DNA of 64,000 nt, from positions 4,239 through 68,238 of the forward strand of contig CBDUGP010000038.1 of NCBI GenBank assembly GCA_965366625.1. The letters are read 5' to 3'. Under the pieces are notes generated by a model. The model made no database searches. It worked only from the letters and a program-made list of their open reading frames with translations, and was not told where the DNA came from. Shown piece by piece: positions 1 to 64,000 of the stretch. The position numbers and the translations under genes were made by a program. Every line of letters starts with the position of its first letter. Position 1 is the first letter of the stretch. Origin of the DNA: an uncultured bacterium (GTDB lineage: Bacteria; Acidobacteriota; Thermoanaerobaculia; Multivoradales; J023).

Positions 1-9
1 GCGAAGGTC

Positions 10-1215
10 TTGGCGCGCCAAGAGCAACAGCGCAAACAGCGGGCACGGTCGTCCTCAAAGACATCCGGTCGCCATGCAACCCAATTGGTGCTGCGTTTGC
101 CGGAGCTGCGCCTGCGCTTCCCCAACACCCTGGACCGCTACATTCTGATTCGCTTTTTCAATGTTCTGTTGGTCGCTCTGTTTTCCGGTCTGTCGGTCTA
201 CCTGGTCGCGGACCTGACCGAGAACGTGGAAGACATTCTCCAGAATAAAATTGCCTCCAGCGTCATCTTCGACTACTACCGCTATAAGAGCTTCTCGATC
301 ATTTACGAGATCGCGCCGATCATCGTCTTGGTCACGACCCTGACGACCTTCGGATTGTTGTCGCGTACCAACGAGGTTACTGCCTGCAAGGCAGCGGGCA
401 TCAGCCTGTATCGAATGTCGGTGCCGGTGCTCGTAGCGGCTGCGTTGCTCGCGTTCTTGGCCGGAACCTTGCAGTCTGAGGTCTTGCCGGCTGCCAACAG
501 CCGGGTGACCGAACTCAAGGCGGTGATCAAAGGGCAGGAAGGTCAATCGATCCTGCACCCAGGGCGACGGGCCGATCGACTTTGGCTCTACGGTAAAGGG
601 AATCAGCTCTACAACTATTCCTTCTACGACACCAAACGCCGAGAGCTGCACAACCTTCAAATCTTCAAATTCGACCCCGATTACAGGATGGTCGCCCGGC
701 TTCGGGTCGAGAAGGCCACCCACATCGAAAATGGCTGGTGGACTTTTTCCAAGGGCTGGGCCCGGACTTTCGAGGGGCGGGAGATCACTGGCTTCTCCAC
801 CTTCGATACGCCGGTCAAGTACCGCCTTCTGGAGCCGCCTGAGTACTTTGCCGGGGGGCTGAAACCTCCCGATGAAATGAACTTTGCCGAGCTGCGGGAA
901 TACGTCAACGAACTCAAGGCCAGTGGTCAAGAGGTACCGAGCCTCGAAGTAGAGCTCTACAACAAGATCGCCTACCCCTTCATCTCTTTGGTCATGGCCC
1001 TGGTGGCCTTGCCCTTCGCTTTTCGCTTGGGACGCCACGGCGCCTTATATGGCATTGGGATCTCGCTGGTGCTGGGCATCATCTTGCTGGTTGTATTGTC
1101 GGTGTTCACTGCGCTCGGCAACAATGCGATCCTGCCGCCTCTGGTGGCCATATGGAGCCCTGCGGCCATCTTTGCCGTCTTTTCCCTCTATCTCTTCTTG
1201 GGGGTTAGAAGCTAG
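10..1215 (+). CDS. LPS export ABC transporter permease, LptF/LptG (YjgP/YjgQ) family; N-terminus may lie upstream of the window or at an internal alternative start
   Basis: Typical LptF/G N-terminal motif 'LDRYILIRFFNVLLVALF', multiple TM segments, C-terminal periplasmic beta-jellyroll-like region; ORF opens at window edge. Confidence 0.8.
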   Translation: MARQEQQRKQRARSSSKTSGRHATQLVLRLPELRLRFPNTLDRYILIRFFNVLLVALFSGLSVYLVADLTENVEDILQNKIASSVIFDYYRYKSFSIIYEIAPIIVLVTTLTTFGLLSRTNEVTACKAAGISLYRMSVPVLVAAALLAFLAGTLQSEVLPAANSRVTELKAVIKGQEGQSILHPGRRADRLWLYGKGNQLYNYSFYDTKRRELHNLQIFKFDPDYRMVARLRVEKATHIENGWWTFSKGWARTFEGREITGFSTFDTPVKYRLLEPPEYFAGGLKPPDEMNFAELREYVNELKASGQEVPSLEVELYNKIAYPFISLVMALVALPFAFRLGRHGALYGIGISLVLGIILLVVLSVFTALGNNAILPPLVAIWSPAAIFAVFSLYLFLGVRS

Positions 1216-1242
1216 TACAGGCGCACAGGCCTCATGAATACG

Positions 1243-1285
1243 AAAACGCCGGTGAGGGATTACTCCCCCACCGGCGTTTCTATTG
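1243..1285. terminator. Bidirectional intrinsic terminator between convergent LptF/G (+) and metK (-)
   Basis: Perfect stem aaacgccggtg...caccggcgttt (11 bp) with 14-nt loop; U-tract on minus-strand side (ttttcgtatt) and weaker on plus side (tctatt). Confidence 0.5.
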
Positions 1286-1302
1286 GAACCCTGTGATGCG
1301 GA

Positions 1303-2451
1303 TCAGCCGACAGCTGATTTGAGGTCGTCGACGTGGTCGAGATGCTCCCAGGTGAACCCCTCTTCATCGCGGCCGAAGTGGCCGTAGGCGGCCGTCGGAA
1401 GGAAGACAGGACGGCGCAGCTGAAGGTGATCGATGATGCCCTTGGGCGTCAACGGGAAGATGTCGCGCACGACGGCTTCCAGGCGACGATCGTCGACGGT
1501 TCCGGTGCCGTAGGTGTCCACCTGGATCGAGACCGGATCGGCGACGCCAATGGCGTAGGCCAGCTGCACCAGGACCCGCTCCGCGAGTCCGGCGCCGACC
1601 AGGTTCTTGGCGATGTGGCGTCCCATATAACTGGCGGAGCGATCGACTTTTGTCGAGTCTTTACCCGAGAAGGCGCCGCCGCCGTGAGCACCCATGCCGC
1701 CGTAAGTGTCGACGATGATCTTGCGCCCGGTCAGGCCGCAGTCCCCTTGGGGGCCACCGACGACGAATCTGCCGGTGGGATTGACGTGAAAGATGACGTC
1801 GTCGTCGAGCAAGTTGGCCGGCACCGTCGGGCGAATCACCTTTTCGATGATGCCGTTGCGAATGTCGTTTTGGCTGACGTCGGGGTCGTGTTGGGTGGAG
1901 ATGACCACCGTGTGGACACGCTTCGGGGTGTTGCCTTCATATTCGACGGTGACCTGACTCTTGCCGTCGGGCCGCAGCCAGGACAAACCGTTGGCCTTGC
2001 GCACAGTCGCCAGGCAGCGGGTCAAATGATGAGCAAGGGTGATCGGCAAGGGCATCAGCTCTTCGGTCTCACGGCAGGCGTAACCGAACATCAGACCTTG
2101 ATCACCTGCTCCACCCGGGTCGACGCCCATAGCGATATCCGGGCTTTGAGGGTCGATTGCCGACAATACAGCGCAGCTGTTGTAGTCGAAACCCGTGGCC
2201 GCATCGGTATAACCAATGTCTTTGATGGTCTGCCGTGCGATGCCGGGAAAATCGATGTAGCCGTTGGTGGTGATCTCACCGGCCAGCACGACCAACCCGG
2301 TATTTACCAAGGTCTCACAAGCCACTCGGCTATGGGGATCCTGCCTCAGGGCTTCGTCGAGGACGGCGTCGGAAATCTGGTCGGAGACCTTGTCGGGATG
2401 GCCTTCCGTGACCGATTCAGACGTAAAAAGATAACTGCTTGCCTCTGTCAT
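1303..2451 (-). CDS. metK: S-adenosylmethionine synthetase
   Basis: N-terminal '[24 protein letters not shown]', '[12 protein letters not shown]', C-terminal '[17 protein letters not shown]'-like motif; full-length 382 aa; AAGGAG Shine-Dalgarno 9 nt upstream. Confidence 0.95.
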
Positions 2452-2688
2452 AACACAGACACTCCTTCGGGAAGGTCATCAAGTGGGGCCAGTATTCGGG
2501 CGCGGAAGCTTGAAACGCGTGGTGATGCTTGGGCCGCGCCGGCGGTGAATCTCGGATTGAACCCGAGACTTGGAGCTCGCTTTTTTGGGATTTGCGGTCT
2601 CGCGATAGGTGTGCAAAAGACACCGTTGAGGGCGGGATCCTACCAGACGGTCAAAAATAGGGTCAATCGAATTGGTCTAAGGATTGGC

Positions 2689-3345
2689 TCAGCTGGAAAA
2701 GCGCGGGTACAGAAGACTGCATAAGGCCAAAAAGACCGCTTGGCTCGAAGTGGTCCGGCGATTTTCGGCGTTGCCGGTGATGGCTTGAACCATGCCCCGT
2801 CCCCGACGTGTACTCGGGAAAACCAGGGGGTGTCCCGGTCTACCGGCGGCGTGTAGGACAGAGTCGGGGATTTGGACTCCCCCGCTGCTACCCCAGGCTT
2901 GTTCATAGATTGGGGCAGCGTCCTCGTCAGAACCGAGCATGTCGATCACCGCCCAGCTCTGGACCACATGTCTGATGTCGGAGTGGCCGGCTGAGGTGCG
3001 GCCGGCTGAGGTGCGGCCGGCTGAGGTGCGGCCGGCTGAGATCTCCGAAAGTCCCTCTTCACACGCGACGATAAATAAGGTGCCAGGCTCTTGCTGCCGA
3101 GCGATTCCAACCAAATCCCGCGCGGCATCTAGGGTCTCGGAATCGGTCATGGGCAGCTCTGGTCTGCCTTCTAGCTGCAAGAGCCGAACCGTGAGCGGTG
3201 GATCCTTTTCGAGCACGTCGTGCAGGTAGCGTAGGAATCCATCCCGCACCCCGAGGCTTTTTTCCGGCGAATGCCCACGTACTGCCACGGTGACTTCCAA
3301 TCCGGATTGGAAACGATGCCAGATGCCCTTAATATCGTCACCCAT
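2689..3345 (-). CDS. Putative non-canonical purine NTP phosphatase (inosine/xanthosine triphosphatase, DUF84/YjjX-like) carrying an in-frame (AGRTS)n repeat insertion
   Basis: 'LEVTVAVRGHSPEK', 'PMTDSETLDAARDLVGIARQQEPGTLFIVACEEGL' and C-terminal 'QAVFLAL' resemble E. coli YjjX blocks ([38 protein letters not shown] ... QAVILAL); start chosen at internal Met, boundary uncertain. Confidence 0.45.
   Translation of the reverse strand: MGDDIKGIWHRFQSGLEVTVAVRGHSPEKSLGVRDGFLRYLHDVLEKDPPLTVRLLQLEGRPELPMTDSETLDAARDLVGIARQQEPGTLFIVACEEGLSEISAGRTSAGRTSAGRTSAGHSDIRHVVQSWAVIDMLGSDEDAAPIYEQAWGSSGGVQIPDSVLHAAGRPGHPLVFPSTRRGRGMVQAITGNAENRRTTSSQAVFLALCSLLYPRFSS
2986..3041. repeat. 15-bp tandem repeat gccggctgaggtgcg x3.7, in-frame inside the DUF84-like CDS
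   Basis: Directly visible perfect copies at 2986, 3001, 3016, partial at 3031; encodes SAGRT pentapeptide repeats on the minus strand. Confidence 0.9.
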
Positions 3346-4165
3346 GATCAATAGCCGACAAAATAGATGGGTGAAGGATATTCGCCGCCTGCGTCGAAGT
3401 AAAGGACCGCGGGTTTTGCTGGAAGGCCCACACCTAGTGGGCGAAGCTCTCTCGGAAGGGCTTGATCTCGAAGCGGTTCTGGCCACGCCGGGGTTTCTGG
3501 AGAGTACCCAGGGCCAGCGTTTGGCCGAGGGTTTGGAGCGCCCGCCTTTGATGATCGACCCGCGGCTTCTGGACGAGCTATGCGATAGCGATTCCCCGCG
3601 TGGAGTTCTCGCCATCGGGGTCTTGCCCAAGTCTGACCTGGCAGAGATCGACCTTAGGCAGAACGGTCTTTATGTTTTTGCCGACGGATTGCAGGATCCA
3701 GGAAATCTGGGGGCATTGGCGAGGGTCGCAGAGGCGGCCGGCGCTGATGCCCTGATTACCGGCCCCGGCACTTGTTTCGTCGGCCATGCTCGTGCCCTAC
3801 GGGCATCAGCCGGCAGCTTGCTTCGATTGCCCCATGCCACGGGCATTGAAGCGGTGGAGCTGTGTCGGCATCTCGTGGACCTTTCCCCAACTTGGGCCAC
3901 CTTATCTCCCAGAGGCGGCACCTCGATTTATGATCTCAGCTGGCAAGAGACCATGGTCTTGGTGGTGGGAGCCGAGGGGCCGGGAGTTTCCGAGGCGGCT
4001 CTCGAGTTGACGAACCTTTCCGTCACGATTCCAATGGCGGGCAATGTCGAGTCGCTCAATGCCACGGTTTCCGCGGCCGTGGTTCTATTCGAGAGACAAC
4101 GTTGTTTGGCTGAACGTCGTTCGGCTGAACGTTATTTAGCTGAAGGCTGTCTGAGTGCTGAGTAG
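3344..4165 (+). CDS. TrmH/SpoU family RNA 2'-O-methyltransferase
   Basis: SpoU_methylase motifs 'VFADGLQDPGNLGALARVAEAAGADALI', 'VVGAEGPGVS', 'IPMAGNVESLNATVSAAVVLFE'; start at internal Met (MINSRQNRW); ORF extends to 3290. Confidence 0.8.
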   Translation: MINSRQNRWVKDIRRLRRSKGPRVLLEGPHLVGEALSEGLDLEAVLATPGFLESTQGQRLAEGLERPPLMIDPRLLDELCDSDSPRGVLAIGVLPKSDLAEIDLRQNGLYVFADGLQDPGNLGALARVAEAAGADALITGPGTCFVGHARALRASAGSLLRLPHATGIEAVELCRHLVDLSPTWATLSPRGGTSIYDLSWQETMVLVVGAEGPGVSEAALELTNLSVTIPMAGNVESLNATVSAAVVLFERQRCLAERRSAERYLAEGCLSAE

Positions 4166-4270
4166 CTGTCTGAGTGCTGAGTAGCTGTCTAAATGCTGAG
4201 TAGCTGTCTGAGTGCTGAGTAATAGTAGCCGTCGGCGAATGTCGGCGAATGTCGGCGGCAATGTCGGCGC
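4108..4270. repeat. Compound tandem-repeat array at the TrmH 3' end / convergent gene junction: 15-bp unit x2 (4108-4137), 19-bp unit gctgtctgagtgctgagta x4 (4146-4221), 10-12-bp unit gtcggcgaat x3.5 (4231-4270)
   Basis: Perfect and near-perfect direct copies visible in sequence; TrmH stop codon lies inside first 19-mer. Confidence 0.9.
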
Positions 4271-4292
4271 GCCGACCCAGAACAGAGGCGGT

Positions 4293-5312
4293 CTAGTCGT
4301 CCGCGGGCACGAATTTGACTTGGAACATAAGAGGCCAGAATTTTCCGGTAAGCCAAAAGGTCTCGGAGTCGGCGTCATAGGCAATGCCGTTCAGCACGTC
4401 GACCAGCCGACTCTCCTCCGGCTTCAGCAGCCCTGACGCTCGGATCACCGCGTTGACCCGGCCGGTTTCAGGATCCAATCGCACGATCCGCTCTTCGCCC
4501 CAGACGTTGGCGTAGATCTGACCATCGACATATTCCAGCTCGTTGATTCGCGGCAGAGGCCGGCCTTCTAGGGTCACCTCCACCGTCCGAAGCCAGCGAA
4601 AATCCTCGCGATCTCGGAAGGTGATCCTGGGTGAGCCGTCACTCATGATCAGCTGCCGGCCGTCAAAAGTGAGCCCCCACCCTTCTCCGTTGTATCCCCA
4701 CTCGTCGATCGGATTCAGGGTTTCCGGATCAAAGACCAGTGCCAGTCCTGCTTTCCAAGTCAGCAAGACCAACTTGCCGTCGACCAGGGTCAGACCCTCG
4801 GTGAAAAGGTGACGTTCCAGGTTGTGGCGAACCAGAATCTCACCGGTTTCCGGCAGCGTGCGCCGGATGCTCGACTTCCCATAGAGCCCGGTCGACTCGA
4901 AGAGTTCGCCATCGTGCCATTGCAGCCCCTGGGTGAAGGCTGTTGGATCATGGGGATAAGAAGCCAAGACCTGAATCGAAAGCTGCTGCACAATTTCTCC
5001 GGGAGACGCCTCGACGGCGCCAGTGCTCTTTCCGGGCGGGAGGCTTGTAGGCCTGGGGCTCGAGGGACTCGAAACGGATTCGGAGTTGGGCGGATCTGAA
5101 TCGCGGGTGGTGGGCGGGTTCGAGTCTTCCCCTATTTCATCCGTTTCAGGCGCCGCGGGGGCGCAGCCACAGGCACCGAGGATCAATATCGGCAAGATGA
5201 GACCGACTGCACCTATCTTAGTACTAATCCCCTTGCCACTAAGGCTACGGCTCCAAAACCCCGCCGCCCGCGGCCTTGGCCGGCTCACGGCTCGTTCTCG
5301 CTGAATCCACAT
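4293..5312 (-). CDS. Glutaminyl-peptide cyclotransferase family lipoprotein (glutamine cyclotransferase, beta-propeller type)
   Basis: Lipobox-like 'ILGACGC', then 'YPHDPTAFTQGLQWHDGELFESTGLYGKSSIRR', 'GEGWGLTFDGRQLIMSDGS', 'DGQIYANVW', 'FWLTGKFWP' typical of plant/bacterial glutamine cyclotransferases; true start uncertain (28-nt overlap with upstream gene). Confidence 0.75.
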   Translation of the reverse strand: MWIQRERAVSRPRPRAAGFWSRSLSGKGISTKIGAVGLILPILILGACGCAPAAPETDEIGEDSNPPTTRDSDPPNSESVSSPSSPRPTSLPPGKSTGAVEASPGEIVQQLSIQVLASYPHDPTAFTQGLQWHDGELFESTGLYGKSSIRRTLPETGEILVRHNLERHLFTEGLTLVDGKLVLLTWKAGLALVFDPETLNPIDEWGYNGEGWGLTFDGRQLIMSDGSPRITFRDREDFRWLRTVEVTLEGRPLPRINELEYVDGQIYANVWGEERIVRLDPETGRVNAVIRASGLLKPEESRLVDVLNGIAYDADSETFWLTGKFWPLMFQVKFVPADD

Positions 5313-7879
5313 CCGAGCCCATGGGTCTTGGTGCGGCCGGGGGCATCGGACGAGCTGCCGATGGGGCTACCCGGGGGAGACGGAGGGGCGCCGCCAACTT
5401 GCAAGTCCGTGTCGAAGGGACGATCCGAGAATCGATCGATCGTTGTGGCCAGCCACTTCTCGTGTCCTCCGCCGCCGGCCAATTGATCGCTGAGCTGCTC
5501 GAGGTATTGGTCGACCCGGAATCGAACTTCACCTGAGACCTGATGGTCGGCGCTCAAGATCATTAGGTGATGGAGAAAGAGTCTCTGGACTTCTCGGCGA
5601 ATTCCGGCCTGCCGGGATGTCTCTTGAGCCGGCGCGAAGACCTGCTCAGAAATTTTCGAGATAATCTCCCAAGGGCCGGGCATCATGGGTTGACGGCGGT
5701 TGAAATCCGCTGCCCGCGCCAAACGCTCGGGATTTAAGAGCGCAACCAACACTTGGTCAGCGGCGGTAGCCGCGGCGCCGAGCGGGTCGAAAATCAGCTC
5801 CGAAGCACCCTGAAACATCTCGCGGTTGCGTGGGTAGCGGAACGGCCGCGGGGCCATGAGCTCGATGATTCGATCCGGAAGGTCGAGATTCTTGGGCTCC
5901 AGCATGCGCAATACGACGTCCAGTGCACGCTCCTGGCGTGCCGCGGAAATGGGCGTCGTCACCGCTTGTCCGTCGCCGTTGATGGCATAGGAATATTCCA
6001 GGCCACCGACGGTCTTGACGGCGGCATCGAGCTGGTATCGATGGTACAAATAGACTGGCGCCAAAACCTCCTGCAGCAAGGCAACTGGCTGTCCTTTCGC
6101 TAAATTATCGAGGCCGAATCGGTCCAAGGCCCGTTCTCTCACGATTAGGATTTCTTCCAGCGCTTCCACGGCATCAGACCCGTTGTCCCACAGGCTGGCG
6201 CGGGGATCCGACGCTCCGGGAGGCCTAGCGTCTTCATCGGTGAGGAAGAGCAGACCTTCATTCAGGGATTCTTGGACAATGGCATCGAGGCTCTGCTGCT
6301 GCTCGGTGCCGGCTCCGAGTTCGCTGTAGCCGTAGCGGATCGAAAGCACGTCCCACTTCCCCACTCCAATCCCGTAGGCCTTGGAGGCGTCTAAGCTTCC
6401 GTCCTCAGAGGCTTGAATCCACGGGGCTGGATAGTCCATGACCGATTCCCGATCGCCATAAGTCGAGGCTGCGAAGTTGTGGGTCAGGCCAAGGGTGTGT
6501 CCGACCTCGTGGGCTGCCAGCTGCCGAATTCTCGCCAAGGCCAGCTCCAATGGATCGTTCGGACCTCCTTTGCCGGTCTCACCGGCGCCGAATAGGCCTT
6601 CGAAGATCAACCGATCTTGGCGCACACGCAACGAGCCGAGGCTGACGTGACCTTTGATGATCTCACCGGTCCGGGGGTCGGTGATGGCGTTGCCGTAAGA
6701 CCATCCCCGAGTCGATCGATGGACCCACTGGATCACGTTGTATCTGATGTCCAAAGGATGGACGTCTTCGGGCAAGAGCTTGACCTGGTAACCGTCGATG
6801 AAACCGGCCTCTTCGAAGGCTTTCGACCACCAGCGGGCTCCTTCGAGCAGCGCGCTCCGAATCGGCTCGGGCGCGCCGTGGTCGACGTAATAAATGATCG
6901 GCTCCACCGCCTTTGATTTGGCGGCTCCCGGATTTTTCTTGATGAGTCGATGGCGTGCGATCCATCGTTTCTGAATCGGCTCGGTCAAAGGTGCCGCATA
7001 ATCCGCGTAATCCGGACCGAAGAACGCCATTCTAGGATCGGCTCGGCGCGGCTCAAAGCCATCGTCCGGCAGGCGGATCAAGGAATGGTGTTGGACCAAG
7101 CTAAAAGACCCACCGGTGGGCGCGGTTTGTTGGATCAGCTCCCCCGGCTCGTCGGCATCGAGCTGGTAGGTCAAAAGGGCTTCCAGCTCAAGGTTGTCGG
7201 GGAACGATAGACAAGCTCCAAAGTCCACGGCGGACCTATCGACATCCAGGCTGTAGCGTCCCTGTTCCGTTTCGCGGGTGGTGGCTTCGACTTGGTGAGC
7301 ATCTCGGATCAGGAAGGGGGCGATGTCCACTAGAACGGAGCCATCCTCATTTTTTGCCGCAACTGCCCCGGCCCACAGCACCGAAGGCGCAAAGCTTTCG
7401 GCGGTCGCCAGCCGTTCGCCGGCTTCTGTGGTGTCGGCACGAAAGTCGAGATTGGCGGCTTGAAAAAGGACCCTATTTCCCAGGACTCGAATGTCGATGA
7501 TGTAGGTATTCTTGATTTGGCCTCGATCGAGACCGACGGGATTTGAGCCTAGGCCTGTCCTCAGGCCTTCGACATAAAGAATCCGTTCACTCACGTCGCC
7601 TGCCGCTGGGGCGGGCAGGCGCAGCCAATAGCTGCCTCGATCCGGATCGGGATAGGTCGTTAGAAAACCGGCCTTGGCACTCAGACCTCGGGTTTTCTTG
7701 TCGACGGTCGGTAGATCGTCATCGCTGGGGTCACTCTCGTCAGAGTGGCTTTGGTCCTTTTTTTCGGGTCCCGGTTCTGCTGAGGAACCCTGGGCAGCCG
7801 GCGGAATAAGCCAGCTCCAACCGAGACACAACAGCCCAAAAAGAGCGACAAGGATAGATGACGATGAATGGCGCGGCAT
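5285..7879 (-). CDS. Secreted zinc-dependent metalloprotease (DUF5117/DUF4953-type)
   Basis: Signal peptide MPRHSSSSILVALFGLLCLGWSWLIPPAAQG with GGAGGA RBS 5 nt upstream; zincin motif 'HEVGHTLGLTHNF' plus downstream 'VMDY'; 864 aa. Confidence 0.85.
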   Translation of the reverse strand: MPRHSSSSILVALFGLLCLGWSWLIPPAAQGSSAEPGPEKKDQSHSDESDPSDDDLPTVDKKTRGLSAKAGFLTTYPDPDRGSYWLRLPAPAAGDVSERILYVEGLRTGLGSNPVGLDRGQIKNTYIIDIRVLGNRVLFQAANLDFRADTTEAGERLATAESFAPSVLWAGAVAAKNEDGSVLVDIAPFLIRDAHQVEATTRETEQGRYSLDVDRSAVDFGACLSFPDNLELEALLTYQLDADEPGELIQQTAPTGGSFSLVQHHSLIRLPDDGFEPRRADPRMAFFGPDYADYAAPLTEPIQKRWIARHRLIKKNPGAAKSKAVEPIIYYVDHGAPEPIRSALLEGARWWSKAFEEAGFIDGYQVKLLPEDVHPLDIRYNVIQWVHRSTRGWSYGNAITDPRTGEIIKGHVSLGSLRVRQDRLIFEGLFGAGETGKGGPNDPLELALARIRQLAAHEVGHTLGLTHNFAASTYGDRESVMDYPAPWIQASEDGSLDASKAYGIGVGKWDVLSIRYGYSELGAGTEQQQSLDAIVQESLNEGLLFLTDEDARPPGASDPRASLWDNGSDAVEALEEILIVRERALDRFGLDNLAKGQPVALLQEVLAPVYLYHRYQLDAAVKTVGGLEYSYAINGDGQAVTTPISAARQERALDVVLRMLEPKNLDLPDRIIELMAPRPFRYPRNREMFQGASELIFDPLGAAATAADQVLVALLNPERLARAADFNRRQPMMPGPWEIISKISEQVFAPAQETSRQAGIRREVQRLFLHHLMILSADHQVSGEVRFRVDQYLEQLSDQLAGGGGHEKWLATTIDRFSDRPFDTDLQVGGAPPSPPGSPIGSSSDAPGRTKTHGLGCGFSENEP

Positions 7880-8016
7880 GAAGCTTCCTCCAGCGGAATT
7901 TCGATGGGGTTGCGGGATGTTGACCCGCGGGCGCAGCATATAACGATCTGTTCTCATGTAGGCTTGGCAGGACTTTGACTCATCCTACCTGCCGCTAAAA
8001 ACTCCGAGGAACTCCA

Positions 8017-9876
8017 ATGCCTTGCAGCCGTCTAATTACCCGTTCTTTCGCTGTCTTATCCATCTTATCCATCCTTTTCCGCTCGAGAATCCCACGCGTC
8101 GGGGTGGTCGTCGCTCTCTCGGCCCTGGTCGCGGTCTCCTTCCCTCTCAGCCTCAAGGCCCAGGACACGCCCCAACCTCTAACCGGAGAGGGTTCGGCCC
8201 CGGCCGAAAGCACCGAGCTAGCGGAACCTGAAGTAGAGGTTCCGCCGGAGCTGAGCACCGCCCGGGCGACCATGAGGACCTTCTTGGAAGCTTTCGATCC
8301 CGAGAAAGCTCCTGAGGGCTGGAATCCACTGGATCGGGGCGCCTACTGTTTGGATCTGAGCTTCTTGGGGGATGACCTGCGGAAGAACCAGGGGCGTGAA
8401 GCGGCGGCCCAGTTGAAGGAAACCCTCGACCGCACCGCTTTGATCGATTTCGCAGAGATTCCAAACGAGCCAAACGGAGAACCCTGGAGTCTTCACATTG
8501 TCGAAGACTATGAAGTGAAAATCGCCCCGGACGAGCATGGGCGTTGGCTCTTTACCAGCAAGACCGTCGAGCAATTGCCCGCGGTACTCAGAATCGTTCG
8601 AGATCGCAATGTGGTGGAAGGGGTCAAGGACGCAGGGCCCCGAACCTTCTCCCAATGGATTCGCTCCAAGATGCCGAATTCCATGCTCTCTGCACCCTTC
8701 ATCTTGGAGACTTGGCAATGGCTGGGCCTGCTGTTGTTGATCTTGCTCGGTCTTGTGGTGGATCAATTCATCACCCGATCGGTCCAAGCAGCGATCCAAG
8801 GTTATCTCAGCCGACGAATGGAGCAGATCGATCCGGAAGAGCTTCACCGGGCCCTTAGACCGCTGGGCCTCTTGGTCGCCGGCCTGGTTTGGTGGCCCGG
8901 CCTTTTCTGGCTCGGTCTGCCGATTTGGTTGTTGAAGATCTTGGTGGTGGCGGTGAAATTCGTCGTGACGATCGCCTTTGTTTGGGCGGCCTATCGAATG
9001 GTGGACATCGTCGCCGCGATTTTTCAGGTGCGGGCAGAGCGCAGCGCCAATCGGTTCGACGATCTATTGGTGCCGCTATTTCGCAAATCCTTCAAGCTGA
9101 TGGTTGGCGCTATTGGTTTTGTGTTCATCGCCGACAACTTGGACGTCGACATCACCAGCCTGGTGGCAGGCCTCGGCATCGGGGGCCTGGCATTGGCTCT
9201 GGCCGCCCAAGATGTGGTGCGAAATGTCTTCGGCTCGCTGACGGTGATTTTGGATCGCCCGTTCTCGGTCGGAGATTGGGTGGTGATCGGCGATGTCGAA
9301 GGCACGGTGGTTGAGCTGGGCTTTCGATCGACGCGGATTCAGACTTTCTATGATTCGACCATCACCTTACCCAATGCCAATCTTATTTCCGCGTCGGTCG
9401 ACAACCTTGGTGTGCGCACTTATCGTCGATGGAAGACCATGTTGTCTCTGACCTACAACACGCCGGCCGACAAGGTGGAGGCGTTTTGCGAGGGAATTCG
9501 AGAGCTGATTCGGCTCCATCCCTACACCCGCAAAGACTCCTTCCACGTCTATCTGAATCAGTTCTCTGCTTCATCGATCGATGTCCTGGTTTATATGTTC
9601 TTCCACACTCCGGATTGGGCAACGGAGCTGCGGGAACGCCATCGCCTGGCCCTCGACATCATGCGTTTGGCCCGAGATCTGGGCGTGGAATTCGCCTTCC
9701 CCACCCAAACGGTCTACCTCCAGCGCTCCGGCGAAGCGGAGACTCTTGGGGCAACCGATGGTTATGGCCGGTACCTGACGGATGTCCGAGCCGATGCGCA
9801 GACACGAGCCCGTGCCCTTGTCGAGGGGGCTCTCGAGGGCAAGACTCCCCCGCCCGTTGGGGTCGAGGAAAAGTGA
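8017..9876 (+). CDS. Mechanosensitive ion channel, MscS family, with N-terminal signal peptide and periplasmic domain
   Basis: MscS beta-domain 'VGDWVVIGDVEGTVVELGFRSTRIQTFYDSTITLPNANL', upstream TM helices; GAGGA RBS. Confidence 0.85.
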   Translation: MPCSRLITRSFAVLSILSILFRSRIPRVGVVVALSALVAVSFPLSLKAQDTPQPLTGEGSAPAESTELAEPEVEVPPELSTARATMRTFLEAFDPEKAPEGWNPLDRGAYCLDLSFLGDDLRKNQGREAAAQLKETLDRTALIDFAEIPNEPNGEPWSLHIVEDYEVKIAPDEHGRWLFTSKTVEQLPAVLRIVRDRNVVEGVKDAGPRTFSQWIRSKMPNSMLSAPFILETWQWLGLLLLILLGLVVDQFITRSVQAAIQGYLSRRMEQIDPEELHRALRPLGLLVAGLVWWPGLFWLGLPIWLLKILVVAVKFVVTIAFVWAAYRMVDIVAAIFQVRAERSANRFDDLLVPLFRKSFKLMVGAIGFVFIADNLDVDITSLVAGLGIGGLALALAAQDVVRNVFGSLTVILDRPFSVGDWVVIGDVEGTVVELGFRSTRIQTFYDSTITLPNANLISASVDNLGVRTYRRWKTMLSLTYNTPADKVEAFCEGIRELIRLHPYTRKDSFHVYLNQFSASSIDVLVYMFFHTPDWATELRERHRLALDIMRLARDLGVEFAFPTQTVYLQRSGEAETLGATDGYGRYLTDVRADAQTRARALVEGALEGKTPPPVGVEEK

Positions 9877-9909
9877 GGACTCGATCGAAGAGCAAGCCGA
9901 GTCAAGCGA

Positions 9910-9951
9910 TTCAGGCCCAGCGGATCGAGCCCAGCGGTTCAGGCCCAGCGG
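9910..9951. repeat. 14-bp direct repeat (ttcaggcccagcgg / atcgagcccagcgg / ttcaggcccagcgg) between convergent MscS and kinase genes
   Basis: Visible in sequence. Confidence 0.8.
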
Positions 9952-11679
9952 CTAGGTCGATTTGCCGGCCGCAATCAACTCGGCGATCTCTCTTTTTAGG
10001 TCGCGGGTGCGGTAGGGCTTCTTGAGGAAGCGTGTGTAGGGGTCGTCGGTGGTGCTGAAGCAAGCTTCGTTGCTGCTGAAGCCGCTCGACAGCAATACCG
10101 GTAGCCGGGGCCGGATTTCGCGCAGGCGAGCCAGGAGTTCATCGCCGGTCATCCGGGGCATGGTGATGTCGAGCAAGAGGGCGGCGTAGCGGTCCGGGTC
10201 CTGCTGCAGCACATCCCAACCTTCTTGGCCGTCCTCGGCCAAGTCGACCGAATAACCGGCCATTTTTAGGGTCGTTTGAGCGATGCCACGCACGGCCTCT
10301 TCGTCATCGATCACCAAGATCGTACCTTTGGCGGGAGAGGTGGGCTCGAATTCAATCGGCTCCATGTCGGAGGTGTCGGATTCAGCAGGTCTGGGAATCG
10401 GCAGAAGGACTCTGATGGCGGTGCCGCGACCCGGCTCGGTATCCACCATCATGAATCCGCCGTGACCGAAGATGATCCCTTGAACTGCGGCCAGACCGAG
10501 CCCTCGTCCGGTCAGCTTGGTGGTGAAGAAAGGGTCGAAGACCCGTGGCACGACCGAGGGTTCGATGCCACAGCCGTTGTCCCAAACTTCGACGAAGAGA
10601 TAGGTGCCGGTGCTCGGTTTGGTTTGGAAGATGGCGCGCTGCAAGTCCGGCGTGTCGATGTGGGCCACTCCGGTTTCCAGACGGATCCGCGGTTGCCGGC
10701 GCCTAGTGTTTGGGGCAGCGTCTTGGGACGTGGCGTTAGCGGATCCCGGGCCCAGGGCTTCGGTTGCATTGAGCAGCAGGTTGGTGATCACTTGCCGAAT
10801 TTGGGTTGGATCTCCCGACATGGTCGGCAGCCCGGCCGCACCGCTGACCTCCAGCTCGATCTGCGATTTTTGGATGGTTATGGCCCATTGCGCAACGTCT
10901 CGGGTCAAAGCGGAAAGGTCAATGCTCTCGCTGGTGTTTTTGCCCTTGCCGGCATAAGCGAGCAGATTGCGAACTAGGATCGCCGCGTAGTCTGCGGCAT
11001 TGGCGATTTCCTGCACGATCGGAGCAACTTGGGAATCTTCCGGCAGTTGGAGCTTGGCGACATCCACCAGTCCGAGAATCGCGGTCAGCACATTGTTGAA
11101 GTCGTGGGCCAAACCACCGGCGAGGATTCCCAAGCTTTCGTTTCTCTGGGTGCTGCGCAGCCGTTCCTTGAGGGCTCGACGTTCCTCCGCCGCCAAGTTT
11201 TCGACGGTTAAGTCATGGACGAGGGCGCTGAAGAGCCAGGGGCTGGGATCCTGGCCCTCGACGCTCTCCCGCTCGGCGAAGACAACGGTATGGCTGTCGA
11301 TAGCGCGGCCGTCCGTGGCAGTCCAGGTTAGGCTGAGTTCGGGATTCTTGGATGCGTCACGGCTGCTCGGGTCCGAGCCGTTCGAGGTCGGCTTTTGGCT
11401 AGCGGTAAAAGCGGTCAGGGCTGCGCGCAGATTTTCGAGGTCCTCTGCCGCCAACAGATCCTCGAGGTTCTTGCCCCGGGCATTGGCGGAGTCGAGGGCC
11501 ACCATGGTCAACCAAGCCCGATTGCCACTTCGAATGGTCAGATCCTGTTCGAATCGCACGACCCCTTCGCGGATTTGGTCGAGCAAGGCACGGGAAAACG
11601 ATACCTCTCCGCCTAGGCTCACTGCATTCGCCTGGGAAGGCATTGGCTGGGTATCGATGGTGGATGTTGGGCTCTTCAC
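9952..11679 (-). CDS. Hybrid sensor histidine kinase / response regulator (cytoplasmic sensor - HisKA - HATPase_c - REC)
   Basis: H-box 'LAGGLAHDFNNVLTAILG', HATPase 'GCGIEPSVVPRVFDPFFTTKLTGRGLGLAAV', receiver 'ILVIDDEEAVR...LLDITMPRMTGDEL'; GTG start. Confidence 0.85.
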   Translation of the reverse strand: MKSPTSTIDTQPMPSQANAVSLGGEVSFSRALLDQIREGVVRFEQDLTIRSGNRAWLTMVALDSANARGKNLEDLLAAEDLENLRAALTAFTASQKPTSNGSDPSSRDASKNPELSLTWTATDGRAIDSHTVVFAERESVEGQDPSPWLFSALVHDLTVENLAAEERRALKERLRSTQRNESLGILAGGLAHDFNNVLTAILGLVDVAKLQLPEDSQVAPIVQEIANAADYAAILVRNLLAYAGKGKNTSESIDLSALTRDVAQWAITIQKSQIELEVSGAAGLPTMSGDPTQIRQVITNLLLNATEALGPGSANATSQDAAPNTRRRQPRIRLETGVAHIDTPDLQRAIFQTKPSTGTYLFVEVWDNGCGIEPSVVPRVFDPFFTTKLTGRGLGLAAVQGIIFGHGGFMMVDTEPGRGTAIRVLLPIPRPAESDTSDMEPIEFEPTSPAKGTILVIDDEEAVRGIAQTTLKMAGYSVDLAEDGQEGWDVLQQDPDRYAALLLDITMPRMTGDELLARLREIRPRLPVLLSSGFSSNEACFSTTDDPYTRFLKKPYRTRDLKREIAELIAAGKST

Positions 11680-12031
11680 GATTTGCTCAGCTCAATGGGA
11701 GATAGGCTCGGAGCGAGCCGGTGCCCATATTGGGGTTCGACCTAAACGGGGGGGATTCTTTGGGTGCGTCGGGGGGCAGCGAGTTGAGACCGTTGTACCA
11801 GAGGTGGAGACAATCAACAAGGGGGGAGGCTCGCACCTGGCTCCTCAGATGACCCCACCAGCCGGCTCCATCAGATACGCATCTGCTTCAAATTCGTTAC
11901 CATTTGCTTCTTAGAGTAAGGCCTGGGCACCGTCTGCGTAAGTCTTAATCAAGGGGGTGGGCCGAGCCGGCAAACCCTCTCCACGATACACGCCACATGG
12001 ATAGATACGCGCTCGAAAAGGAAAAAACGCC

Positions 12032-13750
12032 ATGAGCTTTGATTTGGACTCCTCAGACCCAGATTCTCGCAAGACTGCCGGCATACGTTGGTGGCCCGGT
12101 TTGTTAGTGGGTCTACTGACCCTGGGAGCCTTGATCCGCGCCCATCTCGGGGAAGCGACCGACCATCAACAACTTTTTCTCAAAACGGTCACTTTCTTGG
12201 CGCTGGGTGGGTTCGGTCTGCTGCTGTGGCTCCTGCTGCTGTCCCGACTTCCGGGTCGGGTCAGGCTCAGAATCCTCATGGCAACCATCGTAGTGGTCGG
12301 CGGGTTCGTGGGCCTCTTCAAAATTAAAGGAGTGTCTGGAAACTTAGTGCCGATCCTGGAATTCCGTTGGGCCGGCGAATCTACCTACGAGGAAGTCCGA
12401 GGCCGAGCTCCTGCGGAAGTCTCCCCGGATGACTTTCCACAATTCATGGGCCCCAACCGCGACGGAATCATAAGCGAGGCCCGCCTGGCGCGGGACTGGC
12501 AGAGGCAACCTCCCAAGGAGCTGTGGCGAATCGAGGTCGGCGAGGCTTGGTCCGGTTTCGCAGTGGTCGGCAATGCCGCGGTGACGTTGGAGCAGCAGGG
12601 TGAGGTGGAGGTGGTGTCGCGCTACGATCTCGCTACCGGCGAGGTGGTTTGGACCCAGGGCATTCCGGCCAAATTCGAAACCGTCATCGGCGGAAACGGG
12701 CCGCGGTCGACCCCGACGATCCACCGCGGCACGGTCTTTGCTTTTGGCACGCTCGGGGATCTGCGAGCCCTGGACCTCAGTTCGGGAGAGCTGAAGTGGC
12801 ATCGCCGGTTGCAGGACGATCACGGCGCCAAGGCGCCGGATTGGGGCTTCACGTCTTCCCCACTGATCGTCGAACGCCTACAAGAAGAAAGCGATCTGGT
12901 GGTCGTGTCTACCGGCACCGACGGAAAGTCCTTGGTGGCCTACGACGCAAACTCCGGAGAGCCGGTCTGGGCAGGAGGCGACGATCGGGTGGGCTACTCG
13001 TCTCCTTCGCTTCATGAGCTTGGGGGCGTTCCCCAAATCGTAATTTTCAATGGAACCACCGTGGCTTCCCACTCCTCCACCGACGGCCGAGTCTTGTGGT
13101 CCCTCGATTGGCCGGGTGACCATCCCCATGTGGCACAGCCCGTAGCGTTGCCGGGCGATCGATTGCTGATCTCGAGCGGATATGGTCACGGCTCCAAGCT
13201 GATTCGAGTTTCTCGGCAAGTTTCGGAGGCCCAAGGGACGGACTCAAATGAAACCGGTTCTGGTGAGCCCCAGACCCTGGAGTCCGGGGATTCAGAAGCT
13301 GCCGAAAAGGATTCCGAGTCGTCAGTGACTGAGTCTTCAGAGACTGGGTCTTCAGAGACCGAGGGTGAGACCACCGTTTGGTCCGTGGAAGAGCTTTGGG
13401 AGAGCCGCGGGCTCAAGGCAAAATTCGCCAATTTCGTGAGCTTCGAGGATCGGATTTATGGCCTGGATGACGGGATCTTGGTCTGCCTCGACCCGGAAAC
13501 CGGCAAGAGGTGTTGGAAACGGGGTCGATATGGTCATGGCCAAATGCTGCTCGCCGGCGATTTACTGTTGGTGCAAACGGAAAAGGGCGAACTCAAGCTG
13601 ATCGAGCCCAATCCCGACGAGCTGCGCGAGCTGGCTGAGCTGAAGGTCTTGGACGGCAAGAGTTGGAACACCATGGCGCTGTCCGGCAATCGTTTGCTCT
13701 TGCGCAACGCCGAGCAGGCGGTTTGTTTGGAGCTGCCCCAAGCCGAGTGA
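12032..13750 (+). CDS. PQQ-like beta-propeller repeat protein (BamB/outer-membrane-associated type) with N-terminal TM anchor and an acidic Ser/Glu-rich insertion
   Basis: Repeated 'G.VVW...' / 'GELKWH' propeller blades, 'DGRVLWS', 'GKRCWK'; AAAGGA RBS. Confidence 0.75.
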   Translation: MSFDLDSSDPDSRKTAGIRWWPGLLVGLLTLGALIRAHLGEATDHQQLFLKTVTFLALGGFGLLLWLLLLSRLPGRVRLRILMATIVVVGGFVGLFKIKGVSGNLVPILEFRWAGESTYEEVRGRAPAEVSPDDFPQFMGPNRDGIISEARLARDWQRQPPKELWRIEVGEAWSGFAVVGNAAVTLEQQGEVEVVSRYDLATGEVVWTQGIPAKFETVIGGNGPRSTPTIHRGTVFAFGTLGDLRALDLSSGELKWHRRLQDDHGAKAPDWGFTSSPLIVERLQEESDLVVVSTGTDGKSLVAYDANSGEPVWAGGDDRVGYSSPSLHELGGVPQIVIFNGTTVASHSSTDGRVLWSLDWPGDHPHVAQPVALPGDRLLISSGYGHGSKLIRVSRQVSEAQGTDSNETGSGEPQTLESGDSEAAEKDSESSVTESSETGSSETEGETTVWSVEELWESRGLKAKFANFVSFEDRIYGLDDGILVCLDPETGKRCWKRGRYGHGQMLLAGDLLLVQTEKGELKLIEPNPDELRELAELKVLDGKSWNTMALSGNRLLLRNAEQAVCLELPQAE

Positions 13751-13759
13751 GGGCATCCA

Positions 13760-16324
13760 TCAAAGCTTGGCGCCGGCGGGACCCAGATTGGGTACCACCC
13801 GTTGGGTCAACAAATGGCGAATTTGGCTGACGCTGCTGGTGGTCATGAGCTGCTGGAGCTCCTGGCCGTCCAAGCCGGCATAGGTCGAGGAGCCGTCGAA
13901 GGTCTTGAGCAAAGTCGACTTGAGGTCGGCTAAGGTTTCATGCAGGGATTGGTATTCCTGCTCCAGGTGCTGCCGAGCCGCTTCCTCTCCCAGCTCTTCG
14001 ACTAAGCCGACCTGGATTTCCCTCAGGTACACGTTGTCGGGGTGGTTGAGCTGGTGATCGAGGCAAATCAGCTCGAAGGGGCTGCTGTCCTCGGCCTCCT
14101 GGATCCAAGAAACCAACCGGCGAGCGGCGCCGCCGAAGCTCGAAAGCACGAAGACCGGTTTACCTGCGCGGTGCATTTGGCAGATCCCCTCCAACACCCC
14201 GGAGGCGAACCCGCTCCAGCCGTAGGGCTTCCCACCCAAAGCCACCATGGCTTCGGAGTCTTCGGCGATCCTGCGGCGCATGGCGCTCAAGCTCCGGCCT
14301 CGCCAGAGGGCTCGTTGCGATTCAGTCATCTGATCTTGGGACTCGCCTTCGGATAGGTCTTCGGCGCGCACGTCATGGAAAGTGCAAAGACCGTGCAGGT
14401 CGGCGCGGGTGGCGGTGTCGGTGCTCTGGTAGAAATCCCAGGCTTGATAACTGTGGACGAAGGTCTCCGGTTGAGCTTCCGACCGATGGGAGACTTCATG
14501 GCTACCGGAGAACATCATGCCGGCCGCGTCGAGCACCGAGACCAAAAATTCCCGGGTTTGGGTGCGCAACAACACACCCCCGTATGAGAGCCGGGCCCGG
14601 GCTCCGATCAAAGCAGTGGCAAGCCGATACACGGCATCGTCGAGGTGCTCGGGGCCATAACCCAGGGCATAGAGTTCGTCGAGCTCCGGATCACCGACAG
14701 AAAGGGCGACCATCGGAGCACGGTCCAGCTGAAGCTCATCGAATTCCGGATCTTTGCGCAGGGAAGTCGGCTGGTGGTCGGGGTTGCGAAATTCCATCGC
14801 CAGCTCTTCCACCGACATGAATTGAACGGATTCTCCCCAATAATTTTGTAGGCGCAGCTCGTCACTTTGGGCCAGACCGTGACCGGGGTAGATCACCAAG
14901 GACCTATCCAGGGGACTCCGAGTTTTGGCCTTGCCGTCGCTCTCTTGGGGTTTTCGAGCGGGATAGGCCCATTCCATCAGGGTATAGGGATCGGGAACCC
15001 AGGTTAGGAAGTGGACCTCCAGCTCTTCTCCATCCGCAGCCTGCCGATGGCGTCCCGTGTGTCGGGCCAACAGGAGGGCATGGCGAGCCTGAATCTCCGC
15101 CCGCAGGGCTTCCAACATGACTCGGTCGAGGATCTCGGCGATGGCCTCCGGATCGTCTCGCCAACGGACGATCGGCGTGCCAGACATCTCCGGCAGCAGC
15201 CGGCTCCAACCCTGGCCCAGGGTGTCGACAATGACTGTCGGCTGGATCCACCAAATGCAATCCAACGCCCAGGCCTCTCCGGCAGTCGACCGATTCGGCG
15301 GACTCTGCTCGGGGCCGCCCGGCTCGGGGCGAAACACGGTGCTGATCTTTCGAGGATGCCTTGCCCGGCGGATTTCCTCCCGGCACCAATACCTAGACGC
15401 GTAGAGATCCCCGAAGATGGCGATGAACGCGGCCGTGCGCTCGCCGGCTGCCGACACCATGGGATCTTGCCAATGGGCGCCCCAATCCAAATCGGTGGTG
15501 TCGAAAAAGGTGTCGATCTGCCCTTGATTGAGGGCCTCCGCGCGGATTTTTTCCGCCACGCCGACACCGCTTTCACGGTCCCCCTTGGCATGGCTCAAGA
15601 AAACGGACCTGGGCAGGAGATCCGCCCTGAGAGGGTCCCGGCGCAGGCGCAGCTCGCGTACCAAGGTTTGAACCAGGAAGCGACGAATCCGTTGGGCACG
15701 ACGATCCCGGCGGCGCAGTGCGGCTTGTTCGGGATCCACTCCCCGATCGTCGTCGTCCCAGCGGTCGACGCGCACCGCATTGATGGCGCTGATCACGGGG
15801 GCCAGGCGCGAGATGCTCGAGTGGAGCTGGACCGGGATCAGCAACACCCGGCCGCCGGCTTGCCGGGGTCGTGTTGGCGGGCCACCGCTGTCGTCTTGCG
15901 GCAAGCTCTGGCGATGGAGCTTGCCGACGCCGTAAAGCCAACCGCGCCAATCCCCATCGTTGACCATGTGCTCGTCGACCAAGGGTATGACCACATTGAT
16001 CTCGGCATGCTCGAATTGAATCGGACGATGCGGGCTCTCCCAGTCGGACTGGTTTCCGGGCTCGTCCTGCTCGCGGCTTTCGGCGCCGCCGTAGGTCTCA
16101 TGGATCTTCGAGGAATAGCGGGGTGTCAAGGGGCCGCAGCGATAGTAGACCGGCACCCCGGCTCCCGACCGCTCCACCGCCGTGCTGGGTTTTCGGAACC
16201 AATCGTAGACGGCCTTGGCTAAGTGAGCACCGTCCGTACAGTCGGGATGCCAGGCTACGTAGATGGTCAAGGGGCCGGTGGGACCGGGACCTCGGTGCTT
16301 TTTGTTCGCCATTCGCTTGTTCAC
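13760..16324 (-). CDS. TIR-like + TIR domain protein with ~480-aa uncharacterised C-terminal region (candidate defence/NADase protein)
   Basis: aa ~20-130 'LTIYVAWHPDCTDGAHLAKAVYDWF...INVVIPLVDEHMVNDGDWRGWLYGV' (TIR-like pattern); aa ~235-320 'VFLSHAKGDRESGVGVAEKIRAEALNQGQIDTFFDTTDLDWGAHW...AAFIAIFGDLYASRYWCREEI' (canonical TIR betaA/alphaA and S.WC.EE alphaC with glutamates); C-terminal Gly-rich patches 'LSYGG', 'LGGKPYGWSG', 'VLSSFGGAARRL'; GTG at 16324 or ATG at 16312. Confidence 0.8.
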   Translation of the reverse strand: MNKRMANKKHRGPGPTGPLTIYVAWHPDCTDGAHLAKAVYDWFRKPSTAVERSGAGVPVYYRCGPLTPRYSSKIHETYGGAESREQDEPGNQSDWESPHRPIQFEHAEINVVIPLVDEHMVNDGDWRGWLYGVGKLHRQSLPQDDSGGPPTRPRQAGGRVLLIPVQLHSSISRLAPVISAINAVRVDRWDDDDRGVDPEQAALRRRDRRAQRIRRFLVQTLVRELRLRRDPLRADLLPRSVFLSHAKGDRESGVGVAEKIRAEALNQGQIDTFFDTTDLDWGAHWQDPMVSAAGERTAAFIAIFGDLYASRYWCREEIRRARHPRKISTVFRPEPGGPEQSPPNRSTAGEAWALDCIWWIQPTVIVDTLGQGWSRLLPEMSGTPIVRWRDDPEAIAEILDRVMLEALRAEIQARHALLLARHTGRHRQAADGEELEVHFLTWVPDPYTLMEWAYPARKPQESDGKAKTRSPLDRSLVIYPGHGLAQSDELRLQNYWGESVQFMSVEELAMEFRNPDHQPTSLRKDPEFDELQLDRAPMVALSVGDPELDELYALGYGPEHLDDAVYRLATALIGARARLSYGGVLLRTQTREFLVSVLDAAGMMFSGSHEVSHRSEAQPETFVHSYQAWDFYQSTDTATRADLHGLCTFHDVRAEDLSEGESQDQMTESQRALWRGRSLSAMRRRIAEDSEAMVALGGKPYGWSGFASGVLEGICQMHRAGKPVFVLSSFGGAARRLVSWIQEAEDSSPFELICLDHQLNHPDNVYLREIQVGLVEELGEEAARQHLEQEYQSLHETLADLKSTLLKTFDGSSTYAGLDGQELQQLMTTSSVSQIRHLLTQRVVPNLGPAGAKL

Positions 16325-16372
16325 CCTTGTGGTCGGAAGGAAGACTGCTCTCGATGGGTTTGATGGGTTGGT

Positions 16373-17527
16373 TCATCGTTTGCCGGCAAAAACCTGAACC
16401 CAAAGAATCTTGAAGTCGCCGTCCTTTTCGCCCAGGGCCATGCCAGTGCCGATTTCCCTCAATTTTCGGTGGAGGATGTTGGCGCGGTGTCCCGGGCTGG
16501 CCATCCAGCCCTCCATCACCTGTTCCACTCCGGTTTGGCCGCTACCCAAATTCTCGGCAACCCGAGGCGGTTCATAGCCGATTCTGTTTACCCGATCCCG
16601 GACCGATTTTCCTTCGGGAGAGGTATGGCCATAAAAACCACGTTCGAGCATATCTTCTGCGTATTTTTGAGCCACGCGATCCAACGCAGGGTGGCTATCG
16701 AGAGGGCGTAGGCGCAGCTTGCGTCGCTCTTGATTGACGAGAGTTAGAACCTGTTCGCGTACTTTTGAGAGATCGCTCAGAGGTCGAGTGGCGTCTAAAT
16801 AGTAGGCGACCCTGGAGGTGGCCGCGATGAGGTAGTAGAACCTGAGGCGCCCGAAGTCGGCGCTGCCGATGCCGAGATGTTGCAGACTCGGGTTGTGGAG
16901 ATTGTCAAAGGTGTGACGTGCACGGACCATCCATGAGTCGACCCATGGCCCCGGCTCACCGGCTCCACCGGCGTAATAGGTGGTGGTGATTTCGAAGTAG
17001 ATATAACCGCGCGCTTCGAGCAAGGCGGCAGCTCGGTCCGCGGACAGGTCGACCCCCAACCAACTGCCCGAGCGGACCACCTCATCGGCAAAGGTCTGAG
17101 CCACTGCTTGGACGTCGGGGTGGCGAAGGAAAGGCTGCAAGCCGAGCGCGATCCGTTCGTTCTGGATTCGTTGCGCCAAATAGGCCGAGATGGGATCGGA
17201 ATCCGCGACCCTAGGAGAGGCAGGTTCGGCGTCGGTCTCTACGTTGGTCTCTACGTTGGTCTCTACGTCGGTCTCTACGTCGGTCTTGAAGTCGGTTCCT
17301 TGACCCAACGAAACCGCCGCCGTCGTTGAGCAAAACCAAAGAAGGCAGATGGCTGCCGCTCGCAACCATCTGCCTTCTACTGGGGACCTAGCAGTCTCGG
17401 ACTTAGCAGTCTCGGACCTAGCAGTCTCGACCGCGTTCGCGTTGACCACTACCGAGCCGGCCACGGACCGTGGGCGTTCATTGGGCGGTCTTCTCCACCG
17501 CACGGAGGTCGGCTGGGATCCGTTCAC
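16373..17527 (-). CDS. Secreted CAP/SCP (PR-1/YkwD-like) domain protein, two CAP-like modules, with VETD/VETN and ETAKS peptide repeats
   Basis: C-terminal 'YGHTSPEGKSVRDRV...GENLGSGQTGVEQVMEGWMASPGHRANIL' CAP signature; signal peptide 'RWLRAAAICLLWFCSTTAAVSLG' only at aa 53, so start may be an internal TTG (~17362). Confidence 0.75.
   Translation of the reverse strand: MNGSQPTSVRWRRPPNERPRSVAGSVVVNANAVETARSETAKSETARSPVEGRWLRAAAICLLWFCSTTAAVSLGQGTDFKTDVETDVETNVETNVETDAEPASPRVADSDPISAYLAQRIQNERIALGLQPFLRHPDVQAVAQTFADEVVRSGSWLGVDLSADRAAALLEARGYIYFEITTTYYAGGAGEPGPWVDSWMVRARHTFDNLHNPSLQHLGIGSADFGRLRFYYLIAATSRVAYYLDATRPLSDLSKVREQVLTLVNQERRKLRLRPLDSHPALDRVAQKYAEDMLERGFYGHTSPEGKSVRDRVNRIGYEPPRVAENLGSGQTGVEQVMEGWMASPGHRANILHRKLREIGTGMALGEKDGDFKILWVQVFAGKR
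17234..17293. repeat. 12-bp tandem repeat ggtctctacgtt x5 inside CAP gene (encodes VETD/VETN x4)
   Basis: Visible in sequence. Confidence 0.9.
17387..17431. repeat. 15-bp tandem repeat cctagcagtctcgga x3 in CAP gene 5' region (encodes ETAKS/ETARS repeats, or lies in the leader if the internal start is used)
   Basis: Visible in sequence. Confidence 0.9.
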
Positions 17528-18965
17528 TCGTAGGTGATAAATCCAGGGTTCATGATGCCGTCGGGGTCAAAGGTCTTCTTCGCTGCCTTGAATCTTTCCC
17601 AGGTCTCGGTGCCGAAGTGGTTCTCCCAATCCTCGGGGGTGTTGAAGGTGATGTACCCCGACAAGTAACGCTTGCCGCCGTAGCCGATGGAAAGCTTGCT
17701 GACCATGTCGAGGTTTTCGAGCGCCATGTCGAGAAATTGAGGCGGAACCGCCGGCAAGATGCCCCAACCCATGACGAAATCTCCGCCCGGATGTTTGAAG
17801 AAAGGCACGTCGGAAGTATCACCACGGGAGGGCCAGAGCAGGATGTGTCCCGCCGGGCCCAGGCTTTGGGGCGGCAAGTTGTCGAGCGCGAATTCGATGA
17901 ACTCTTGGGCTTTGTCCCACGGCAATACGGATTCCATCCAAGGGTGGGCCATTTGCCAATTGCCGGAGTTGTGCCAGATCTCGAAGACCGGCTCTAGTCG
18001 ACGACAGAATTCTTCTTGGGTGTATTCGTCGGTTTGCAGGTGGCGATGGAAGTTGAGGTCCTTGAGCAGCTCTTCGTCGTTCGGCTCCTCTCCTTCCTCG
18101 TACTCCACGGTCAAGAACATGGGGTAGGTCCAATAGGCGTAGAGCTGAGCACCCTCCCTCAATTTCAAGCCGTCACCGATTCGTTTCATGAAGATCGGGC
18201 ACGGGGCACAGCGGGACTCGAGGGTGTGGAAGCGGGTGTCGTTCGGATCCATGACGCTTTCTGCGTCTTTCATGAACACACCGAGGTCGTCGTAGAGCAG
18301 GTGGTACATGCGGATCTTCTGCAGCGGCGCAGCTTGGTTTTCACCCGGGTGATGATGCCGAATTGGCTGAGCCCGGAGCGTACGCTGTTGAATAGGTCGG
18401 CATTCTCTTCCCGCGAGCAAGTGACGATGTCACCGGCTCCGGTGACCACCTCAAGTTCGATGGCGCTGTCGGCTTGGGTGCCGTATTTGTAGGAAGCGAC
18501 ACCGAGACCTGCCACTGAAGTGGTTCCGGCAATACTCACCCCGAGATTGTTGGTGAGCACCGGGGGCACAAAACCCATCGGCACGACTTTGACCACCAGA
18601 TCGTGCCAAACCACCCCACCGTCACAATCGGCGTAAAGTTCATCTTCGTTGATGCTGTGGATGGTTTGCATGGCGCTGGTATCGACCACCACACCGCCGT
18701 TGGTGGTGCTTTGCCCGGTCTGGGTATGGCCTTGGCCACGGGCCACGATCGGAACCTTGAATTTTCGGCAGTAGCGAATCACCTCTGCGACTTCTGCGGC
18801 GTTGGTGCAACGGGCGATGGCGCCGGGGGTTTGGAAGACCACCTTGCCGAAGTCGGTCTCAAATTTTGAGCGCTCGTCTGCACGTAAATCGATACGGTCG
18901 CCGAATGCCTCGGCAAGTCCTTGGATAGCTTTCGACAAAGCCTCTCCTTCGGCCATGGAACTCAT
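17524..18965 (-). pseudogene. Cytokinin dehydrogenase-like FAD-linked oxidase split by a 1-nt frameshift near 18328-18335 (pseudogene or sequencing error)
   Basis: ORF 18270-18965 = FAD_binding_4 (PCMH) domain 'VPIVARGQGHTQTGQSTTNGGVVVD...GIITRVKTKL' then junk; ORF 17524-18420 in another frame resumes 'AAPLQKIRMYHLLYDDLGVF...KRYLSGYITFNTPEDWENHFG...FDPDGIMNPG' = CKX cytokinin-binding C-terminus. Confidence 0.6.
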
Positions 18966-19128
18966 ATTTCTTCCTTTTCAGTAGGGTATTCGTTGCTGGA
19001 GCTCGGATGCTCAATCTGGGTGGGAGAACCGTCGACGGGCCGTTGAGCAGCTAGGGTGGCTCTCTGGGCTCTCTTCGTGGGATCGCTGGATTCGGTTTCG
19101 GGCGGCGGGGCCATATCTCGCCGGACCT

Positions 19129-19479
19129 TTAAGGGGCCGCGGAGCCTTCCGCGTGCAGGGCAGCGTCGAGATCGGGATAGGTCGGAAAGAGTCCGTCGAT
19201 CTGGGCGACCTTGAGCAGCTTGCAGATGCGATCCGAAGGTGAAACCAGGATCAGCTTTCGGTCGCGCTCGGCGAAGCGGGAAAGGTATCCCACCAGCTCG
19301 CCGATTCCCGTCGAATCGATGTAGTTGATCTTCGACAGATCCAAGAGCACATGCCCTTCATCTCTTTCTAAGGTTCGTTCTAGGCTCTGAACCAAAAACT
19401 CGGCGCTTTGGCCGAGCTTAATGATGCCTTCCACGCTCAAGAGCACCATCTCGTCCACTCGTCGCTTGTCGATGATCAC
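19129..19479 (-). CDS. STAS-domain anti-sigma-factor antagonist (SpoIIAA-like)
   Basis: 'LDLSKINYIDSTGIGELV' with conserved phosphorylatable Ser/Thr context; 116 aa. Confidence 0.85.
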   Translation of the reverse strand: MIIDKRRVDEMVLLSVEGIIKLGQSAEFLVQSLERTLERDEGHVLLDLSKINYIDSTGIGELVGYLSRFAERDRKLILVSPSDRICKLLKVAQIDGLFPTYPDLDAALHAEGSAAP

Positions 19480-19696
19480 GTCGAGGATCGTCCATTTGAG
19501 AAAAAAAGTCGTCGGAGCGCCCGAACTCTTCTGCGGTTGGGCTCGGTCGGTCCGGGGCTTCCAGGAAACGCCGCAACTCTAACATAATCCCTTGTCCTAG
19601 AAGGCTGGGCCGGTCTGCTCTATCCAGGCCCTAATGGAGGACGAGGTGTAAGGCACAGAGGTCTCTCCGAAGTGCTTGCCGGTATAAGATGCCTCC

Positions 19697-20158
19697 ATGA
19701 TTCGCCTGGGCATCGTTTCGGATACACACGGTCAATTGCGGTCGCGCGTTTTAGAGCAATTGGACGGATGCGACCGCATTTTGCACGCCGGAGACGTGGG
19801 TGATGCCACGATTCTCGACCGCTTGGGCGAACTCGCACCCACGGACGCCGTGCGGGGCAATGTCGATTTCGGGGATCGGCTGAGCGCGTTGCCGGCGGTG
19901 ATTTCCGGCTCAGCTGAGCAGGTCGCCTATCGCATGATCCACCAACGGGAGCATGTTCCCGTCGACTGGCAGAGTTCGGCGCAGTTGATTATTTATGGCC
20001 ACAACCATCGACCCGAACTCGAGTGGCGCGGGCGCACCCTGTGGTTAAACCCGGGGGCGGCGGGCCCGCGCCGATTCCACCTACCCCTGACCGTCGCCGT
20101 GGTCACGATCCACGAATCCCAGATGGTGCCGGAGATCTTTTCGGTGGAGCCCGAATGA
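19697..20158 (+). CDS. YfcE/MJ0936-family metallophosphoesterase
   Basis: 'MIRLGIVSDTHG', 'ILHAGDVGD', 'RGNVD', 'IIYGHNHRP' calcineurin-like motifs; 153 aa. Confidence 0.85.
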   Translation: MIRLGIVSDTHGQLRSRVLEQLDGCDRILHAGDVGDATILDRLGELAPTDAVRGNVDFGDRLSALPAVISGSAEQVAYRMIHQREHVPVDWQSSAQLIIYGHNHRPELEWRGRTLWLNPGAAGPRRFHLPLTVAVVTIHESQMVPEIFSVEPE

Positions 20159-20481
20159 GCTTAAACGACCTGACCTTGGAGGACCCGGCTCTCTGGATCG
20201 CCTTGATCACCATGGTCGGCGCTGTCACCTTGGTTGCAGCGGTAGCGAAAAACGTGGTGTCGAGGTTGCGGTCTCGTTCCCAGGAGCTTCGCGAGCAGGA
20301 CGAGCTGCTTTCCCGTCGGTGCGACGAACTCAGCCATCGACTCGATCAATGGACCACCCGAGATCGCATCGATCATTTGTCGGATCTGGTGCGTGCGGGA
20401 GTGCGCGGGGGTCGGTTGGAGCCGGAGGTCGGTCGTCAGCTCGAAGCTTACCTCCGAGAATTGCGCTCCCCCGAGGCCTGA
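20155..20481 (+). CDS. Small membrane protein, hypothetical
   Basis: Internal Met 'MSLNDLTLEDPALWIALITMVGAVTLVAAVAKNVV' (one TM helix then coiled/charged tail); ATGA overlap with upstream stop and TGATG overlap with downstream start. Confidence 0.4.
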   Translation: MSLNDLTLEDPALWIALITMVGAVTLVAAVAKNVVSRLRSRSQELREQDELLSRRCDELSHRLDQWTTRDRIDHLSDLVRAGVRGGRLEPEVGRQLEAYLRELRSPEA

Positions 20482-21620
20482 TGCGCGTCGGCTTCGACCT
20501 CTCCAAGGCCCACCATGCCGACGGAATCGGTACCTGGCAACGGGAAATGGGCCGGGCCTTGGCTGAACAGGTCGAACACCGCGGCGAGCCCGTTGCCCTC
20601 CAAGCTTTGTCTCTGACTGCTCCTTGGAGCCCTACTGCGCTAGGCCTGATTCAAAAAGCCATGGGCAGTCAGGCAAGCCTTTTTCAGTGGCCTGGGCTTT
20701 CGGCATCGACCGGCGGGTCCGGCATCGCACGATCCCAGGAGATTGCGGGATCCGAGGAGATCGTGATTTCCTCGGCCTGGGCCGTGCCCCCGGGTTTCGG
20801 CGGCACCTTATTTTTCGTCGTCCACGATTTGACCTTCTTGACCCATCCCCACTGCCATACCGAGGCGAATCGCTTGCATTGTTTAGCAGGCTGGCTGCGG
20901 GCGGCTTTGGTGGCCGAGGGTCGCTTTTTGGCCGTGTCCCAGGCCACCGCGGATGTGCTCTCGGGTTGGTTGCCGGCCGAGGGGCGAACGTCTGTGATCC
21001 ACAACGGGGTGAGCCCGTTTTGGCGTCCTTTGGAGCGAGACGAAGAGCGAGACGAGGTGGCCGGCATCCTCGACACTTCCTTCACCCTGCGGCCGGATGG
21101 TTTCGTCTTGAGTGTGGGCTCTTTCGAGCCGCGCAAGAACCTCGACGGCTTGTTGACCGCACATCAACGGCTGCCCGACGAGCTGCGTCAACGATTCCCG
21201 CTAGTGTTGGCCGGCAGCCAGGGCTGGAAGAACGAGCGACTTATGGCACGGTTGGATCGAGACCCTCAGGTCCGGGTCTTGGGTCGGGTCAGCGAGGGGG
21301 AGCTATTGGCTCTATATAACGGTGCGGCAGTCTTTGCGTATCCTTCCCTGGCCGAGGGTTTCGGTTTGCCGGCGGCGGAAGCCTTGGCCTGTGGGACTGC
21401 AGTTTTGGCGTCCAATTCCTCCTCCCTGCCCGAGGTGGTCGGAAAAGCGGCGGAAATGGTGGATCCCGAGCTGCCCGAGGCCATATCCTCAGCCCTTGCG
21501 AAGTTGCTCACGGATTCCCAAATGCGACAGGATCTGGCCGACCGGGGGCCCGCCCAAGCAGCACGGTTCTCTTGGCAAAAGTCGGCCGCAAAGCTCTTGG
21601 ATCTGATCCTCGATCCTTGA
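20481..21620 (+). CDS. Glycosyltransferase family 4 (GT-B, GT1 superfamily)
   Basis: 'SFEPRKNLDGLL', 'LVLAGSQGW', 'AAVFAYPSLAEGFGLPAAEALACGTAVLASNSSSLPEVVG' (E-X7-E region). Confidence 0.85.
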   Translation: MRVGFDLSKAHHADGIGTWQREMGRALAEQVEHRGEPVALQALSLTAPWSPTALGLIQKAMGSQASLFQWPGLSASTGGSGIARSQEIAGSEEIVISSAWAVPPGFGGTLFFVVHDLTFLTHPHCHTEANRLHCLAGWLRAALVAEGRFLAVSQATADVLSGWLPAEGRTSVIHNGVSPFWRPLERDEERDEVAGILDTSFTLRPDGFVLSVGSFEPRKNLDGLLTAHQRLPDELRQRFPLVLAGSQGWKNERLMARLDRDPQVRVLGRVSEGELLALYNGAAVFAYPSLAEGFGLPAAEALACGTAVLASNSSSLPEVVGKAAEMVDPELPEAISSALAKLLTDSQMRQDLADRGPAQAARFSWQKSAAKLLDLILDP

Positions 21621-21700
21621 CGGACCCGGAGAACCGAAGATCTCGACGAGCCTCCCGGCTCAAATCTATCCAGCCCCCGGGCCTTAGACGGAACCATCGG

Positions 21701-24301
21701 ATGACGACACCCCTCAACGCCTGCACCATCGTGTCGAAGAATTACATCTGTTATGCGCGGGTGTTGTGCGACTCGTTCTTGGACCATCACCCGGACGGAC
21801 GGTTCTTCGTGTTGTTGGTGGATCGCAACGACGGCTCGATCGACGTCGATGGGGAAAAGTTCACGCTCTTTGAAGCGGAAGACCTTGCCAACATCCCCCG
21901 TCGGGATGCGTTTCTCTTCAAATACACGTTGTTGGAGTGCAATACGGCGGTCAAACCCTTCTTCCTCGAGCACCTGATCGAGGCCTACGACCTGCCGAAT
22001 CTGGTCTATTTCGATCCGGACATCATGATCACCGGCAGCCTCGACCAGCTGGCCCAGTATGTCGAGCAGTATTCGGTGGTGCTGACGCCACATTTAACCG
22101 ACCCGATCGAAGACCAAGCCTTTCCCAACGAGCAGGCGATCCTGCAATCCGGCTCTTATAATTTGGGCTTCGTGGCCTTCCGAACCACCGAAACCAGCCG
22201 ACGTGTGATCCGCTGGTGGCAGGAACGCCTCTACGACAAATGTGTGGTGCGCATTGCCGACGGTTTGTTCGTCGATCAAAAGTGGATGGACTTGGTGCCG
22301 GGCATGTTCGGTGGGCTGACCGGTGAGGTCCTGGTGCTCAACCATCCGGGTTATAACGTCGCCTATTGGAATCTTCACGGACGTCGGGTCACCATGGGAC
22401 CCGACGGTCCGGAGTCGAACGGCATGCCCTTGGTGTTTTTTCACTTCAGTGGCATTCGTCCCGAGAGCTTGGACGGCGTTTCGAAACACCAGGATCGATT
22501 CGAACTCTCGGATATCGGCGAAGCAGCCCAGCTTTACCGCGAGTACGCGGACAAGGTGATCAAAGCCGGCTATTTCGACTGTCGTCCCTGGCCCTATGCC
22601 TTCGGCCGATTCGATAACGGCGTGCGAATTCCCGACGCGGCGCGATCGCTCTTTCACGGCCTGACACCCGGTGAGCAGGCCACTTTCCATAATCCGTTCA
22701 CCACGGGGGGGGCGAACGCCTTCTTTGACTGGCTCAACCAGCCGGTTCCGGGCGCCTCGGTGTCTCGGCTTCTCCATCATCTCTACCAAAGCCGGAGCGA
22801 TCTCAACTTTGGCGACATTCTGCGCGAGCCCGGCTGGGTCGCGTATTCGGCTTGGCTGGCGGAATACGGACGTCACGAGCTGAATCTCGATCCGGAGATG
22901 CTGCGAGGATTGGATCTCAATCCAGGAGATTGGCTCACCCCCGTCGGGCTCAAGCGCCGAATTCGACATGGCCTCAAGCGGGTCTATCATTCAGGGCTGG
23001 GAAAGCAGGCCAAGACCCTGCTCAAGCGGAGTCTGGGTCCTGAACGCAGCCGTCGATTGAAGACACGGCTGCGCAAACCCGTGCCGGTCGCCGCCACCGC
23101 CGGCTCTGGAGTGGGCCACTCTAACCGCGGGATCGAGGTGAACTCTCTAGGTCTGAACTTGGTGGGTTACCTCGACGCGGAAACGGGCATGGGGCAAGCA
23201 GGTCGCTCGTTGGTGGCAGCTTGCAGAGCGGCGGCCATTCCCGTTTCACCCCACACTCTCGAGTTGGGGGTGGTGGCTCGGCGTCAACATACGGCCTTTG
23301 CCGGGGCGACGAGCGACTTTGAGCATGGGATCAATCTCTTCGTGGTCAACGCCGACCAAGCCCATGCGGTGCGCGATCACCTGGGGCGAGACGTTTACCA
23401 CGGCCGATACAATATCGGTCTGTGGCTTTGGGAGCAGGAGCGCTTTCCCGACAGCTTGCGCGGCGCGTTCGAGCTTTACGACGAAATCTGGACTCCGAGC
23501 AGCTTCTGTGTCGACGCGATCAGCGCGGTTTCGCCGGTGCCGGTGCGTCGGATTCCTTTGCCGGTCACAAGTCCCGAGGGCGCGGCAGACGGGACGGATC
23601 GAGCCGTCGACGACTTGCGTCGCGAGCTGGACTTGCCCCAGGGCGCGTTCGTTTTCCTGTTCATGTTCAGCTTTTTGTCTTATGCGCAGCGCAAGAATCC
23701 GGAGGCGGCGGTCCAAGCCTTCAAACAAGCTTTCGGCGATGCGCAAGATCGGGTTCTGGTGCTCAAGACCTCCCAAAAGGACTTTGCCCCCGAGGCCTAC
23801 GATCGGTTGGTGGCGAAGATCGGCGGCGCCGACAACATTCGCTTGATCGACGACTACTATTCGTCGGAGCAGGTGGAGACCTTGACCCGGGCTGCAGACG
23901 CATACCTTTCCCTGCACCGCTCGGAGGGGTTCGGGCTGACGCTGGCGGAAGCCATGGTCCAGGGCAAGCCGGTGGTCGCCACCCCGTATTCTGGGGTCAC
24001 GGATTTTTTCAACGTCAACAATGGATATCCCGTCCGGTACCGGCTGGTCACCCTTGAGCAAGACGTCGGTCCCTACCCCGCCGGCAGCGTCTGGGCCGAT
24101 GCGGACGTCGACCACGCAGCCGAGCAATTGAAGAGATTGGTGGCCGACGACCAAGAGAGGGCTGCTCTCGCCCGGCGGGCGCAGCAGGACATTCGCGACC
24201 TCTTGAGCCCTGAGACCGTCGGCGCCGCCATGAAGCGCCAGTTGACCGAAGTCCTCCGGCGGGATGGATTCAAAAAAACGCTGTCAATGCCCCTGGGCTG
24301 A
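21701..24301 (+). CDS. Bifunctional glycosyltransferase: N-terminal GT-A-like nucleotide-sugar transferase domain + C-terminal GT4 domain
   Basis: N-term 'CTIVSKNYICYARVLCDSFLDHHPDGRFFVLLVD...YFDPDIMI' ; C-term 'LSLHRSEGFGLTLAEAMVQGKPVVATPYSGVTDF'; ATG at 21701 (MTTPLNAC). Confidence 0.75.
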   Translation: MTTPLNACTIVSKNYICYARVLCDSFLDHHPDGRFFVLLVDRNDGSIDVDGEKFTLFEAEDLANIPRRDAFLFKYTLLECNTAVKPFFLEHLIEAYDLPNLVYFDPDIMITGSLDQLAQYVEQYSVVLTPHLTDPIEDQAFPNEQAILQSGSYNLGFVAFRTTETSRRVIRWWQERLYDKCVVRIADGLFVDQKWMDLVPGMFGGLTGEVLVLNHPGYNVAYWNLHGRRVTMGPDGPESNGMPLVFFHFSGIRPESLDGVSKHQDRFELSDIGEAAQLYREYADKVIKAGYFDCRPWPYAFGRFDNGVRIPDAARSLFHGLTPGEQATFHNPFTTGGANAFFDWLNQPVPGASVSRLLHHLYQSRSDLNFGDILREPGWVAYSAWLAEYGRHELNLDPEMLRGLDLNPGDWLTPVGLKRRIRHGLKRVYHSGLGKQAKTLLKRSLGPERSRRLKTRLRKPVPVAATAGSGVGHSNRGIEVNSLGLNLVGYLDAETGMGQAGRSLVAACRAAAIPVSPHTLELGVVARRQHTAFAGATSDFEHGINLFVVNADQAHAVRDHLGRDVYHGRYNIGLWLWEQERFPDSLRGAFELYDEIWTPSSFCVDAISAVSPVPVRRIPLPVTSPEGAADGTDRAVDDLRRELDLPQGAFVFLFMFSFLSYAQRKNPEAAVQAFKQAFGDAQDRVLVLKTSQKDFAPEAYDRLVAKIGGADNIRLIDDYYSSEQVETLTRAADAYLSLHRSEGFGLTLAEAMVQGKPVVATPYSGVTDFFNVNNGYPVRYRLVTLEQDVGPYPAGSVWADADVDHAAEQLKRLVADDQERAALARRAQQDIRDLLSPETVGAAMKRQLTEVLRRDGFKKTLSMPLG

Positions 24302-24360
24302 TGGTTTTGTGGATTCGGTCGTACTGATCCGGCCGACGAACGTGATCGATAGGAGACGGA

Positions 24361-25254
24361 ATGGTTTCGGAAATCTTTGACCCCGAAAAATGGCAGCAGG
24401 TACCGGGTTTCGACTTTAAGGACATCACCTACCATCGGGCCAAAGCCCACGGCACGGTGCGGATTGCCTTCGATCGTCCCGAGGTGCGGAACGCGTTCCG
24501 TCCGCCGACCGTCGACGAGCTCTACAGGGCTTTGGACCATGCCCGCCAAAGCACCGACGTGGGCTGTGTTCTGCTGACCGGCAACGGACCGTCGCCCAAG
24601 GATGGTGGATGGGCCTTCTGTTCCGGGGGGGATCAGCGAATTCGCGGCAAGGACGGCTACCAATACGTCGACTCCCAGGGCGGATCGGAGCCCGGCCGCC
24701 TAGGACGTCTCCATATTTTGGAAGTGCAGCGGCTGATCCGTTTCATGCCCAAAGTGGTGATCGCGGTGGTGCCCGGCTGGGCCGTGGGCGGGGGGCACAG
24801 CTTGCACGTGGTTTGTGACATGACCTTGGCCAGCCGAGAGCACGGGATCTTCAAACAAACCGACGCCGACGTGGCGAGCTTCGACGGAGGTTATGGCTCG
24901 GCCCTACTGGCACGGCAAGTGGGCCAGAAGCGCGCGCGGGAGATCTTTTTCATCGGCGGGAATTATTCGGCGGAGGAAGCCCATCAGATGGGCATGGTCA
25001 ATGCGGTCGTCGACCACGCCGAGCTGGAAGACTTTGCCCTGGAATGGGCCCGAGAGATCAACTCAAAGAGCCCGACCGCCATGCGCATGCTGAAATTCGC
25101 CTTCAACGCCGTGGATGACGGCATGGTCGGTCAGCAGATCTTCGCCGGCGAAGCCACACGACTGGCCTATATGACCGACGAGGCCGAGGAAGGCCGGGAT
25201 GCTTTCGTCGAAAAGCGTGCCCGAGATTTTTCCCGTTTCCCTTGGCATTATTGA
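24361..25254 (+). CDS. menB: 1,4-dihydroxy-2-naphthoyl-CoA synthase
   Basis: Crotonase fold with MenB hallmarks 'FCSGGDQRIRG', 'VVIAVVPGWAVGGGHSLHVVCDMTLAS', C-terminal 'FVEKRARDFSRFPWHY'. Confidence 0.9.
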   Translation: MVSEIFDPEKWQQVPGFDFKDITYHRAKAHGTVRIAFDRPEVRNAFRPPTVDELYRALDHARQSTDVGCVLLTGNGPSPKDGGWAFCSGGDQRIRGKDGYQYVDSQGGSEPGRLGRLHILEVQRLIRFMPKVVIAVVPGWAVGGGHSLHVVCDMTLASREHGIFKQTDADVASFDGGYGSALLARQVGQKRAREIFFIGGNYSAEEAHQMGMVNAVVDHAELEDFALEWAREINSKSPTAMRMLKFAFNAVDDGMVGQQIFAGEATRLAYMTDEAEEGRDAFVEKRARDFSRFPWHY

Positions 25255-25272
25255 CCGCGCCGGAGCCGATTC

Positions 25273-26643
25273 CTACGGCAAGACCCTCAGGAGTGAGCTA
25301 CCTCCGGGAGCATTGACCTCGGCCCGGACGGCGCCCAGCTCGCGGAGCTCTGGGGCCGAATCGAGGATCGGCACCGCCGTGACTCCGTCTGGGCGAAGGG
25401 ATTCGAGGCTGCACCTTCCAAGCTCCCCTTCAAGCTGCGTGTCGTTTAGGGATGGCTCGAATTTAGCGAAGACCCGGATGTAGTTGTCGGTCAAACCGGT
25501 CCAGAAATCTCCCCTCCGCTCCTCCCAGACCACGCTGGCGGTTTCGCCGAGTCGGCTTTGCCAGAAAGCTCGCTCGCTCTCCGCCCCGGCTCCACGCAGG
25601 ATCGCGGTCCGCTCTTTTTTGACCTGATGCTCCACCGGGTCGGGCAGGGTTTCGGCGTGGGTTCCTTGGCGGGGCGAGAACGTGAAAATGTGCGGCCGAG
25701 CAAAGGCCAGGTGCTGCACGAATTCAAGGCTCTCGGCAAATTCTTCGTCGGTTTCCCCGGGGAAGCCCACGATCACATCGGTGGTCAGAGCCAATCCCGG
25801 AATGTGCGCCCGTAGCTTCTCCGCCAAGGCTCGGTATTGATCGGCGGAATAGGGGCGACGCATTCGCTTGAGGGTGGCCGAGCAGCCGCTTTGTAACGAC
25901 ATGTGGATGTGGCGGCAGAGGCGAGGGTCCTGCCAAAGATCCAATAGGCGGTCGTCGAATTTCCACGGCGCGATGGACGTCAGGCGCAATCTGGGCACGG
26001 ACGTGCGCTGTAGGATCATCGAAACCAGGTCGAAGAGTCTTCTGCCCGCGTGCTCGTATTCTGAGATTTGCACCCCGGTGACAACCACTTCACGGTATCC
26101 GCCATCCGCCAGGGCCTGCACCTCTGCCACCACATCTTCGACGGAGCGACTCCGTTGGCGTCCTCGGGTGGTGGGGATGATGCAGAAGGAGCAGCGCATA
26201 TTGCAGCCGTCTTCCACCTTCACCAACGCCCTGGACAGGCCAAAGTCGAGTGGCACGTAGGGAATCGCCAGGGGTTCGGCGCTTTGGGCCTGGGGTATCC
26301 GGTCGGGAAAGGCCTCATGGACCTTCTGGAGCAGGTCGTCTTTGAGATCGTTGGTGACCAAGAGATCGACTCCGGCCAGGGCTGCCGCCTCTTTCGGAGC
26401 TTCGGTGGCATAACAGCCGGTCAACACGGTTTTCATGTCCGGATTCAGGCGATGGCCGCGACGTGCGGTTTTTCTGGAATCCCGGGCGGCCAGATGGGTC
26501 ACGGTGCAGGAATTGACCACATGTAAGTCGGCTTCGGACAAGGATGGAGCGAGGCTGTGACCCGCCGCCAGAAATTGTCGCGACAATCGGTCGACTTCAG
26601 CTTGATTGAGCTTGCAGCCCAAATTAGTGAAAAAAACTCGCAT
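25273..26643 (-). CDS. Radical-SAM methylthiotransferase, MiaB/RimO/MtaB family (MtaB-like)
   Basis: UPF0004 'MRVFFTNLGCKLNQAEVD', radical SAM 'GCNMRCSFCIIP', C-terminal TRAM-like region. Confidence 0.85.
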   Translation of the reverse strand: MRVFFTNLGCKLNQAEVDRLSRQFLAAGHSLAPSLSEADLHVVNSCTVTHLAARDSRKTARRGHRLNPDMKTVLTGCYATEAPKEAAALAGVDLLVTNDLKDDLLQKVHEAFPDRIPQAQSAEPLAIPYVPLDFGLSRALVKVEDGCNMRCSFCIIPTTRGRQRSRSVEDVVAEVQALADGGYREVVVTGVQISEYEHAGRRLFDLVSMILQRTSVPRLRLTSIAPWKFDDRLLDLWQDPRLCRHIHMSLQSGCSATLKRMRRPYSADQYRALAEKLRAHIPGLALTTDVIVGFPGETDEEFAESLEFVQHLAFARPHIFTFSPRQGTHAETLPDPVEHQVKKERTAILRGAGAESERAFWQSRLGETASVVWEERRGDFWTGLTDNYIRVFAKFEPSLNDTQLEGELGRCSLESLRPDGVTAVPILDSAPELRELGAVRAEVNAPGGSSLLRVLP

Positions 26644-26785
26644 GTGGGAAGGCATCTCTCTACGTCCGGCTGGGCTAGATCGGGTCCAGCAGCAGACTTG
26701 AAGGGGGAAGAGCCTGGCGCAGCGGGATCCCGGCGGAAGCTGATCGTAACATGGGGACGAGCAGGTGGAACTCTCGGGAACCGGC

Positions 26786-28321
26786 TCAAATTTTCGAAAT
26801 CTCGGCCGAACCCAGCAGCTCTTTGGCCCCGGGATAGCCCTTCAGAAGTACCGCTCGCACCGTCTCGTGGACCAGGGGGCGCAATCGGCGTGCTGCCTGT
26901 TGTGCGTTCAGGTTTGCTCGGTGGGTCGCCAAGCTCTGCCACATCTCTTGCCATTCCGGATGGCGTGCCTTGAGTTCGGCGGTGACGGCGTCCAACCACC
27001 GGCGCGATGCTTCATGGTCACGAAATTCCCCCCGACCGCGGCCGAAATGGGCGACGGCCAAATAGCGCAGTAGGGCTTGGGCGGCCAAAGAGTCGAGAAA
27101 AGTCTGGGACCAGGCCACGGAAGGCATCTTGTCGCCTTTGACCAGCCGATAACCCCGCGCCAGCCCGGCGCCTCCGACCGCACCGAGAATTGCTCCAGCC
27201 AGCATACCTCCGCCGAAAGTCAGCCCGCCGGCCAGCAAATCCGCGGCCAGCCCGCCGACCGCGCCGGAGACTACTCCGCCCAATAGGGCTCCACGTTCCG
27301 TATCGAGGGCATCCTCCCCTTCCACCGAAAAGGCGTCGAGCTGTTTGTCGATTTCGGCGGCCACCGTGCCTTCCAATTGATGGCGAGCCAAAAGTTCGGA
27401 CATCAGGTCCTCGCTGCCGTCGACCGCCCGCCGGCCGAGCGCCGCCATGGCCGCATCCTTCTCCGCTCGACTCGGGCGTCGGCTGGCCAGGGACTCTCGG
27501 TCGAGGGCCGCGCCGGCCAAATAGCCGGCGATGGCCTCGACGCAGCGATCCATCACGTCGAGGTTTCGGCGATTCCAAGCTTGTCTCAGCTCGTGCATCA
27601 AGGGCCGCGACGGCTCGGGCAGCAATGGCTCTAGATCCCGCAGCAGGTGATCTTCTTCGACCCAACAGCGGTTGTAGGCGTCGAGGGCCCCCACACCACG
27701 AACCACTTGGAAGCGCCGTGTGTGGTCTCGCCAACGTTCGATTCGCGGCGTCAGGGGTTGGTTTTGAAAGCTGGTATCGCCGGTTTGGTTGAGCAGAATC
27801 CATACCGGTACGTCGAGCCAATCCAGCAGGGCGAGTTCGTGGTCTACATAGCCGGCTTCGTCGGGCTCTTCGGTGGCGTTGACCAAATACAGGACCAAGT
27901 CCGCCTGCTCGCGCACATTGAGGGTCGCCTGCTGGGAGCACCAAAAAGGTCGATCGGTGTAGCGGTCCCAGGTTTGTTGCAGGAACCACCAAACCGGGCG
28001 ATCCGACCGCCGGAGGCGCTGGAGCAATCGGGCGGAGTCGCCGAAGCCAGGGGTATCTGCCAACAACAAGCGAGAGCCGGAGTCGAGCTGAATCAGCTCG
28101 AAGATCTCGGCCTGATCGGTAACGTGGGCTTGATCCAGAACTTGGCCGACGTCCCGCCGAAGCAAGGTCCTGGCCAGACTGGTTTTTCCCACATTGGTGT
28201 GGGAAACCAAGCTGAGGGTGATGTCGGTAGGCGCCGGCAGAGAAGGCTCAGTGGGCTCAGTGGGCTCAGCTTCGGACAGCTTCGGCTGCGGTGAATGCTC
28301 TGTTGAGTTTTCCGGGCTCAT
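26786..28321 (-). CDS. DUF3482-type membrane GTPase
   Basis: P-loop 'LVSHTNVGKTSLARTLL', G3 'LADTPGFGDS', long linker, C-terminal Gly-zipper TM 'GALLGGVVSGAVGGLAADLLAGGLTFGGGMLAGAILGAVGGAGLA'; start at MSPENS overlapping upstream stop (ATGA). Confidence 0.65.
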   Translation of the reverse strand: MSPENSTEHSPQPKLSEAEPTEPTEPSLPAPTDITLSLVSHTNVGKTSLARTLLRRDVGQVLDQAHVTDQAEIFELIQLDSGSRLLLADTPGFGDSARLLQRLRRSDRPVWWFLQQTWDRYTDRPFWCSQQATLNVREQADLVLYLVNATEEPDEAGYVDHELALLDWLDVPVWILLNQTGDTSFQNQPLTPRIERWRDHTRRFQVVRGVGALDAYNRCWVEEDHLLRDLEPLLPEPSRPLMHELRQAWNRRNLDVMDRCVEAIAGYLAGAALDRESLASRRPSRAEKDAAMAALGRRAVDGSEDLMSELLARHQLEGTVAAEIDKQLDAFSVEGEDALDTERGALLGGVVSGAVGGLAADLLAGGLTFGGGMLAGAILGAVGGAGLARGYRLVKGDKMPSVAWSQTFLDSLAAQALLRYLAVAHFGRGRGEFRDHEASRRWLDAVTAELKARHPEWQEMWQSLATHRANLNAQQAARRLRPLVHETVRAVLLKGYPGAKELLGSAEISKI

Positions 28322-29778
28322 GGTCGGCTTTCTCGCTGAGGCCAGAGGGCTTCGGCGGCGTTCTCGAGGTGAAGGCTCAAGGTCTCGGATTGATCCAGTT
28401 CGAGAAAGGCGACCGGCAGCTCGACGTGATCCAGAACCCGCTGCCAAGCCCGTCTTCGGGATTCGATGCGCCCACCGGAGTCGTCACTGAGTCTCTTTTT
28501 GAACGGAGACTCGTCGATCACCACCAAGAGCGACTGGCCGTCGACCCGTTGGTTGCGCAAGTTTTCGAGCCATTCTCCATGCACTTCCAGCTCGGGGGTT
28601 TGTCCGGCGCTGAATACCGCCACCCGCAGACCCGCCCCACCGGCTTCGGGCAGCTCGTCGCCGTAGCTGAGGTTCGGTGCCGTTTGAATTTGTGCCCTTG
28701 CGCCCACGAGATCCAAGAGCAAAGTCCTCAGGGTAGTCAGGGTCTTCTCGGTCGCACGGTAGCTGTAGAGCAGGATCTGAACTTTTTCCTCGCGGGTATC
28801 CACCGAGGCTTCCAGGCGCCGAATGTAGCTGTCCTGGAGATCGAAGGCCACTCGGCGGCGCCAAAGCTGAATGCGCAGCAAATCCCAGCCGGCCAGCAAG
28901 AGGCGCGGCACTCCGACTCCGAGGCCTGCGATCAAAGCCCAGGCATGGATCCAGGGCGCTGCGGGGCCGGAAGCGGGCGCAGCGATGGTGGCGGCCGAGG
29001 GCAGGTCCAAATCCAGGATGGCTCGGGCCGGTGCCAGCAGGGTCGCCAGAAATCCGTCCACCACCTCGACGCCCAAGAAAGTGCTTTCCCAGGTCGCCCG
29101 ATATTCGAACGCGACGCCTCGGGCGTACATGCCGACGATGACCCCGAGCACGGCCATCAATGCACCGAGATGGAATGCGGCGCGAATGCCCGCTGCAAGG
29201 GCCGGTTGCGCGATGGGCAGCCAAGCGCCAACGAAGCTGCGATGGATTCTCGCTTCGAGGCCTGTGTCGTCGGAGTTCGAGGCTCGACCGGAAGCCAGGG
29301 GTGAAAAGCGCTGCCACCAAGGTGCGTCGGCCGTTTCCCTCCGAGGAATCAAAAAGCGGATCGACATCCAAAGATAAATCGCGAGATTCCAAAGCAAGAG
29401 ACCCACCAAGGGTGGTGCCAGGATGTTGACCGCTCGGTTTGGACCGAGGGCGTTGGTGGCTAAGCCGAAAGCGAAGGCGGGAATCAACAATGCGGCCAAC
29501 CAGCGGAGAGGAATCTCGCGGCTTTGCAAGCGTCGCCACAGGTCGGGCCGGGTTTTGTGCAAACGTTCGACGATGGCCCTTGCTCGTAAGGCCAACCATT
29601 GTTTGGGGTGTGCATGCTCGGCGATGGCTTCGCGGGTCGCGTTCCGTCGCCACTGGACGGGAACCAATACCCCCTCCCGATCCTCCTGCTCCAACGCCCG
29701 CGCCAGCAGTACGTTTCGGGCATTGCCGGCGGAGAGGCGAAAGGTCGACATGGGTTCAGTCGTGGTCTGCTTCCCCAT
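28318..29778 (-). CDS. DUF2868-type membrane protein (partner of DUF3482 GTPase)
   Basis: Multiple TM helices, no catalytic motif recognised; adjacency and 4-nt overlap with DUF3482 gene; start ambiguous (Met at 29778/29793 with GGGGAAG RBS inside a 15-bp repeat, or 29751 coupled 4 nt after KS stop). Confidence 0.55.
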   Translation of the reverse strand: MGKQTTTEPMSTFRLSAGNARNVLLARALEQEDREGVLVPVQWRRNATREAIAEHAHPKQWLALRARAIVERLHKTRPDLWRRLQSREIPLRWLAALLIPAFAFGLATNALGPNRAVNILAPPLVGLLLWNLAIYLWMSIRFLIPRRETADAPWWQRFSPLASGRASNSDDTGLEARIHRSFVGAWLPIAQPALAAGIRAAFHLGALMAVLGVIVGMYARGVAFEYRATWESTFLGVEVVDGFLATLLAPARAILDLDLPSAATIAAPASGPAAPWIHAWALIAGLGVGVPRLLLAGWDLLRIQLWRRRVAFDLQDSYIRRLEASVDTREEKVQILLYSYRATEKTLTTLRTLLLDLVGARAQIQTAPNLSYGDELPEAGGAGLRVAVFSAGQTPELEVHGEWLENLRNQRVDGQSLLVVIDESPFKKRLSDDSGGRIESRRRAWQRVLDHVELPVAFLELDQSETLSLHLENAAEALWPQRESRP

Positions 29779-31414
29779 CCAGGTCTTCCTCATCCGGGTC
29801 TTCCCCATTCGCGCCGAGCCCATCCAAGGGCCTCGAAACCACGCATGCGTTGATGCCGCCTACTCCCATGGACAGCTTGCCCACCGGACCCTGGGGTGCC
29901 GGGCATTCCCGATCGAATACGAAGTGGTCGTGTACTTCGGCGATTTGGGAGTTCAGTTCACCCTGGGCCAAGGGCGTCGGAAAGAGTCGGCCCCGTTGGT
30001 AGCCCAAATATTGGGCGGTCAGTTCCCAGCCACCGCCCGCGGACATGCCGTGGCCGAAGGTCCCCTTTCGAGCCGAAACCAACACGGATTCGGGCATTTC
30101 GGAGCGCACCATCTCCACTTCGTTGAAGTCTCCCGGGGTGGCCGTGGCGTGGAGATCCCACGACGTTATCGAACTCGGGTCGACCGCCGATTCTTTGAAA
30201 GCGAGGTGCATGGCGGTGGTCGGCCCGTCTTTCGAAGGGGTGATGATGTGGTCTGCGTCCGAGGTCACACCGACCGCTACCGGCTCCATGCCCAAGGGTT
30301 TGAAACCCTTGCTTTCCAAGACCTCCCGGGCGCCGACGATCCACACCACCGCGCCGCCGGCGATGTGAGTGCCGCGCAATTGAGTCAGGGGTTTAGAAAG
30401 CTGAGCGTCGGCAGAGATCACCCTGGCGTTGTAGAAACCACCCACCGTGAGGGGGTGGGGCGCGGGGTCCGTCGCGCCGATCACCACGGCGTCGGCTTCG
30501 TTCCGGCGGATAGCGTCAAGGGCCAATTTCAGGGTGACCCCGAAGGTCGAGCAGGCCGCGCCCACCGCCAGGGTAGCTCCGGTGATGTGGCCCAACATGG
30601 AGATCTGGGCCGCTGCAATATTGTCGATATTCCAAAGCAAGTTAGAAGAGACGGCCTGCCAAGGGGGCAGAGGCACTCCCCACTTCTTCTCCAGTCGTCG
30701 CAGACGCCGTTGTTTTTCCTTGATCGCCGACAGCTTGCCGGACTCCACGTCGCCCTCCACCGCCACGCCTTCAATTTCCCGTTGTTCGGCTAGAAATTGC
30801 TGAAGCTGCGGGCTATGGCCGGCCCAGAACTGCCACCAGGCATCCTCGAGTTCGTCTCGCTCGTCCTCATGGGCTCCGTGGGGAGAGGTGGGAATTTCGG
30901 CTGCGACGACCGGTGGAGCCCCGAAGAGCTGCTCGGGTTCGAGGGCCTGGCCGCCCTCATGGGCGCGGCGAGCGGAATTGTTGTCCACTCGGGCCCAAAA
31001 TCGATTCCAACGCCGTTGGGCGCGGTAGAGCGAGAGGGACTGCTGATATTGGACGTCCAGGTCACCGAGACCGGTGCCGATATAGACGTGGGTTCGGGTG
31101 CCGAGGCTTCGAAGCTCCTCCTCTAATCCCGGATTTTGTCCCAGGGCTTGGATGAAGCTACCGATGGCATATTGAATCGGACTTCCCATTTTGCTTTCGA
31201 GCTGGGAGAAACGATTGGGTTTGAATCGCTCGATGACCCACTCCCGGTAAACCGAAAAATCAAATTCCGGTACGCCCACCAGGAAATTGTTCGGGCCGAA
31301 GCCGTCGAACGATCCGAGCCAGGAATCGGCCTCCGTCAGCCGGTCGGCAAAGGCGTCGATATTCGGTGAGCGGGGCGCTACCAAGCCCCAACCATAGATT
31401 CCCACTTTACGCAC
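29756..31414 (-). CDS. Beta-ketoacyl-[ACP] synthase (FabF/FabB-like elongating KS) with ~120-aa insertion and acidic C-terminal tail
   Basis: Active-site Cys 'GATLAVGAACSTFG', His 'HATATPGDFNE' and 'KGTFGHGMSAGGG' (Cys-His-His triad); GTG start with AAGGAG RBS. Confidence 0.8.
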   Translation of the reverse strand: MRKVGIYGWGLVAPRSPNIDAFADRLTEADSWLGSFDGFGPNNFLVGVPEFDFSVYREWVIERFKPNRFSQLESKMGSPIQYAIGSFIQALGQNPGLEEELRSLGTRTHVYIGTGLGDLDVQYQQSLSLYRAQRRWNRFWARVDNNSARRAHEGGQALEPEQLFGAPPVVAAEIPTSPHGAHEDERDELEDAWWQFWAGHSPQLQQFLAEQREIEGVAVEGDVESGKLSAIKEKQRRLRRLEKKWGVPLPPWQAVSSNLLWNIDNIAAAQISMLGHITGATLAVGAACSTFGVTLKLALDAIRRNEADAVVIGATDPAPHPLTVGGFYNARVISADAQLSKPLTQLRGTHIAGGAVVWIVGAREVLESKGFKPLGMEPVAVGVTSDADHIITPSKDGPTTAMHLAFKESAVDPSSITSWDLHATATPGDFNEVEMVRSEMPESVLVSARKGTFGHGMSAGGGWELTAQYLGYQRGRLFPTPLAQGELNSQIAEVHDHFVFDRECPAPQGPVGKLSMGVGGINACVVSRPLDGLGANGEDPDEEDLDGEADHD

Positions 31415-31528
31415 AGAAGCTCCTTATAGCTTGCGCCTTTTCTCGGTCCAAGAGTCGAAAGAGTCGAAAAAATAGACCGCTCGAAAGCCGACGGATTATG
31501 CCACTCCGCCGAAGCGCCGATCGATGAT

Positions 31529-33370
31529 TCACGGTTTCGTGACCGAAGCCTGAAAGTCGGAAGATGACGAGCTGGACAGGTTTCGGTGTTGGTAGAGCCG
31601 GCCGTCCTCGAATCCCAGACCCCGATAGTAATGTCGAGTTCCGATCGCCGAGATGACCGCCAGGTTCTCGAATCCTTCCTCACTTGCCAAGCTCGCCGCC
31701 TCGTCCACCAAACGGCGTCCTAAGCCCAGGTGTTGTGATTTCCCGCGTCCCTCTTCTCCGGCCACCCCGCCAAAGGCCACGATGCCGCCATAAACGTGGA
31801 CCTCGCGAATCATGGCGCTGCGGCCCAATTCTTCGAGGAAGACAGCTTCCGCAGGCAGTGACAATCGGCAGAAACCCACAATCTTGTCGCCGGGGGTTAC
31901 GAATTGGAGAAAGATCTCGTCGCCGATCGAGGTTTGATAACGGGTTTTGGTTAGTCTCAGCTCGTCCGGATCCACGGCCCCGTCTCGAATCTCACGAGCC
32001 CGAATGTCACGGCTTTGGCGGCCTGTGTCCCGCAGCCGTCGCTCGACCACTTCCCGAAAGTTGGTGATCTTATTGCCGTCGACGATGTCGTCACCGGGGA
32101 TGTCCCGAACAATCCGAGTCAGGCGACAATATTCGGGGGTTTTGAGCATGGCTTCGGTGATCACCTCGAGAAGCTCGTCCTCGGTGTACGGACGCCACAG
32201 CCCGGATTCGAATTGCTGCATCAGCTCAGCGGTCTCGATCAAGCTACAGGGATAGATCTTGAGTTCGTCGGGTCGAAAGTCCTTGTCGCCGAAGAGTCGA
32301 TCGTAATCTTTGATGTCGTTCTGCGGATCGGAGCCGTAGAGATTGGGCATCCAATGGGCGTGCAGCTTGAATCCCGCTTGGCGGAGCAGCCGCACTGCGC
32401 GTCGAGTCGCTGCCACATCGTGGCCTCGTTTGTTGGCCTCCAAGACCTTGTCGTCGAGGCTTTGGAAGCCGATTTGAACTTTGGTGCAGCCGAGCCGTCG
32501 CACCCTTTCGACCTCTTGCTCATCGATGTGGTCGGGGCGGGTCTCGATCACCAAACCGACGCAGCGGGCGTCGGCGGATTCGTTGAGTTCTTGCGCGGCT
32601 TCCAGCTCCTCCCAGGTGGAAGATGCCTCGTGCTCTACCATGGCCTTGCCCAACCCACGGCCCAGGTAGGCGGACACCATTTGATTGTAGGTACGTTCCA
32701 TGGAATTGCCGGCGACCTCACCCTCAATGGCCGCAAAGTCGAAATCGCCGCTAATCCGAGCCGGTAGCTCGTCGGCCTTCTTGGGCGAGAAGTCGTTCAT
32801 CGCGTCGAAACAGCGTCGAATGAACCAGATCTGGTAGTCCTCAGGGTAGAAGGACCAAGTTCCACCGAGGATGATCATCTCGACCTTATCCGCTCGGTGT
32901 CCGTTGTGATGGTAGGTCAGCAGCCGGCCCAAGGTTTGGCCGTAGGGGTCGAATTGGTGCTGGGCCGCCCGTTGGGCTCCCGGCTCCCGTGCCAAATAGC
33001 TCTTGGGCATGCGCACGTCGTTGGGGCAGAAAATGCACTTGCCGGGGCACGGATAGGGCTGGGTGAGCACGGTCACCGGGGCCACGCCTGAGAGCGTGCG
33101 AATGGGCTTCATCCGGATCCGCGAGACAAATTCCTGCTCTTCGGTCCAGCCGAAGCGGTCGGCGAATCGTCGGAAAGCCCGAATGATTTCGCTTTTGGAG
33201 TATGCTCCCCCACCCATCTTCGGATGCCGCCGGATGATTCGATGGTAGCTTTCGCGGTCCAACGAGGGCGCGGATTGTAGATCCTCGATCAGGGGCACGA
33301 GGTGTGCCTCGTGGGCCTCGGGATCGAAGCTCAAATAGGAGCGGTGAGATTGCAGGTCTAGGGTCGGCAT
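31529..33370 (-). CDS. Elongator Elp3 homologue (radical SAM + GNAT acetyltransferase; tRNA U34 carboxymethylation-type enzyme)
   Basis: Radical SAM cluster 'CPGKCIFCPND', Elp3 hallmark 'VIETRPDHIDEQEV...GCTKVQIGFQSLDD', C-terminal GNAT 'HLGLGRRLVDEAASLA'. Confidence 0.9.
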   Translation of the reverse strand: MPTLDLQSHRSYLSFDPEAHEAHLVPLIEDLQSAPSLDRESYHRIIRRHPKMGGGAYSKSEIIRAFRRFADRFGWTEEQEFVSRIRMKPIRTLSGVAPVTVLTQPYPCPGKCIFCPNDVRMPKSYLAREPGAQRAAQHQFDPYGQTLGRLLTYHHNGHRADKVEMIILGGTWSFYPEDYQIWFIRRCFDAMNDFSPKKADELPARISGDFDFAAIEGEVAGNSMERTYNQMVSAYLGRGLGKAMVEHEASSTWEELEAAQELNESADARCVGLVIETRPDHIDEQEVERVRRLGCTKVQIGFQSLDDKVLEANKRGHDVAATRRAVRLLRQAGFKLHAHWMPNLYGSDPQNDIKDYDRLFGDKDFRPDELKIYPCSLIETAELMQQFESGLWRPYTEDELLEVITEAMLKTPEYCRLTRIVRDIPGDDIVDGNKITNFREVVERRLRDTGRQSRDIRAREIRDGAVDPDELRLTKTRYQTSIGDEIFLQFVTPGDKIVGFCRLSLPAEAVFLEELGRSAMIREVHVYGGIVAFGGVAGEEGRGKSQHLGLGRRLVDEAASLASEEGFENLAVISAIGTRHYYRGLGFEDGRLYQHRNLSSSSSSDFQASVTKP

Positions 33371-33470
33371 GGTTGGGCTCTGGGGAGGTGACGGCTCTTC
33401 GGAACCGAAGAATGGGGCCCGATGAAGCTATCACGAATAGTTGTGGGCCTTACGACGGCCGAGGGAGCAG

Positions 33471-34244
33471 ATGGACGAAGATACCCGCCAGGCTCTGCTG
33501 AGCATCAATAAGCGCTTTTACGACGATTATTCCGACAGTTTTGGTGCCAGTCGCCAGAGACCCTGGCCGGCTTGGCAAACTCTGCTGGGTGATCCCAACA
33601 GCCCCGGGCAGGGTTCGTCGGATGAGCCCCTCAAGATTTTGGATGTGGGCTGTGGCAATGGTCGATTCGGCGCCTTGGTGACGAGCCTGGTCGATCGACC
33701 CGTGCACTACGTCGGTGTCGACCACAGCGCCGGCTTGTTGGACCAAGCGCGGGTGGATCTGAGCAGCAGAGTTGAACGGTTGCGGCTCGAGCAGCTCGAT
33801 CTCGGTGACGCGGATGCCAGACCTCCTGAACTCAAAGGCGGTTTCGACATCATCGGTATCTTCGGGGTTTTGCATCACCTGCCGGGAGAATCACATCGGC
33901 GCGGCCTGTTGAACCGGCTCGGCAGCCGATTGGCGCCTGGTGGACAGCTGTGGGCCTCCTGGTGGATGTTGCACCAAACCTCTCGTTTTGAAAAAAAGGT
34001 GGTGCCGTGGCATCGGTTGAGGGAAGAGAAACCACCCCTGGCAATGCCCGATCCCGACCTGCTCGAGCAAGGCGATACCCTATTGTCGTGGCAACGAGAC
34101 GGATTCGGCTTGCGCTACCTTCACTTCCCGTCAGGGCCGGAAATCGATCGCCTCCAACGGCTGGAGAATCTTGATTTCGTCAGAACGCTCGAATCCGATG
34201 GCCCGACCGGACGGGAGAATCTCTACCTCGTTTGGACATGCTAA
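33471..34244 (+). CDS. Class I SAM-dependent methyltransferase, Trm9/ALKBH8-MT-like
   Basis: 'FGASRQRPWPAWQTLL...ILDVGCGNGRF' matches Trm9 block 'FSxTRYKPWPxVxxFL...DVGCGNGKY'; divergent to Elp3; start 33441 or 33471. Confidence 0.6.
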   Translation: MDEDTRQALLSINKRFYDDYSDSFGASRQRPWPAWQTLLGDPNSPGQGSSDEPLKILDVGCGNGRFGALVTSLVDRPVHYVGVDHSAGLLDQARVDLSSRVERLRLEQLDLGDADARPPELKGGFDIIGIFGVLHHLPGESHRRGLLNRLGSRLAPGGQLWASWWMLHQTSRFEKKVVPWHRLREEKPPLAMPDPDLLEQGDTLLSWQRDGFGLRYLHFPSGPEIDRLQRLENLDFVRTLESDGPTGRENLYLVWTC

Positions 34245-34319
34245 TATCCCGCCGCCTCTTTCCGGTCCTACCCCATCTCTTTCCGGTTCTACCTTATTCT
34301 CGGCCGAAGAACTTTCGTC

Positions 34320-35081
34320 ATGATTCGATTGCGCGCGCTTTTTAGAACTCTTCTCGTCCTGATCGCCACTGTTTTGGGTTATTCCGGGTGTTGGGTGGCC
34401 AAGGGCATTGGTCTTTTCTCTAAGGAAGCAGGACGGCGGCATCGCAACGCCGTCTTTCGTGCTTGGGCCTGGCGCTTGTGTCGCTATTTCGGAATGCGAG
34501 TGACCGTAGAAGGGACTCCACCCAGCGGCAGATTCTTCCTGGTGGTGAATCATGTCGGTTATGTCGACATTCCCTTGATTGCTACCGCCGTGGACGCAGC
34601 GTTCGTCGCCAAGGCTGACCTAGCCCGTTGGCCCTTCGTCGGCAAAGTGCTGGCGGCCGCAGACACCATTTTCATTGATCGCGCCCGAAAGAAAGACGTC
34701 TTGCGCGTGATCGGTCAGGTAGAGGATGCCATGGATCGAGGCCTGGGCGTGGTGCTCTTTCCCGAAGGCACCAGCGGCAAAGGTGACGAAATTCTTCAGT
34801 TCAAACCTTCTCTGTTGCAATTCGCGGTCGAAGGGGGGCATGAGGTCTATTACGCAACCCTCGAATACCGGACCCAGGACGGCGATTTGCCGCCTAGCGA
34901 AGGGGTGTGTTGGTGGGGCGATGAGGATCTGCTCCCCCACTATCGTCGATTGAGCTGCTTGCGTGGGGGCATTGAGGCAGTGCTTCGATTCGGAGAGCGG
35001 CCGATTGTCGGCCAGGATCGGAAAGTGCTGGCCGAGCAACTGCGGGAAGGCATGCTGGAATCCTTCCGGCCGATGCCCTGA
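34320..35081 (+). CDS. 1-acyl-sn-glycerol-3-phosphate acyltransferase (PlsC family)
   Basis: Acyltransferase motifs 'VNHVGYVDIPL' (HX4D variant), 'FIDR', 'VLFPEGTSGKG'. Confidence 0.8.
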   Translation: MIRLRALFRTLLVLIATVLGYSGCWVAKGIGLFSKEAGRRHRNAVFRAWAWRLCRYFGMRVTVEGTPPSGRFFLVVNHVGYVDIPLIATAVDAAFVAKADLARWPFVGKVLAAADTIFIDRARKKDVLRVIGQVEDAMDRGLGVVLFPEGTSGKGDEILQFKPSLLQFAVEGGHEVYYATLEYRTQDGDLPPSEGVCWWGDEDLLPHYRRLSCLRGGIEAVLRFGERPIVGQDRKVLAEQLREGMLESFRPMP

Positions 35082-35342
35082 ATCCCATGAGGCAGCTTGC
35101 TGGGGCCCGTCCAGTTTTGGCCTTTTCGAGGATCTAGAAGGCGCGGCGCGCCGGGGGCGCCCAGCCGAGCACGAAAAGCGAGCGTGTCTCAGCGATACAA
35201 CGTATAAATCGGCTTAAGATCTTACACATCAGCAATTTACGACGGTACTGCAGCGGTGGCGCGAGGTCGGAGCGACGCGCGCAGGGCGCCGCGCCGGCCC
35301 ACCGAGAATCCATTCCTGGATGGGCCCTTGCTAGACGAAGAT

Positions 35343-35903
35343 CTAGCCCAAAGCGTTGGCCCTGAGCAGGGCGACCACGGTCTTGGCGTCTTGAATCTCC
35401 CCATCCAAAGCTAGTCTGACGGCCCGTTCGAGGGGCATCTTAATCACCGTCAGCAGCTCATCCTCTTCTAAGGCCTGGGTACCTGGTTTCAAGTCGGTTG
35501 CCCGGTAGAGCCAGATCTTCTCGTCGGCAAATCCCGGCGTGGTGAAGATCCAACCCAGCGGAGCCAGGTTTCCGGGCACGAAACCCGTTTCCTCTTCGGT
35601 CTCCCGAGCCGCACAATGCTCCGGCTTCTCACCCGGGTCGAGCTTGCCCGCGGGTATTTCCAGAATCCAGCCGCCCGCTGCATGTCGGTATTGTCGAACC
35701 AAGAGGACCTGCCCAGAGTCCAGAACCGGCAGCACCGCCGCGGCTCCAGGATGTCGAATAACTTCTAGATCCCAAACCTTGCCGTCGGGTAGCTCGACGG
35801 ACTCGACACCGACATCCAGTACTTTTCCGCGAAAGACCTGGCGTCTATTGATAGGGCGCCGATTTGGTGGGCGCCGATCTGAAGGTTCGGAAGCTTCGCT
35901 CAT
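35343..35903 (-). CDS. NUDIX hydrolase (ADP-ribose pyrophosphatase-like)
   Basis: Nudix box 'GKLDPGEKPEHCAARETEEETG'; start at MSEASEPS. Confidence 0.85.
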   Translation of the reverse strand: MSEASEPSDRRPPNRRPINRRQVFRGKVLDVGVESVELPDGKVWDLEVIRHPGAAAVLPVLDSGQVLLVRQYRHAAGGWILEIPAGKLDPGEKPEHCAARETEEETGFVPGNLAPLGWIFTTPGFADEKIWLYRATDLKPGTQALEEDELLTVIKMPLERAVRLALDGEIQDAKTVVALLRANALG

Positions 35904-35930
35904 GGGGCTCGCTCGGGTTGTATGTTGGTG

Positions 35931-35982
35931 GGCCGAAGGTTTGCTCGGGAAAGATAGGCCGAAGGTTTGCTCGGGAAAGATA
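35931..35982. repeat. Perfect 26-bp direct repeat x2 (ggccgaaggtttgctcgggaaagata) upstream of the NUDIX gene
   Basis: Visible in sequence. Confidence 0.9.
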
Positions 35983-36068
35983 ACGCACAAAAACGCAGAA
36001 GCGGCGCTTTATGCGCCGCTTCTGCGAATCTCGGTCGAGGGTTGTTGTCGGCAAGGCGCCTGCAAGGC

Positions 36069-36554
36069 TCAGTTCGCAGCGTCCTCGTTGTCCGCCTCGT
36101 TCAGATTCAGAGTCGCCCGATCTTCTTCCGACAAGAATTCCTTGTCCACCAACAGCTGAACCACATGTTTGAGCGTTCGCGCGGAACGTTCAAGCTTCCG
36201 CTGAAGCGACTCGGTGGTGATGCCGGGTTGAAGATCTTTTTGGGCAACCTCGGCTCCGAATGAGCCCTTGCCGCCGCGACTGTTGTTGCCGTAAGCCTCG
36301 TTGTGCTCCATGCCGTCACCTTCGGAGAAGCGGTAAAGCTCCTTGTAGAAGTCGGCTGGTTCAACATCGATGACTTGAAGAATTCTAAGGACCTGCTCAA
36401 CTCGCAAGGATTTCTGCTTGGTGAGCAGTTGGCTGATGTAACTCCGACCCCAGGCCAGCTCTGCTTGAACCTGAAGTTGGGTGAATCCTTGCTCACGAAT
36501 CTTGTTTCGGAGCAGGGTCAAGGTTCGGTCGAGTTCTCTTTCAACAGGGATCAT
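36069..36554 (-). CDS. XRE-family helix-turn-helix transcriptional regulator
   Basis: N-terminal HTH 'QGFTQLQVQAELAWGRSYISQLLTKQKSLRVEQVLRILQVI'; 161 aa. Confidence 0.8.
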   Translation of the reverse strand: MIPVERELDRTLTLLRNKIREQGFTQLQVQAELAWGRSYISQLLTKQKSLRVEQVLRILQVIDVEPADFYKELYRFSEGDGMEHNEAYGNNSRGGKGSFGAEVAQKDLQPGITTESLQRKLERSARTLKHVVQLLVDKEFLSEEDRATLNLNEADNEDAAN

Positions 36555-36936
36555 GATGGCTCAAGATTTTACTGATTACTATGGATTTGGCAAGAACAAA
36601 TTTCACTAAACACAAATATCCGCAGAATCTTGGAATTTCAAAGGTGTATTTGAATAGTCCAGAGGTTCTTTGAAAAGTTGACTTTCACTTTCTTTGCAGA
36701 ATCCGCGTGCCTTGTGAAGACTAATAACCGTTGTGACCCTCATTTGAATCTCCTTGCCGTATTGTTTCTTGCTCTGCGATTGACTCATTCCACGATGCGC
36801 CCGTTCATTTATCTGCGCTCGTCGAATCAGGTCACTCTTCCCCGCCTCGATGCATCGAGTATACGCCTTACTTACGCCTTTTGCAAGAAAACTTACGCCC
36901 TGCTTACGCCTCTTACGACGATCTACAAATACGAAG
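36555..36936. promoter_or_regulatory. AT-rich island (~40% GC vs >60% surroundings) upstream of the XRE regulator, with four copies of cttacgcc
   Basis: Composition visibly shifts; octamer cttacgcc recurs at ~36866-36920; contains a possible 60-aa ORF (36606-36788, minus). Confidence 0.3.
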
Positions 36937-39687
36937 CTATTGAATTAGAATTTCGAGTCGTGAACCCAAGGCCTTTAGATCTCGAATCGAGCTTCCCGAC
37001 TTGGACAGATCAAAGACCAGGCGAAGTTCTTGGCCGGGATGAAAGCCGAGCCGAATTCTCTTCAGCTCGTCGGTACCTACCGCAATCTCGCTTTTCGGGA
37101 AATTTTCCACGCCCAAGAGCGAGACCATCTCTCGATCGGCAGCCCAGGCCAAAGGATCATGGCGAAAGTCGTCGTTTGAGAACGAATCCGAGAATTGGAT
37201 CGTAATCCGGGTTCCTTGAGAGCTACGGCTCCAATCAATACCGGTTACAGCGCGGGCGCCGCCAATTGCCTGTGCCTGAGCAGCCCGATCCCGGTTTGGC
37301 GGTGGGGTCGGCGGAGGTACCGTCGCAGTCGCCGGCTCGATAGCAGGCGAAGACGTTTGACGCGCCGGTTCGTCAAACGCGGGAGCCACGACTTCAGGGG
37401 CAGTCTCAGTGATCGAGCCCCCAGGGTCGAGACCGGTCTCAGAACCGCTGTCGATCTCCGGCTCTGCCCCAACTTCAATCATTTCTTCTTGAAGCAGATC
37501 TTCCTCTCCGGTGGATTCGGCTTCGGCCCCAGAGGGGTCGACGGCGGGAGCGGGCTGGTGCTTCGGCGCCTTTCTGTTGCCTGCCTGGGCCACTACCTGA
37601 GAGTCGCTGCCGCTGCTCAATCCGACTAAGCTGGAAAGGGTGGCGCGGAAGAAATACACCCCAGCGACCAGCGCCGCCACGAGGCCCAGAGCAATGAGGT
37701 ACCGCCCAGCGCCTTTGCGGGGGGGAGGAGCAAAATCCTCACCTTCGGTCATCCAAGAATCGTCTTCTTGATCCGAATCCGGCCAGGGATCCACGAAATC
37801 AGCAGTGTGTGAGATCGGAGGCGGAGCCCCTCCAGCAGGGTCGGATGTCGAATCGGCAGGGTGGGTGCTGAAGAGAGAGCTGCCCGATGACCCGTCGTCT
37901 GTCGCCGAACTCAGAGGCTCCGACGGAGCAGCCGAGGCCCCTTGAGGTTCCGCGACCCCTTGGGGAACTCCCAATTCGCTTACCTTCTCAAAGGACGGTG
38001 AATCGAAAGACGAAGAATCGAAAGACGGTGAATCGAAAGAAGCCGCCTCGAAAGAAGGAGCTGCCGTGGCGACCTCCTCCCTCGGCGACTGCTCTGAGGT
38101 CGTCGCCGGAGTCGAGTCTGAGCTAAAGGACGATAGGGACGCGGTAGGAAGTACGTCGGTGCTCTCGGGAACCGCAGCGGCATCAAATTCAGACGACCCA
38201 GCAGAAGCATCATCGAATGACGGTGCTGCCGGCGGCTCAAAAGCCGGCATCTCGGCCGTCGGCTCGAAGGTCGGCATCTCGGCCGTCGGCTCGACATCGA
38301 ATGAGGGTTGGTCGAAGCTCGTTGGTGGCTCCCCCATCGAGGCACCTTTGCCGAACGAGATTTCCGCCGTGGGCTCAATGTCTGCCGTGGGCCCAATGTC
38401 TGCCGTGGGCTCAATGTCTGTTGGGCCCGCAGGGCTTTCCGAGCCTGCCAGGCCGCCGGGTCCGACAGGTGCCTCAAACGCAGGCGCTTCAAAACCAGGC
38501 TCGTCGGTCTCTGCTGAGCTGCCGACCAGGCTGAGTTGAGAGTCTGGGGCAAGGGTTGCGGGACCTGGATCAAAGGATATTTCCTCCGGCGGAGGGTCAA
38601 AATCGATCACCGGGTCTTCCAGCTCCACCGTGGCCTCGACCTCGTCCGCAGCCTCCATCATGCTGTCTTCGAGAGAAATTTCGCGCTTGTCAGGTGTCCC
38701 GGAGGCAGCACCTTGGGCCGGCGGATCCATGCTTGGAGCTTCGGCCGCCAAGAATAGTTCTGGCGCGGGATCCGCGGGCGGCGTTGAGAGAGGCAGAACT
38801 CCTTGGTGAGCTTGATTGGAACCTATCAAGGTCGGCTCCTCGGCGGAAATGTCTTCGAGTTTGAATTGTGTATCTGGACTCGAAGCCAAATGCGGCTTGG
38901 GAGTGCTCGAAGGAACTTTCTCCTCGATCGGAGGTGCCACCGGAGTCAATACTTGATTCGAGGAGACGGGTGGAACCGAAGGTGCGGCCGGCTCGGACGC
39001 GGCCGGCTCGGGGGCGGTCTGCTCAGATGCCGCAGCCGGAATCGTCGGGCGAATGGTATTGACCGCCTTTTCGACTTCTGGATCCGACTCCTCTGCCAGT
39101 AGGTCCCGCGGAACGCCCGGGAGCTTTTTGCCCCAGGGGGCGTCGAATCCCAATTGGGCTTGCTTCTGAACCGGAAGTTCTGCGGGGTTGGGCAAGCTCG
39201 GATTGACCTCTTGGACCGAAGTTCCCACCAACGTCGGCTCTTCCTCGCCCAGGGGATCGGGATTCACCGACATTTCCGAATCCGCAGAGATTCCACCCTC
39301 AGCAACTCTGTCCACCTCGAACGGAGGACCTCCTGCTTTCACCTGTTCCTCAAGCAACTTGAGCACCAGCTGGCGACCACTTTCGTCGATGGCCGTAAAT
39401 CGAACCCCCATGCCGGCCGGAGAATCCGGACCGAGGTCGTTGGGACGTTGCCACACCACAACCCCTTGTCCATGCAAGAGTCGGAAGCCGTCGGTCAACT
39501 TGAATTCGAAATGGACCTCAGTGCCGATCGGCCGAGGACGGTGAGTCTTAATGAAAACGCCGCCTAAGGAAATGCCGGCCCGATACTCTTCAACGAACGA
39601 AGAGAATTTCTCGAATCGAAGGGTGACATGTCCTTCCGGAGGAATCTGGCGGCGGAAAGAACCTGTTTCGTTGGGGCCGTCGGTCAT
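36937..39687 (-). CDS. PilZ domain - disordered repeat region - TM helix - C-terminal AMIN domain protein
   Basis: PilZ 'RRQIPPEGHVTLRF...AGISLGGVFIKT'; TM 'GRYLIALGLVAALVAGVYFF'; C-terminal 'RITIQFSDSF...RLVFDLSKSGSSIRDL' AMIN-like; repeat peptides DIEPTA x3, PTAEMP(T/A)FE x2, SFDSPSFDSSSFDSPSF. Confidence 0.75.
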   Translation of the reverse strand: MTDGPNETGSFRRQIPPEGHVTLRFEKFSSFVEEYRAGISLGGVFIKTHRPRPIGTEVHFEFKLTDGFRLLHGQGVVVWQRPNDLGPDSPAGMGVRFTAIDESGRQLVLKLLEEQVKAGGPPFEVDRVAEGGISADSEMSVNPDPLGEEEPTLVGTSVQEVNPSLPNPAELPVQKQAQLGFDAPWGKKLPGVPRDLLAEESDPEVEKAVNTIRPTIPAAASEQTAPEPAASEPAAPSVPPVSSNQVLTPVAPPIEEKVPSSTPKPHLASSPDTQFKLEDISAEEPTLIGSNQAHQGVLPLSTPPADPAPELFLAAEAPSMDPPAQGAASGTPDKREISLEDSMMEAADEVEATVELEDPVIDFDPPPEEISFDPGPATLAPDSQLSLVGSSAETDEPGFEAPAFEAPVGPGGLAGSESPAGPTDIEPTADIGPTADIEPTAEISFGKGASMGEPPTSFDQPSFDVEPTAEMPTFEPTAEMPAFEPPAAPSFDDASAGSSEFDAAAVPESTDVLPTASLSSFSSDSTPATTSEQSPREEVATAAPSFEAASFDSPSFDSSSFDSPSFEKVSELGVPQGVAEPQGASAAPSEPLSSATDDGSSGSSLFSTHPADSTSDPAGGAPPPISHTADFVDPWPDSDQEDDSWMTEGEDFAPPPRKGAGRYLIALGLVAALVAGVYFFRATLSSLVGLSSGSDSQVVAQAGNRKAPKHQPAPAVDPSGAEAESTGEEDLLQEEMIEVGAEPEIDSGSETGLDPGGSITETAPEVVAPAFDEPARQTSSPAIEPATATVPPPTPPPNRDRAAQAQAIGGARAVTGIDWSRSSQGTRITIQFSDSFSNDDFRHDPLAWAADREMVSLLGVENFPKSEIAVGTDELKRIRLGFHPGQELRLVFDLSKSGSSIRDLKALGSRLEILIQ

Positions 39688-40064
39688 CTTTGAATTCGCT
39701 GGCTCCGGCTTCCGGGGCTAATGTGAATGGCTCACGTCAGCAATTGGAGGCCATGGGTTTTATTTCACCTGCTGCCTAGTAGGCGGGTGTGCTTTGAGCG
39801 GCAGTCTATCGCAAAGGAAAGTTTTGCTCACGTGCGTAGAATGGATTGGCTCGTGGGCACGTAAATATGCATCAGGTCGAGATTCTGGGCAAAATCTCGG
39901 CCGATCGAAAATGGACCCACGAGCGACCCACGCCGTCCGCGACTTGCCCGCAAACCGATGAAAGAGTGACTCGGTGCCGAGCCCGGTGGACCGCCCAACT
40001 TGTTGAGCATCCGCCGACCCTGGGCTACCATGCAAATGTGAGCAGCCGAACCGACCGCCGAACC

Positions 40065-41387
40065 ATGGACGAGCTGATTCTCCTGCCCGAGGATCAGGCG
40101 ATTCACGCATTCTTCGACGATTTGGATCGAATCGTGTTGTTGCGACTTTTGGTCGTGGTGGCAGTGGCTTCGGTGGCCGGCATAGTCGCGCTGCTGGTCG
40201 AGGGCTCCCCTCTTTGGCTGACCCTGCCCGCGCTTGCCCTGATTCTTGTGCGGGTCATCTTCTCAGCCTCGCGCCAAGCCTACTTCGAGCGTCACTTTCG
40301 TCCGATACTGTTGGCATATCTATTGCTGCACGGAATCGGCATCCGACTCTTTATGATGCTCAAGTGGCCCGACTTCTATTTGGTTCTCGATTATTTGCTA
40401 CCCCTGGTCCTGATCTTTTTCTGTCTGCGCCAGCTTCACCTCTTCTTGTTGCTCGGGCCGATGTGGGGAATCTCCGCGGGCCGTGACCTTGTTTCAGCGC
40501 TGATGGGTGCTTCGGAAGTTCAGGTCTTGCCGCTGATCGCAGTCAGCACGGTTTGCTTGGTGGTGTTTTTTTGGGTCGGCCGACAAACCCGGAAGCGACG
40601 CCGGGACTTCCTGTTGGTTTGGCGCCGGGAGCACCAAAGGCATCGCGAACGTCATCGAATGCAAGGGGAATTGGATGAGGCGCGCAGGATCCAGCTCAGC
40701 ATGCTGCCGCGCAGCGATCCGTCCCATCGCTTTTTCGACATCGCGGGTATCTCGATTCCAGCCAGTGAGGTAGGCGGCGACTACTACGAGTATTTTCAGT
40801 CCGGAATCGATCGCCAAGCGGTGGTCATCGCCGATGTCGCAGGACACGGTGTGGCCAGCGGTCTGCTGTTGGCGGGCGTTCGCAGCTGCCTCTATTTGCT
40901 CAAGGACTCACCCCACCGGCCGGTCGAAGTGTTGGAAAAGTTGGATCGCGTGGTTCGAGAGACCACCGGCCGACGCGAATTTGTGACCATGCTCTACGCC
41001 CTCTTCGATCCCCAACGGGGTGAGGTCAGCCTGGCATCCGCCGGTCATCCGCCGCTGCTCAGATACGTGGCTGCGACCGGCCAAGTAGAAGAAGCGGCCT
41101 TCTGCTCCCTGCCTCTCGGCACCCGATTGCGCCAGAGCCTAGAGGAAGTCCAAGTGCCCTATGCCACCGATGACATTTTCTTGCTCTACACGGACGGGAT
41201 CGCAGAGACGGTCAACAGCAAAGGTGATCTCTACGGCAACGAGCGGCTGTCTGGGCGCCTGAAGGCGACCGCTCACGACCGGACCGCAAAAGAGATTCGA
41301 GACACCCTTCTCGGAGATGTTTGGAGCTTCAAGGCGGACGGTGAGCAAACCGACGACATCACCCTCGTGGTCGTCAAGGTTCGCTGA
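40065..41387 (+). CDS. Membrane-anchored PP2C-type Ser/Thr phosphatase (SpoIIE/RsbU family)
   Basis: 'IPASEVGGDYYEYF', 'IADVAGHGVASGLL', 'LYTDGIAE', 'DDITLVVVKV'; N-terminal 5-6 TM segments; start at MDELILL. Confidence 0.85.
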   Translation: MDELILLPEDQAIHAFFDDLDRIVLLRLLVVVAVASVAGIVALLVEGSPLWLTLPALALILVRVIFSASRQAYFERHFRPILLAYLLLHGIGIRLFMMLKWPDFYLVLDYLLPLVLIFFCLRQLHLFLLLGPMWGISAGRDLVSALMGASEVQVLPLIAVSTVCLVVFFWVGRQTRKRRRDFLLVWRREHQRHRERHRMQGELDEARRIQLSMLPRSDPSHRFFDIAGISIPASEVGGDYYEYFQSGIDRQAVVIADVAGHGVASGLLLAGVRSCLYLLKDSPHRPVEVLEKLDRVVRETTGRREFVTMLYALFDPQRGEVSLASAGHPPLLRYVAATGQVEEAAFCSLPLGTRLRQSLEEVQVPYATDDIFLLYTDGIAETVNSKGDLYGNERLSGRLKATAHDRTAKEIRDTLLGDVWSFKADGEQTDDITLVVVKVR

Positions 41388-41403
41388 AGCTCGGTATCCC
41401 CAA

Positions 41404-41467
41404 GAGCGGCACCGGCAAGGAGCGGCACCGGCAAGGAGCGGCACCGGCAAGGAGCGGCACAGGCAAG
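41404..41467. repeat. 16-bp tandem repeat gagcggcaccggcaag x4 immediately downstream of the phosphatase stop
   Basis: Visible in sequence; last copy has one substitution. Confidence 0.9.
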
Positions 41468-41480
41468 ATGGGGTCAACGC

Positions 41481-41508
41481 AAAAAACCCCGGAGGTTCCG
41501 GGGCTTTA
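41481..41508. terminator. Bidirectional intrinsic terminator (strong for minus-strand tRNA-Glu transcript)
   Basis: Stem ccccgga-ggt-tccgggg flanked by aaaaaa (=UUUUUU on minus) and cttta on plus. Confidence 0.7.
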
Positions 41509-41599
41509 AGGTGGGAGTCGCGGGTCCGAATTTGGAGCGTCTCACCGAGGTGTCGACTGAGAGATGATCGCTGGCCTTTCAAGGCCTGCTTAGAATCTA

Positions 41600-41676
41600 G
41601 TGGTACCCCCAACGGGATTCGAACCCGTGTCGCCAGCTTGAAAGGCTGGTGTCCTAACCTGGCTAGACGATAGGGG
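41600..41676 (-). tRNA. tRNA-Glu (anticodon UUC), CCA encoded
   Basis: Reverse complement folds as cloverleaf: acceptor gccccta/tgggggt, anticodon stem ccagc/gctgg with loop cTTTCaa, T-arm acggg-ttcgaat-cccgt, 3' CCA. Confidence 0.85.
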
Positions 41677-41813
41677 CACGCAAAACGTGCCGGCCGGGCG
41701 GGTGTGCTCACCTCCGCGGCGGACGCGCAATGTAGCACAGAGCCGGTTTGTTTTCCAAGAGGTAATTTCAAGTCGAGTCTTCCGAAGTCCATTCAGCCGC
41801 CAATTGCCCCGAT

Positions 41814-43739
41814 TCAAGATCCGAACAATCCAAAGGCGAGTCGCGCCAACTGCCCTAGTCCCAAAGCCAAAACGCATGGCCACACACTAAGGGCCCGCTC
41901 CCGAATACCGCCCAAGGAGAGTCCGGTGAGCAGGGAGCCACCGATCATCAACGGCCAATGCCAAGCCTCGGGAACCTCAAAACCGTGAGGCGAGATCCAC
42001 AGCAGGGAGAGGCCGCAAGTGGCGGCGGCAAAGAAGGCGGCGGCATAGAAATTTGGCCGCGAGATGAACCACCTGCCGCCGGCGGTCTGAACCGGGTGGT
42101 CGAGGATCAGCAAACCGTGAACAAGGCCGCGAAATCCGAGTTCAACCGCCAGGGCGATGAGCAAAGAGGCGATAACCGTGACCCCCAGAGCCCCCCGGTC
42201 GGCGGGCAGCTCGGCTGGAATCCAGGCACCACCTGCTACAGCGCCGATCAGGACCAGGGGCACTAGGAACCACCAGTCGATACCCGCAGGGCGACGCCAG
42301 CCGTAGAGCCACATCCATCCCCTAGACACTTGGCGGGTCAATAGCCAGGCAGCCAAGCTCACGACCAACGCCGCCGCCCCCATTTCCATGGCGAGGCCTT
42401 GGGGAGTCGCCGCCGACATCTCTAGATTCCGCAGCCCCACTACGCTGACTCCTCCCACCAGCGCCAGGACCAAGATCCAAAGGGCCGAAGTGGCCAGTCG
42501 TTGAAGATGTTGAACGGGACGGACTTTTTTATAAGTCAGCTTGAGGATCTTAGCGATCTCACGTGCGGACAAGCCGGTTCCCGTTGGACGCGGGGAGCCG
42601 CCGATGTCGTCGGAGCCCCCCCATCGTTTGGAAGCCGGCCGACCATCCACCGCAGGGTCTAAGAGATTCAACTTGTTGTAAGCCGATTCAAGCTCAATGC
42701 CCGACAACGCAGCCACCCGGCGCAAGGTGTAGTGATTACGGTCTTTCTGCAAGGCGACGATACCCAAGCGATCGCCCCAGACTTTCTTGAGACGTTTTTC
42801 TACATCGTAGATTCCGCCGTCGTCCCGGCAAACTACCGCCACCTTGCCTTGGCCGATCTCCACATGGCCGTATTCTTTGTCGATGCTCGAATAGTCTTGA
42901 AAGTCGGAGCCACGAAAAACGAGCTTGTCGATTTCCAACAACATCTCGCGGGTATAACCCGCCAAGTCCTTGGTGCCCCAGGTGCCCGTAGCTTTGCTTT
43001 CTAGCTCGATGGCGTGAAGGGCGTCCAATCGCTCCATTTCTACCGCCAAGGCCGCCTGCGGTAGTCCGCACAGCTCGGCGATTTCCAGGCCGTTGGCGTC
43101 GATCGCGCCTTCCAAGCGAATCAAAGGAATAATGCGATCCCGAGTTTCTGGGCTCAGATTTCGCAAGCGCCGGTGGTTGAGCAAGATCCAAATGGCAAAA
43201 ACCGTGTCGAGGTCCGGCTCGTTGGCATAGACCGTCCAGTCGCCGACATCCAGCTCCAGGCCCTTGCACACCAAGATCAGTGCTTGTTCGCAGGTGGCCA
43301 AGGTGAAAGCGCGAGAGCAGCCCTGATGGTGATCGAGATTGAAGAGGTGGGCATTGTCGTCGACCAGCGGCGCGAAGGCGCCGGCGCCGTCCAGCAAAAT
43401 GGAGCGGGCAGGCAGCTTGCGGGCCTCCGCTTCCGAGAAGCTAAAGGAGCGGTTGAGGTGGACGGCAATGCCCGGTGCTTCTCGGCAGACCAAAGCCGGG
43501 CCGGTGTCCTTCTCCCGAATGTCGTAGCGGTCGGGAATATCTTCGGGGCCCTTTTCGAGCCCTGCCAATACGCCGATGTGACTGCTGTCGAAGGGCACCA
43601 AACCGCCCCGGGGTGAGCCCTTTTTGGAAGTGGACACGATGCTCCCGCCGGCTTTTGATGGAACATCCGACTGGCCTTCCACATCGGCATGGCTACTGTC
43701 GGTCGGGTCTTGGGAGTCCGATTCTCTCAATGGCATCAC
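41814..43739 (-). CDS. Fusion of a DHH-family-like phosphoesterase domain (possibly degenerate) and a CPBP (CAAX/Abi) intramembrane glutamic protease domain
   Basis: 'LLDGAG', 'NLDHHQG' (DHH motif III), 'WGGSDDIGGSP' (motif IV-like); C-terminal TM bundle with CPBP motifs 'AVELGFRGLVHG' (EExxxR-like) and 'FAAATCGLSLL...PHG'. Confidence 0.65.
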   Translation of the reverse strand: MMPLRESDSQDPTDSSHADVEGQSDVPSKAGGSIVSTSKKGSPRGGLVPFDSSHIGVLAGLEKGPEDIPDRYDIREKDTGPALVCREAPGIAVHLNRSFSFSEAEARKLPARSILLDGAGAFAPLVDDNAHLFNLDHHQGCSRAFTLATCEQALILVCKGLELDVGDWTVYANEPDLDTVFAIWILLNHRRLRNLSPETRDRIIPLIRLEGAIDANGLEIAELCGLPQAALAVEMERLDALHAIELESKATGTWGTKDLAGYTREMLLEIDKLVFRGSDFQDYSSIDKEYGHVEIGQGKVAVVCRDDGGIYDVEKRLKKVWGDRLGIVALQKDRNHYTLRRVAALSGIELESAYNKLNLLDPAVDGRPASKRWGGSDDIGGSPRPTGTGLSAREIAKILKLTYKKVRPVQHLQRLATSALWILVLALVGGVSVVGLRNLEMSAATPQGLAMEMGAAALVVSLAAWLLTRQVSRGWMWLYGWRRPAGIDWWFLVPLVLIGAVAGGAWIPAELPADRGALGVTVIASLLIALAVELGFRGLVHGLLILDHPVQTAGGRWFISRPNFYAAAFFAAATCGLSLLWISPHGFEVPEAWHWPLMIGGSLLTGLSLGGIRERALSVWPCVLALGLGQLARLAFGLFGS

Positions 43740-43835
43740 CTCGGCGCCGGCGTCGGGATGAGCGAGCGCCGTGGGCGGATCAGTCTACATCTTAGGGTGG
43801 CCAATTATAGCCCCACTGGGATCTGCAAAGGAGCC

Positions 43836-46718
43836 TCAGTGGCGGGGAGAAGAGCCGGGACCGTCCAGGGCCTGGCGAATTTGCTTGGCCAAACCATTGG
43901 GAGTAAAGGGCTTCTGAATCAGCCGAGTGCCGTCCTCCCCTAATCGTTTGCCCAGGATCGACTCCTCGTTATATCCAGACATGAAGACCACCTTCATCGC
44001 CGGGCTCAGGCTCAGGAGGCGGGCTGCCAGCTCAGGGCCTTTCATATGCGGCATGATGACGTCGGTCAGCAGCAGGTCAATTTTGGATTTATGAGATTTG
44101 AACAAAGCCAGCGCTTCGGAGCCCCCGGCAGCCCTCAAGACCCGGTACCCCTTGGACTCCAAAATTTCACACGCCACCATGCGCACACTGTCCTCATCCT
44201 CGACCACCAGGATCGTCTCGTCGCCGACATCCGAGGTGGGCTCGAAGCTGCTGCTCTCCTCGCGCAGGGAGCGGCTTTCTTGGGCTACGGCCGGCAGCAG
44301 GATCCGGAAGCTGCTACCGGTTCCGACATTGCTGGCGACCCGAATATATCCCTTGGATTGATTGATGATGCCATAGACCATCGACAGTCCCAGGCCTGTG
44401 CCCTTACCCAATTCTTTGGTGGTGAAATAGGGCTCGAAAATCCGGTGCAGCAGTTCGGGATCAATGCCGGTTCCCGTGTCGCGGATGGTCATCGACACAT
44501 AGCGACCGGGCGGGATGGCGCCTTGTTGGGGATCCTCGTCCACGTGGTCCAAGGCCGAGAGAGCCGTCGAAATCGTGATCGATCCACCTTCGGGCATGGC
44601 ATCGCGGGCGTTGACCGCGAGATTCATGATCACCTGGCCCATCTGACCGGGGTCGATCTTGACCACCGGCAATCCTTCGGCCAGCTCGGTTTGGACCTCG
44701 ATGTGCTCGCCCGTCAATCGGCGGAGCATTTTTTCCACGTCGGTGATCACTGTATTTAGGTCCATGGTGCGAGCTTCCATGACCTGCTGACGGCTGAATG
44801 CGAGGAGCTGTTTGGTCAAGGAAGCCGCCCGATTGCCGGCATCCCGAATATCGGACAGATATTTGTGGAGAGTTTCATCGGACCGATAGCGAGCGATGAG
44901 CAAAGAGCTATAACCCAGGATCACCGACAGCAGGTTGTTGAAATCGTGAGCGACACCCGCAGAGAGTCGACCGATCGCCTCCATTTTCTGGGATTGCACA
45001 AGTTGCTCCTGCAACCGCCGATTCTCCTCGACTTCCTGGCGCGCCATCTCCACCAGACGAACATTTTCGATCACCGGGGCGATCTGATTGCCCAGTTGGG
45101 TCAAGAGTTCGATGTCGCTGCGCGGATAGAAATCGTCCGGATCCCGGCGGCCCAAGAGCCAAAGGCCGATGACTCGATCTTGGGTGGCGAGCGGAATGCA
45201 CAGCCTGACCCAAGGAAAACGTTCGTCGGCGGCAAGGTTCAAGGATTTGAAGGGCCGTACCCGCACTCGTAACCTGCGCAGCTCTTCGACGGTCGGAAGC
45301 TCTCCCACCAAATCTTGCTCGTAAATGGAGGTCACCCGGCCGTCCTCCATGGCGTAAAGGGCCGACCGGCGCACCATCAGGGTCGGCAAGATTTCTGTGC
45401 AGATCACCTTCCGAAGATTGGACCGGTTGAAGGACGACGGGATGAGCTCCGCGAATCGGCTCAGGACCTGATGGGGTTTGTAGTGAATGCCGTAGATTTG
45501 CCGATCCACCAGGCGCTCGAGTCGCTGTCGCAAGGGCCCGGCCACCAGCAAAAAAAACAAAGAAATCGCTAGGCTGAGCTGCAGCTGATCGCTCGGTTCT
45601 TGAACCCATCGTGAGCAGATCATGAAAACTGCCACGAACGTCGTGATGTAGAGGGAATAGAAGCCGTAGGAACTCAGAATGCGATTGGCGCGGAATTCGA
45701 CCATTCCAGAGCCATGCCGATAGAGAGCATAAAGATAAGAAAACGGCCAGAAAGGCAAGATCGACACAAACAGCACGCCGTTGAGGGTCGCGTAGAGGGA
45801 AGAACCGAGGTTCCCTTCGGTTTGGGTCACAGAAATCAAGACCTGAAGCATGATCGGTAGGAGACCGACACCAATCCCGAACAACAACAACCGATTGATG
45901 ATCCGATGGGAAATCTTGTCGCCGATCAACAGCCGAAGCAGCAGCAAACAGACCGATAAGAGAATAGAAAGGCAGATCGGCACAACGACCCAGATCTGGC
46001 TCAGATTCACTACGTAATCGACCAACGCCAACGCACCACACGCCACATAACCAGGAATGAGCACGATTCTTTCGAGGGCCTTGAAGCGCCGATTCGGCAA
46101 GATCAGATGCAGGTGCAAGAGGAGCGGGGCAAAGGCCCAGATCACGAAGCGGAAAACAATGGCGCTGTAGCCGGCTTGGGTCGCCGACAATAAACCCGAT
46201 GCCCCCCAAACGGCGACGTTGTAGTAGAGCGACACCAAGACCAGCCATTGGGCGTCCCTAGGCCGTAGAAAAATGACCGCCAGCGTGCCTGCGAGCCAAA
46301 AAACCGCCGGGAAGACCCACACTAAGCTCGAGGTTTCGAGTATTTCAGTCTGGGTCTGCGGTCTAGTCCAAATCGTTCGTTCGACTCCATTGCGGACAAA
46401 CGTTACGGGATGATCGACATTTGGCTGTTCTCTGAAGTCTCGGAATAGGGGAATGCTGCGATCGTGGGCGACAGTTTCCCGATCCACGGTTCCCAGACTG
46501 AGGACTCGATCCCCCATGGCCAAGCAGCCTTCGGGCTTCTTCTTGCAATCCGGGTCCACCTCCAAGACCTGCCAGGTTGAAGGATGGAGCACGAAGCGCA
46601 GGTTGGGACGGCTGAAGTCGAGGTAGGCGTAGTAGAGGCAGCACAGCAGAACAAGGAAAGATATCGCCAACAAGGCGACGTCCGATCGGCCTAAGGTGGA
46701 CAAACGAGCTTTGAACAT
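43836..46718 (-). CDS. Hybrid sensor histidine kinase: N-terminal 7TM sensor domain - GAF - HisKA - HATPase_c - REC
   Basis: ~8 TM helices; 'VAHDFNNLLSVILGYSSLL' H-box; 'DTGTGIDPELLHRIFEPYFTTKELGKGTGLGLSMV'; receiver 'ILVVEDEDSVR...LLTDVIMPHMKGPEL'. Confidence 0.85.
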   Translation of the reverse strand: MFKARLSTLGRSDVALLAISFLVLLCCLYYAYLDFSRPNLRFVLHPSTWQVLEVDPDCKKKPEGCLAMGDRVLSLGTVDRETVAHDRSIPLFRDFREQPNVDHPVTFVRNGVERTIWTRPQTQTEILETSSLVWVFPAVFWLAGTLAVIFLRPRDAQWLVLVSLYYNVAVWGASGLLSATQAGYSAIVFRFVIWAFAPLLLHLHLILPNRRFKALERIVLIPGYVACGALALVDYVVNLSQIWVVVPICLSILLSVCLLLLRLLIGDKISHRIINRLLLFGIGVGLLPIMLQVLISVTQTEGNLGSSLYATLNGVLFVSILPFWPFSYLYALYRHGSGMVEFRANRILSSYGFYSLYITTFVAVFMICSRWVQEPSDQLQLSLAISLFFLLVAGPLRQRLERLVDRQIYGIHYKPHQVLSRFAELIPSSFNRSNLRKVICTEILPTLMVRRSALYAMEDGRVTSIYEQDLVGELPTVEELRRLRVRVRPFKSLNLAADERFPWVRLCIPLATQDRVIGLWLLGRRDPDDFYPRSDIELLTQLGNQIAPVIENVRLVEMARQEVEENRRLQEQLVQSQKMEAIGRLSAGVAHDFNNLLSVILGYSSLLIARYRSDETLHKYLSDIRDAGNRAASLTKQLLAFSRQQVMEARTMDLNTVITDVEKMLRRLTGEHIEVQTELAEGLPVVKIDPGQMGQVIMNLAVNARDAMPEGGSITISTALSALDHVDEDPQQGAIPPGRYVSMTIRDTGTGIDPELLHRIFEPYFTTKELGKGTGLGLSMVYGIINQSKGYIRVASNVGTGSSFRILLPAVAQESRSLREESSSFEPTSDVGDETILVVEDEDSVRMVACEILESKGYRVLRAAGGSEALALFKSHKSKIDLLLTDVIMPHMKGPELAARLLSLSPAMKVVFMSGYNEESILGKRLGEDGTRLIQKPFTPNGLAKQIRQALDGPGSSPRH

Positions 46719-47713
46719 CAGGTCGAACCGATCAGGTGATCGATATCACCGAGGTTGAGCCGTTCGAATAGCCGCCTGAGTGGCTGAGCTTGGTAGTCGA
46801 GCAGCTCGACCAAACTGCCTTCGTGAGGCAGACCCAGCCCTGCCACGTGCTCGATGCCCTTTTTGTAGGACTCCACCAAGCGAAAGGCGCAATAGCTCAC
46901 CGCGCCGCTCCGAACCAGGATCTCCTGAGCATCCTTTAAGGCCTGAAAATCGTTCAAGTCCATTGCAACACGGTCCGCAAATTCGTGGAATTTAGCTCGC
47001 TCTTCATGCTCGGCCACTCGAGCAAAAAGAATCGGCAGGCATCCGTGTCGACGTTGCCAATCGGTGGTTGCGGGGCGGGCGAGCGCGTCCCCTAGGTCGT
47101 CGTTGATTTGTGCGATTTCCCCCAAGGACACACCGAGTTCCCCGACCCGCCGGGCCTGCTCCTCCGTCGCCCCTGCCAAGATCGCCCCGAGGAATAGGGC
47201 GCAACGGAATAGCGGCGGGGTCTTTAGGCCAACAATTCGCCAATACTCATCTTCGCCATCGGGATCGAGGGCGTCGAGGTACTGACCGAAGCCGGTTCCC
47301 AGGACCGTTTCGTGCAACTGCGAATGCATCATGGATAGGGCTGCGGCCGAGGCGTCCGATCGGCTCAAACACGCTCCTGCAGCAGCCTGGAAGGCCGTCG
47401 CCAGATTGAAAGTCGGTCCGAACCCGAGACTTCGGTGTAACCCATTGGGGTCCTCATCTAAGACGTCATCCACCAAATGAATACTGTAATGAAGGCAGAG
47501 AATTGCCGCTGCGCCGGGAAATCCAATTTGCCAATCGGAGCCGAATGCTCCGCCGGCGTGGCAAACATACTCCCAGCTCGGCTTGATTCCGGACCTGAGG
47601 GGTCGGCCGAGCAAGCGATCAAAGTCAGGCCAGGAAGCGACTTCGGGAATCGAGCGGATGATCTCGACGACCTTGTCGTATGTCCAGGCGGATCGTTCTT
47701 GATGTCCGTCCAT
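46718..47713 (-). CDS. Class I isoprenoid (polyprenyl/terpene) synthase family protein
   Basis: Two Asp-rich motifs 'LVDDVLDED' and 'INDDLGDA'; stop overlaps kinase start (ATGA). Confidence 0.65.
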   Translation of the reverse strand: MDGHQERSAWTYDKVVEIIRSIPEVASWPDFDRLLGRPLRSGIKPSWEYVCHAGGAFGSDWQIGFPGAAAILCLHYSIHLVDDVLDEDPNGLHRSLGFGPTFNLATAFQAAAGACLSRSDASAAALSMMHSQLHETVLGTGFGQYLDALDPDGEDEYWRIVGLKTPPLFRCALFLGAILAGATEEQARRVGELGVSLGEIAQINDDLGDALARPATTDWQRRHGCLPILFARVAEHEERAKFHEFADRVAMDLNDFQALKDAQEILVRSGAVSYCAFRLVESYKKGIEHVAGLGLPHEGSLVELLDYQAQPLRRLFERLNLGDIDHLIGST

Positions 47714-47849
47714 GGGTCCGCCTTGCACAAAATCCTACCGATGAAACCCCCGTGAGGATCCCAGCCATTATATGGGTAGGCCAACCCCCTACCAAGTCTG
47801 CCTCAACCTAGTTTCCACCCTGCCTCCCGAGGATCCGGGCAACAGCCTC

Positions 47850-49985
47850 TCAGGGGTGGTCGGCGTTTGCCAACGCAGGATGGAGCAAGATGTGGGTCTG
47901 ATCCACTTCGAGTCCCGGCAAGCTTTGCGCGAGGCCGTCGGGCCACCGAGCCTCGATCCCCAATACCTCGGTCTCGGTTCCTAAGCCAAATGTAAGGATC
48001 GTCTCCGACTGGGATAAATATCCCCGGGTCGGTGTGACCTCTTGCCGCTGACGCCCGGCCGCGGTCAGGATTTCAACCTGGGCTCCGAAAGCCCAAGGGT
48101 TTGGCTCGGGAGCCTCCAGCCGAAGCCGAATCCAATGACCGTCACTTTGCAGCCGGCGGGCCAGGTGCTCGCGATCCAGCTCATTGCGCAAAATAGTGGG
48201 CCGGCCGGAAGGCTGGGTCAGGACGAGGTCCAAATCACCGTCGCCGTCCAGGTCAGCGAAGGCGGCACCTCGTCCAGCCCTCGGTTTGGCGAGATCTCCT
48301 AAAACATCGACATCGGCCGGCTTGAACTTACCGTCGCCCTCGCCCCAAAGGAGCTGAGCGGGTTGACGATAGCTTTGGGAAGGGTCCAAGTCGGCAATTT
48401 GATCCTCCACATGACCGTTGATCTGCAGCAGGTCGAGCCGCCCATCGAGGTCGACGTCGAGTAGCAGCACGCCAAACGTGAGCACATCGCGGCTGGCGGG
48501 TCCCAATCCCGAAGCTGCCGACTCGTCGACGAAGAATTCTCCCCCACTGTCGCCGACATAGAGGGAACTCGTCTCCTGGGAGAAGTTGCCGACCAGGAGA
48601 ATCGGCCGGAGTATGGGTTGATTATGACGCGGCTGCTGAATAGACGGTTGCTGAATAGGCTGGGCGGGTCTGCGCAGGAAGCCGCTATCCAAACCCATGG
48701 AGCCGGTCGCTTTGCCGCCCGCATCATAAGCCAGGCCCACCCACTCCCCCACTTCTTCGAAGCCGCGGCCGGCCCCGCGGTTGCGGAACAGAAAATTGGC
48801 GGTGGTGTCGTTGGCCACCCACAGGTCCGTCCAGCCATCGCCGTCGATGTCGCTGGGTTTGACCGCAAGGGCTTTTCCGGTCGGCTCGGCCCCCGGGTCC
48901 TTGGGCACCCAAATACCGAACTCCTTGCCAACGTCTTCAAACCGCCCCTGACCGTCGTTCAGGAACAGCCGGGAGTGGGTGCCGCTGTATTCCTGAGGTG
49001 GCGCGTAGGCCCGTCCGATACCTTCGACGTGAAAATTGAGCTGTCGTTCAATGGCCGGTGACCAGCTGACGTAATGGCAGACGAAAAGATCTAGATCTTG
49101 GTCTCCGTCCGCATCGAAGAAAGTCGCACCCGTCGACCATGAATTGGAATCGTCGGCCAGACCCGAGCTGTCGGTGATCTCGACGAAAAATCCACCGTCG
49201 TTGCGAAAGAGCCGAGAACCACCGACCGCCGAGATGAATAGGTCCAAGTCATGATCACCGTCGATATCGCCCACCGCCGGGCCCATTCCATAGAGGGTTA
49301 CGTTCAGCCCCGACTCACGGGTGACGTCCTCGAAACGGCCTGTGCCGTCATTGCGAAAAAGCCCGAGCGAAGCCCGAGGCTCACTCGCTGTGCCGGCGAA
49401 GGCCGACCACGAGCTGCCACCGACGAAAAGCAGATCCGGATCGCCGTCTTGGTCTAAGAGATCGACGAAGGCCACGCCCCCGCCCATGGTTTCCGGCAGT
49501 AGCTTCTCTCCCGCGGCCCCATTGCGAAACTCGAAGTCGATACCCGCTTCAAGGGTGATGTCCGTGAACAAACCCCGCGGGATGACCTCAGCAACGGACG
49601 AGTCCGTCTCGGACGAAAGGGGAAGCACTTTCGCTTCGGAACCCACCGGTGTCGTGGACTCCAAGGGATTTACCCGGCTCACCGACTCCGGTACCGACAT
49701 CGAGGGTGTATCGATGCTCGACTCGAGCACAGGCGATCGATCAAAACCGTAATCGGCCGCCTGCAGGAGCCCAGGGTTTTCGGATGCGATCTGGGCGTTA
49801 ATTGGCCACATCCAATGCAGGCTCAGGCCATATAGGCTCAGGCCATACAGGCTCAGGCCGCACAGAAGAAACGCGATCGGTCCACACCAAACCCATGCGG
49901 AGAGTTGGCCGCGCTTTCCATCTCGGGCAGCATCCATCGACGGGTCAGAGCGCCTAACGATGATCGGCCGATTCCGAGATCTCAT
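47850..49985 (-). CDS. CRTAC1-family protein (FG-GAP/VCBS beta-propeller + ASPIC/UnbV C-terminal domain)
   Basis: Repeated 'DxDGDGxxDL' FG-GAP loops ('DIDGDHDLDLFI','DADGDQDLDLFV','DIDGDGWTDLWV','DLDGDGDLDLVL'); C-terminal 'GYLSQSETILTFGLG' ASPIC motif; (LSLYG)x3 in signal peptide. Confidence 0.8.
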   Translation of the reverse strand: MRSRNRPIIVRRSDPSMDAARDGKRGQLSAWVWCGPIAFLLCGLSLYGLSLYGLSLHWMWPINAQIASENPGLLQAADYGFDRSPVLESSIDTPSMSVPESVSRVNPLESTTPVGSEAKVLPLSSETDSSVAEVIPRGLFTDITLEAGIDFEFRNGAAGEKLLPETMGGGVAFVDLLDQDGDPDLLFVGGSSWSAFAGTASEPRASLGLFRNDGTGRFEDVTRESGLNVTLYGMGPAVGDIDGDHDLDLFISAVGGSRLFRNDGGFFVEITDSSGLADDSNSWSTGATFFDADGDQDLDLFVCHYVSWSPAIERQLNFHVEGIGRAYAPPQEYSGTHSRLFLNDGQGRFEDVGKEFGIWVPKDPGAEPTGKALAVKPSDIDGDGWTDLWVANDTTANFLFRNRGAGRGFEEVGEWVGLAYDAGGKATGSMGLDSGFLRRPAQPIQQPSIQQPRHNQPILRPILLVGNFSQETSSLYVGDSGGEFFVDESAASGLGPASRDVLTFGVLLLDVDLDGRLDLLQINGHVEDQIADLDPSQSYRQPAQLLWGEGDGKFKPADVDVLGDLAKPRAGRGAAFADLDGDGDLDLVLTQPSGRPTILRNELDREHLARRLQSDGHWIRLRLEAPEPNPWAFGAQVEILTAAGRQRQEVTPTRGYLSQSETILTFGLGTETEVLGIEARWPDGLAQSLPGLEVDQTHILLHPALANADHP

Positions 49986-50009
49986 GGAATCCAGGGGTCG
50001 AGTTCGGGC

Positions 50010-53000
50010 TCAAGGTGAACTCGCAGCTCCCACGGCCCCCGCCCCACCCTTTGCCGAATCTGCGGTCTGCGCCGTCTGAGCAGGCACCGGAATTTCGTCG
50101 GCGTCGGCGCCGAAGGGGCCATTCACCAGCAGCTCGAAGGGTTCGGAGCGGCGCACGGACGGATCGGTTTCGAACTCAAAGGCTCCAGGCCTCTGAAGGT
50201 CGTAAAGCACGATGGCTTCAGCTGCGTGGTTGGCGGCTGGATCGGCAGCCCGAGCCACGGCAACCGCTTGGTCTCTGGCGTTATCGTCGATTTTGTACTT
50301 TTGGTAGAGTTCGAAATGCTCCGTCGCTTGCTGCTCGTTACCCAGCTCCTTATGCAACAAATATAAGTTGTAGTGGGCTGAGACGTGCTCCGGATCGAGG
50401 CCGAGCACACGCTCGAACATCACTTTTGCTTTTCCGATCAGCTCCAGCTTTTGGGGCTGGCGCTGCTCGCCTCTCTCCTGCCGGGCCCGCTCGTAAAGGG
50501 TCTGCCCTAGCTCCGCCAACACCCGATAGTCCTGGGAGAAATCGAATCCGCGACGCCGGGTTTCGGCGTCGTCGAGGTTCAGAATGTTCTCGAAGTTGGC
50601 GATCGCCTCGTCTAGGAAGCCGTTCTGCTTGTTGACCAAACCGGTGAACCAGGCCACGGTCCATGCGGGAGAGGCGGGCGACCCTGAAATCGGGTGAGCT
50701 TTTGACGCCCGCTCCAATGCTTGGATGGCTTGGTCTTGCACGGTTCCTTGGGCAAAGTACACCCGAGCCAAGTTGAGCGCGCCTTCCGTCCGCCCGAGCT
50801 GCTCCACCTGGGTGAAGGCGTGCTCCGCTTGTTTCAGCTCACCTTTCGATTTGCCACCCTTGCGCAGGAGACCGATGCCGTAATCGTTCCAGCGCATCCA
50901 AGGGTCGGCGGTGGCCGGCAAGGGATTGTCCAACGGTCCGTGAGCGAAGCCTTCCACAGGGAACGTGATCCGATCCTCGGCCAAGGTCAAAATCGGCAGA
51001 TCGTTGACCCATTTCGGATTGTCTTCCACCAGAGCCATATAGGTCGTGTCGAATTTGCGGTATTGCAAACGGGCTTCTACCCGAACCGGCCCTACGACCC
51101 CTTCAGGAACGGAGAACTTGAAGTGCACCGAGTCCGCCGCACCGGGAGGAATCTGGTGGTTGTAGAGGGCGACGAAGATATCTTCGGCGTTCCTACGATC
51201 GATCCGGCGACCGTGACGATCCAGAACATAGGCGTTGACGAAATGGGACCATGGATCGACCCGATTCTGCTCCCCCAATCCCCCGATTCGGCCGATCGTA
51301 CGAACTCCGTCGGAAAATTCGGCGATCATGCGGACATCGAGCCAAACCTGATTCGAGTCGGCGGTCCCTTGGGTAAAGAGATGGCCCATCTTGGCGGTGC
51401 GAATCACGATGTCGAGCAGATAGTCCTGACCCGGCCGCAGCTCGGGCACCGACGGCCGAAGCGGAGCGATTGGGGTGGCGTCGATGGTGCCACCCTCTTT
51501 CAAGGCGAAAATGTCCAGACGCATCACGTCCCGATTGAACTCAGCTTGCCGTTGGTTGACCCATTCCGGCATGCCGAGCAGCTTGGGGATGGCGGTATTG
51601 GCACTCGCGAATTGATGGTCGTGGACTTTCAGGGAGCCGTCACCATCGAAATCTTGGGCGCCGAATTGCTCCGAAGGCCGTCGGGGCATGTGGCAGCCAT
51701 TGCAATTCTCTTGCGCCGCGGGTGGGTAATAGAAGCTGGTCACCCCGTGGCCGGACACGCCCGACAAATGGTAAGCATCGTAGTGATTCTGGCCCCGCAG
51801 CCATTTGTAATTGTTCAGCTCTTCAGGCAGGTGAACTTTGTGGCAGCTGCCGCAGAATTCCGGGGTCTTGTGCAGGGGTTTCAAGAATGTGCGCTTGTGG
51901 AATTCCGGCTTGGCCTTCACCAACTGTTGGTTGAGCCATTGCAAGGACTCCGACTCCGAGCCGGCGAAGGGATAGTGGGTGGGCTCCTCGATGGTGTAGT
52001 CGGAATTGCCACGCACCGAATTCACGTGGGTAATGGCGTGGCAAACGGTGCAGGTAATGCCGGCCTGGCCGGCCGGGTCGTTGACGTCGTCGAAATCCGG
52101 ATCGTCGAATTTGCCGCTGAAGAAAACCACTGGATCATGACAGCCGGCGCAAAAACGGGACGCTTGCACATTGCCGTCGCGAGCCTCAGCCATCCGACGT
52201 GTTCCATCCACGGAAAATTTATAGGGTGGGTTGTTGAACGAGCTGAAGCGGTGCATGGAAACCGCCCAGGTTTCATGGCTGTCCTCGTGGCATTTCTGGC
52301 AATACTGGTCGTTCATGAGAACTTCTTCGGGGATGAAATCACCGGTCGCCGTGCGGGATAACGACGGGAAGAAATATTGCTCCCCAGATTTTGGTCCCTC
52401 GACGTTCCATTGACGGGGATCCTGGGCCTGCCAAACCACCATGATCGCGGCGAAAACCGCTGCCACCACTGCCCATCGGCGTCCTACCTGCCATTTGATC
52501 TTCTTGCCGGCCAAGCGATGCAGCACAAATAGCCAGCCCGCGAGCAGAGGCGTGATCACATGTATCCAATATGCGATCGAGCGAGTGGTGGGATCCTTCA
52601 CCACGATGACCCCTTCGAGCCGGGTCAGCACCACCCCCGACACCAACAGCAAGATCACCATCACAAAGAGGGCGTAACCGGCCTTGACCGCCCGCCGATT
52701 ACGGCGGTCGTAGGTGTTGTACATGTGGATGAAGCCGAAGATCAGGGCGGGCAGCAGAATTAGGACGCCGAGCACCAAGTGGACCAAGAACATGTTCATG
52801 TAGAACCAGTTCTGAAACGTCTTGCCGGTGGTGCTTTCGAGGATCGATACCCCGATCAGGTAGGTCGAGTTAATGGCCAGGAGGGCAAAGAGCCCGAAAA
52901 CCAGGCTCAGGACCCGTTGCAGCTTGGGGCCGACCGCCTTCTTGTACCGTCTTTTCTTGGGAGCCGGCGTCTTGGTGGGTTCGGCGGGTTTCGACTGAGA

Positions 53001-53015
53001 ATTTTCGGTGCTCAT
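50010..53015 (-). CDS. Membrane-anchored multihaem c-type cytochrome (5 CxxCH) with C-terminal TPR repeats
   Basis: CQKCH, CAGCH, CTVCH, CGSCH, CNGCH; N-terminal 4 TM helices; C-terminal TPR-like 'AHYNLYLLHKELGNEQQATEHFELYQKY'. Confidence 0.8.
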   Translation of the reverse strand: MSTENSQSKPAEPTKTPAPKKRRYKKAVGPKLQRVLSLVFGLFALLAINSTYLIGVSILESTTGKTFQNWFYMNMFLVHLVLGVLILLPALIFGFIHMYNTYDRRNRRAVKAGYALFVMVILLLVSGVVLTRLEGVIVVKDPTTRSIAYWIHVITPLLAGWLFVLHRLAGKKIKWQVGRRWAVVAAVFAAIMVVWQAQDPRQWNVEGPKSGEQYFFPSLSRTATGDFIPEEVLMNDQYCQKCHEDSHETWAVSMHRFSSFNNPPYKFSVDGTRRMAEARDGNVQASRFCAGCHDPVVFFSGKFDDPDFDDVNDPAGQAGITCTVCHAITHVNSVRGNSDYTIEEPTHYPFAGSESESLQWLNQQLVKAKPEFHKRTFLKPLHKTPEFCGSCHKVHLPEELNNYKWLRGQNHYDAYHLSGVSGHGVTSFYYPPAAQENCNGCHMPRRPSEQFGAQDFDGDGSLKVHDHQFASANTAIPKLLGMPEWVNQRQAEFNRDVMRLDIFALKEGGTIDATPIAPLRPSVPELRPGQDYLLDIVIRTAKMGHLFTQGTADSNQVWLDVRMIAEFSDGVRTIGRIGGLGEQNRVDPWSHFVNAYVLDRHGRRIDRRNAEDIFVALYNHQIPPGAADSVHFKFSVPEGVVGPVRVEARLQYRKFDTTYMALVEDNPKWVNDLPILTLAEDRITFPVEGFAHGPLDNPLPATADPWMRWNDYGIGLLRKGGKSKGELKQAEHAFTQVEQLGRTEGALNLARVYFAQGTVQDQAIQALERASKAHPISGSPASPAWTVAWFTGLVNKQNGFLDEAIANFENILNLDDAETRRRGFDFSQDYRVLAELGQTLYERARQERGEQRQPQKLELIGKAKVMFERVLGLDPEHVSAHYNLYLLHKELGNEQQATEHFELYQKYKIDDNARDQAVAVARAADPAANHAAEAIVLYDLQRPGAFEFETDPSVRRSEPFELLVNGPFGADADEIPVPAQTAQTADSAKGGAGAVGAASSP

Positions 53016-53184
53016 GAATCGCTAATCTCGATGCCTAAAGGCGTCAATGGCTAGGTAGGTAGGGTTGGAAACCCCATTTGGAACCAACGAAGCGCCTATC
53101 TTACCCGGTCATCGGTCCGATGGCTGTCAGAATTTACCGCCAGCCAGAACCTACGGCAAGCCAGGACATACCGCCGGCCAGGAT

Positions 53185-54591
53185 CTACCGCGGGCCAGGA
53201 CCTACGGGCACCGTTGCCGCGGGATCGCCCAATATGATGTGGGATCGGGCGTCGCAGTAGGCGGACCAAAGCTCGAGAAGCTCCAAGGATTCGAAATCGC
53301 CGTCGCCCGCTCCCAGGCTTTCGGCCACCAGACGGGTGGCGAGTTCGGCGTGCCGTTGGGCAAAGGCTTCCATGGCCAAACCCACCGGAAGCCCCTTGAG
53401 CAGCTGGCTCAGAACCTCGCCAAAGCAATGGGCTTGACCGTCCTCAAAACCACCGAAGCTGTGGCTCGGCATGGCCCGGTCGACGTGGGCGATCACCGCG
53501 CCGGCTCCGCCCGCCGGGTGGCTCAACAGCCGCTGGGGCAGACGGGCCACGAACGGATCGTTCGCGAGCAGCCTGCGCTCCCCTCGCCGGTCCTTGCCGG
53601 GAGCGCCGAAGGTGTCCAATCTGGGAGTGCCGGCCGTATGGCAACCGAATAGGACGAAAATCCTGCCCGCCAAAGAGGCGTTGTCGGGTACATCGGAGGC
53701 GGCAAAGTAGTGTTTGGAATAGGCGGGCCCGGTGCCCGGCCAATCCGCACAGACGATCGCCCCTTGGCAAGGGCGAAGGCGGGCGTTCTCGGGTTTGAAG
53801 AGGGCGGCATGGCCAATGGTCATCACCACCTGTGAGCTGCCGTCGGTGAGGCTGCGGCTCAACCTCTCTTTGGTGGCGGCCCGGCCATCGAAGCGCCGAG
53901 AGCGAATGCCTTGATGGTTGAGAGCCCGTTCCAACGGGTCGACGAGGGCGCGTCTAGCGGTGTCCGTGGCGGGATCGAGCCCTTGGTTTTCAGGGCCATG
54001 TCCGACCGAAAAGAGATCGAGATCGTAGGTCCGGCGAGTCGCCCGCTTCTCCGCCTCGATCAGCCCTTGGGCATAACGGGCGTAAGCCTCCGGCGAGGGC
54101 AATTCCAACCGGCCGGTGGCGTATTGCAGGTCGAGATCGAATTGAAATCCATGGGGAATCTCTTCGGGGGAGCCCACCAACAACAAGTAGTAGGGCACCG
54201 TCGAGGGAACCACCGGCCCGGGTCCGGCGCGCAGTCGCGACAAAAAGGTGCCCGGCCCTTCCCGGGGCACGTACGTCAGGCGACGGAATAGTGGACCGAC
54301 CTGCTCGCGGCGCCAGTCCAGAAGCGGCTCCAAAGCCTCGACGATCGCTGGGTCGACGGAGCGATGAAAGACGGCTCCCCAGCCGGCCTGGCGCAAATCC
54401 GTGGGGTCGAGGTCGGCCCTCAGTCTGCGACTGCGGGCGATCACGGACTCGAGCCCACGCGGCGCCAGGTCGGGATAGAACGGCCGGCCGGTCTCGGCAT
54501 CCATGCCGAGAAACCGCAGGGCGATTCTGTCCTGCCCCGTTTGCAAACGGGGCACCTGACGGACGGCGGGCTCGAGGTCCTTAGTTTTCAT
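53185..54591 (-). CDS. Hypothetical protein; possible clan-CD-like cysteine peptidase (candidate His/Cys dyad)
   Basis: 'VVMTIGHAALF' ... 'RIFVLFGCHTAGT' His-then-Cys arrangement ~56 aa apart, 'YYLLLVGSPEEIP' block; no firm family assignment. Confidence 0.4.
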   Translation of the reverse strand: MKTKDLEPAVRQVPRLQTGQDRIALRFLGMDAETGRPFYPDLAPRGLESVIARSRRLRADLDPTDLRQAGWGAVFHRSVDPAIVEALEPLLDWRREQVGPLFRRLTYVPREGPGTFLSRLRAGPGPVVPSTVPYYLLLVGSPEEIPHGFQFDLDLQYATGRLELPSPEAYARYAQGLIEAEKRATRRTYDLDLFSVGHGPENQGLDPATDTARRALVDPLERALNHQGIRSRRFDGRAATKERLSRSLTDGSSQVVMTIGHAALFKPENARLRPCQGAIVCADWPGTGPAYSKHYFAASDVPDNASLAGRIFVLFGCHTAGTPRLDTFGAPGKDRRGERRLLANDPFVARLPQRLLSHPAGGAGAVIAHVDRAMPSHSFGGFEDGQAHCFGEVLSQLLKGLPVGLAMEAFAQRHAELATRLVAESLGAGDGDFESLELLELWSAYCDARSHIILGDPAATVPVGPGPR

Positions 54592-54609
54592 CGCATGTAG
54601 GGCGGGTTC

Positions 54610-54786
54610 TCAGCCGTCCTCGGTTTCGTCCAAGGGCTCGTCGGCTCCTTCCAACGGCAGGCCTCCCCCCGCCTTGGCGGTATCGTCGGTCTGGGTTGGA
54701 TCACCCGGCGGATCGTCGCCCGCCCGCCAGGGCCAGAACGGCTTCGGTCCCGGATTGGATCCTCGGTGTTCGAGCTGTAAAGACAT
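54610..54786 (-). CDS. Small acidic protein (58 aa), hypothetical
   Basis: ATG preceded by AAAGGAGA RBS at optimal spacing; 'MSLQLEHRGSNPGPKPFWPWRAGDDPP...EPLDETEDG'. Confidence 0.35.
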   Translation of the reverse strand: MSLQLEHRGSNPGPKPFWPWRAGDDPPGDPTQTDDTAKAGGGLPLEGADEPLDETEDG

Positions 54787-54880
54787 CTTGATCTCCTTTC
54801 CCCTCAGTCTCCCGAATTGCGGCCGCGGCAAAACGGGAAATTTGATTGGCTGCGCTTCGATGTCTGAACCTGACTCAAGT

Positions 54881-57772
54881 TCAGTGACGAAACGGCGGCC
54901 CACTAATCGATTTCGAAAAGGATAGAAACCGATCGCTGGAAAAGGTTCGTGCCGTGGAGGACTTTCTCGTAATCTCTCGTGGGCCACGACGAGCGGCGTT
55001 GAGATCACTGCTTTCCAGGACTTCGTTCCGGTGCATTGAGCCGTCGCCGATCAAGACGAAACCGGCCCAATACGCGGGGTCAGCCCAGGTGCCGCCGTCC
55101 AACATGGCCAGCTGGGCGGCGCGCAAGGCCTCGGCAGGCGCAAGCTCGAGGTCGATCAGCTGCCGATATAGCTCGATCATCAGCTCAGCGGTCGGCGCAT
55201 CGGCCACCTGCCAAAGGCTTGCCACCACCGACGCAGCACCCGCTTTGAGAAATCCCCGGGGCAAGGCCATCGTGCCCTCCCCCGCCAGAATCTCACCCAG
55301 GGCCGTGTCGCAGCCCGCCAGGCTGACCAAATCCGCCGACAAAGTCAGTCGATCCAAGTCCCCCAGGCGCAAGGATCCGTCGATCCGGCGACCCTTGGGA
55401 TCGACCCTCGACAGCTCGATGGCGGCGAGGTCCGGCGCTTCCGGATCGACCTGGGCGTGGGTGCCGAAATGCACGAATCGACTGGCGGCCAGGTGACCGC
55501 CCAAGACCCACTCCTTAGAAGCCGCGAGTCCGGTGCGCGGCTGGAAACCCCGCGCTCGGGCGATCGCGTTGGCTTCTACGCCGGAAGCCTCTAATCTCGG
55601 CAACTCTATGCTCCAAAAGTCTGACCTTGGTGAGCTGTCGGGGTTCGATCCGGCACTTCGCCGATCTCCGCGAGTGGCTCCCCCTCCTGCCTGAGGCCGG
55701 GGGCTGCGGGAGTCTTGGAAACCGTAGATGGGATCGGCCACCACCGTCAGCAAATTTCCTTGGCGGGACGCTCGCTCACGGGCTCGGCTGCGGATGGCCG
55801 CCACCGTGGACACGGAATAGGAAAGGCTGATCGGATGGTCGCGCAGCATTGGATGCCCTTCTTTTCCCGGTTTCGGCAGCACCGCAAAGGGCACCGTGGC
55901 CAATGCACCCTCGACCACAATCGATAGGGGGCGCCCCGGCCGCAAGCGGTCGACTACCGGGCCCAGCAGCGCTTCGGACAGGGCTCGGGCTTCGGCGTCG
56001 GAGCGGGAACGAGCCGCAGGACCTTGGGCCAAGTACCGGAGCAGGGCTCCGGCCGCAGCTTCGAGATCCTCGCCAGGGGGCAAGCCGTCGTGCAATTGGA
56101 AATCATCCCGATCGACCGACCAAAGCAAGCTGCGCTCGGCGCCGGGCCAATAGACCAACATCAATACGTCGGGTCCCAATAGCTCCTGCGTGGCTTTCAG
56201 GTCTAGGCTCGGTGCCCCTTCCGCCCCGGCAACCCGACGCATTTCCGCTTCCAGGCCCGCCAAAGTCAGCCTTAGCTCCTTCGCTCGGGTCAGCGCGACC
56301 GTCGGGCTGACGCCCATGCCTATGCTGTCGTCCATGTTCGCGTCGCCGGAGGCCGAGCCCTCTCGGTCGAGAGGCCCCAATTCGAGGATCTTCAGAGCTG
56401 CGTCCAACTCGGCACGAATGCCGTCCAGCCGGGCGCTGAACTCGGGTCCAGCGGCAGAGCGGATGGCATCGATCGGCCAGATCAAGTGGTCTAGAAGACT
56501 GCGGGCGCGGGCCAGCTCGGCCACCTCGAACGCTTCCCGTGCCCGTCCGCGGGCGGCGAGGGAAAGTACGAATAGGTCGAGCATGTGTCGTCGGCGAGCG
56601 AAGAACGGTAACAACAACTCCCCTTGGCCCGAGGTCCTCAGGGCCTCAAAAGTGCCCAAGAACCATTCCATCGACACGTCCATCTGCGGCCACAGGCCCA
56701 GGGCCTCGAAGGCCTGGGCTTGCACGTGCAGGTTGTGCAAGCTCAGGTTTGGATCCCCTAGACCCGCCTGTCTGGCGATCCGGGCCGACCGGCGGCTGGT
56801 TCGTATGGCCGACTCAGGATTTCCGAGTCGGAGCCACGCGTCCGCTTGGTTGCCGATCGCGTGGGCCCGATTGAGGGGATTTTGGGCGTCCTTCGCCGCG
56901 CGTCCGAAGAACTCCAGGGCCGCCTCGGCTCGTCCAGCTGCCAGGTGAAGGATTCCCAAGGCGTCCAGCCCGGGTACTTCGGAAAGGGAGGCCGAACGGC
57001 GCATTTCCATGGCTTCTTCGAGCACTTCGGAAGCGGATTCCAGCTTGCCTTGCTCGGTGAGTAATCTGCCGCTCCAGGTGAGGCAAATGGAAATGGCCAA
57101 CCGGCCGCTATTTGACGATCCCAGAGCCCGTAACCGATCACAGGCTTGGTCCAAGGTCTGGCGCGCCGCGCGCCATCGACCCATGCGCAGGTAGAGAATG
57201 CCCACATTCAAATGGGAATTGGCCCACTCCGAGACCTCACCGAGATGCCGCCACAACAGCCGTGCCCCCGCCAGGTGCTCCAAGGCCTGACGCAGATGCT
57301 GTCGTCGGCTTTCGAGCAGGGCCAGATCATTGAGCAGACCGGCCACCGACCGAGCGGAACCGACCCGGAAGGCGGATTCCAGGGCTTGCAAATAAGCGTG
57401 GCTCGCCGCGGACGGATCGCGTTCGGCCCAAAGGTCGCCCAGCAGGCCGAGCAGAGTTGCGCGCCCGCATCCGAGCTGGTCGCGTTCGAGCTGCTCGGCC
57501 ACCGACGAGATATCTCTTCCCAGCTTTTTGAGAGTGGCCGCCGGCACCGCCGCCTTCGCCGATCGAACGGCCTCTATCCGTTCCAGCAGCGGGGTCACCC
57601 GTGGGTCCTCAGGCTGCCCCGCACAGGGCTGATCGGGGGCATCCAGAAGCATCAAGACTTCCGGCGCCACCGCTTCGGGACTGACGGGAATCGGCTCTCG
57701 GGTATCGCAGCCCCAAAGAGCGAGGAGCGCGATCCAAAGGGCTGACCTGGCGACTGCCTGTGGATCGCCCAT
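54881..57772 (-). CDS. Lipoprotein with N-terminal TPR array and C-terminal CHAT (caspase-HetF-associated with TPRs) protease domain
   Basis: Lipobox 'LLALWGC'; many TPR-like helical repeats; CHAT dyad 'SRFVHFGTHAQVD' and 'LVSLAGCDTALG'. Confidence 0.85.
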   Translation of the reverse strand: MGDPQAVARSALWIALLALWGCDTREPIPVSPEAVAPEVLMLLDAPDQPCAGQPEDPRVTPLLERIEAVRSAKAAVPAATLKKLGRDISSVAEQLERDQLGCGRATLLGLLGDLWAERDPSAASHAYLQALESAFRVGSARSVAGLLNDLALLESRRQHLRQALEHLAGARLLWRHLGEVSEWANSHLNVGILYLRMGRWRAARQTLDQACDRLRALGSSNSGRLAISICLTWSGRLLTEQGKLESASEVLEEAMEMRRSASLSEVPGLDALGILHLAAGRAEAALEFFGRAAKDAQNPLNRAHAIGNQADAWLRLGNPESAIRTSRRSARIARQAGLGDPNLSLHNLHVQAQAFEALGLWPQMDVSMEWFLGTFEALRTSGQGELLLPFFARRRHMLDLFVLSLAARGRAREAFEVAELARARSLLDHLIWPIDAIRSAAGPEFSARLDGIRAELDAALKILELGPLDREGSASGDANMDDSIGMGVSPTVALTRAKELRLTLAGLEAEMRRVAGAEGAPSLDLKATQELLGPDVLMLVYWPGAERSLLWSVDRDDFQLHDGLPPGEDLEAAAGALLRYLAQGPAARSRSDAEARALSEALLGPVVDRLRPGRPLSIVVEGALATVPFAVLPKPGKEGHPMLRDHPISLSYSVSTVAAIRSRARERASRQGNLLTVVADPIYGFQDSRSPRPQAGGGATRGDRRSAGSNPDSSPRSDFWSIELPRLEASGVEANAIARARGFQPRTGLAASKEWVLGGHLAASRFVHFGTHAQVDPEAPDLAAIELSRVDPKGRRIDGSLRLGDLDRLTLSADLVSLAGCDTALGEILAGEGTMALPRGFLKAGAASVVASLWQVADAPTAELMIELYRQLIDLELAPAEALRAAQLAMLDGGTWADPAYWAGFVLIGDGSMHRNEVLESSDLNAARRGPREITRKSSTARTFSSDRFLSFSKSISGPPFRH

Positions 57773-57781
57773 GGCGGCCGA

Positions 57782-58627
57782 TTAATCCTGAAAGCGGACG
57801 TCGAAGGAATAGGCGGCGAAGATCGAGCCGCTTTCCGGATCCCGGAGCTCAACCGTCGCTTGGCCGGGTTGCAGGTGGCCCACCGATACCATCAGCATGT
57901 AATGGCCTTCCTCTTGGAGCTTTACGGACGTCTGTGGCAGCGCATCATCACCTTGGGTCAAAGTGGCCTCGGCCACCGCCGGTAAATCGAAACCCAGATC
58001 CAAGCGGGAAGGTGGATTGAGGGTCAGGACCACCGACGAGATTTGACGGCTCACGTGCAGAGTCGATGTTTGCCCAGTGGACGAACGTTTCGGACCCGCC
58101 GAGGCACCGAGGGATAGCGACTCGGATTCGAGGTTGCCGGACATCGCGGGTGCCTTCGGCTCCATCAGCGCGATCGTCAGGCCGGAGGCGAGCACCATGG
58201 AGGCTGCCAAAGAGATAAGCGGATTGCGCGCAACGAAGGACCGGAAGCGAGAGGGCCATGGTCGCAGATTGGGCTCGCCGGTGGCGAGTGCCGCGGTTTG
58301 TAAGGTTTGTGCGGTTTGTGGCCGTGAGATCTCCGGCTCGCCCGTCGATTCCGCGGCGGTGGCTGCTAGAAAGCGCTGCCAGGCGGCCGACTGCTGCTCG
58401 GCGTCGACCCCGGCAGCGGCCTCGAGTTCCTCCGGGCGGTCGACGTCCAAAAGGGCCTGAGCGAGGTCCGGGTTCGCCACCAAGGCCCTGCGGGCACTCT
58501 CGGCGGCCTCACCGTCGAGCCGGCCTTGACCCAAAGCCATCAACGTGGCGAAGTCGAGTTCGGGCTCGTCTAGGGTCTCGGTGGCCGAGCGCAGGGCTTC
58601 TTCCAGCTCCCGTTCGTCGAGGCTCAT
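57782..58627 (-). CDS. Putative membrane anti-sigma factor
   Basis: Position immediately after ECF sigma gene with ATGA overlap; N-terminal cytoplasmic helices, single TM 'LISLAASMVLASGLTIALM', C-terminal periplasmic domain; no ZAS motif. Confidence 0.55.
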   Translation of the reverse strand: MSLDERELEEALRSATETLDEPELDFATLMALGQGRLDGEAAESARRALVANPDLAQALLDVDRPEELEAAAGVDAEQQSAAWQRFLAATAAESTGEPEISRPQTAQTLQTAALATGEPNLRPWPSRFRSFVARNPLISLAASMVLASGLTIALMEPKAPAMSGNLESESLSLGASAGPKRSSTGQTSTLHVSRQISSVVLTLNPPSRLDLGFDLPAVAEATLTQGDDALPQTSVKLQEEGHYMLMVSVGHLQPGQATVELRDPESGSIFAAYSFDVRFQD

Positions 58628-59226
58628 GGGTTGCCGTCCTTTCCGACCTCAACCTCGGACCAAGGTTCTTTCAACCTTTCCTCGAGCTGTTTTTTGGCCT
58701 GAAAGATCTGCGATTTTACGGTGTTGACCTCAATGCCCAAGAGACGAGCGATCTCCCGGTATTTCAATCCATGCACAATCCGCAGGTGCAGGGCATGCCT
58801 GCGGCCTTCGGGCAATTGGCGAATTGCCGCTTGCAGCTGGTGTCGCCGCTCGTCTTCGAGCAATCGATCTAAGGCGGAGTCCCCCGCGGGCCGGGCTTCA
58901 GCCGCTTCCGCGGTATCTTCCTCCGACGCCAGGGACAACGGTCGCACCTGACGTTTGAGGGTCCGGGAGGCTCGCAAATGATTCAGCCACACATTGCCGG
59001 CGATCGAAAACATCCAAGTGGCGTCCGACGCCTCTCGACGAAAGCGATCAAACCCGCGATAGGCGTTGAGCAGGGTTTCCTGCACGAGATCCTCGCTCTC
59101 GGATTCCGAGCACCCTCGGTTGAGAAAGAAACCCAAAAGCGGCCCATAGAAAGTGTCAAAGAGAGCTCGAAAAGCAAGTTGATCAGCCCCCGGGAGCTCC
59201 TCCCGCAAGGCGGAGTCCTTCCCCAT
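58624..59226 (-). CDS. ECF-subfamily RNA polymerase sigma-70 factor
   Basis: Region 2 'DLVQETLLNAYRGFDRF', region 4 'LPEGRRHALHLRIVHGLKYREIARLLGIEVNTVKSQIFQAKKQL'; start at MGKDS. Confidence 0.85.
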   Translation of the reverse strand: MGKDSALREELPGADQLAFRALFDTFYGPLLGFFLNRGCSESESEDLVQETLLNAYRGFDRFRREASDATWMFSIAGNVWLNHLRASRTLKRQVRPLSLASEEDTAEAAEARPAGDSALDRLLEDERRHQLQAAIRQLPEGRRHALHLRIVHGLKYREIARLLGIEVNTVKSQIFQAKKQLEERLKEPWSEVEVGKDGNP

Positions 59227-59345
59227 ATCCCGTCTCCAATCCAAAACTCTGGATTCGGTTTGGTATTCAGGGGTCAGAATAGCAGAAAAGTTTTTCCATC
59301 GTGCCCCTTGGAACGATTGGCTGAAGCACCTCAACCCTGCACCTG

Positions 59346-61319
59346 CTAGACCCTGCGGCGCAGGTGAATGGCTCGGCGAACGCAGGTCCAGTCGTCGCGG
59401 TGGCGTAAGGCGGGCTGGATTCTGCCTAGGGCGAGCAGACTCTCCAAACGGTTGGCACCTCGATTAGCCGCTTCTCGATGGGCCACGGCAACATTCTCAG
59501 GCTCATGGATTTCGGTGGTGATCCAAGAAAAGTCCGTCGGGCTGGTGGTGGCAAACACCTTGAGGAATCCCAAACCCTGGGGCGGTTCCCCAGGGTGGGA
59601 AGGCGGCGGCAGCTCTTCAGCGGGCGGGAAGATCAGCTCGAGCTCGTCGTAGGTTTGTTTGCCAATACTCAACTGAAGCCCCGGCAGCAACAGCTCGGCG
59701 CCACCGGGCTCCGGAAAAATCTGGGTGACGTGGTCGCTGAGGCCGAAATCGAGCACATACACGTAGAGGCCGTCCGGATAGGAATGCTCCAGGTCGATGG
59801 CCAGAAGATCGCCTTCTAGAAACTCGGTGGAAAAACCGTCCTTGGACGGGGCCCGCTCCCAGACTCCGTCGCCCTTGCCTGTGAGCAACTGCAGGTCGAG
59901 GAGACCGCCCAAGCGGCTGTGGGGATCGCAATTCTCGAGCTGGAGACCGAGCCGGGCACGGGCACGGCGTTCGAGGCGCTCCAAGCATCCGGCCCCGTGG
60001 GATTCTGCCGGTAGAGCAAGCCTTGCGCCGAGGTGGTCCGTGGCCTGTCCGTCAGGCCAAAGGTGCAGGGATTCGGGCGGAATCGGCTCGTCGATCCCCA
60101 ACTCCCGTAAATACGGTGACGAGCGAACCTGCGTAAGGAGGCGGCTGACTTCGGCCTCGGGCTTTGCAAGCAAATCGCAGTGGATCGCCACCGGCAACCG
60201 TCGGTCTCCGTAGGCGGCTTCGACTTCCAGCGCCCACAGGGTCCCGTGGTCGATCTCTGGGTCACTCGGAACGGCCATGTCTACGGCAGCGGCTTCGTCG
60301 ATCTGCAGCAGGCTTTCGAACGGGCCCACTTCCGAGAGTTCGAAGGGGCCCCAGCCGGGCGTCGCTGCCAAATCTGTGGTCTCTGTGGGCAACAGGCGCC
60401 AGCGGGAACCAGGGCTCAGGCCGAGGGCTGCTCCGCCGGAGAGCACCCAGCGATCGGCGGACCGGCGGCGGGCCTTCAAATGCCGGGCGAAGGGCAACCG
60501 CTCCAGGCCGAAAACCCGTCGCTCGCCGTCGCCGAGCAACATCGGCCATTGCTCGATGCCCTCGGCGGCCAAGGTCGCGGCTGCCCGCTCAAAGACCTGG
60601 CGCGCGCCCATGCCGCTCTGCATTTGCTCCAGGGCCTGGACCAGCGCCCAAGTCCACTCACCGAAAAAACTGCCGGCCAGTTCTCGCTCACCCGCCAATT
60701 GATCGTCTCGGCAGGCCGCAAAGATCAACCGTCGACGGGCCACGGCATTTTTAAATAACGACCTTTGAGGATTTGCTGAGCGAAGGGCTCGACGACTGGC
60801 GGTGGGCCCGGGAGGCGGTAGACGGCGGATTCGCGTTGCGGCATGGCTGCGGTGAGCGTGTCCGGAGTGACAACAATCGAGGTTGATCGTCACGAACGCG
60901 CCGCGGCGCTCCAAACCCGCCAGCCGTTGGGCGATTTCGTGATCGGAGATGTCGCCGCTGAAACCGACACCGTCCCGGCGACCGTCGTAGGGCACCCAGG
61001 TTTCGTCCAAGCCGTCGGCTTCGTCGCCGTGGACGTCGAGAATTTGGGAGCCGTGACCGCTGAAGTGGATCACCACTTGATCGCCGTCCCCGGCTCGTGC
61101 CACTAGCTCGTCCAGGGACCTGAGGATCGAGTCACGGGTGGCGTCGGCGTCCACCAAGATCCGAAGATGCCGGGCTTCGAAGCCAAATTTGCCCCGCAGC
61201 ACCCGGCCCAGGGCCCGGACGTCGTTGGCGGGCCCGAGCAAGCGGGCCCGCTCGCCGATTCGTGGATATTCTCCGATGCCGATCAACAATCCGAATCGGC
61301 GCGGGCTGCCCGCACTCAT
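59346..61319 (-). CDS. Caspase (peptidase C14) domain protein with C-terminal DUF4384-like beta-sandwich region
   Basis: 'FGLLIGIGEY', His 'VIHFSGHGS', Cys 'INLDCCHSGH'; C-terminal 'YPDGLYVYVLDFGLSDHVTQIFP'. Confidence 0.8.
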   Translation of the reverse strand: MSAGSPRRFGLLIGIGEYPRIGERARLLGPANDVRALGRVLRGKFGFEARHLRILVDADATRDSILRSLDELVARAGDGDQVVIHFSGHGSQILDVHGDEADGLDETWVPYDGRRDGVGFSGDISDHEIAQRLAGLERRGAFVTINLDCCHSGHAHRSHAATRIRRLPPPGPTASRRALRSANPQRSLFKNAVARRRLIFAACRDDQLAGERELAGSFFGEWTWALVQALEQMQSGMGARQVFERAAATLAAEGIEQWPMLLGDGERRVFGLERLPFARHLKARRRSADRWVLSGGAALGLSPGSRWRLLPTETTDLAATPGWGPFELSEVGPFESLLQIDEAAAVDMAVPSDPEIDHGTLWALEVEAAYGDRRLPVAIHCDLLAKPEAEVSRLLTQVRSSPYLRELGIDEPIPPESLHLWPDGQATDHLGARLALPAESHGAGCLERLERRARARLGLQLENCDPHSRLGGLLDLQLLTGKGDGVWERAPSKDGFSTEFLEGDLLAIDLEHSYPDGLYVYVLDFGLSDHVTQIFPEPGGAELLLPGLQLSIGKQTYDELELIFPPAEELPPPSHPGEPPQGLGFLKVFATTSPTDFSWITTEIHEPENVAVAHREAANRGANRLESLLALGRIQPALRHRDDWTCVRRAIHLRRRV

Positions 61320-62500
61320 GGCGACGAGGAGCTGTCCTCTTCCGGACGCACGAAATCGCCGACCTTAAGACCCTTGCAACCTTCTGTGATCACCGCCGTC
61401 GCCATGAGTGGGTCCACGGTGGTGACTTTCAGGCTGCCGATGACCTCTTGACTAAAACCCAGGCTCTTGCCGCTCTCCGGGTCGATCATCTCCTTGCCCT
61501 TGCGCACCGCCCGGAAGACCTGCCCTTTAGACACGCCGCGGTTCTCACCACCGTTCAAGATCACCAAATCACCCGTGACGTCCACCACCGCCCCACGCCA
61601 GGGCCTGACCTTCAAGTCGTTGGCGATGGCGTAAGAAGCCTTGTTGAGACAAGCGGCCAGGGCGTAATTGACCGGGCTGATGTCCTGTTGACCAAAGAAC
61701 GGTAGCCGAATCGATCGATTCCTGGAGGTAGCGCGAAATGTGTCGGCAAAAGAGACCTCAGCGGTTTCCGTATCCACCACCCGGAGGGATAAAGCGACCT
61801 CGGCAATCGACTTGCCGACGCCTGGAATTCCGCGGGTCTTTTTCTTTGGGGTCCATTCGTTGATGCTGGTAAAGAGGATGTAGTCGGCGCCCAAATTGCG
61901 GCCGATTTGCGCTGCACTTTGGATGGTCACCCGTTCGCTTTCACCGAAATCCTGCTCCGCCAGGACCGTTTCGAGCTGCTTGCGCTCAATCACGTCGAAA
62001 CGGTTGGTATTGAAAATACTCGAAGTCAACATATCTTCGATGGCTTGCAGCGGCGCAACCGAGGTGCGATAGACCATTTGCCAGAAGCCCAGGCTATGGC
62101 TGGTCTCCGTGGAGTGCATTCCGATCTTGTCGATCACTTTCCAAACCGCGATGCGGCTGCGGTTGCCGGTGAAGTCCGTGAATTCCAGGGTCATCCAATC
62201 TTCATCGGAATTTCTTTCGATTGGTTTGAGCAAGTGGTAACGATGGCCTTGCTCATCTTTGACATAACCCTCCCACTTGCCCGAATCCTGGAACGGTGTC
62301 TTCTTGGCGGCGGCCTCAGCGGCCTTCTTCTTTTTACTTTTGGGCAACGCTTCTGCAGCCGGGGCAGTGATCGTGCCCAAAACCAAAGCGACGGCTAGGC
62401 CGACCGCAGTCCAACGGCCGGTCCAACGGCTACGTCGGCCAAAGGACGATCCGAGTTTGATCGGGCTCAACATGAGTTTGCACATCTTTCTCTCCTCCAT
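61316..62500 (-). CDS. CsgG/LpoB-fold lipoprotein (curli-secretion-like / TolB-N-like)
   Basis: 'DVIERKQLETVLAEQDFGESERV...IGRNLGADYILFTSINEW' signature; signal peptide; ATGA overlap with caspase gene. Confidence 0.55.
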   Translation of the reverse strand: MEERKMCKLMLSPIKLGSSFGRRSRWTGRWTAVGLAVALVLGTITAPAAEALPKSKKKKAAEAAAKKTPFQDSGKWEGYVKDEQGHRYHLLKPIERNSDEDWMTLEFTDFTGNRSRIAVWKVIDKIGMHSTETSHSLGFWQMVYRTSVAPLQAIEDMLTSSIFNTNRFDVIERKQLETVLAEQDFGESERVTIQSAAQIGRNLGADYILFTSINEWTPKKKTRGIPGVGKSIAEVALSLRVVDTETAEVSFADTFRATSRNRSIRLPFFGQQDISPVNYALAACLNKASYAIANDLKVRPWRGAVVDVTGDLVILNGGENRGVSKGQVFRAVRKGKEMIDPESGKSLGFSQEVIGSLKVTTVDPLMATAVITEGCKGLKVGDFVRPEEDSSSSP

Positions 62501-62579
62501 TCAGAGCTTCGTCCCCTCGCCGAACCGGCGGGGATCCATTAGGGCCACGGGAGGGTAGAAACGTCTTCTCTAGGAAGGT

Positions 62580-63926
62580 TCATGGCGAGCCGCCTGAAAC
62601 CGAGGCGGATACCTCGCTCAGGCGAGCCGTCATCAGCCGATAGCGGTATCTGTCGGGATTCGAGCTGCTGAAGAGGAGGTCAAAGGCCTCGTCACCGTCG
62701 AAGCTACCGGCAAACTCCAGCCAGATCCGTCGGCGGGCGCCCCGAGCGAGTGTCTGCTCCACCACTCCCCGGCCGATCGGGCCTCTGTTGGTGGCTTCCA
62801 AGCGGAAGGTCTGGCCGCCCATGATCAGCTTGGTGGCTTGGGGGTCGTAACCCACGTTGAGAGATTGGGACCCTTCGTTGTAAAGCTCGATATGCCAGCG
62901 CAGCCGTCGATTGCCCAGCCGGTCGATGGCGACCAATTTGGCCCGCAGACCCGGGAGGGTGGTTTCGATTTCGTGCTGGCCTTCCGCCAGCTCGAAGGAA
63001 GCGATCGAAACTTCCTCGGTCTTCGAATAACTTTCCGGGTAGTCGGGCAGCTTAATTTGTAGGTTCTGGGCTGCGAGGGCGCGTCCGCGAAGGGTGAGTT
63101 CAAAGACCGAGGCCCCATTGCGCGGCGATTCCGTTTCGAGCCACAGATCATGACCCAACCCCGGAAGAAGCTCAGCTCCGGCCCCGTGTCCGATCACCCG
63201 ATATTGTCGACCGATCACATCGACCAAGGCTGTGCTTCCGGGCAACAAACCGACGGTCCGCGGGCGCCGACCCTGGTTGAGCAAAAGGATATTGAACCGC
63301 ATGCGATCGTCGGTGAAGAGGTCGATACTGTGCAAACGGGCGGAAAAATCTCCGGAAACCGTCTTGAGGGCGAGATCCATGGGTAGGCGCAAGGCTCCCG
63401 GCGGCGCCCCGGCGGCCGGTTTCCGAGGTGCCGGCCATTTCAAATTGCCGACTCGGGCGGGTTCGAAGGTCGAGCTCTTGGGCACCGCCGACTGCAACCA
63501 AAGGGTCAGAGCTCCGGCGTCGGCAAAGGGAGCCTCAAAATCTAGTTGGGAAACAGCCCGGGCGCCCGCCAACAGCTCGGCACGGAATCCTTCACGTTTT
63601 ACGTCCGCCTTGGGCTGGGCGGCGAGCAGATCGTAGCGGCGGCCTTTTGAATCCGAGACGTAGATCTTTGGATAGTCCAACCCCCACAACAAATCGTCAG
63701 CCGTGCGATTCCACAAACTCAACCGCCAGCGCATTCGGCGTGAAGGTAAGGCCTCAATCGCGACGATTTCTCCCTTCAATCCCTTGAGACTAGAGTCGAT
63801 AGGCACAGCTTTCGCGAGCAGATTCGAGTCGTTGGATTTGGCTATTGCCTTACCGGCCAAGCCATCGATTTTCAGCTCCGCGTTTTGGAATCGCACACCG
63901 CTCGACGCCTTGGTCGCCAGGCGCAA
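62580..63926 (-). CDS. Hypothetical secreted protein with three internal ~100-aa repeat modules
   Basis: Recurrent 'R(M/L)RW.(L/I).L.N...' blocks: 'RRMRWRLSLWNRTADDL', 'RMRFNILLLNQGRRP', 'RRLRWHIELYNEGSQS'; first gene of the minus-strand cluster. Confidence 0.45.
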   Translation of the reverse strand: MRLATKASSGVRFQNAELKIDGLAGKAIAKSNDSNLLAKAVPIDSSLKGLKGEIVAIEALPSRRMRWRLSLWNRTADDLLWGLDYPKIYVSDSKGRRYDLLAAQPKADVKREGFRAELLAGARAVSQLDFEAPFADAGALTLWLQSAVPKSSTFEPARVGNLKWPAPRKPAAGAPPGALRLPMDLALKTVSGDFSARLHSIDLFTDDRMRFNILLLNQGRRPRTVGLLPGSTALVDVIGRQYRVIGHGAGAELLPGLGHDLWLETESPRNGASVFELTLRGRALAAQNLQIKLPDYPESYSKTEEVSIASFELAEGQHEIETTLPGLRAKLVAIDRLGNRRLRWHIELYNEGSQSLNVGYDPQATKLIMGGQTFRLEATNRGPIGRGVVEQTLARGARRRIWLEFAGSFDGDEAFDLLFSSSNPDRYRYRLMTARLSEVSASVSGGSP

Positions 63927-64000
63927 GGTAAAGCTGGTGGCTCCGGGTTTTGGTGGGCCGAAGTCGAACCAGGGTTCTGCCCGGAGGCCCCGTCGGAGAC

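Follow-up and report, generated by a model that had tools for sequence, protein, structure and literature searches.

Results

The gene and its surroundings

The window, i.e., the entire 64-kb stretch of DNA analyzed here, contains a complete coding sequence on the minus strand at positions 36937–39687; all elements of this gene described below lie on the same strand. From an ATG start it encodes 916 amino acids that comprise a PilZ domain, an acidic disordered linker, a transmembrane (TM) helix, a predicted periplasmic linker and an AMIN domain. This is a real gene, and the N-terminus of its product, including Met1, is identical in the ortholog from a related MAG, L005. The product is a single-pass inner-membrane protein that is conserved in acidobacteria. 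A sequence-only reading of the locus had described a PilZ domain connected by a repeat-rich disordered linker and one TM helix to a periplasmic AMIN domain, and this architecture proved correct, as judged from the Pfam and TIGR02266 matches and from profile and fold matches to AMIN, with AMIN predicted to be periplasmic. In the search of the full 916-residue protein against Pfam, PilZ was the sole domain match. Identical copies were found by exact-sequence look-up in at least three further assemblies, and the 90% cluster of the protein consists of its own sequence and one fragment. The names given in public records are merely 'PilZ domain-containing' or 'TIGR02266 family'. Literature searches for a PilZ domain combined with an AMIN domain, and for TIGR02266, returned nothing relevant.

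Across the family, no conserved gene context was found in the loci inspected. A SpoIIE phosphatase gene (divergent), the query gene and genes for an HTH_3 regulator, an acyltransferase, a methyltransferase and a radical SAM protein follow one another only in the query locus and in its close relatives L003, L004 and L005; L001, L002, L014 and L015 do not show this order. We rejected it as an operon and read it as shared ancestry. A promoter-like site and a strong terminator were found that belong to the HTH_3 gene itself. Open reading frames of the window were called by a simple longest-ORF rule, and among the 38 of 41 that were scanned we found no type IV pilus, divisome or c-di-GMP-metabolizing genes. 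The Rfam search of the flanking intergenic regions gave no match other than a tRNA at 41604–41677.

The N-terminal PilZ domain has lost canonical c-di-GMP motif residues

Residues 12–118 (39334–39654) form the PilZ/TIGR02266 domain, as delimited with Pfam, TIGR02266, an AF2 model and Foldseek. The Pfam profile PF07238 matched residues 12–113 (E 2.6e-9) with 37.8 bits, i.e., above its gathering cutoff of 22.5, and the NCBIfam profile TIGR02266 matched residues 20–112 with 72.8 bits, above its curated cutoff of 68.7. The AF2 model (pLDDT 85.5) consists of a strand (residues 20–25), a helix (residues 28–35), four more strands and a C-terminal helix (residues 102–118). It is thus predicted to have five strands plus the helix 28–35, compared with the six-stranded β-barrel and C-terminal helix of the canonical fold. 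Helix 28–35 lies at the place of the second strand, as described for the Xanthomonas protein XAC1133, where a helix replaces this strand (10.1101/814665).

Of the RxxxR motif before the first strand only a loop vestige is found (SFRRQIPP, residues 10–17; 39637–39660), identified by alignment with motif-bearing relatives and by family statistics. Both arginines are replaced, with SFRRQIPPE in the query aligned to RDSRRVPLE in the motif-bearing relatives, and the motif is missing throughout the query's clade. The segment RRQIPPEG, pointed out earlier as arginine-rich, contains no RxxxR motif. A remnant of [D/N]hSxxG, GISLGG, spans residues 38–43 (39559–39576); the Ser and Gly residues are kept and the D/N position is occupied by Gly. 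The earlier assignment of ISLGGVFI as a D/N-x-S-x-x-G element hence holds for the hSxxG part and fails at the D/N position. S40 is conserved in 95 and G43 in 96 of 99 family members, and residues at the D/N position differ among members of the derived clade described below. R81, R96 and R105 are conserved arginines of the domain. Trp79 is present in 98/99 members and aligns with Trp69 of XAC1133, a residue required for PilB binding (PMC8389850). The C-terminal helix is followed by a GGxPFE(V/I)D motif (residues 119–127; 39307–39333), in which G119 is found in 86/99, P122 in 79/99 and F123 in 83/99 members.

In a profile comparison with PDB sequences, only XC1028/XAC1133 matched (E 1e-4 to 1e-3). 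A Foldseek search with the PilZ model placed the same XC1028/XAC1133 structures in the top 11 positions (E 4e-6 to 9e-5), and the known c-di-GMP binders MapZ, YcgR and Alg44 ranked far lower (E 0.18–0.8). These Xanthomonas PilZ proteins do not bind c-di-GMP (10.1101/814665).

A long acidic linker carries a conserved linear motif and tandem repeats

Residues 128–662 (37702–39306) make up the cytoplasmic acidic disordered linker. The low-complexity region had been put at about 600 residues; its cytoplasmic part is about 535 residues long, and another 129 residues of disordered linker are assigned to the periplasm. Between residues 136 and 658 the linker has a pI of 4.05, a net charge of −82 and is rich in Pro, Ser and Ala, and 16 of its 23 Phe residues are directly followed by D or E. 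It is highly divergent from that of L005, with many indels. Its motif arrays are non-random: [PAS][STAG]F[DE] occurred 11 times compared with 0.7 expected, and none of 2000 shuffles reached the observed counts. The acidic-aromatic unit (S/A)F(D/E)xP is present in about 16 copies.

A conserved linear motif of 20 residues, FDAPWGKKLPGVPRDLLAEE, is located at residues 181–200 (39088–39147). In its family consensus, FDAPWGxxLPExPxE/DxLEE, the residues A, P, W, G, L and P are invariant. The motif occurs in 42/99 members, all of them within or near the clade that lacks the c-di-GMP motifs. A search with a 44-residue alignment gave no match outside the family at E ≤ 10, and a six-frame translation of the 64 kb contained no further copy. 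A shorter motif, EEPTL(I/V)G, is present in the query and in 13 of its 24 closest relatives, often in two copies. In the query these are EEPTLVG (residues 149–155; 39223–39243) and EEPTLIG (residues 283–289; 38821–38841), the latter corresponding to EPTLMG in L005.

In-frame DNA repeats of 18, 27 and 15 bp had been reported for the linker, and we found all of them. The 18-bp array (38366–38420, 3.1 copies) encodes DIEPTA-DIGPTA-DIEPTA, and the 27-bp array (38228–38294, 2.5 copies) encodes EPTAEMPTF-EPTAEMPAF. SF(D/E)xP units are encoded by a 15/30-bp array at 37987–38055, SFEAASFDSPSFDSSSFDSPSFE, in which 2.7 copies of a 15-bp repeat (SFDSP; 38000–38040) are nested within 2.3 copies of a 30-bp repeat. 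In L005, whose PilZ domain is 95% identical to that of the query, the DIEPTA array is missing and 15-bp arrays encoding PSFE/PSFD are present in 5.5, 4.6 and 3.1 copies. The earlier suggestion of variable repeat copy number, made for strains, holds at the level of related species, i.e., between the query and L005, in which DIEPTA is absent and the 15-bp arrays are expanded. Short tandem arrays are widespread in the window (about 18 in 64 kb); the gene is about fourfold enriched in them and not unique.

The C-terminal domain adopts an AMIN fold in the model

The core of the single TM helix, YLIALGLVAALVAGVYFF, spans residues 663–680 (37648–37701). Three K/R residues before and one after the helix suggest that the N-terminus is cytoplasmic. 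From the single TM helix, this charge bias and the cytoplasmic nature of PilZ, the AMIN domain would be periplasmic. It is preceded by a disordered linker rich in Ala, Pro and Glu (residues 681–809; 37261–37647; 129 residues, pI about 4), for which the family median is about 100–110 residues.

The AMIN-fold domain comprises residues 810–916 (36940–37260), as defined by profile, AF2 model and Foldseek. Pfam profile PF11741 (AMIN) gave no match on the full protein or on its 262-residue C-terminal part; on the isolated 110-residue domain it scored 14.9 bits, below the gathering cutoff of 20.5. Among relatives, 16/24 had weak PF11741 matches (best E 3e-4). A profile built from 24 AMIN sequences of the family matched residues 209–300 of M. 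xanthus PilQ (E 8.9e-6) and residues 21–105 of AmiC (E 0.3). The AF2 model (pLDDT 96.1) has nine β-strands, and its top Foldseek matches were AmiC 4bin and PilQ 3jc8, 4aqz and 4av2 (TM score 0.68–0.73, probability 1.0, but a best E of only 1.9e-3). R70, V82 and D84 (domain numbering) in RIR...LVFDL are invariant. The assignment of the C-terminal domain to the AMIN fold is hence supported by the PilQ profile match and the predicted structure, though it stays under the Pfam cutoff. AMIN has been described as a wall-localizing module (PMC2572700), and PilQ AMIN domains are reported to be linked with septal or polar peptidoglycan (PMC10653833, PMC5285504).

Family members differ in c-di-GMP motifs and linkers

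An exhaustive search of 50%-identity representatives with the AMIN profile gave 809 matches at E ≤ 1e-10, and at least 99 clusters of public sequences have the PilZ–TM–AMIN architecture. Members with both c-di-GMP motifs (28/99) have a median length of 524 residues, a linker of 158 residues and a net charge of −9, and none of them contains FxAPWG. In the 49/99 members without either motif, the corresponding values are 752 residues, 371 residues and −65, and FxAPWG is present in 32 of the 49. In an NJ tree rooted with an outgroup and calculated without support values, the motif-less members fall into a single derived clade. Members branching off close to the root retain both c-di-GMP motifs, and their linkers are short and nearly neutral. 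In the query's derived clade both motifs are gone, the acidic linker is longer, and FDAPWGxxLPExPxE/DxLEE and SF(D/E)xP arrays have been gained.

Between the query and L005, dN/dS was 0.02 for the PilZ domain, 0.03 for the motif segment and 0.05 for AMIN, and 0.2–0.3 for the linkers. The PilZ domain, the FDAPWG motif and AMIN are under strong purifying selection, which indicates that the domains are functional. From these comparisons, the family probably originated as a true c-di-GMP receptor, and the query's clade appears to have swapped nucleotide binding for protein–protein interaction motifs.

Discussion

Our best reading of the protein, to which we assign a probability of about one half, is that of a peptidoglycan-anchored cytoplasmic scaffold or landmark with a FimV/HubP-like design, not a c-di-GMP sensor. 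By analogy with PilQ and AmiC, the AMIN domain would bind peptidoglycan, possibly at septal or polar sites, and in this way could fix the protein at defined positions of the envelope. On the cytoplasmic side, partner proteins may be recruited to the AMIN-marked sites by docking to the PilZ-like domain and to motifs of the linker. Such anchoring combined with docking sites would thus amount to a wall-anchored scaffold or landmark. As a conserved gene context is absent and no pilus or divisome genes were found among the 38 of 41 ORFs scanned in the window, no particular recruited machine is indicated.

The sequence-only reading had assumed a c-di-GMP receptor and c-di-GMP-dependent control of an envelope or septal process, exerted through the AMIN-anchored protein. 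The PF07238 match above cutoff, the nearly invariant S40 and G43 of hSxxG and the very strong purifying selection on the PilZ domain are in line with a working receptor, as are the 28/99 proteins of the same architecture that carry RxxxR and [D/N] and are plausible c-di-GMP binders. Moreover, PA2989 binds c-di-GMP despite a Ser at the D/N position (10.1101/814665). However, both RxxxR arginines are absent in the query and in its whole clade, Gly occupies the D/N position and, among solved structures, the non-binding XC1028/XAC1133 are the closest; in YcgR and CdbS, mutation of a single Arg of RxxxR abolished binding (PMC10313047). The receptor claim is hence unsupported for this protein, and we consider it unlikely that its N-terminal domain is a functional c-di-GMP receptor. 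Because motif-bearing members show the same TIGR02266-type pattern, likeness to XAC1133 alone is no proof of non-binding; the argument against binding is based on the lost residues and not on this resemblance. Non-canonical nucleotide binding might persist because hSxxG and R81, R96 and R105 are conserved. Control by c-di-GMP probably applies to the sister group of the same architecture, i.e., the 28/99 members with both motifs, judged by their residues. For the query protein we favor a wall-anchored scaffold over a c-di-GMP sensor.

A link to type IV pili would be conceivable if the XAC1133-like PilZ domain bound the N-terminal domain of a PilB-type ATPase and kept it at septal or polar positions of the wall that are marked by AMIN, beside the AMIN-bearing PilQ. 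PilB-binding PilZ proteins are indeed the closest structures, the PilB-contact Trp (XAC1133 W69) is found in 98/99 members, and several members of the clade have F, Y, W or L at the D/N position, which is the position of XAC1133 F28 lining the PilB pocket. Yet XAC1133 requires a free C-terminal motif ending in Met117, where about 790 residues and a different motif, GGxPFE, follow in the query, and at the positions of the FimX-contact residues F49 and L51 the query has His and Glu. Pil genes were not found around the gene, either among the 38 of 41 ORFs scanned in the window or at the other loci inspected, and the Trp also occurs in motif-bearing members and in the myxobacterial outgroup, so that it may be structural. 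A tether for the pilus ATPase is therefore, in our view, an improbable function. Far less probable still is that there is no functional gene, i.e., that the sequence is a long ORF arisen by chance, or a gene in decay, with a meaningless low-complexity middle. The middle 60% of the protein is of low complexity, poorly conserved in sequence and rich in indels, as expected from such a case, but at least 99 clusters share the architecture, dN/dS is 0.02–0.05 in both terminal domains and the linear motif, both domains gave confident fold models, and the frame is unbroken over 916 codons and over 996 codons in the L005 ortholog. A chance or decaying ORF is ruled out by this conservation.

As an extension of the scaffold reading, which we regard as speculative and rather doubtful in its entirety, an ancestral PilZ–TM–AMIN c-di-GMP receptor may have become a peptidoglycan-anchored hub. 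Its nucleotide site would have disappeared, and a long acidic disordered region with the FDAPWG docking motif and SF(D/E)xP arrays of variable copy number would have been added. The resulting protein would correspond in function to FimV/HubP, without homology, as a marker of division sites or poles in Thermoanaerobaculia. Alternatively, the FDAPWG motif might sit in the former c-di-GMP site in cis.

A Pfam PilZ match is here not evidence of c-di-GMP binding, which is a lesson for annotation. The family offers a before-and-after series, i.e., members with an intact c-di-GMP site and members in which this site is lost and a linear motif and an expanded acidic linker are present. It can hence be used to ask how second-messenger receptors become pure scaffolds, and how Acidobacteriota mark positions on their cell wall. 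To our knowledge, the cell biology of the Acidobacteriota is almost unknown.

Comparison with known systems

Both domains of the protein are well known, and their combination across the inner membrane is absent from PilZ surveys and from the paper that defined AMIN. Xanthomonas PilZ (XAC1133/XC1028) and P. aeruginosa PilZ (PA2960) are the eponymous adaptors that do not bind c-di-GMP, and they share the loss of RxxxR with the query. XAC1133/XC1028 provided its sole PDB sequence matches and top 11 structural matches, and the Trp equivalent (W79 for W69) and, in the AF2 model of the query, the helix in place of the second strand are common to both. XAC1133-type proteins are stand-alone domains of about 117 residues whose free C-terminal motif V, ending in Met117, binds PilB, whereas the query domain is the N-terminal part of a 916-residue membrane protein. 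Unlike XAC1133, the query has kept the hSxxG remnant; it has no FimX-contact residues and no adjacent pil genes.

TIGR02266, for which the query lies above the NCBIfam cutoff, describes a paralogous domain that is related to PilZ and most familiar from Myxococcota. The full-length search reached, as its most distant matches, myxobacterial TIGR02266 proteins that have a TM helix. In these relatives RxxxR and DxSxGG are intact, and the C-terminus is a DNPY tail, without an AMIN domain; the TIGR02266 model covers only the N-terminal domain and not the architecture of the query.

With the AMIN domains of AmiC and PilQ the query shares an all-β fold of about eight strands and the RxR...VFDL signature, with fold matches to AmiC 4bin, PilQ 3jc8 and the B2 domain of N. 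meningitidis PilQ. Known AMIN proteins are secreted or outer-membrane amidases, secretins and TonB receptors (PMC2572700), whereas in the query AMIN would be the periplasmic terminus of a protein that spans the inner membrane and has a signaling-type domain in the cytoplasm.

The comparison with FimV/HubP is one of design only, as there is no homology: AMIN stands in for LysM and PilZ for the TPR 'FimV' domain, and the orientation is inverted in the query, with the cytoplasmic part at the N-terminus. FimV/HubP is described (PMC12918733) as having a periplasmic domain that binds peptidoglycan, a TM region, and a cytoplasmic region that is acidic and is accompanied by an interaction domain. The query resembles this design in a putative peptidoglycan-binding domain (AMIN, by analogy), a single TM helix, a cytoplasmic region that is long, acidic, repeat-bearing and variable in length, and a putative interaction domain at the terminus.

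Domain architecture and tandem repeats

The open reading frame at 36937–39687 (minus strand, ATG start) encodes 916 residues, i.e., an N-terminal PilZ domain, a long linker, a single transmembrane (TM) helix with its core at residues 663–680 in a hydropathy scan, and a C-terminal AMIN domain. We found no description of a PilZ–AMIN protein in the literature, and family members carry only generic database labels.

A sequence-only reading had proposed three in-frame tandem arrays in the linker. All were recovered by Tandem Repeats Finder: 18 bp × 3.1 (DIEPTA, 38366–38420), 27 bp × 2.5 (EPTAEMPxF, 38228–38294) and a 15/30 bp array (SFDSP, 37987–38055). The gene is enriched in short arrays, yet not exceptional within the 64-kb window, where about 18 distinct arrays with units of 10–34 bp, an unusually high frequency, were located within genes and intergenically (e.g., 2985–3040, 4146–4221, 17230–17296, 35931–35982 and 53135–53205), several being 92–100% identical. 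Their density looks like a genome-wide slippage tendency rather than a feature of one gene.

The N-terminal domain resembles PilZ proteins without c-di-GMP motifs

Pfam placed PilZ at residues 12–113 (37.8 bits, cutoff 22.5) and NCBIfam TIGR02266 at residues 20–112 (72.8 bits, cutoff 68.7). The c-di-GMP motifs of PilZ domains are RxxxR and [D/N]hSxxG. An alignment of relatives' N-terminal domains had no conserved RxxxR ahead of the first strand, and the residue at the D/N position varied. Against motif-bearing relatives, which read RDSRRVPLE, the aligned N-terminus of the query reads SFRRQIPPE. A profile built from 25 N-terminal domains matched only Xanthomonas PilZ proteins XC1028/XAC1133 in the PDB. 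The AF2 model (pLDDT 85.5) has a strand (residues 20–25), a helix (28–35), four further strands and a C-terminal helix; its top 11 Foldseek matches were all XC1028/XAC1133 (E 4e-6 to 9e-5), and the c-di-GMP binders MapZ, YcgR and Alg44 followed at E 0.18–0.8. XC1028/XAC1133 lack both motifs, have a helix in place of the second strand and work through binding to FimX and PilB (Galperin and Chou, 10.1101/814665). The c-di-GMP receptor role assigned from sequence does not fit this protein, which has lost both motifs; it fits a sister group in which they are intact.

A pilus-specific role via PilB is a minority possibility. Trp79, kept in 98/99 family members, aligns with XAC1133 Trp69, which lines a hydrophobic pocket for PilB binding together with F28 and whose mutation destabilizes the PilB complex (PMC8389850). 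The column equivalent to query residue 38, i.e., the old D/N position, aligns with F28. Many proteins of the motif-less clade have F, Y, W or L there, but in the query it is Gly. However, XAC1133 requires a free C-terminal motif for PilB, which is unavailable in the query, and the FimX-contact residues of XAC1133 are not conserved.

The C-terminal domain has an AMIN fold

Pfam reported no AMIN domain on the full-length query, and the isolated C-terminal domain scored 14.9 bits, below the cutoff of 20.5. We accept the assignment by fold and profile, below the curated Pfam threshold. In an alignment of the last ~107 residues from 24 homologs, T17, R70, V82 and D84 were invariant, and 16 members had a weak Pfam AMIN match. 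The derived profile matched Myxococcus xanthus PilQ residues 209–300 (E 8.9e-6) and AmiC residues 21–105 (E 0.3). The AF2 model shows nine strands (pLDDT 96.1), with AmiC (4bin), M. xanthus PilQ (3jc8) and Neisseria meningitidis PilQ B2 (4aqz, 4av2) as best Foldseek matches (TM 0.68–0.73, probability 1.0, best E-value just 1.9e-3).

The linker is acidic and carries conserved linear motifs

Pro, Ser and Ala abound in linker residues 136–658, which have a net charge of −82 and a pI of 4.05. Conserved islands are GGxPFE(V/I)D, which directly follows the helix of PilZ, EEPTL(I/V)G, found twice in the query, and the 20-residue motif FDAPWGxxLPExPxE/DxLEE with invariant A, P, W, G, L and P. D or E follows 16 of the 23 linker Phe residues, and most of these sites belong to (S/A)F(D/E)xP units. 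Such units occurred 11 times (0.7 expected; 0/2000 shuffles as high), and the tandem arrays in the DNA represent units of this kind that have multiplied locally.

An ortholog of 996 residues from a Thermoanaerobaculia MAG (JAUIJL010000001, locus L005) was 95% identical in PilZ across the first 128 residues and well conserved in AMIN, with many indels in the linker. It lacks the DIEPTA array and carries 15 bp PSFE/PSFD arrays (×5.5, ×4.6 and ×3.1). With synonymous sites saturated and the linker alignment uncertain, dN/dS was 0.02 for PilZ, 0.03 for the motif segment, 0.05 for AMIN and 0.2–0.3 for the linkers. The identical 916-residue protein was found in at least three further assemblies by an identity-only look-up, which is blind to strain variants.

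Motif loss is linked with linker expansion

Exhaustive HMMER searching with the AMIN profile yielded 1448 representatives at E ≤ 1e-3 (809 at E ≤ 1e-10). When the 150 best matches and the first 30 were pooled, 99 proteins combined PilZ, TM helix and C-terminal AMIN; the remainder were mostly fragments. Members keeping both RxxxR and D/N (n = 28) had median values of 524 residues in length, 158 residues in the cytoplasmic linker and −9 in net charge, and none contained FxAPWG. With neither motif (n = 49), the medians were 752 residues, 371 residues and −65, and FxAPWG was found in 32. Motif loss and linker expansion are thus linked across the family. In a neighbor-joining tree of the PilZ domain without support values, rooted with myxobacterial TIGR02266 proteins with canonical motifs, motif-bearing members lay near the root and motif-less members, including the query, formed one derived clade.

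A second architecture with the same AMIN subtype lacks PilZ and has two AMIN copies behind an N-terminal signal peptide or TM helix. These proteins have 300–430 residues with copies ~100 residues apart (search hits P0053, P0067, P0070, P0075, P0077, P0081, P0093 and others) and could act as periplasmic partners or compete for the same sites on the wall.

Gene neighborhood

Divergent from the PilZ–AMIN gene lies a membrane-anchored SpoIIE/PP2C phosphatase (39846–41387, plus strand), an arrangement recurring in the relatives' loci L003, L004 and L005. Its listed TTG start (513 residues) is probably too far upstream because orthologs have 449–452 residues. Immediately downstream of it are a 16 bp × 4.0 array (41404–41467, 97% match) and then a tRNA gene (41604–41677, minus strand, 64.7 bits). 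Together with a STAS-domain protein (19129–19479, minus strand), the phosphatase suggests partner-switching signaling. Downstream of the PilZ–AMIN gene is an HTH_3 regulator that has a terminator and a promoter-like site of its own; other flanking genes encode NUDIX, acyltransferase, methyltransferase and radical-SAM proteins. The flanking order is common to L003, L004 and L005 but not to more distant family members. L003 encodes a separate 230-residue PilZ-domain protein (3800–4492) ~3.5 kb upstream of its PilZ–AMIN gene, whereas no counterpart was seen beside the gene in the window. No pilus, divisome or c-di-GMP-turnover proteins were found among 38 scanned window ORFs.

Elsewhere in the window, an 854-residue protein (13760–16324, minus strand) pairs TIR_2 (residues 241–328) with SLOG cluster2 (538–746), as is typical of nucleotide-signaling conflict or defence systems. 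A same-strand run (54881–62500, minus strand) encodes TPR-CHAT (963 residues), a 281-residue ORF without Pfam match, an ECF-type sigma factor (236), a caspase-family Peptidase_C14 (657) and a CsgG/LpoB-like lipoprotein (394), and looks like a protease-based signaling or conflict module. A 641-residue ORF (41814–43739, minus strand) had no Pfam match at E ≤ 1e-3; the last third of the protein is hydrophobic in a multi-pass pattern and includes the stretch ELGFRGL, which we take to resemble the first CPBP/CAAX-protease motif. Finally, a 1001-residue protein (50010–53015, minus strand) that weakly matches multihaem Cytochrome_C554 adjoins a 711-residue FG-GAP/ASPIC-UnbV protein (47850–49985, minus strand).

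Comparison with polar landmark proteins

The protein combines a PilZ domain in which c-di-GMP residues are missing with AMIN and carries conserved linear motifs, and both domains are under strong constraint. AMIN would tether it to peptidoglycan, perhaps septal or polar, and the cytoplasmic part may recruit partners. AMIN has been described as a wall-localizing domain (PMC2572700), and two reports link PilQ to septal or polar peptidoglycan (PMC10653833, PMC5285504). The landmark proteins FimV/HubP (PMC12918733) have a TM helix and an acidic region besides two domains, one for peptidoglycan binding and one for interaction. Our protein would match this design, arrived at here from unrelated domains and with the orientation reversed.

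Follow-up and report, generated by a model that had tools for sequence, protein, structure and literature searches.

The ECF pair DdvS/DdvA of Myxococcus xanthus includes an anti-sigma factor with a fused periplasmic TPR-CHAT region, which has been proposed to serve as its own site-1 protease (PMC11506125). In the craspase system, the TPR-CHAT protein Csx29 cleaves Csx30, a protein that binds the ECF sigma factor RpoE (bioRxiv 10.1101/2022.08.17.504292), and in yet another system, a SAVED-CHAT protein activates a C14 protease, PCaspase, which cleaves a sigma factor (bioRxiv 10.1101/2023.06.23.546230). These precedents bear on a locus from an uncultured soil acidobacterium, contained in a DNA stretch of 64,000 nucleotides that was analyzed as a whole (hereafter, the window). 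An earlier note on this DNA described a cluster uniting an ECF sigma/anti-sigma pair with three caspase-clan proteases and a CsgG-like lipoprotein, and considered the combination undescribed. Given the three systems above, the latter claim falls; those parts of the interpretation that concern a conserved neighborhood, a third protease and a sigma factor outside the well-characterized groups stand, as detailed below.

All the named genes were located on the minus strand at the positions given for them, which confirms the observation as such, down to the junctions: the CsgG-like and C14 genes, and likewise the sigma and anti-sigma genes, overlap by 4 nt (ATGA), and 9 nt separate the anti-sigma gene from the TPR-CHAT gene; the spacing between the C14 and sigma genes is 119 nt. 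The motifs DCCHSG, LAGCDT, TIGHAAL and LFGCHTAG are each present. The cluster encodes four clan-CD proteases rather than three and extends beyond the window, because the open reading frame reported as a repeat-module protein (62580-63926) is the 3' part of a CHAT protease gene; the reading frame exists, but it is not a whole gene and stays open to base 64000. The same window also encodes conflict-type genes, namely, TIR-SLOG and GT4-conflict.

The sigma factor (200 aa; 58624..59226, minus strand) contains the Pfam domains Sigma70_r2 and r4_2, and its nearest solved relatives are of the AlgU/RpoE type. It passes the NCBIfam superfamily model TIGR02937 and reaches no curated equivalog cut-off in NCBIfam, so that it belongs to none of the well-characterized groups, membership in which the earlier note had named as grounds for dismissing its interpretation. 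About 50 nt upstream of the start codon lies a promoter-like element, TTTTCTGCTATTCTG (extended -10, TGnTATTCT; 59275..59289, minus strand), which occurs once in the window, falls inside a block of conservation between the window and the 73% relative (locus L004), and is a putative housekeeping-type extended -10 promoter, so called for its resemblance to the consensus only. At other loci, the sigma genes are preceded by a conserved block and TAnnnT elements. The regions upstream of the protease genes in the window yielded no ECF-type motif, so that no link of the effector genes to the regulon of the sigma factor is apparent here.

The next gene encodes a single-pass protein of 281 aa (57782..58627, minus strand), with a TM helix predicted at aa 137-155 that would separate a cytoplasmic anti-sigma domain from a beta-rich periplasmic C-terminal domain of ~125 aa. 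Its proposed identity as an anti-sigma factor was borne out by the family profile, which matched the solved anti-sigma domains of RslA (3hug_B, E 3e-5), DdvA-Nt (8rlz_A, E 1e-4) and ChrR; the window protein itself has no Pfam match, and zf-HC2 was matched in its homologs. By these comparisons, the protein is classified as a member of the ZAS-type single-pass family. Its periplasmic domain is small, fast-evolving and peculiar to such loci: a full phmmer search of 1.84 billion representatives returned only 19 matches.

The third gene encodes an exported TPR-CHAT protease of 963 aa (54881..57772, minus strand; Pfam CHAT, E 1.9e-55, and TPR_12) that consists of an N-terminal signal peptide with a lipobox (LALWGC), a TPR superhelix and a C-terminal CHAT domain; sequence prediction thus agrees with its description as a lipoprotein. 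The signal peptide, usually with a lipobox, is conserved in the sigma-linked homologs, and an N-terminal hydrophobic segment is found in 60 of the 68 metagenome homologs. When the AF2 model of the protein (pLDDT 81.5) was searched with Foldseek, the best matches were craspase Csx29, DdvA and separase. Conceivably, this protein could be a non-proteolytic, RseB-like periplasmic partner that, by binding the anti-sigma domain, shields or exposes it, with catalysis being irrelevant to signaling, given that TPR arrays are scaffolds for protein binding and that the TPR-CHAT region of DdvA sterically blocks RseP, its active site being described as incomplete (PMC11506125). Such a role is very improbable: none of the 30 aligned homologs deviates in the His-Cys dyad (H772/C821) or in the motifs around it, which argues for selection on catalysis.

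The explanation that we favor, tentatively and with slightly less than even confidence, is that the sigma factor, anti-sigma factor and TPR-CHAT protease form a split DdvA-like/craspase-like switch in which a cut by the protease frees the sigma factor, coupled to a cytoplasmic/membrane arm of caspase-clan proteases; together, the two parts would serve signaling and execution. The ZAS-family single-pass anti-sigma factor would keep the ECF sigma factor at the inner membrane, and the separately encoded TPR-CHAT lipoprotein, of the separase/craspase type, would reside in the periplasm beside the periplasmic domain of the anti-sigma factor. The TPR part would read an envelope-side signal, the CHAT domain would make a site-1-like cut in the periplasmic linker or domain of the anti-sigma factor, and an RseP-type protease would complete the cleavage and release the sigma factor; the same scheme has been proposed for the fused DdvA and shown cytoplasmically for Csx29/Csx30/RpoE. 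Cleavage of the anti-sigma factor by the CHAT protease is consistent with the predicted topology of both proteins. Counting against this switch, the upstream region of the sigma gene contains no recognizable ECF autoregulatory promoter, and the window copy of the anti-sigma factor lacks the HxxxCxxC Zn ligands.

Alternatively, the sigma/anti-sigma pair could be activated conventionally, through DegS/Prc-type site-1 cleavage, a redox-sensitive ZAS or partner switching, with the TPR-CHAT protein as an output or co-factor, that is, a co-expressed periplasmic protease that degrades foreign or damaged envelope proteins. Consistent with such activation, the redox-sensitive, Zn-binding HxxxCxxC motif is kept by most of the anti-sigma homologs (13 of 17; alignment A5), a housekeeping-type promoter seems to drive the operon, and the CHAT dyad mutants of DdvA showed no phenotype in M. 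xanthus under the tested conditions (PMC11506125). Gene order also varies in the wider family: among the soil metagenome loci anchored on TPR-CHAT, the sigma gene lies directly downstream of the TPR-CHAT gene in 19 of the 60 testable loci, and the sigma and anti-sigma genes lie upstream in 5 of 48. The sigma genes on the two sides differ, however: 20 of the 21 located 5' of TPR-CHAT match the window sigma factor at 60-146 bits, and all 20 located 3' at no more than 27 bits. Two unrelated ECF lineages are thus linked to TPR-CHAT, each with a constant gene order that is opposite to that of the other. Where three genes are linked this closely and repeatedly, switch regulators are the typical case, not a single regulon member, and a locus-specific, fast-evolving periplasmic domain in the anti-sigma factor is what would be expected of a partner-specific substrate or docking domain. 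On balance, conventional activation appears unlikely.

Downstream of the TPR-CHAT gene, the cluster continues with an ORF for an acidic Pro/Gly-rich protein of 58 aa (54610..54786, minus strand). The strong ribosome-binding site ascribed to it is present as GGAAAGGAG, the ORF is annotated as a gene in independent assemblies, and the last 31 codons differ from those of L004 by 14 substitutions, all of them synonymous; in other loci, the same position is occupied by ORFs of 47-65 aa that are similar in composition and likewise have a ribosome-binding site. Judged by these features, the ORF is translated, and its place between the TPR-CHAT and C25-like genes is conserved. The protein of 468 aa that follows (53185..54591, minus strand), correctly suspected to be a third protease, is a cytoplasmic clan-CD enzyme with a gingipain-like (peptidase C25-like) fold, in which H261 and C317 are invariant.

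Upstream of the sigma gene lies the gene for a cytoplasmic C14 caspase-family protease of 657 aa (59346..61319, minus strand; Pfam Peptidase_C14, E 1e-23; PADLOC 'caspase' model, E 7.5e-20), with neither a TM segment nor a signal peptide predicted and with H89 and C150 invariant across 7 homologs. The caspase assignment stands but the DUF4384 part does not: the weak DUF4384-like segment, inside a conserved C-terminal region of ~390 aa, is sub-threshold in the window protein (E 0.014-0.034) and reaches E 3.6e-4 at best among the homologs (2 of 7). The CsgG/LpoB-like secreted protein (61316..62500, minus strand) has 394 aa, or 389 aa if the start is the ATG at 62485, and matches Pfam CsgG (PF03783, E 2e-20) and LpoB (E 5e-6), with a weak FlgT_C match in the C-terminal 95 aa; the lipoprotein label is unsupported, since the window protein and its relatives have an AxA-type signal peptide without a lipobox Cys. 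The outermost gene (62580..64000, minus strand) is represented in the window by its 3' 1.4 kb. Contig L089, identical to the window over 5844 shared nt (0 mismatches), contains the complete gene (L089:1000-4473), the 5' 2 kb of which lies past the window end. The encoded protein of 1157 aa comprises a CHAT domain (aa 131-393, E 2e-30), one predicted TM helix (~aa 432-452) and five repeats of ~135-140 aa each (19-28% identity, aligned in register), of which the window covers repeats 3-5 and part of repeat 2; the predicted topology is a cytoplasmic N-terminal CHAT domain and periplasmic repeats. Homologs of the repeat region are likewise fused to CHAT in L004 and L046. Also counting against the split-switch reading, the TPR-CHAT protease, being periplasmic, cannot act directly on the C25-like protease, the C14 protease or the small protein, all of which are cytoplasmic.

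In the split-switch reading, the gingipain-like protease with its small acidic partner, the C14 protease with the DUF4384-like tail, the membrane CHAT-repeat protein and the secreted CsgG-like protein would make up the arm, as effectors or a proteolytic relay, most likely in a conflict, abortive-infection or cell-death response. The neighborhoods of the C25-like gene lend the cluster a conflict-system flavor. Outside Acidobacteriota, this gene is found in CHAT-SIR2_2 / nSTAND1+WD40 / C25-like cassettes; in L007, such a cassette directly follows the sigma/anti-sigma/TPR-CHAT triad; and in a set of 80 species-level loci with the C25-like gene as anchor, a STAND gene is present in 35 and a CHAT-SIR2 gene in 22. 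Against a conflict-type role, the genes flanking the cluster within the window are of the housekeeping type, and PADLOC matched no known defence system except for the generic caspase model.

In 17 of these 80 loci, the triad is present and adjoins the C25-like gene, and the gap of 0.2-0.8 kb always holds a small Pro/Asp-rich ORF. The co-directional order of the sigma, anti-sigma, TPR-CHAT, small ORF and C25-like genes is kept in distant relatives (40-46% identity). Given that many species share the arrangement even though its flanking contexts are unrelated, the cluster is genuine and conserved, and the probability of a chance juxtaposition of unrelated genes, the outcome that would have undone the earlier interpretation, is close to nil. 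It is distinctly unlikely, although less so, that the locus is a small island in which two or three modules (the ECF/TPR-CHAT triad; the C25-like protease with the small protein; the CHAT-repeat, CsgG-like and C14 proteins) are independent of each other, co-located like many defence genes without direct biochemical coupling. Each module does occur without the others: the triad is found alone in L171, L172 and soil metagenome loci, the 80 nearest TPR-CHAT metagenome loci contain no C25-like gene, so that switch and arm are separable, and the C25-like gene accompanies STAND/CHAT-SIR2 genes without a sigma gene in 35 of the 80 loci. Furthermore, the C14 and CsgG-like genes precede the sigma gene in the window and follow the C25-like gene in L006 and L046, and TIR-SLOG and GT4-conflict genes share the window. 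Yet the triad adjoins the C25-like gene in the 17 loci with the intervening small ORF, the window genes are co-directional and translationally coupled, and the gene 3' of the C25-like gene always encodes a C14 or CHAT protease, often with a CsgG-like gene next (the latter adjoins a C14 or CHAT gene in L004, L014, L026, L030, L046 and L080); this constant partner speaks for a defined gene set.

Compared with the known systems, the modeled fold of the TPR-CHAT protease is like those of Csx29, DdvA and separase. The TPR-CHAT region is fused to the anti-sigma factor in DdvA, whereas it is a separate polypeptide in the window cluster; Csx29/Csx30/RpoE of craspase is cytoplasmic, in contrast to the predicted periplasmic location of the TPR-CHAT protease here. 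The novelty lies in the division of the architecture between two polypeptides, in the breadth of its occurrence, and in the C25-like, C14 and CHAT-repeat genes attached to it. The cluster thus resembles a split, expanded form of the protease-controlled sigma switches described recently in bacterial immunity.

All of the genes that the earlier note had listed between positions 53185 and 63926 were found where it placed them, on the minus strand. Downstream of a repeat-containing protein at the window's edge, the cluster encodes a CsgG/LpoB-like protein (61316-62500, Pfam CsgG E 2e-20), a Peptidase_C14 protein (59346-61319, Pfam E 1e-23), an ECF-type sigma factor (58624-59226, Pfam Sigma70_r2 and r4_2), an anti-sigma factor (57782-58627), a TPR-CHAT protein (54881-57772, Pfam CHAT E 1.9e-55), a 58-aa protein with a strong ribosome-binding site (54610-54786) and a 468-aa gingipain-like protease, here called C25-like (53185-54591). 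The junctions are also as described, with two ATGA overlaps (4 nt between the sigma and anti-sigma genes), a 119-nt gap 5' of the sigma gene and a 9-nt gap 5' of the TPR-CHAT gene, and all the active-site strings quoted in that note occur in the sequence. What had been taken for a whole gene at 62580-63926 is a fragment: its reading frame is still open at the last base of the window. The full gene is present in a contig (L089) that shares 5844 bases with the window, all identical, and encodes 1157 aa: the CHAT domain (Pfam E 2e-30) is N-terminal, and it is followed by a TM helix near residue 440 and by five repeats of about 135-140 aa each (19-28% identity), which were recovered with a motif and MAFFT; self-BLAST of this CHAT-repeat protein found none. 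The cluster thus extends past the window and encodes four clan-CD (caspase clan) proteases, which belong to three families. Beyond the window end, 5' of the CHAT-repeat gene, L089 contains an intergenic region of about 460 nt (540-1000) with approximately three tandem copies of a unit of about 65 nt carrying GGTTGGCACCTTTT(C/T) motifs, which may represent either a regulatory array or a repeat element; still further 5' is a partial 178-aa ORF. A PADLOC scan of the eight cluster products recognised no known defence system; it assigned only a generic 'caspase' model to the C14 protein and a CARF match, which is spurious, to the sigma factor.

The TPR-CHAT protein starts with a signal peptide and a lipobox (LALWGC), a feature that is kept in the sigma-linked homologs; among soil metagenome loci, an N-terminal hydrophobic segment is present in 60 of the 68 complete TPR-CHAT proteins. 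Searches of the PDB with the single sequence and with a profile returned TPR proteins only, and a fold search was needed instead. The structure model (pLDDT 81.5) was matched by Foldseek to the craspase protease Csx29 (8eey_B, E 2e-13, the best match), the Myxococcus xanthus anti-sigma factor DdvA (8rw5 and 8rot, E 6e-12 to 4e-11, 15% identity) and separases. The catalytic dyad, H772/C821, is invariant in 30 homologs.

The sigma factor is of the RpoE/AlgU-like type. It passes only the superfamily model TIGR02937 and reaches no curated equivalog or subfamily cut-off in NCBIfam (the best equivalog, PRK12513, gives 98 bits vs a cut-off of 206); the main text of the ECF re-classification paper makes no mention of CHAT. 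The 281-aa protein described as an anti-sigma factor has no Pfam match of its own, and its identity comes from the family profile and from homologs. A word-indexed search for its relatives returned only the protein itself, and a full phmmer search returned 19. Single-sequence comparison with the PDB gave noise only; the family profile matches the solved domains of RslA, DdvA-Nt and ChrR (E 3e-5 to 1.5e-4), and several homologs contain Pfam zf-HC2. An N-terminal HxxxCxxC motif is present in 13 of 17 relatives from related loci and is missing in the window copy, which has A/N/L at the Zn-ligand positions. In the relatives, a single TM helix, also predicted in the window protein, is followed by a beta-rich periplasmic domain, about 125 aa long, that ends in PGxYxLxL. 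Kinship of this domain with the modules of the CHAT-repeat protein was considered and ruled out (hhalign probability 0.3%). In another assembly of the same population, the first ORF of a contig (L001:2-547) fuses a Clp_N-like sequence in frame to the anti-sigma factor's C-terminal domain, probably an assembly chimera.

Taken together, the fold, the intact dyad, the linkage of the three genes and the co-localisation that signal sequences indicate for their products support a functional three-gene switch composed of the sigma factor, a transmembrane anti-sigma factor and a periplasmic TPR-CHAT protease, for which we infer the cut, the signal and the role of RseP. By analogy with DdvA and the craspase, the most economical mechanism would be cleavage of the sigma inhibitor by the CHAT protease: working in trans, TPR-CHAT would cut the anti-sigma factor in its periplasmic linker or domain, and intramembrane proteolysis of the anti-sigma factor by RseP would come after the CHAT cut. 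The linkage on which the earlier note had based its suggestion of anti-sigma proteolysis is therefore real, and proteolytic control is plausible in view of the precedents; the concept itself, which that note did not recognise as described, already has these precedents, and the new aspects would seem to be the split architecture, its breadth and the C25-like, C14 and CHAT-repeat genes attached to it. In a different reading, the ZAS-type anti-sigma factor is triggered otherwise and TPR-CHAT either belongs to the output or cleaves other proteins; we regard this reading as rather unlikely, if worth keeping in mind.

The neighbourhood analysis that the earlier note had called for was run, and the arrangement recurs in distant homologs within unrelated flanks. 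Distant C25-like homologs (40-46% identity) keep the same neighbours: one locus (L006) has the order sigma, anti-sigma, TPR-CHAT, small ORF, C25-like, C14; in another (L007), the same triad is followed by CHAT-SIR2, nSTAND1 and C25-like genes; and a third (L008) contains TPR-CHAT, the small ORF, C25-like and more CHAT and C14 genes. Chance juxtaposition of the window genes is refuted by this conservation and retains a negligible probability.

A scan for C25-like proteins over one genome per species yielded at least 512 tblastn-confirmed matching stretches, from Acidobacteriota, Chloroflexota, Cyanobacteria, Myxococcota, Planctomycetota and other phyla. In the best 80 C25-like-anchored loci, for which profile HMMs derived from the window proteins served as annotation, a CHAT ORF was found in 61 (and in 40 of the 46 loci of at least 15 kb), an nSTAND-like NTPase in 35, a CHAT-SIR2 gene in 22, the sigma/anti-sigma/TPR-CHAT triad in 17, a C14 gene in 10 and a CsgG-like gene in 7. 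The gene that follows C25-like encodes a C14 protease or a CHAT protease of 570-950 aa, often with the CsgG-like gene next, and outside Acidobacteriota, the C25-like cassette consists of CHAT-SIR2_2, nSTAND1+WD40 and C25-like genes.

Eighty soil metagenome loci anchored on TPR-CHAT gave a complementary picture: the sigma gene is directly downstream in 19 of the 60 testable loci, sigma and anti-sigma genes are upstream in 5 of 48, and none of the 80 has a C25-like gene; stand-alone triads were confirmed in two Pfam-annotated examples. The reading that the modules are merely co-located in the manner of a defence island appears improbable to us. Of the sigma genes located 5' of TPR-CHAT, 20 of 21 score 60-146 bits against the window sigma, vs at most 27 bits for those located 3', which represent another ECF lineage; hence two ECF lineages have been independently tied to exported TPR-CHAT proteases. 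The second type of triad has the order TPR-CHAT, sigma, anti-sigma, with sigma factors from the ECF lineage that is not related to the window sigma and a single-pass anti-sigma factor of 280-330 aa (loci L104, L107, L108, L110, L118, L120, L124, L130, L131, L135, L136, L139, L143, L152-L154, L168, L170 and L171).

The C25-like protein has hundreds of homologs, many of them with a precomputed match to Peptidase_C25 (PF01364), among which are many at 37-47% identity, and the NCBI name of one homolog is 'C25 family cysteine peptidase'; the window protein itself does not match PF01364 at E <= 0.01, and its family profile found nothing in the PDB. The fold search with the AlphaFold model (mean pLDDT 88) identified the gingipain catalytic-domain fold with a His...Cys dyad, and the corresponding H261 and C317 are invariant in a 30-sequence alignment. 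There is no signal peptide or hydrophobic N-terminus; the protein carries a conserved N-terminal motif, FNGIDGxTGxY, and ends directly after the catalytic domain. The absence of a signal peptide, together with the dyad and the family evidence, points to a cytoplasmic gingipain-like protease. The description of the gene at 59346-61319 as C14 with a DUF4384-like part stands with respect to C14 (PF00656, 84.7 bits vs a cut-off of 21.4; SGHG and DCCHSG, with the catalytic His and Cys, invariant), whereas the resemblance of its conserved tail of about 390 aa to DUF4384 is only sub-threshold. Similarly, the CsgG-like part of the proposed CsgG/LpoB-like lipoprotein holds (PF03783, 73.4 bits vs a cut-off of 20.8, profile positions 38-203 of 210) and the lipoprotein part finds no support: in these clusters, the signal peptides of CsgG-like proteins are of the AxA type and contain no lipobox Cys. 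This protein, with neither a lipobox nor any of the partners csgA/B/E/F in the cluster, is no component of a curli system.

In the last 31 codons of the 58-aa ORF (54610-54702, minus strand), all 14 substitutions relative to a 73%-identity relative (L004) are synonymous, which implies that the ORF is translated; judged from these codons, purifying selection on the C-terminal half of the protein is strong. In other loci, the corresponding position is taken by Pro/Asp/Gly-rich ORFs of 47-65 aa with a ribosome-binding site. Of 15 such positional counterparts, 7 carry a P-[ILFV]-[EDVAQ]-G motif, picked after seeing the data, vs 0.56 expected from shuffles; the motif may serve in recognition by, or docking of, a protease. 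A protease-activated effector of the Pepco/EACC1 type (PMC12642450) was ruled out for these disordered, Pro/Asp-rich products of 47-65 aa, which have no Pfam match. In several loci, an extra lipoprotein gene of about 130-150 codons lies between the small ORF and the C25-like gene (L017:9562-9951, L026:2955-3395, L045:3894-4349, L059:9532-9972 and L080:9551-9949); its product has a conserved core, ...ERWxWWNYTFLxG...VVHLEI..., and no Pfam match.

The C25-like, small and C14 proteins are predicted to be cytoplasmic and the CsgG-like protein periplasmic, and the CHAT-repeat protein is predicted to have a cytoplasmic protease domain and periplasmic repeats. Because the compartments differ, the cytoplasmic proteins and the CHAT-repeat protease domain cannot be direct substrates of the periplasmic TPR-CHAT. 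We read the remaining cluster products as an effector or relay arm, since the C25-like family is otherwise found in STAND/CHAT-SIR2 cassettes typical of conflict systems, a CHAT-to-PCaspase cascade provides a precedent (bioRxiv 10.1101/2023.06.23.546230), and proteolysis-gated effectors are common in defence (PMC12642450). A more elaborate scenario, which we consider unlikely, is an envelope-spanning, 'extrinsic-pathway-like' relay, in which TPR-CHAT would sense an outside cue (a phage or competitor protein, or envelope damage) and cut the anti-sigma factor, and the freed ECF sigma would license a cytoplasmic cascade of three proteases, namely, the gingipain-like enzyme, C14 and the membrane CHAT receptor-protease, that leads to growth arrest or death. 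The small acidic peptide would restrain the gingipain-like enzyme or be processed by it, and the same gingipain-like executioner would swap between the ECF envelope sensor and cytoplasmic STAND/NLR sensors.

The sigma operon of the window has a housekeeping-type extended -10 element, and no ECF-type promoter motif was found in the window. Close relatives dominated the outcome when gapped k-mers were enumerated 5' of 21 sigma genes, and inspection by eye of the regions upstream of the sigma genes revealed sigma-70-like extended -10 elements only. A terminator and promoter consensus scan of the cluster gave fewer matches than shuffles, all within coding sequence, and was uninformative. In a sub-lineage where the C25-like gene is convergent with the sigma operon, each locus has a single GTAAC[GA]..-N10-16-[CG]CGCC motif, invariably at 100-150 nt 5' of the C25-like gene (L019:2123, L024:8235, L033:9834, L035:225, L040:525, L071:9820 and L087:2943); it is absent from the window and from the sigma upstream regions and is a candidate ECF-type promoter.

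Several other genes of the window deserve mention. Immediately 3' of the cluster and in the same orientation, 50010-53015 (minus) encodes a membrane protein of 1001 aa that combines multihaem cytochrome c motifs with C-terminal TPRs; its synteny is limited to close relatives, so it is probably outside the system. At a distance of 37 kb from the cluster, 13760-16324 (minus) encodes an 854-aa protein combining TIR_2 and SLOG cluster2 (LD_cluster2), an architecture of the conflict/NAD-signalling type, and the C-terminal part of the 909-aa product of 21572-24301 (plus) matches Glycos_transf_1 and the 'GT4-conflict' glycosyltransferase family.

The closest known counterpart of the triad is DdvS/DdvA of M. 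xanthus, in which an ECF sigma is paired with a transmembrane anti-sigma factor that carries a fused periplasmic TPR-CHAT (PMC11506125, PMC6061681); CHAT-mediated site-1 cleavage followed by RseP has been proposed for DdvA but not demonstrated, and the fused form has been reported only in Myxococcota and one Comamonas (PMC11506125). The two systems have in common the ECF sigma, a cytoplasmic anti-sigma domain that is ZAS-type as judged from the family profile (vs DdvA-Nt 8rlz, E 1e-4), the single TM, a periplasmic separase-type TPR-CHAT with a His-Cys dyad and the same proposed cleavage logic. In the window, however, TPR-CHAT is a separate gene, 9 nt downstream of the anti-sigma gene, with its own signal peptide and lipobox; the anti-sigma factor has its own small periplasmic beta domain and is devoid of Zn ligands; neither CBASS nor CRISPR genes adjoin, and C25-like, C14 and CHAT-repeat proteases are attached; and the hosts are Acidobacteriota and soil metagenomes, not Myxococcota. 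As the defining fusion is absent, this is not a member of the DdvA family. No description of a split sigma/anti-sigma/TPR-CHAT-lipoprotein triad was found in the searchable literature. With protease and putative substrate on separate polypeptides, the split form offers a direct test of the unproven DdvA model.

In the accessory module of the type III-E craspase (Csx29 TPR-CHAT, Csx30, Csx31 and the ECF sigma RpoE; PMC10028731; bioRxiv 10.1101/2022.08.17.504292), TPR-CHAT is likewise in genetic linkage with an ECF sigma and with an inhibitor that binds the sigma factor and is cleaved by Csx29; this CHAT cut of a sigma inhibitor has been demonstrated, in another compartment (bioRxiv 10.1101/2022.08.17.504292). 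DUF4384, which the C14 tail weakly resembles, is found in some Csx30 C-terminal domains. The window protease is predicted to be periplasmic rather than cytoplasmic and RNA-activated, and the inhibitor is, by its family profile, a classical ZAS-family transmembrane anti-sigma factor, not Csx30/Csx31. Neither Cas7-11/gRAMP nor a CRISPR array is present in the cluster or its flanks, where all neighbouring products are accounted for; given the absence of Cas7-11, this is not a craspase. Proteolytic regulation of an ECF group by CHAT-domain proteins has also been predicted for ECF54, the context of which includes carboxypeptidase, subtilase and CHAT proteins and no anti-sigma factor (PMC8999054), in contrast to the window cluster with its transmembrane one. 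The Aravind group has seen ECF sigma genes beside EACC2-caspase systems.

With Sigma-E/RseA/RseB (DegS, RseP), the cluster shares an RpoE/AlgU-like ECF sigma, a single-pass anti-sigma factor and a co-encoded periplasmic partner; the partner here is a caspase-clan protease, not RseB. That TPR-CHAT is a non-catalytic, RseB-like partner we consider very unlikely. The cluster encodes no DegS-type PDZ protease. If the split arrangement works as proposed, CHAT control of ECF sigma factors would be a widespread form of envelope signalling in Acidobacteriota and other soil bacteria, neither a myxobacterial nor a CRISPR-linked curiosity, with at least two origins involving different ECF lineages. This breadth and double origin should be of interest to specialists in ECF signalling and bacterial immunity, as should the four clan-CD proteases, which are well suited to testing whether bacteria have multi-step cascades of the caspase-like kind.

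A precedent for the activation of one clan-CD protease by another is the Haliangium type III-B/CBASS locus, with its SAVED-CHAT to PCaspase cascade (bioRxiv 10.1101/2023.06.23.546230). Like the window cluster, this locus encodes a CHAT protease alongside a C14 caspase-family protease, a sigma factor and the inhibitor of the sigma factor; the window differs in having no SAVED or cyclic-oligonucleotide sensor and in its four proteases of three families. The C25-like protease shares 13% identity with the gingipains Kgp/RgpB of Porphyromonas (MEROPS C25) and lacks their signal peptide, pro-domain, Ig-like domain and T9SS C-terminal domain; being cytoplasmic, devoid of these accessory domains and below the Pfam threshold, it is not a classical gingipain, and its neighbours are CHAT proteases. 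The searchable literature yielded no description of this cytoplasmic family, which is large, uncharacterised and wired either to NLR-like STAND/CHAT-SIR2 systems or to the ECF switch, and is thus a candidate for a new effector or relay component in bacterial immunity or cell-death pathways. NLR-like conflict cassettes combine a STAND NTPase with a CHAT/SIR2 effector (PMC7159879, PMC8195603, PMC13581612), and C25-like relatives belong to such sets in Chloroflexota, Cyanobacteria, Myxococcota and others; the window cluster has no STAND NTPase or SIR2, and the triad stands in the sensor's place. That a gingipain-like family is common to ECF-based and NLR-based systems is likewise of specialist interest, and in L007, an NLR-like cassette directly abuts the ECF/TPR-CHAT triad.
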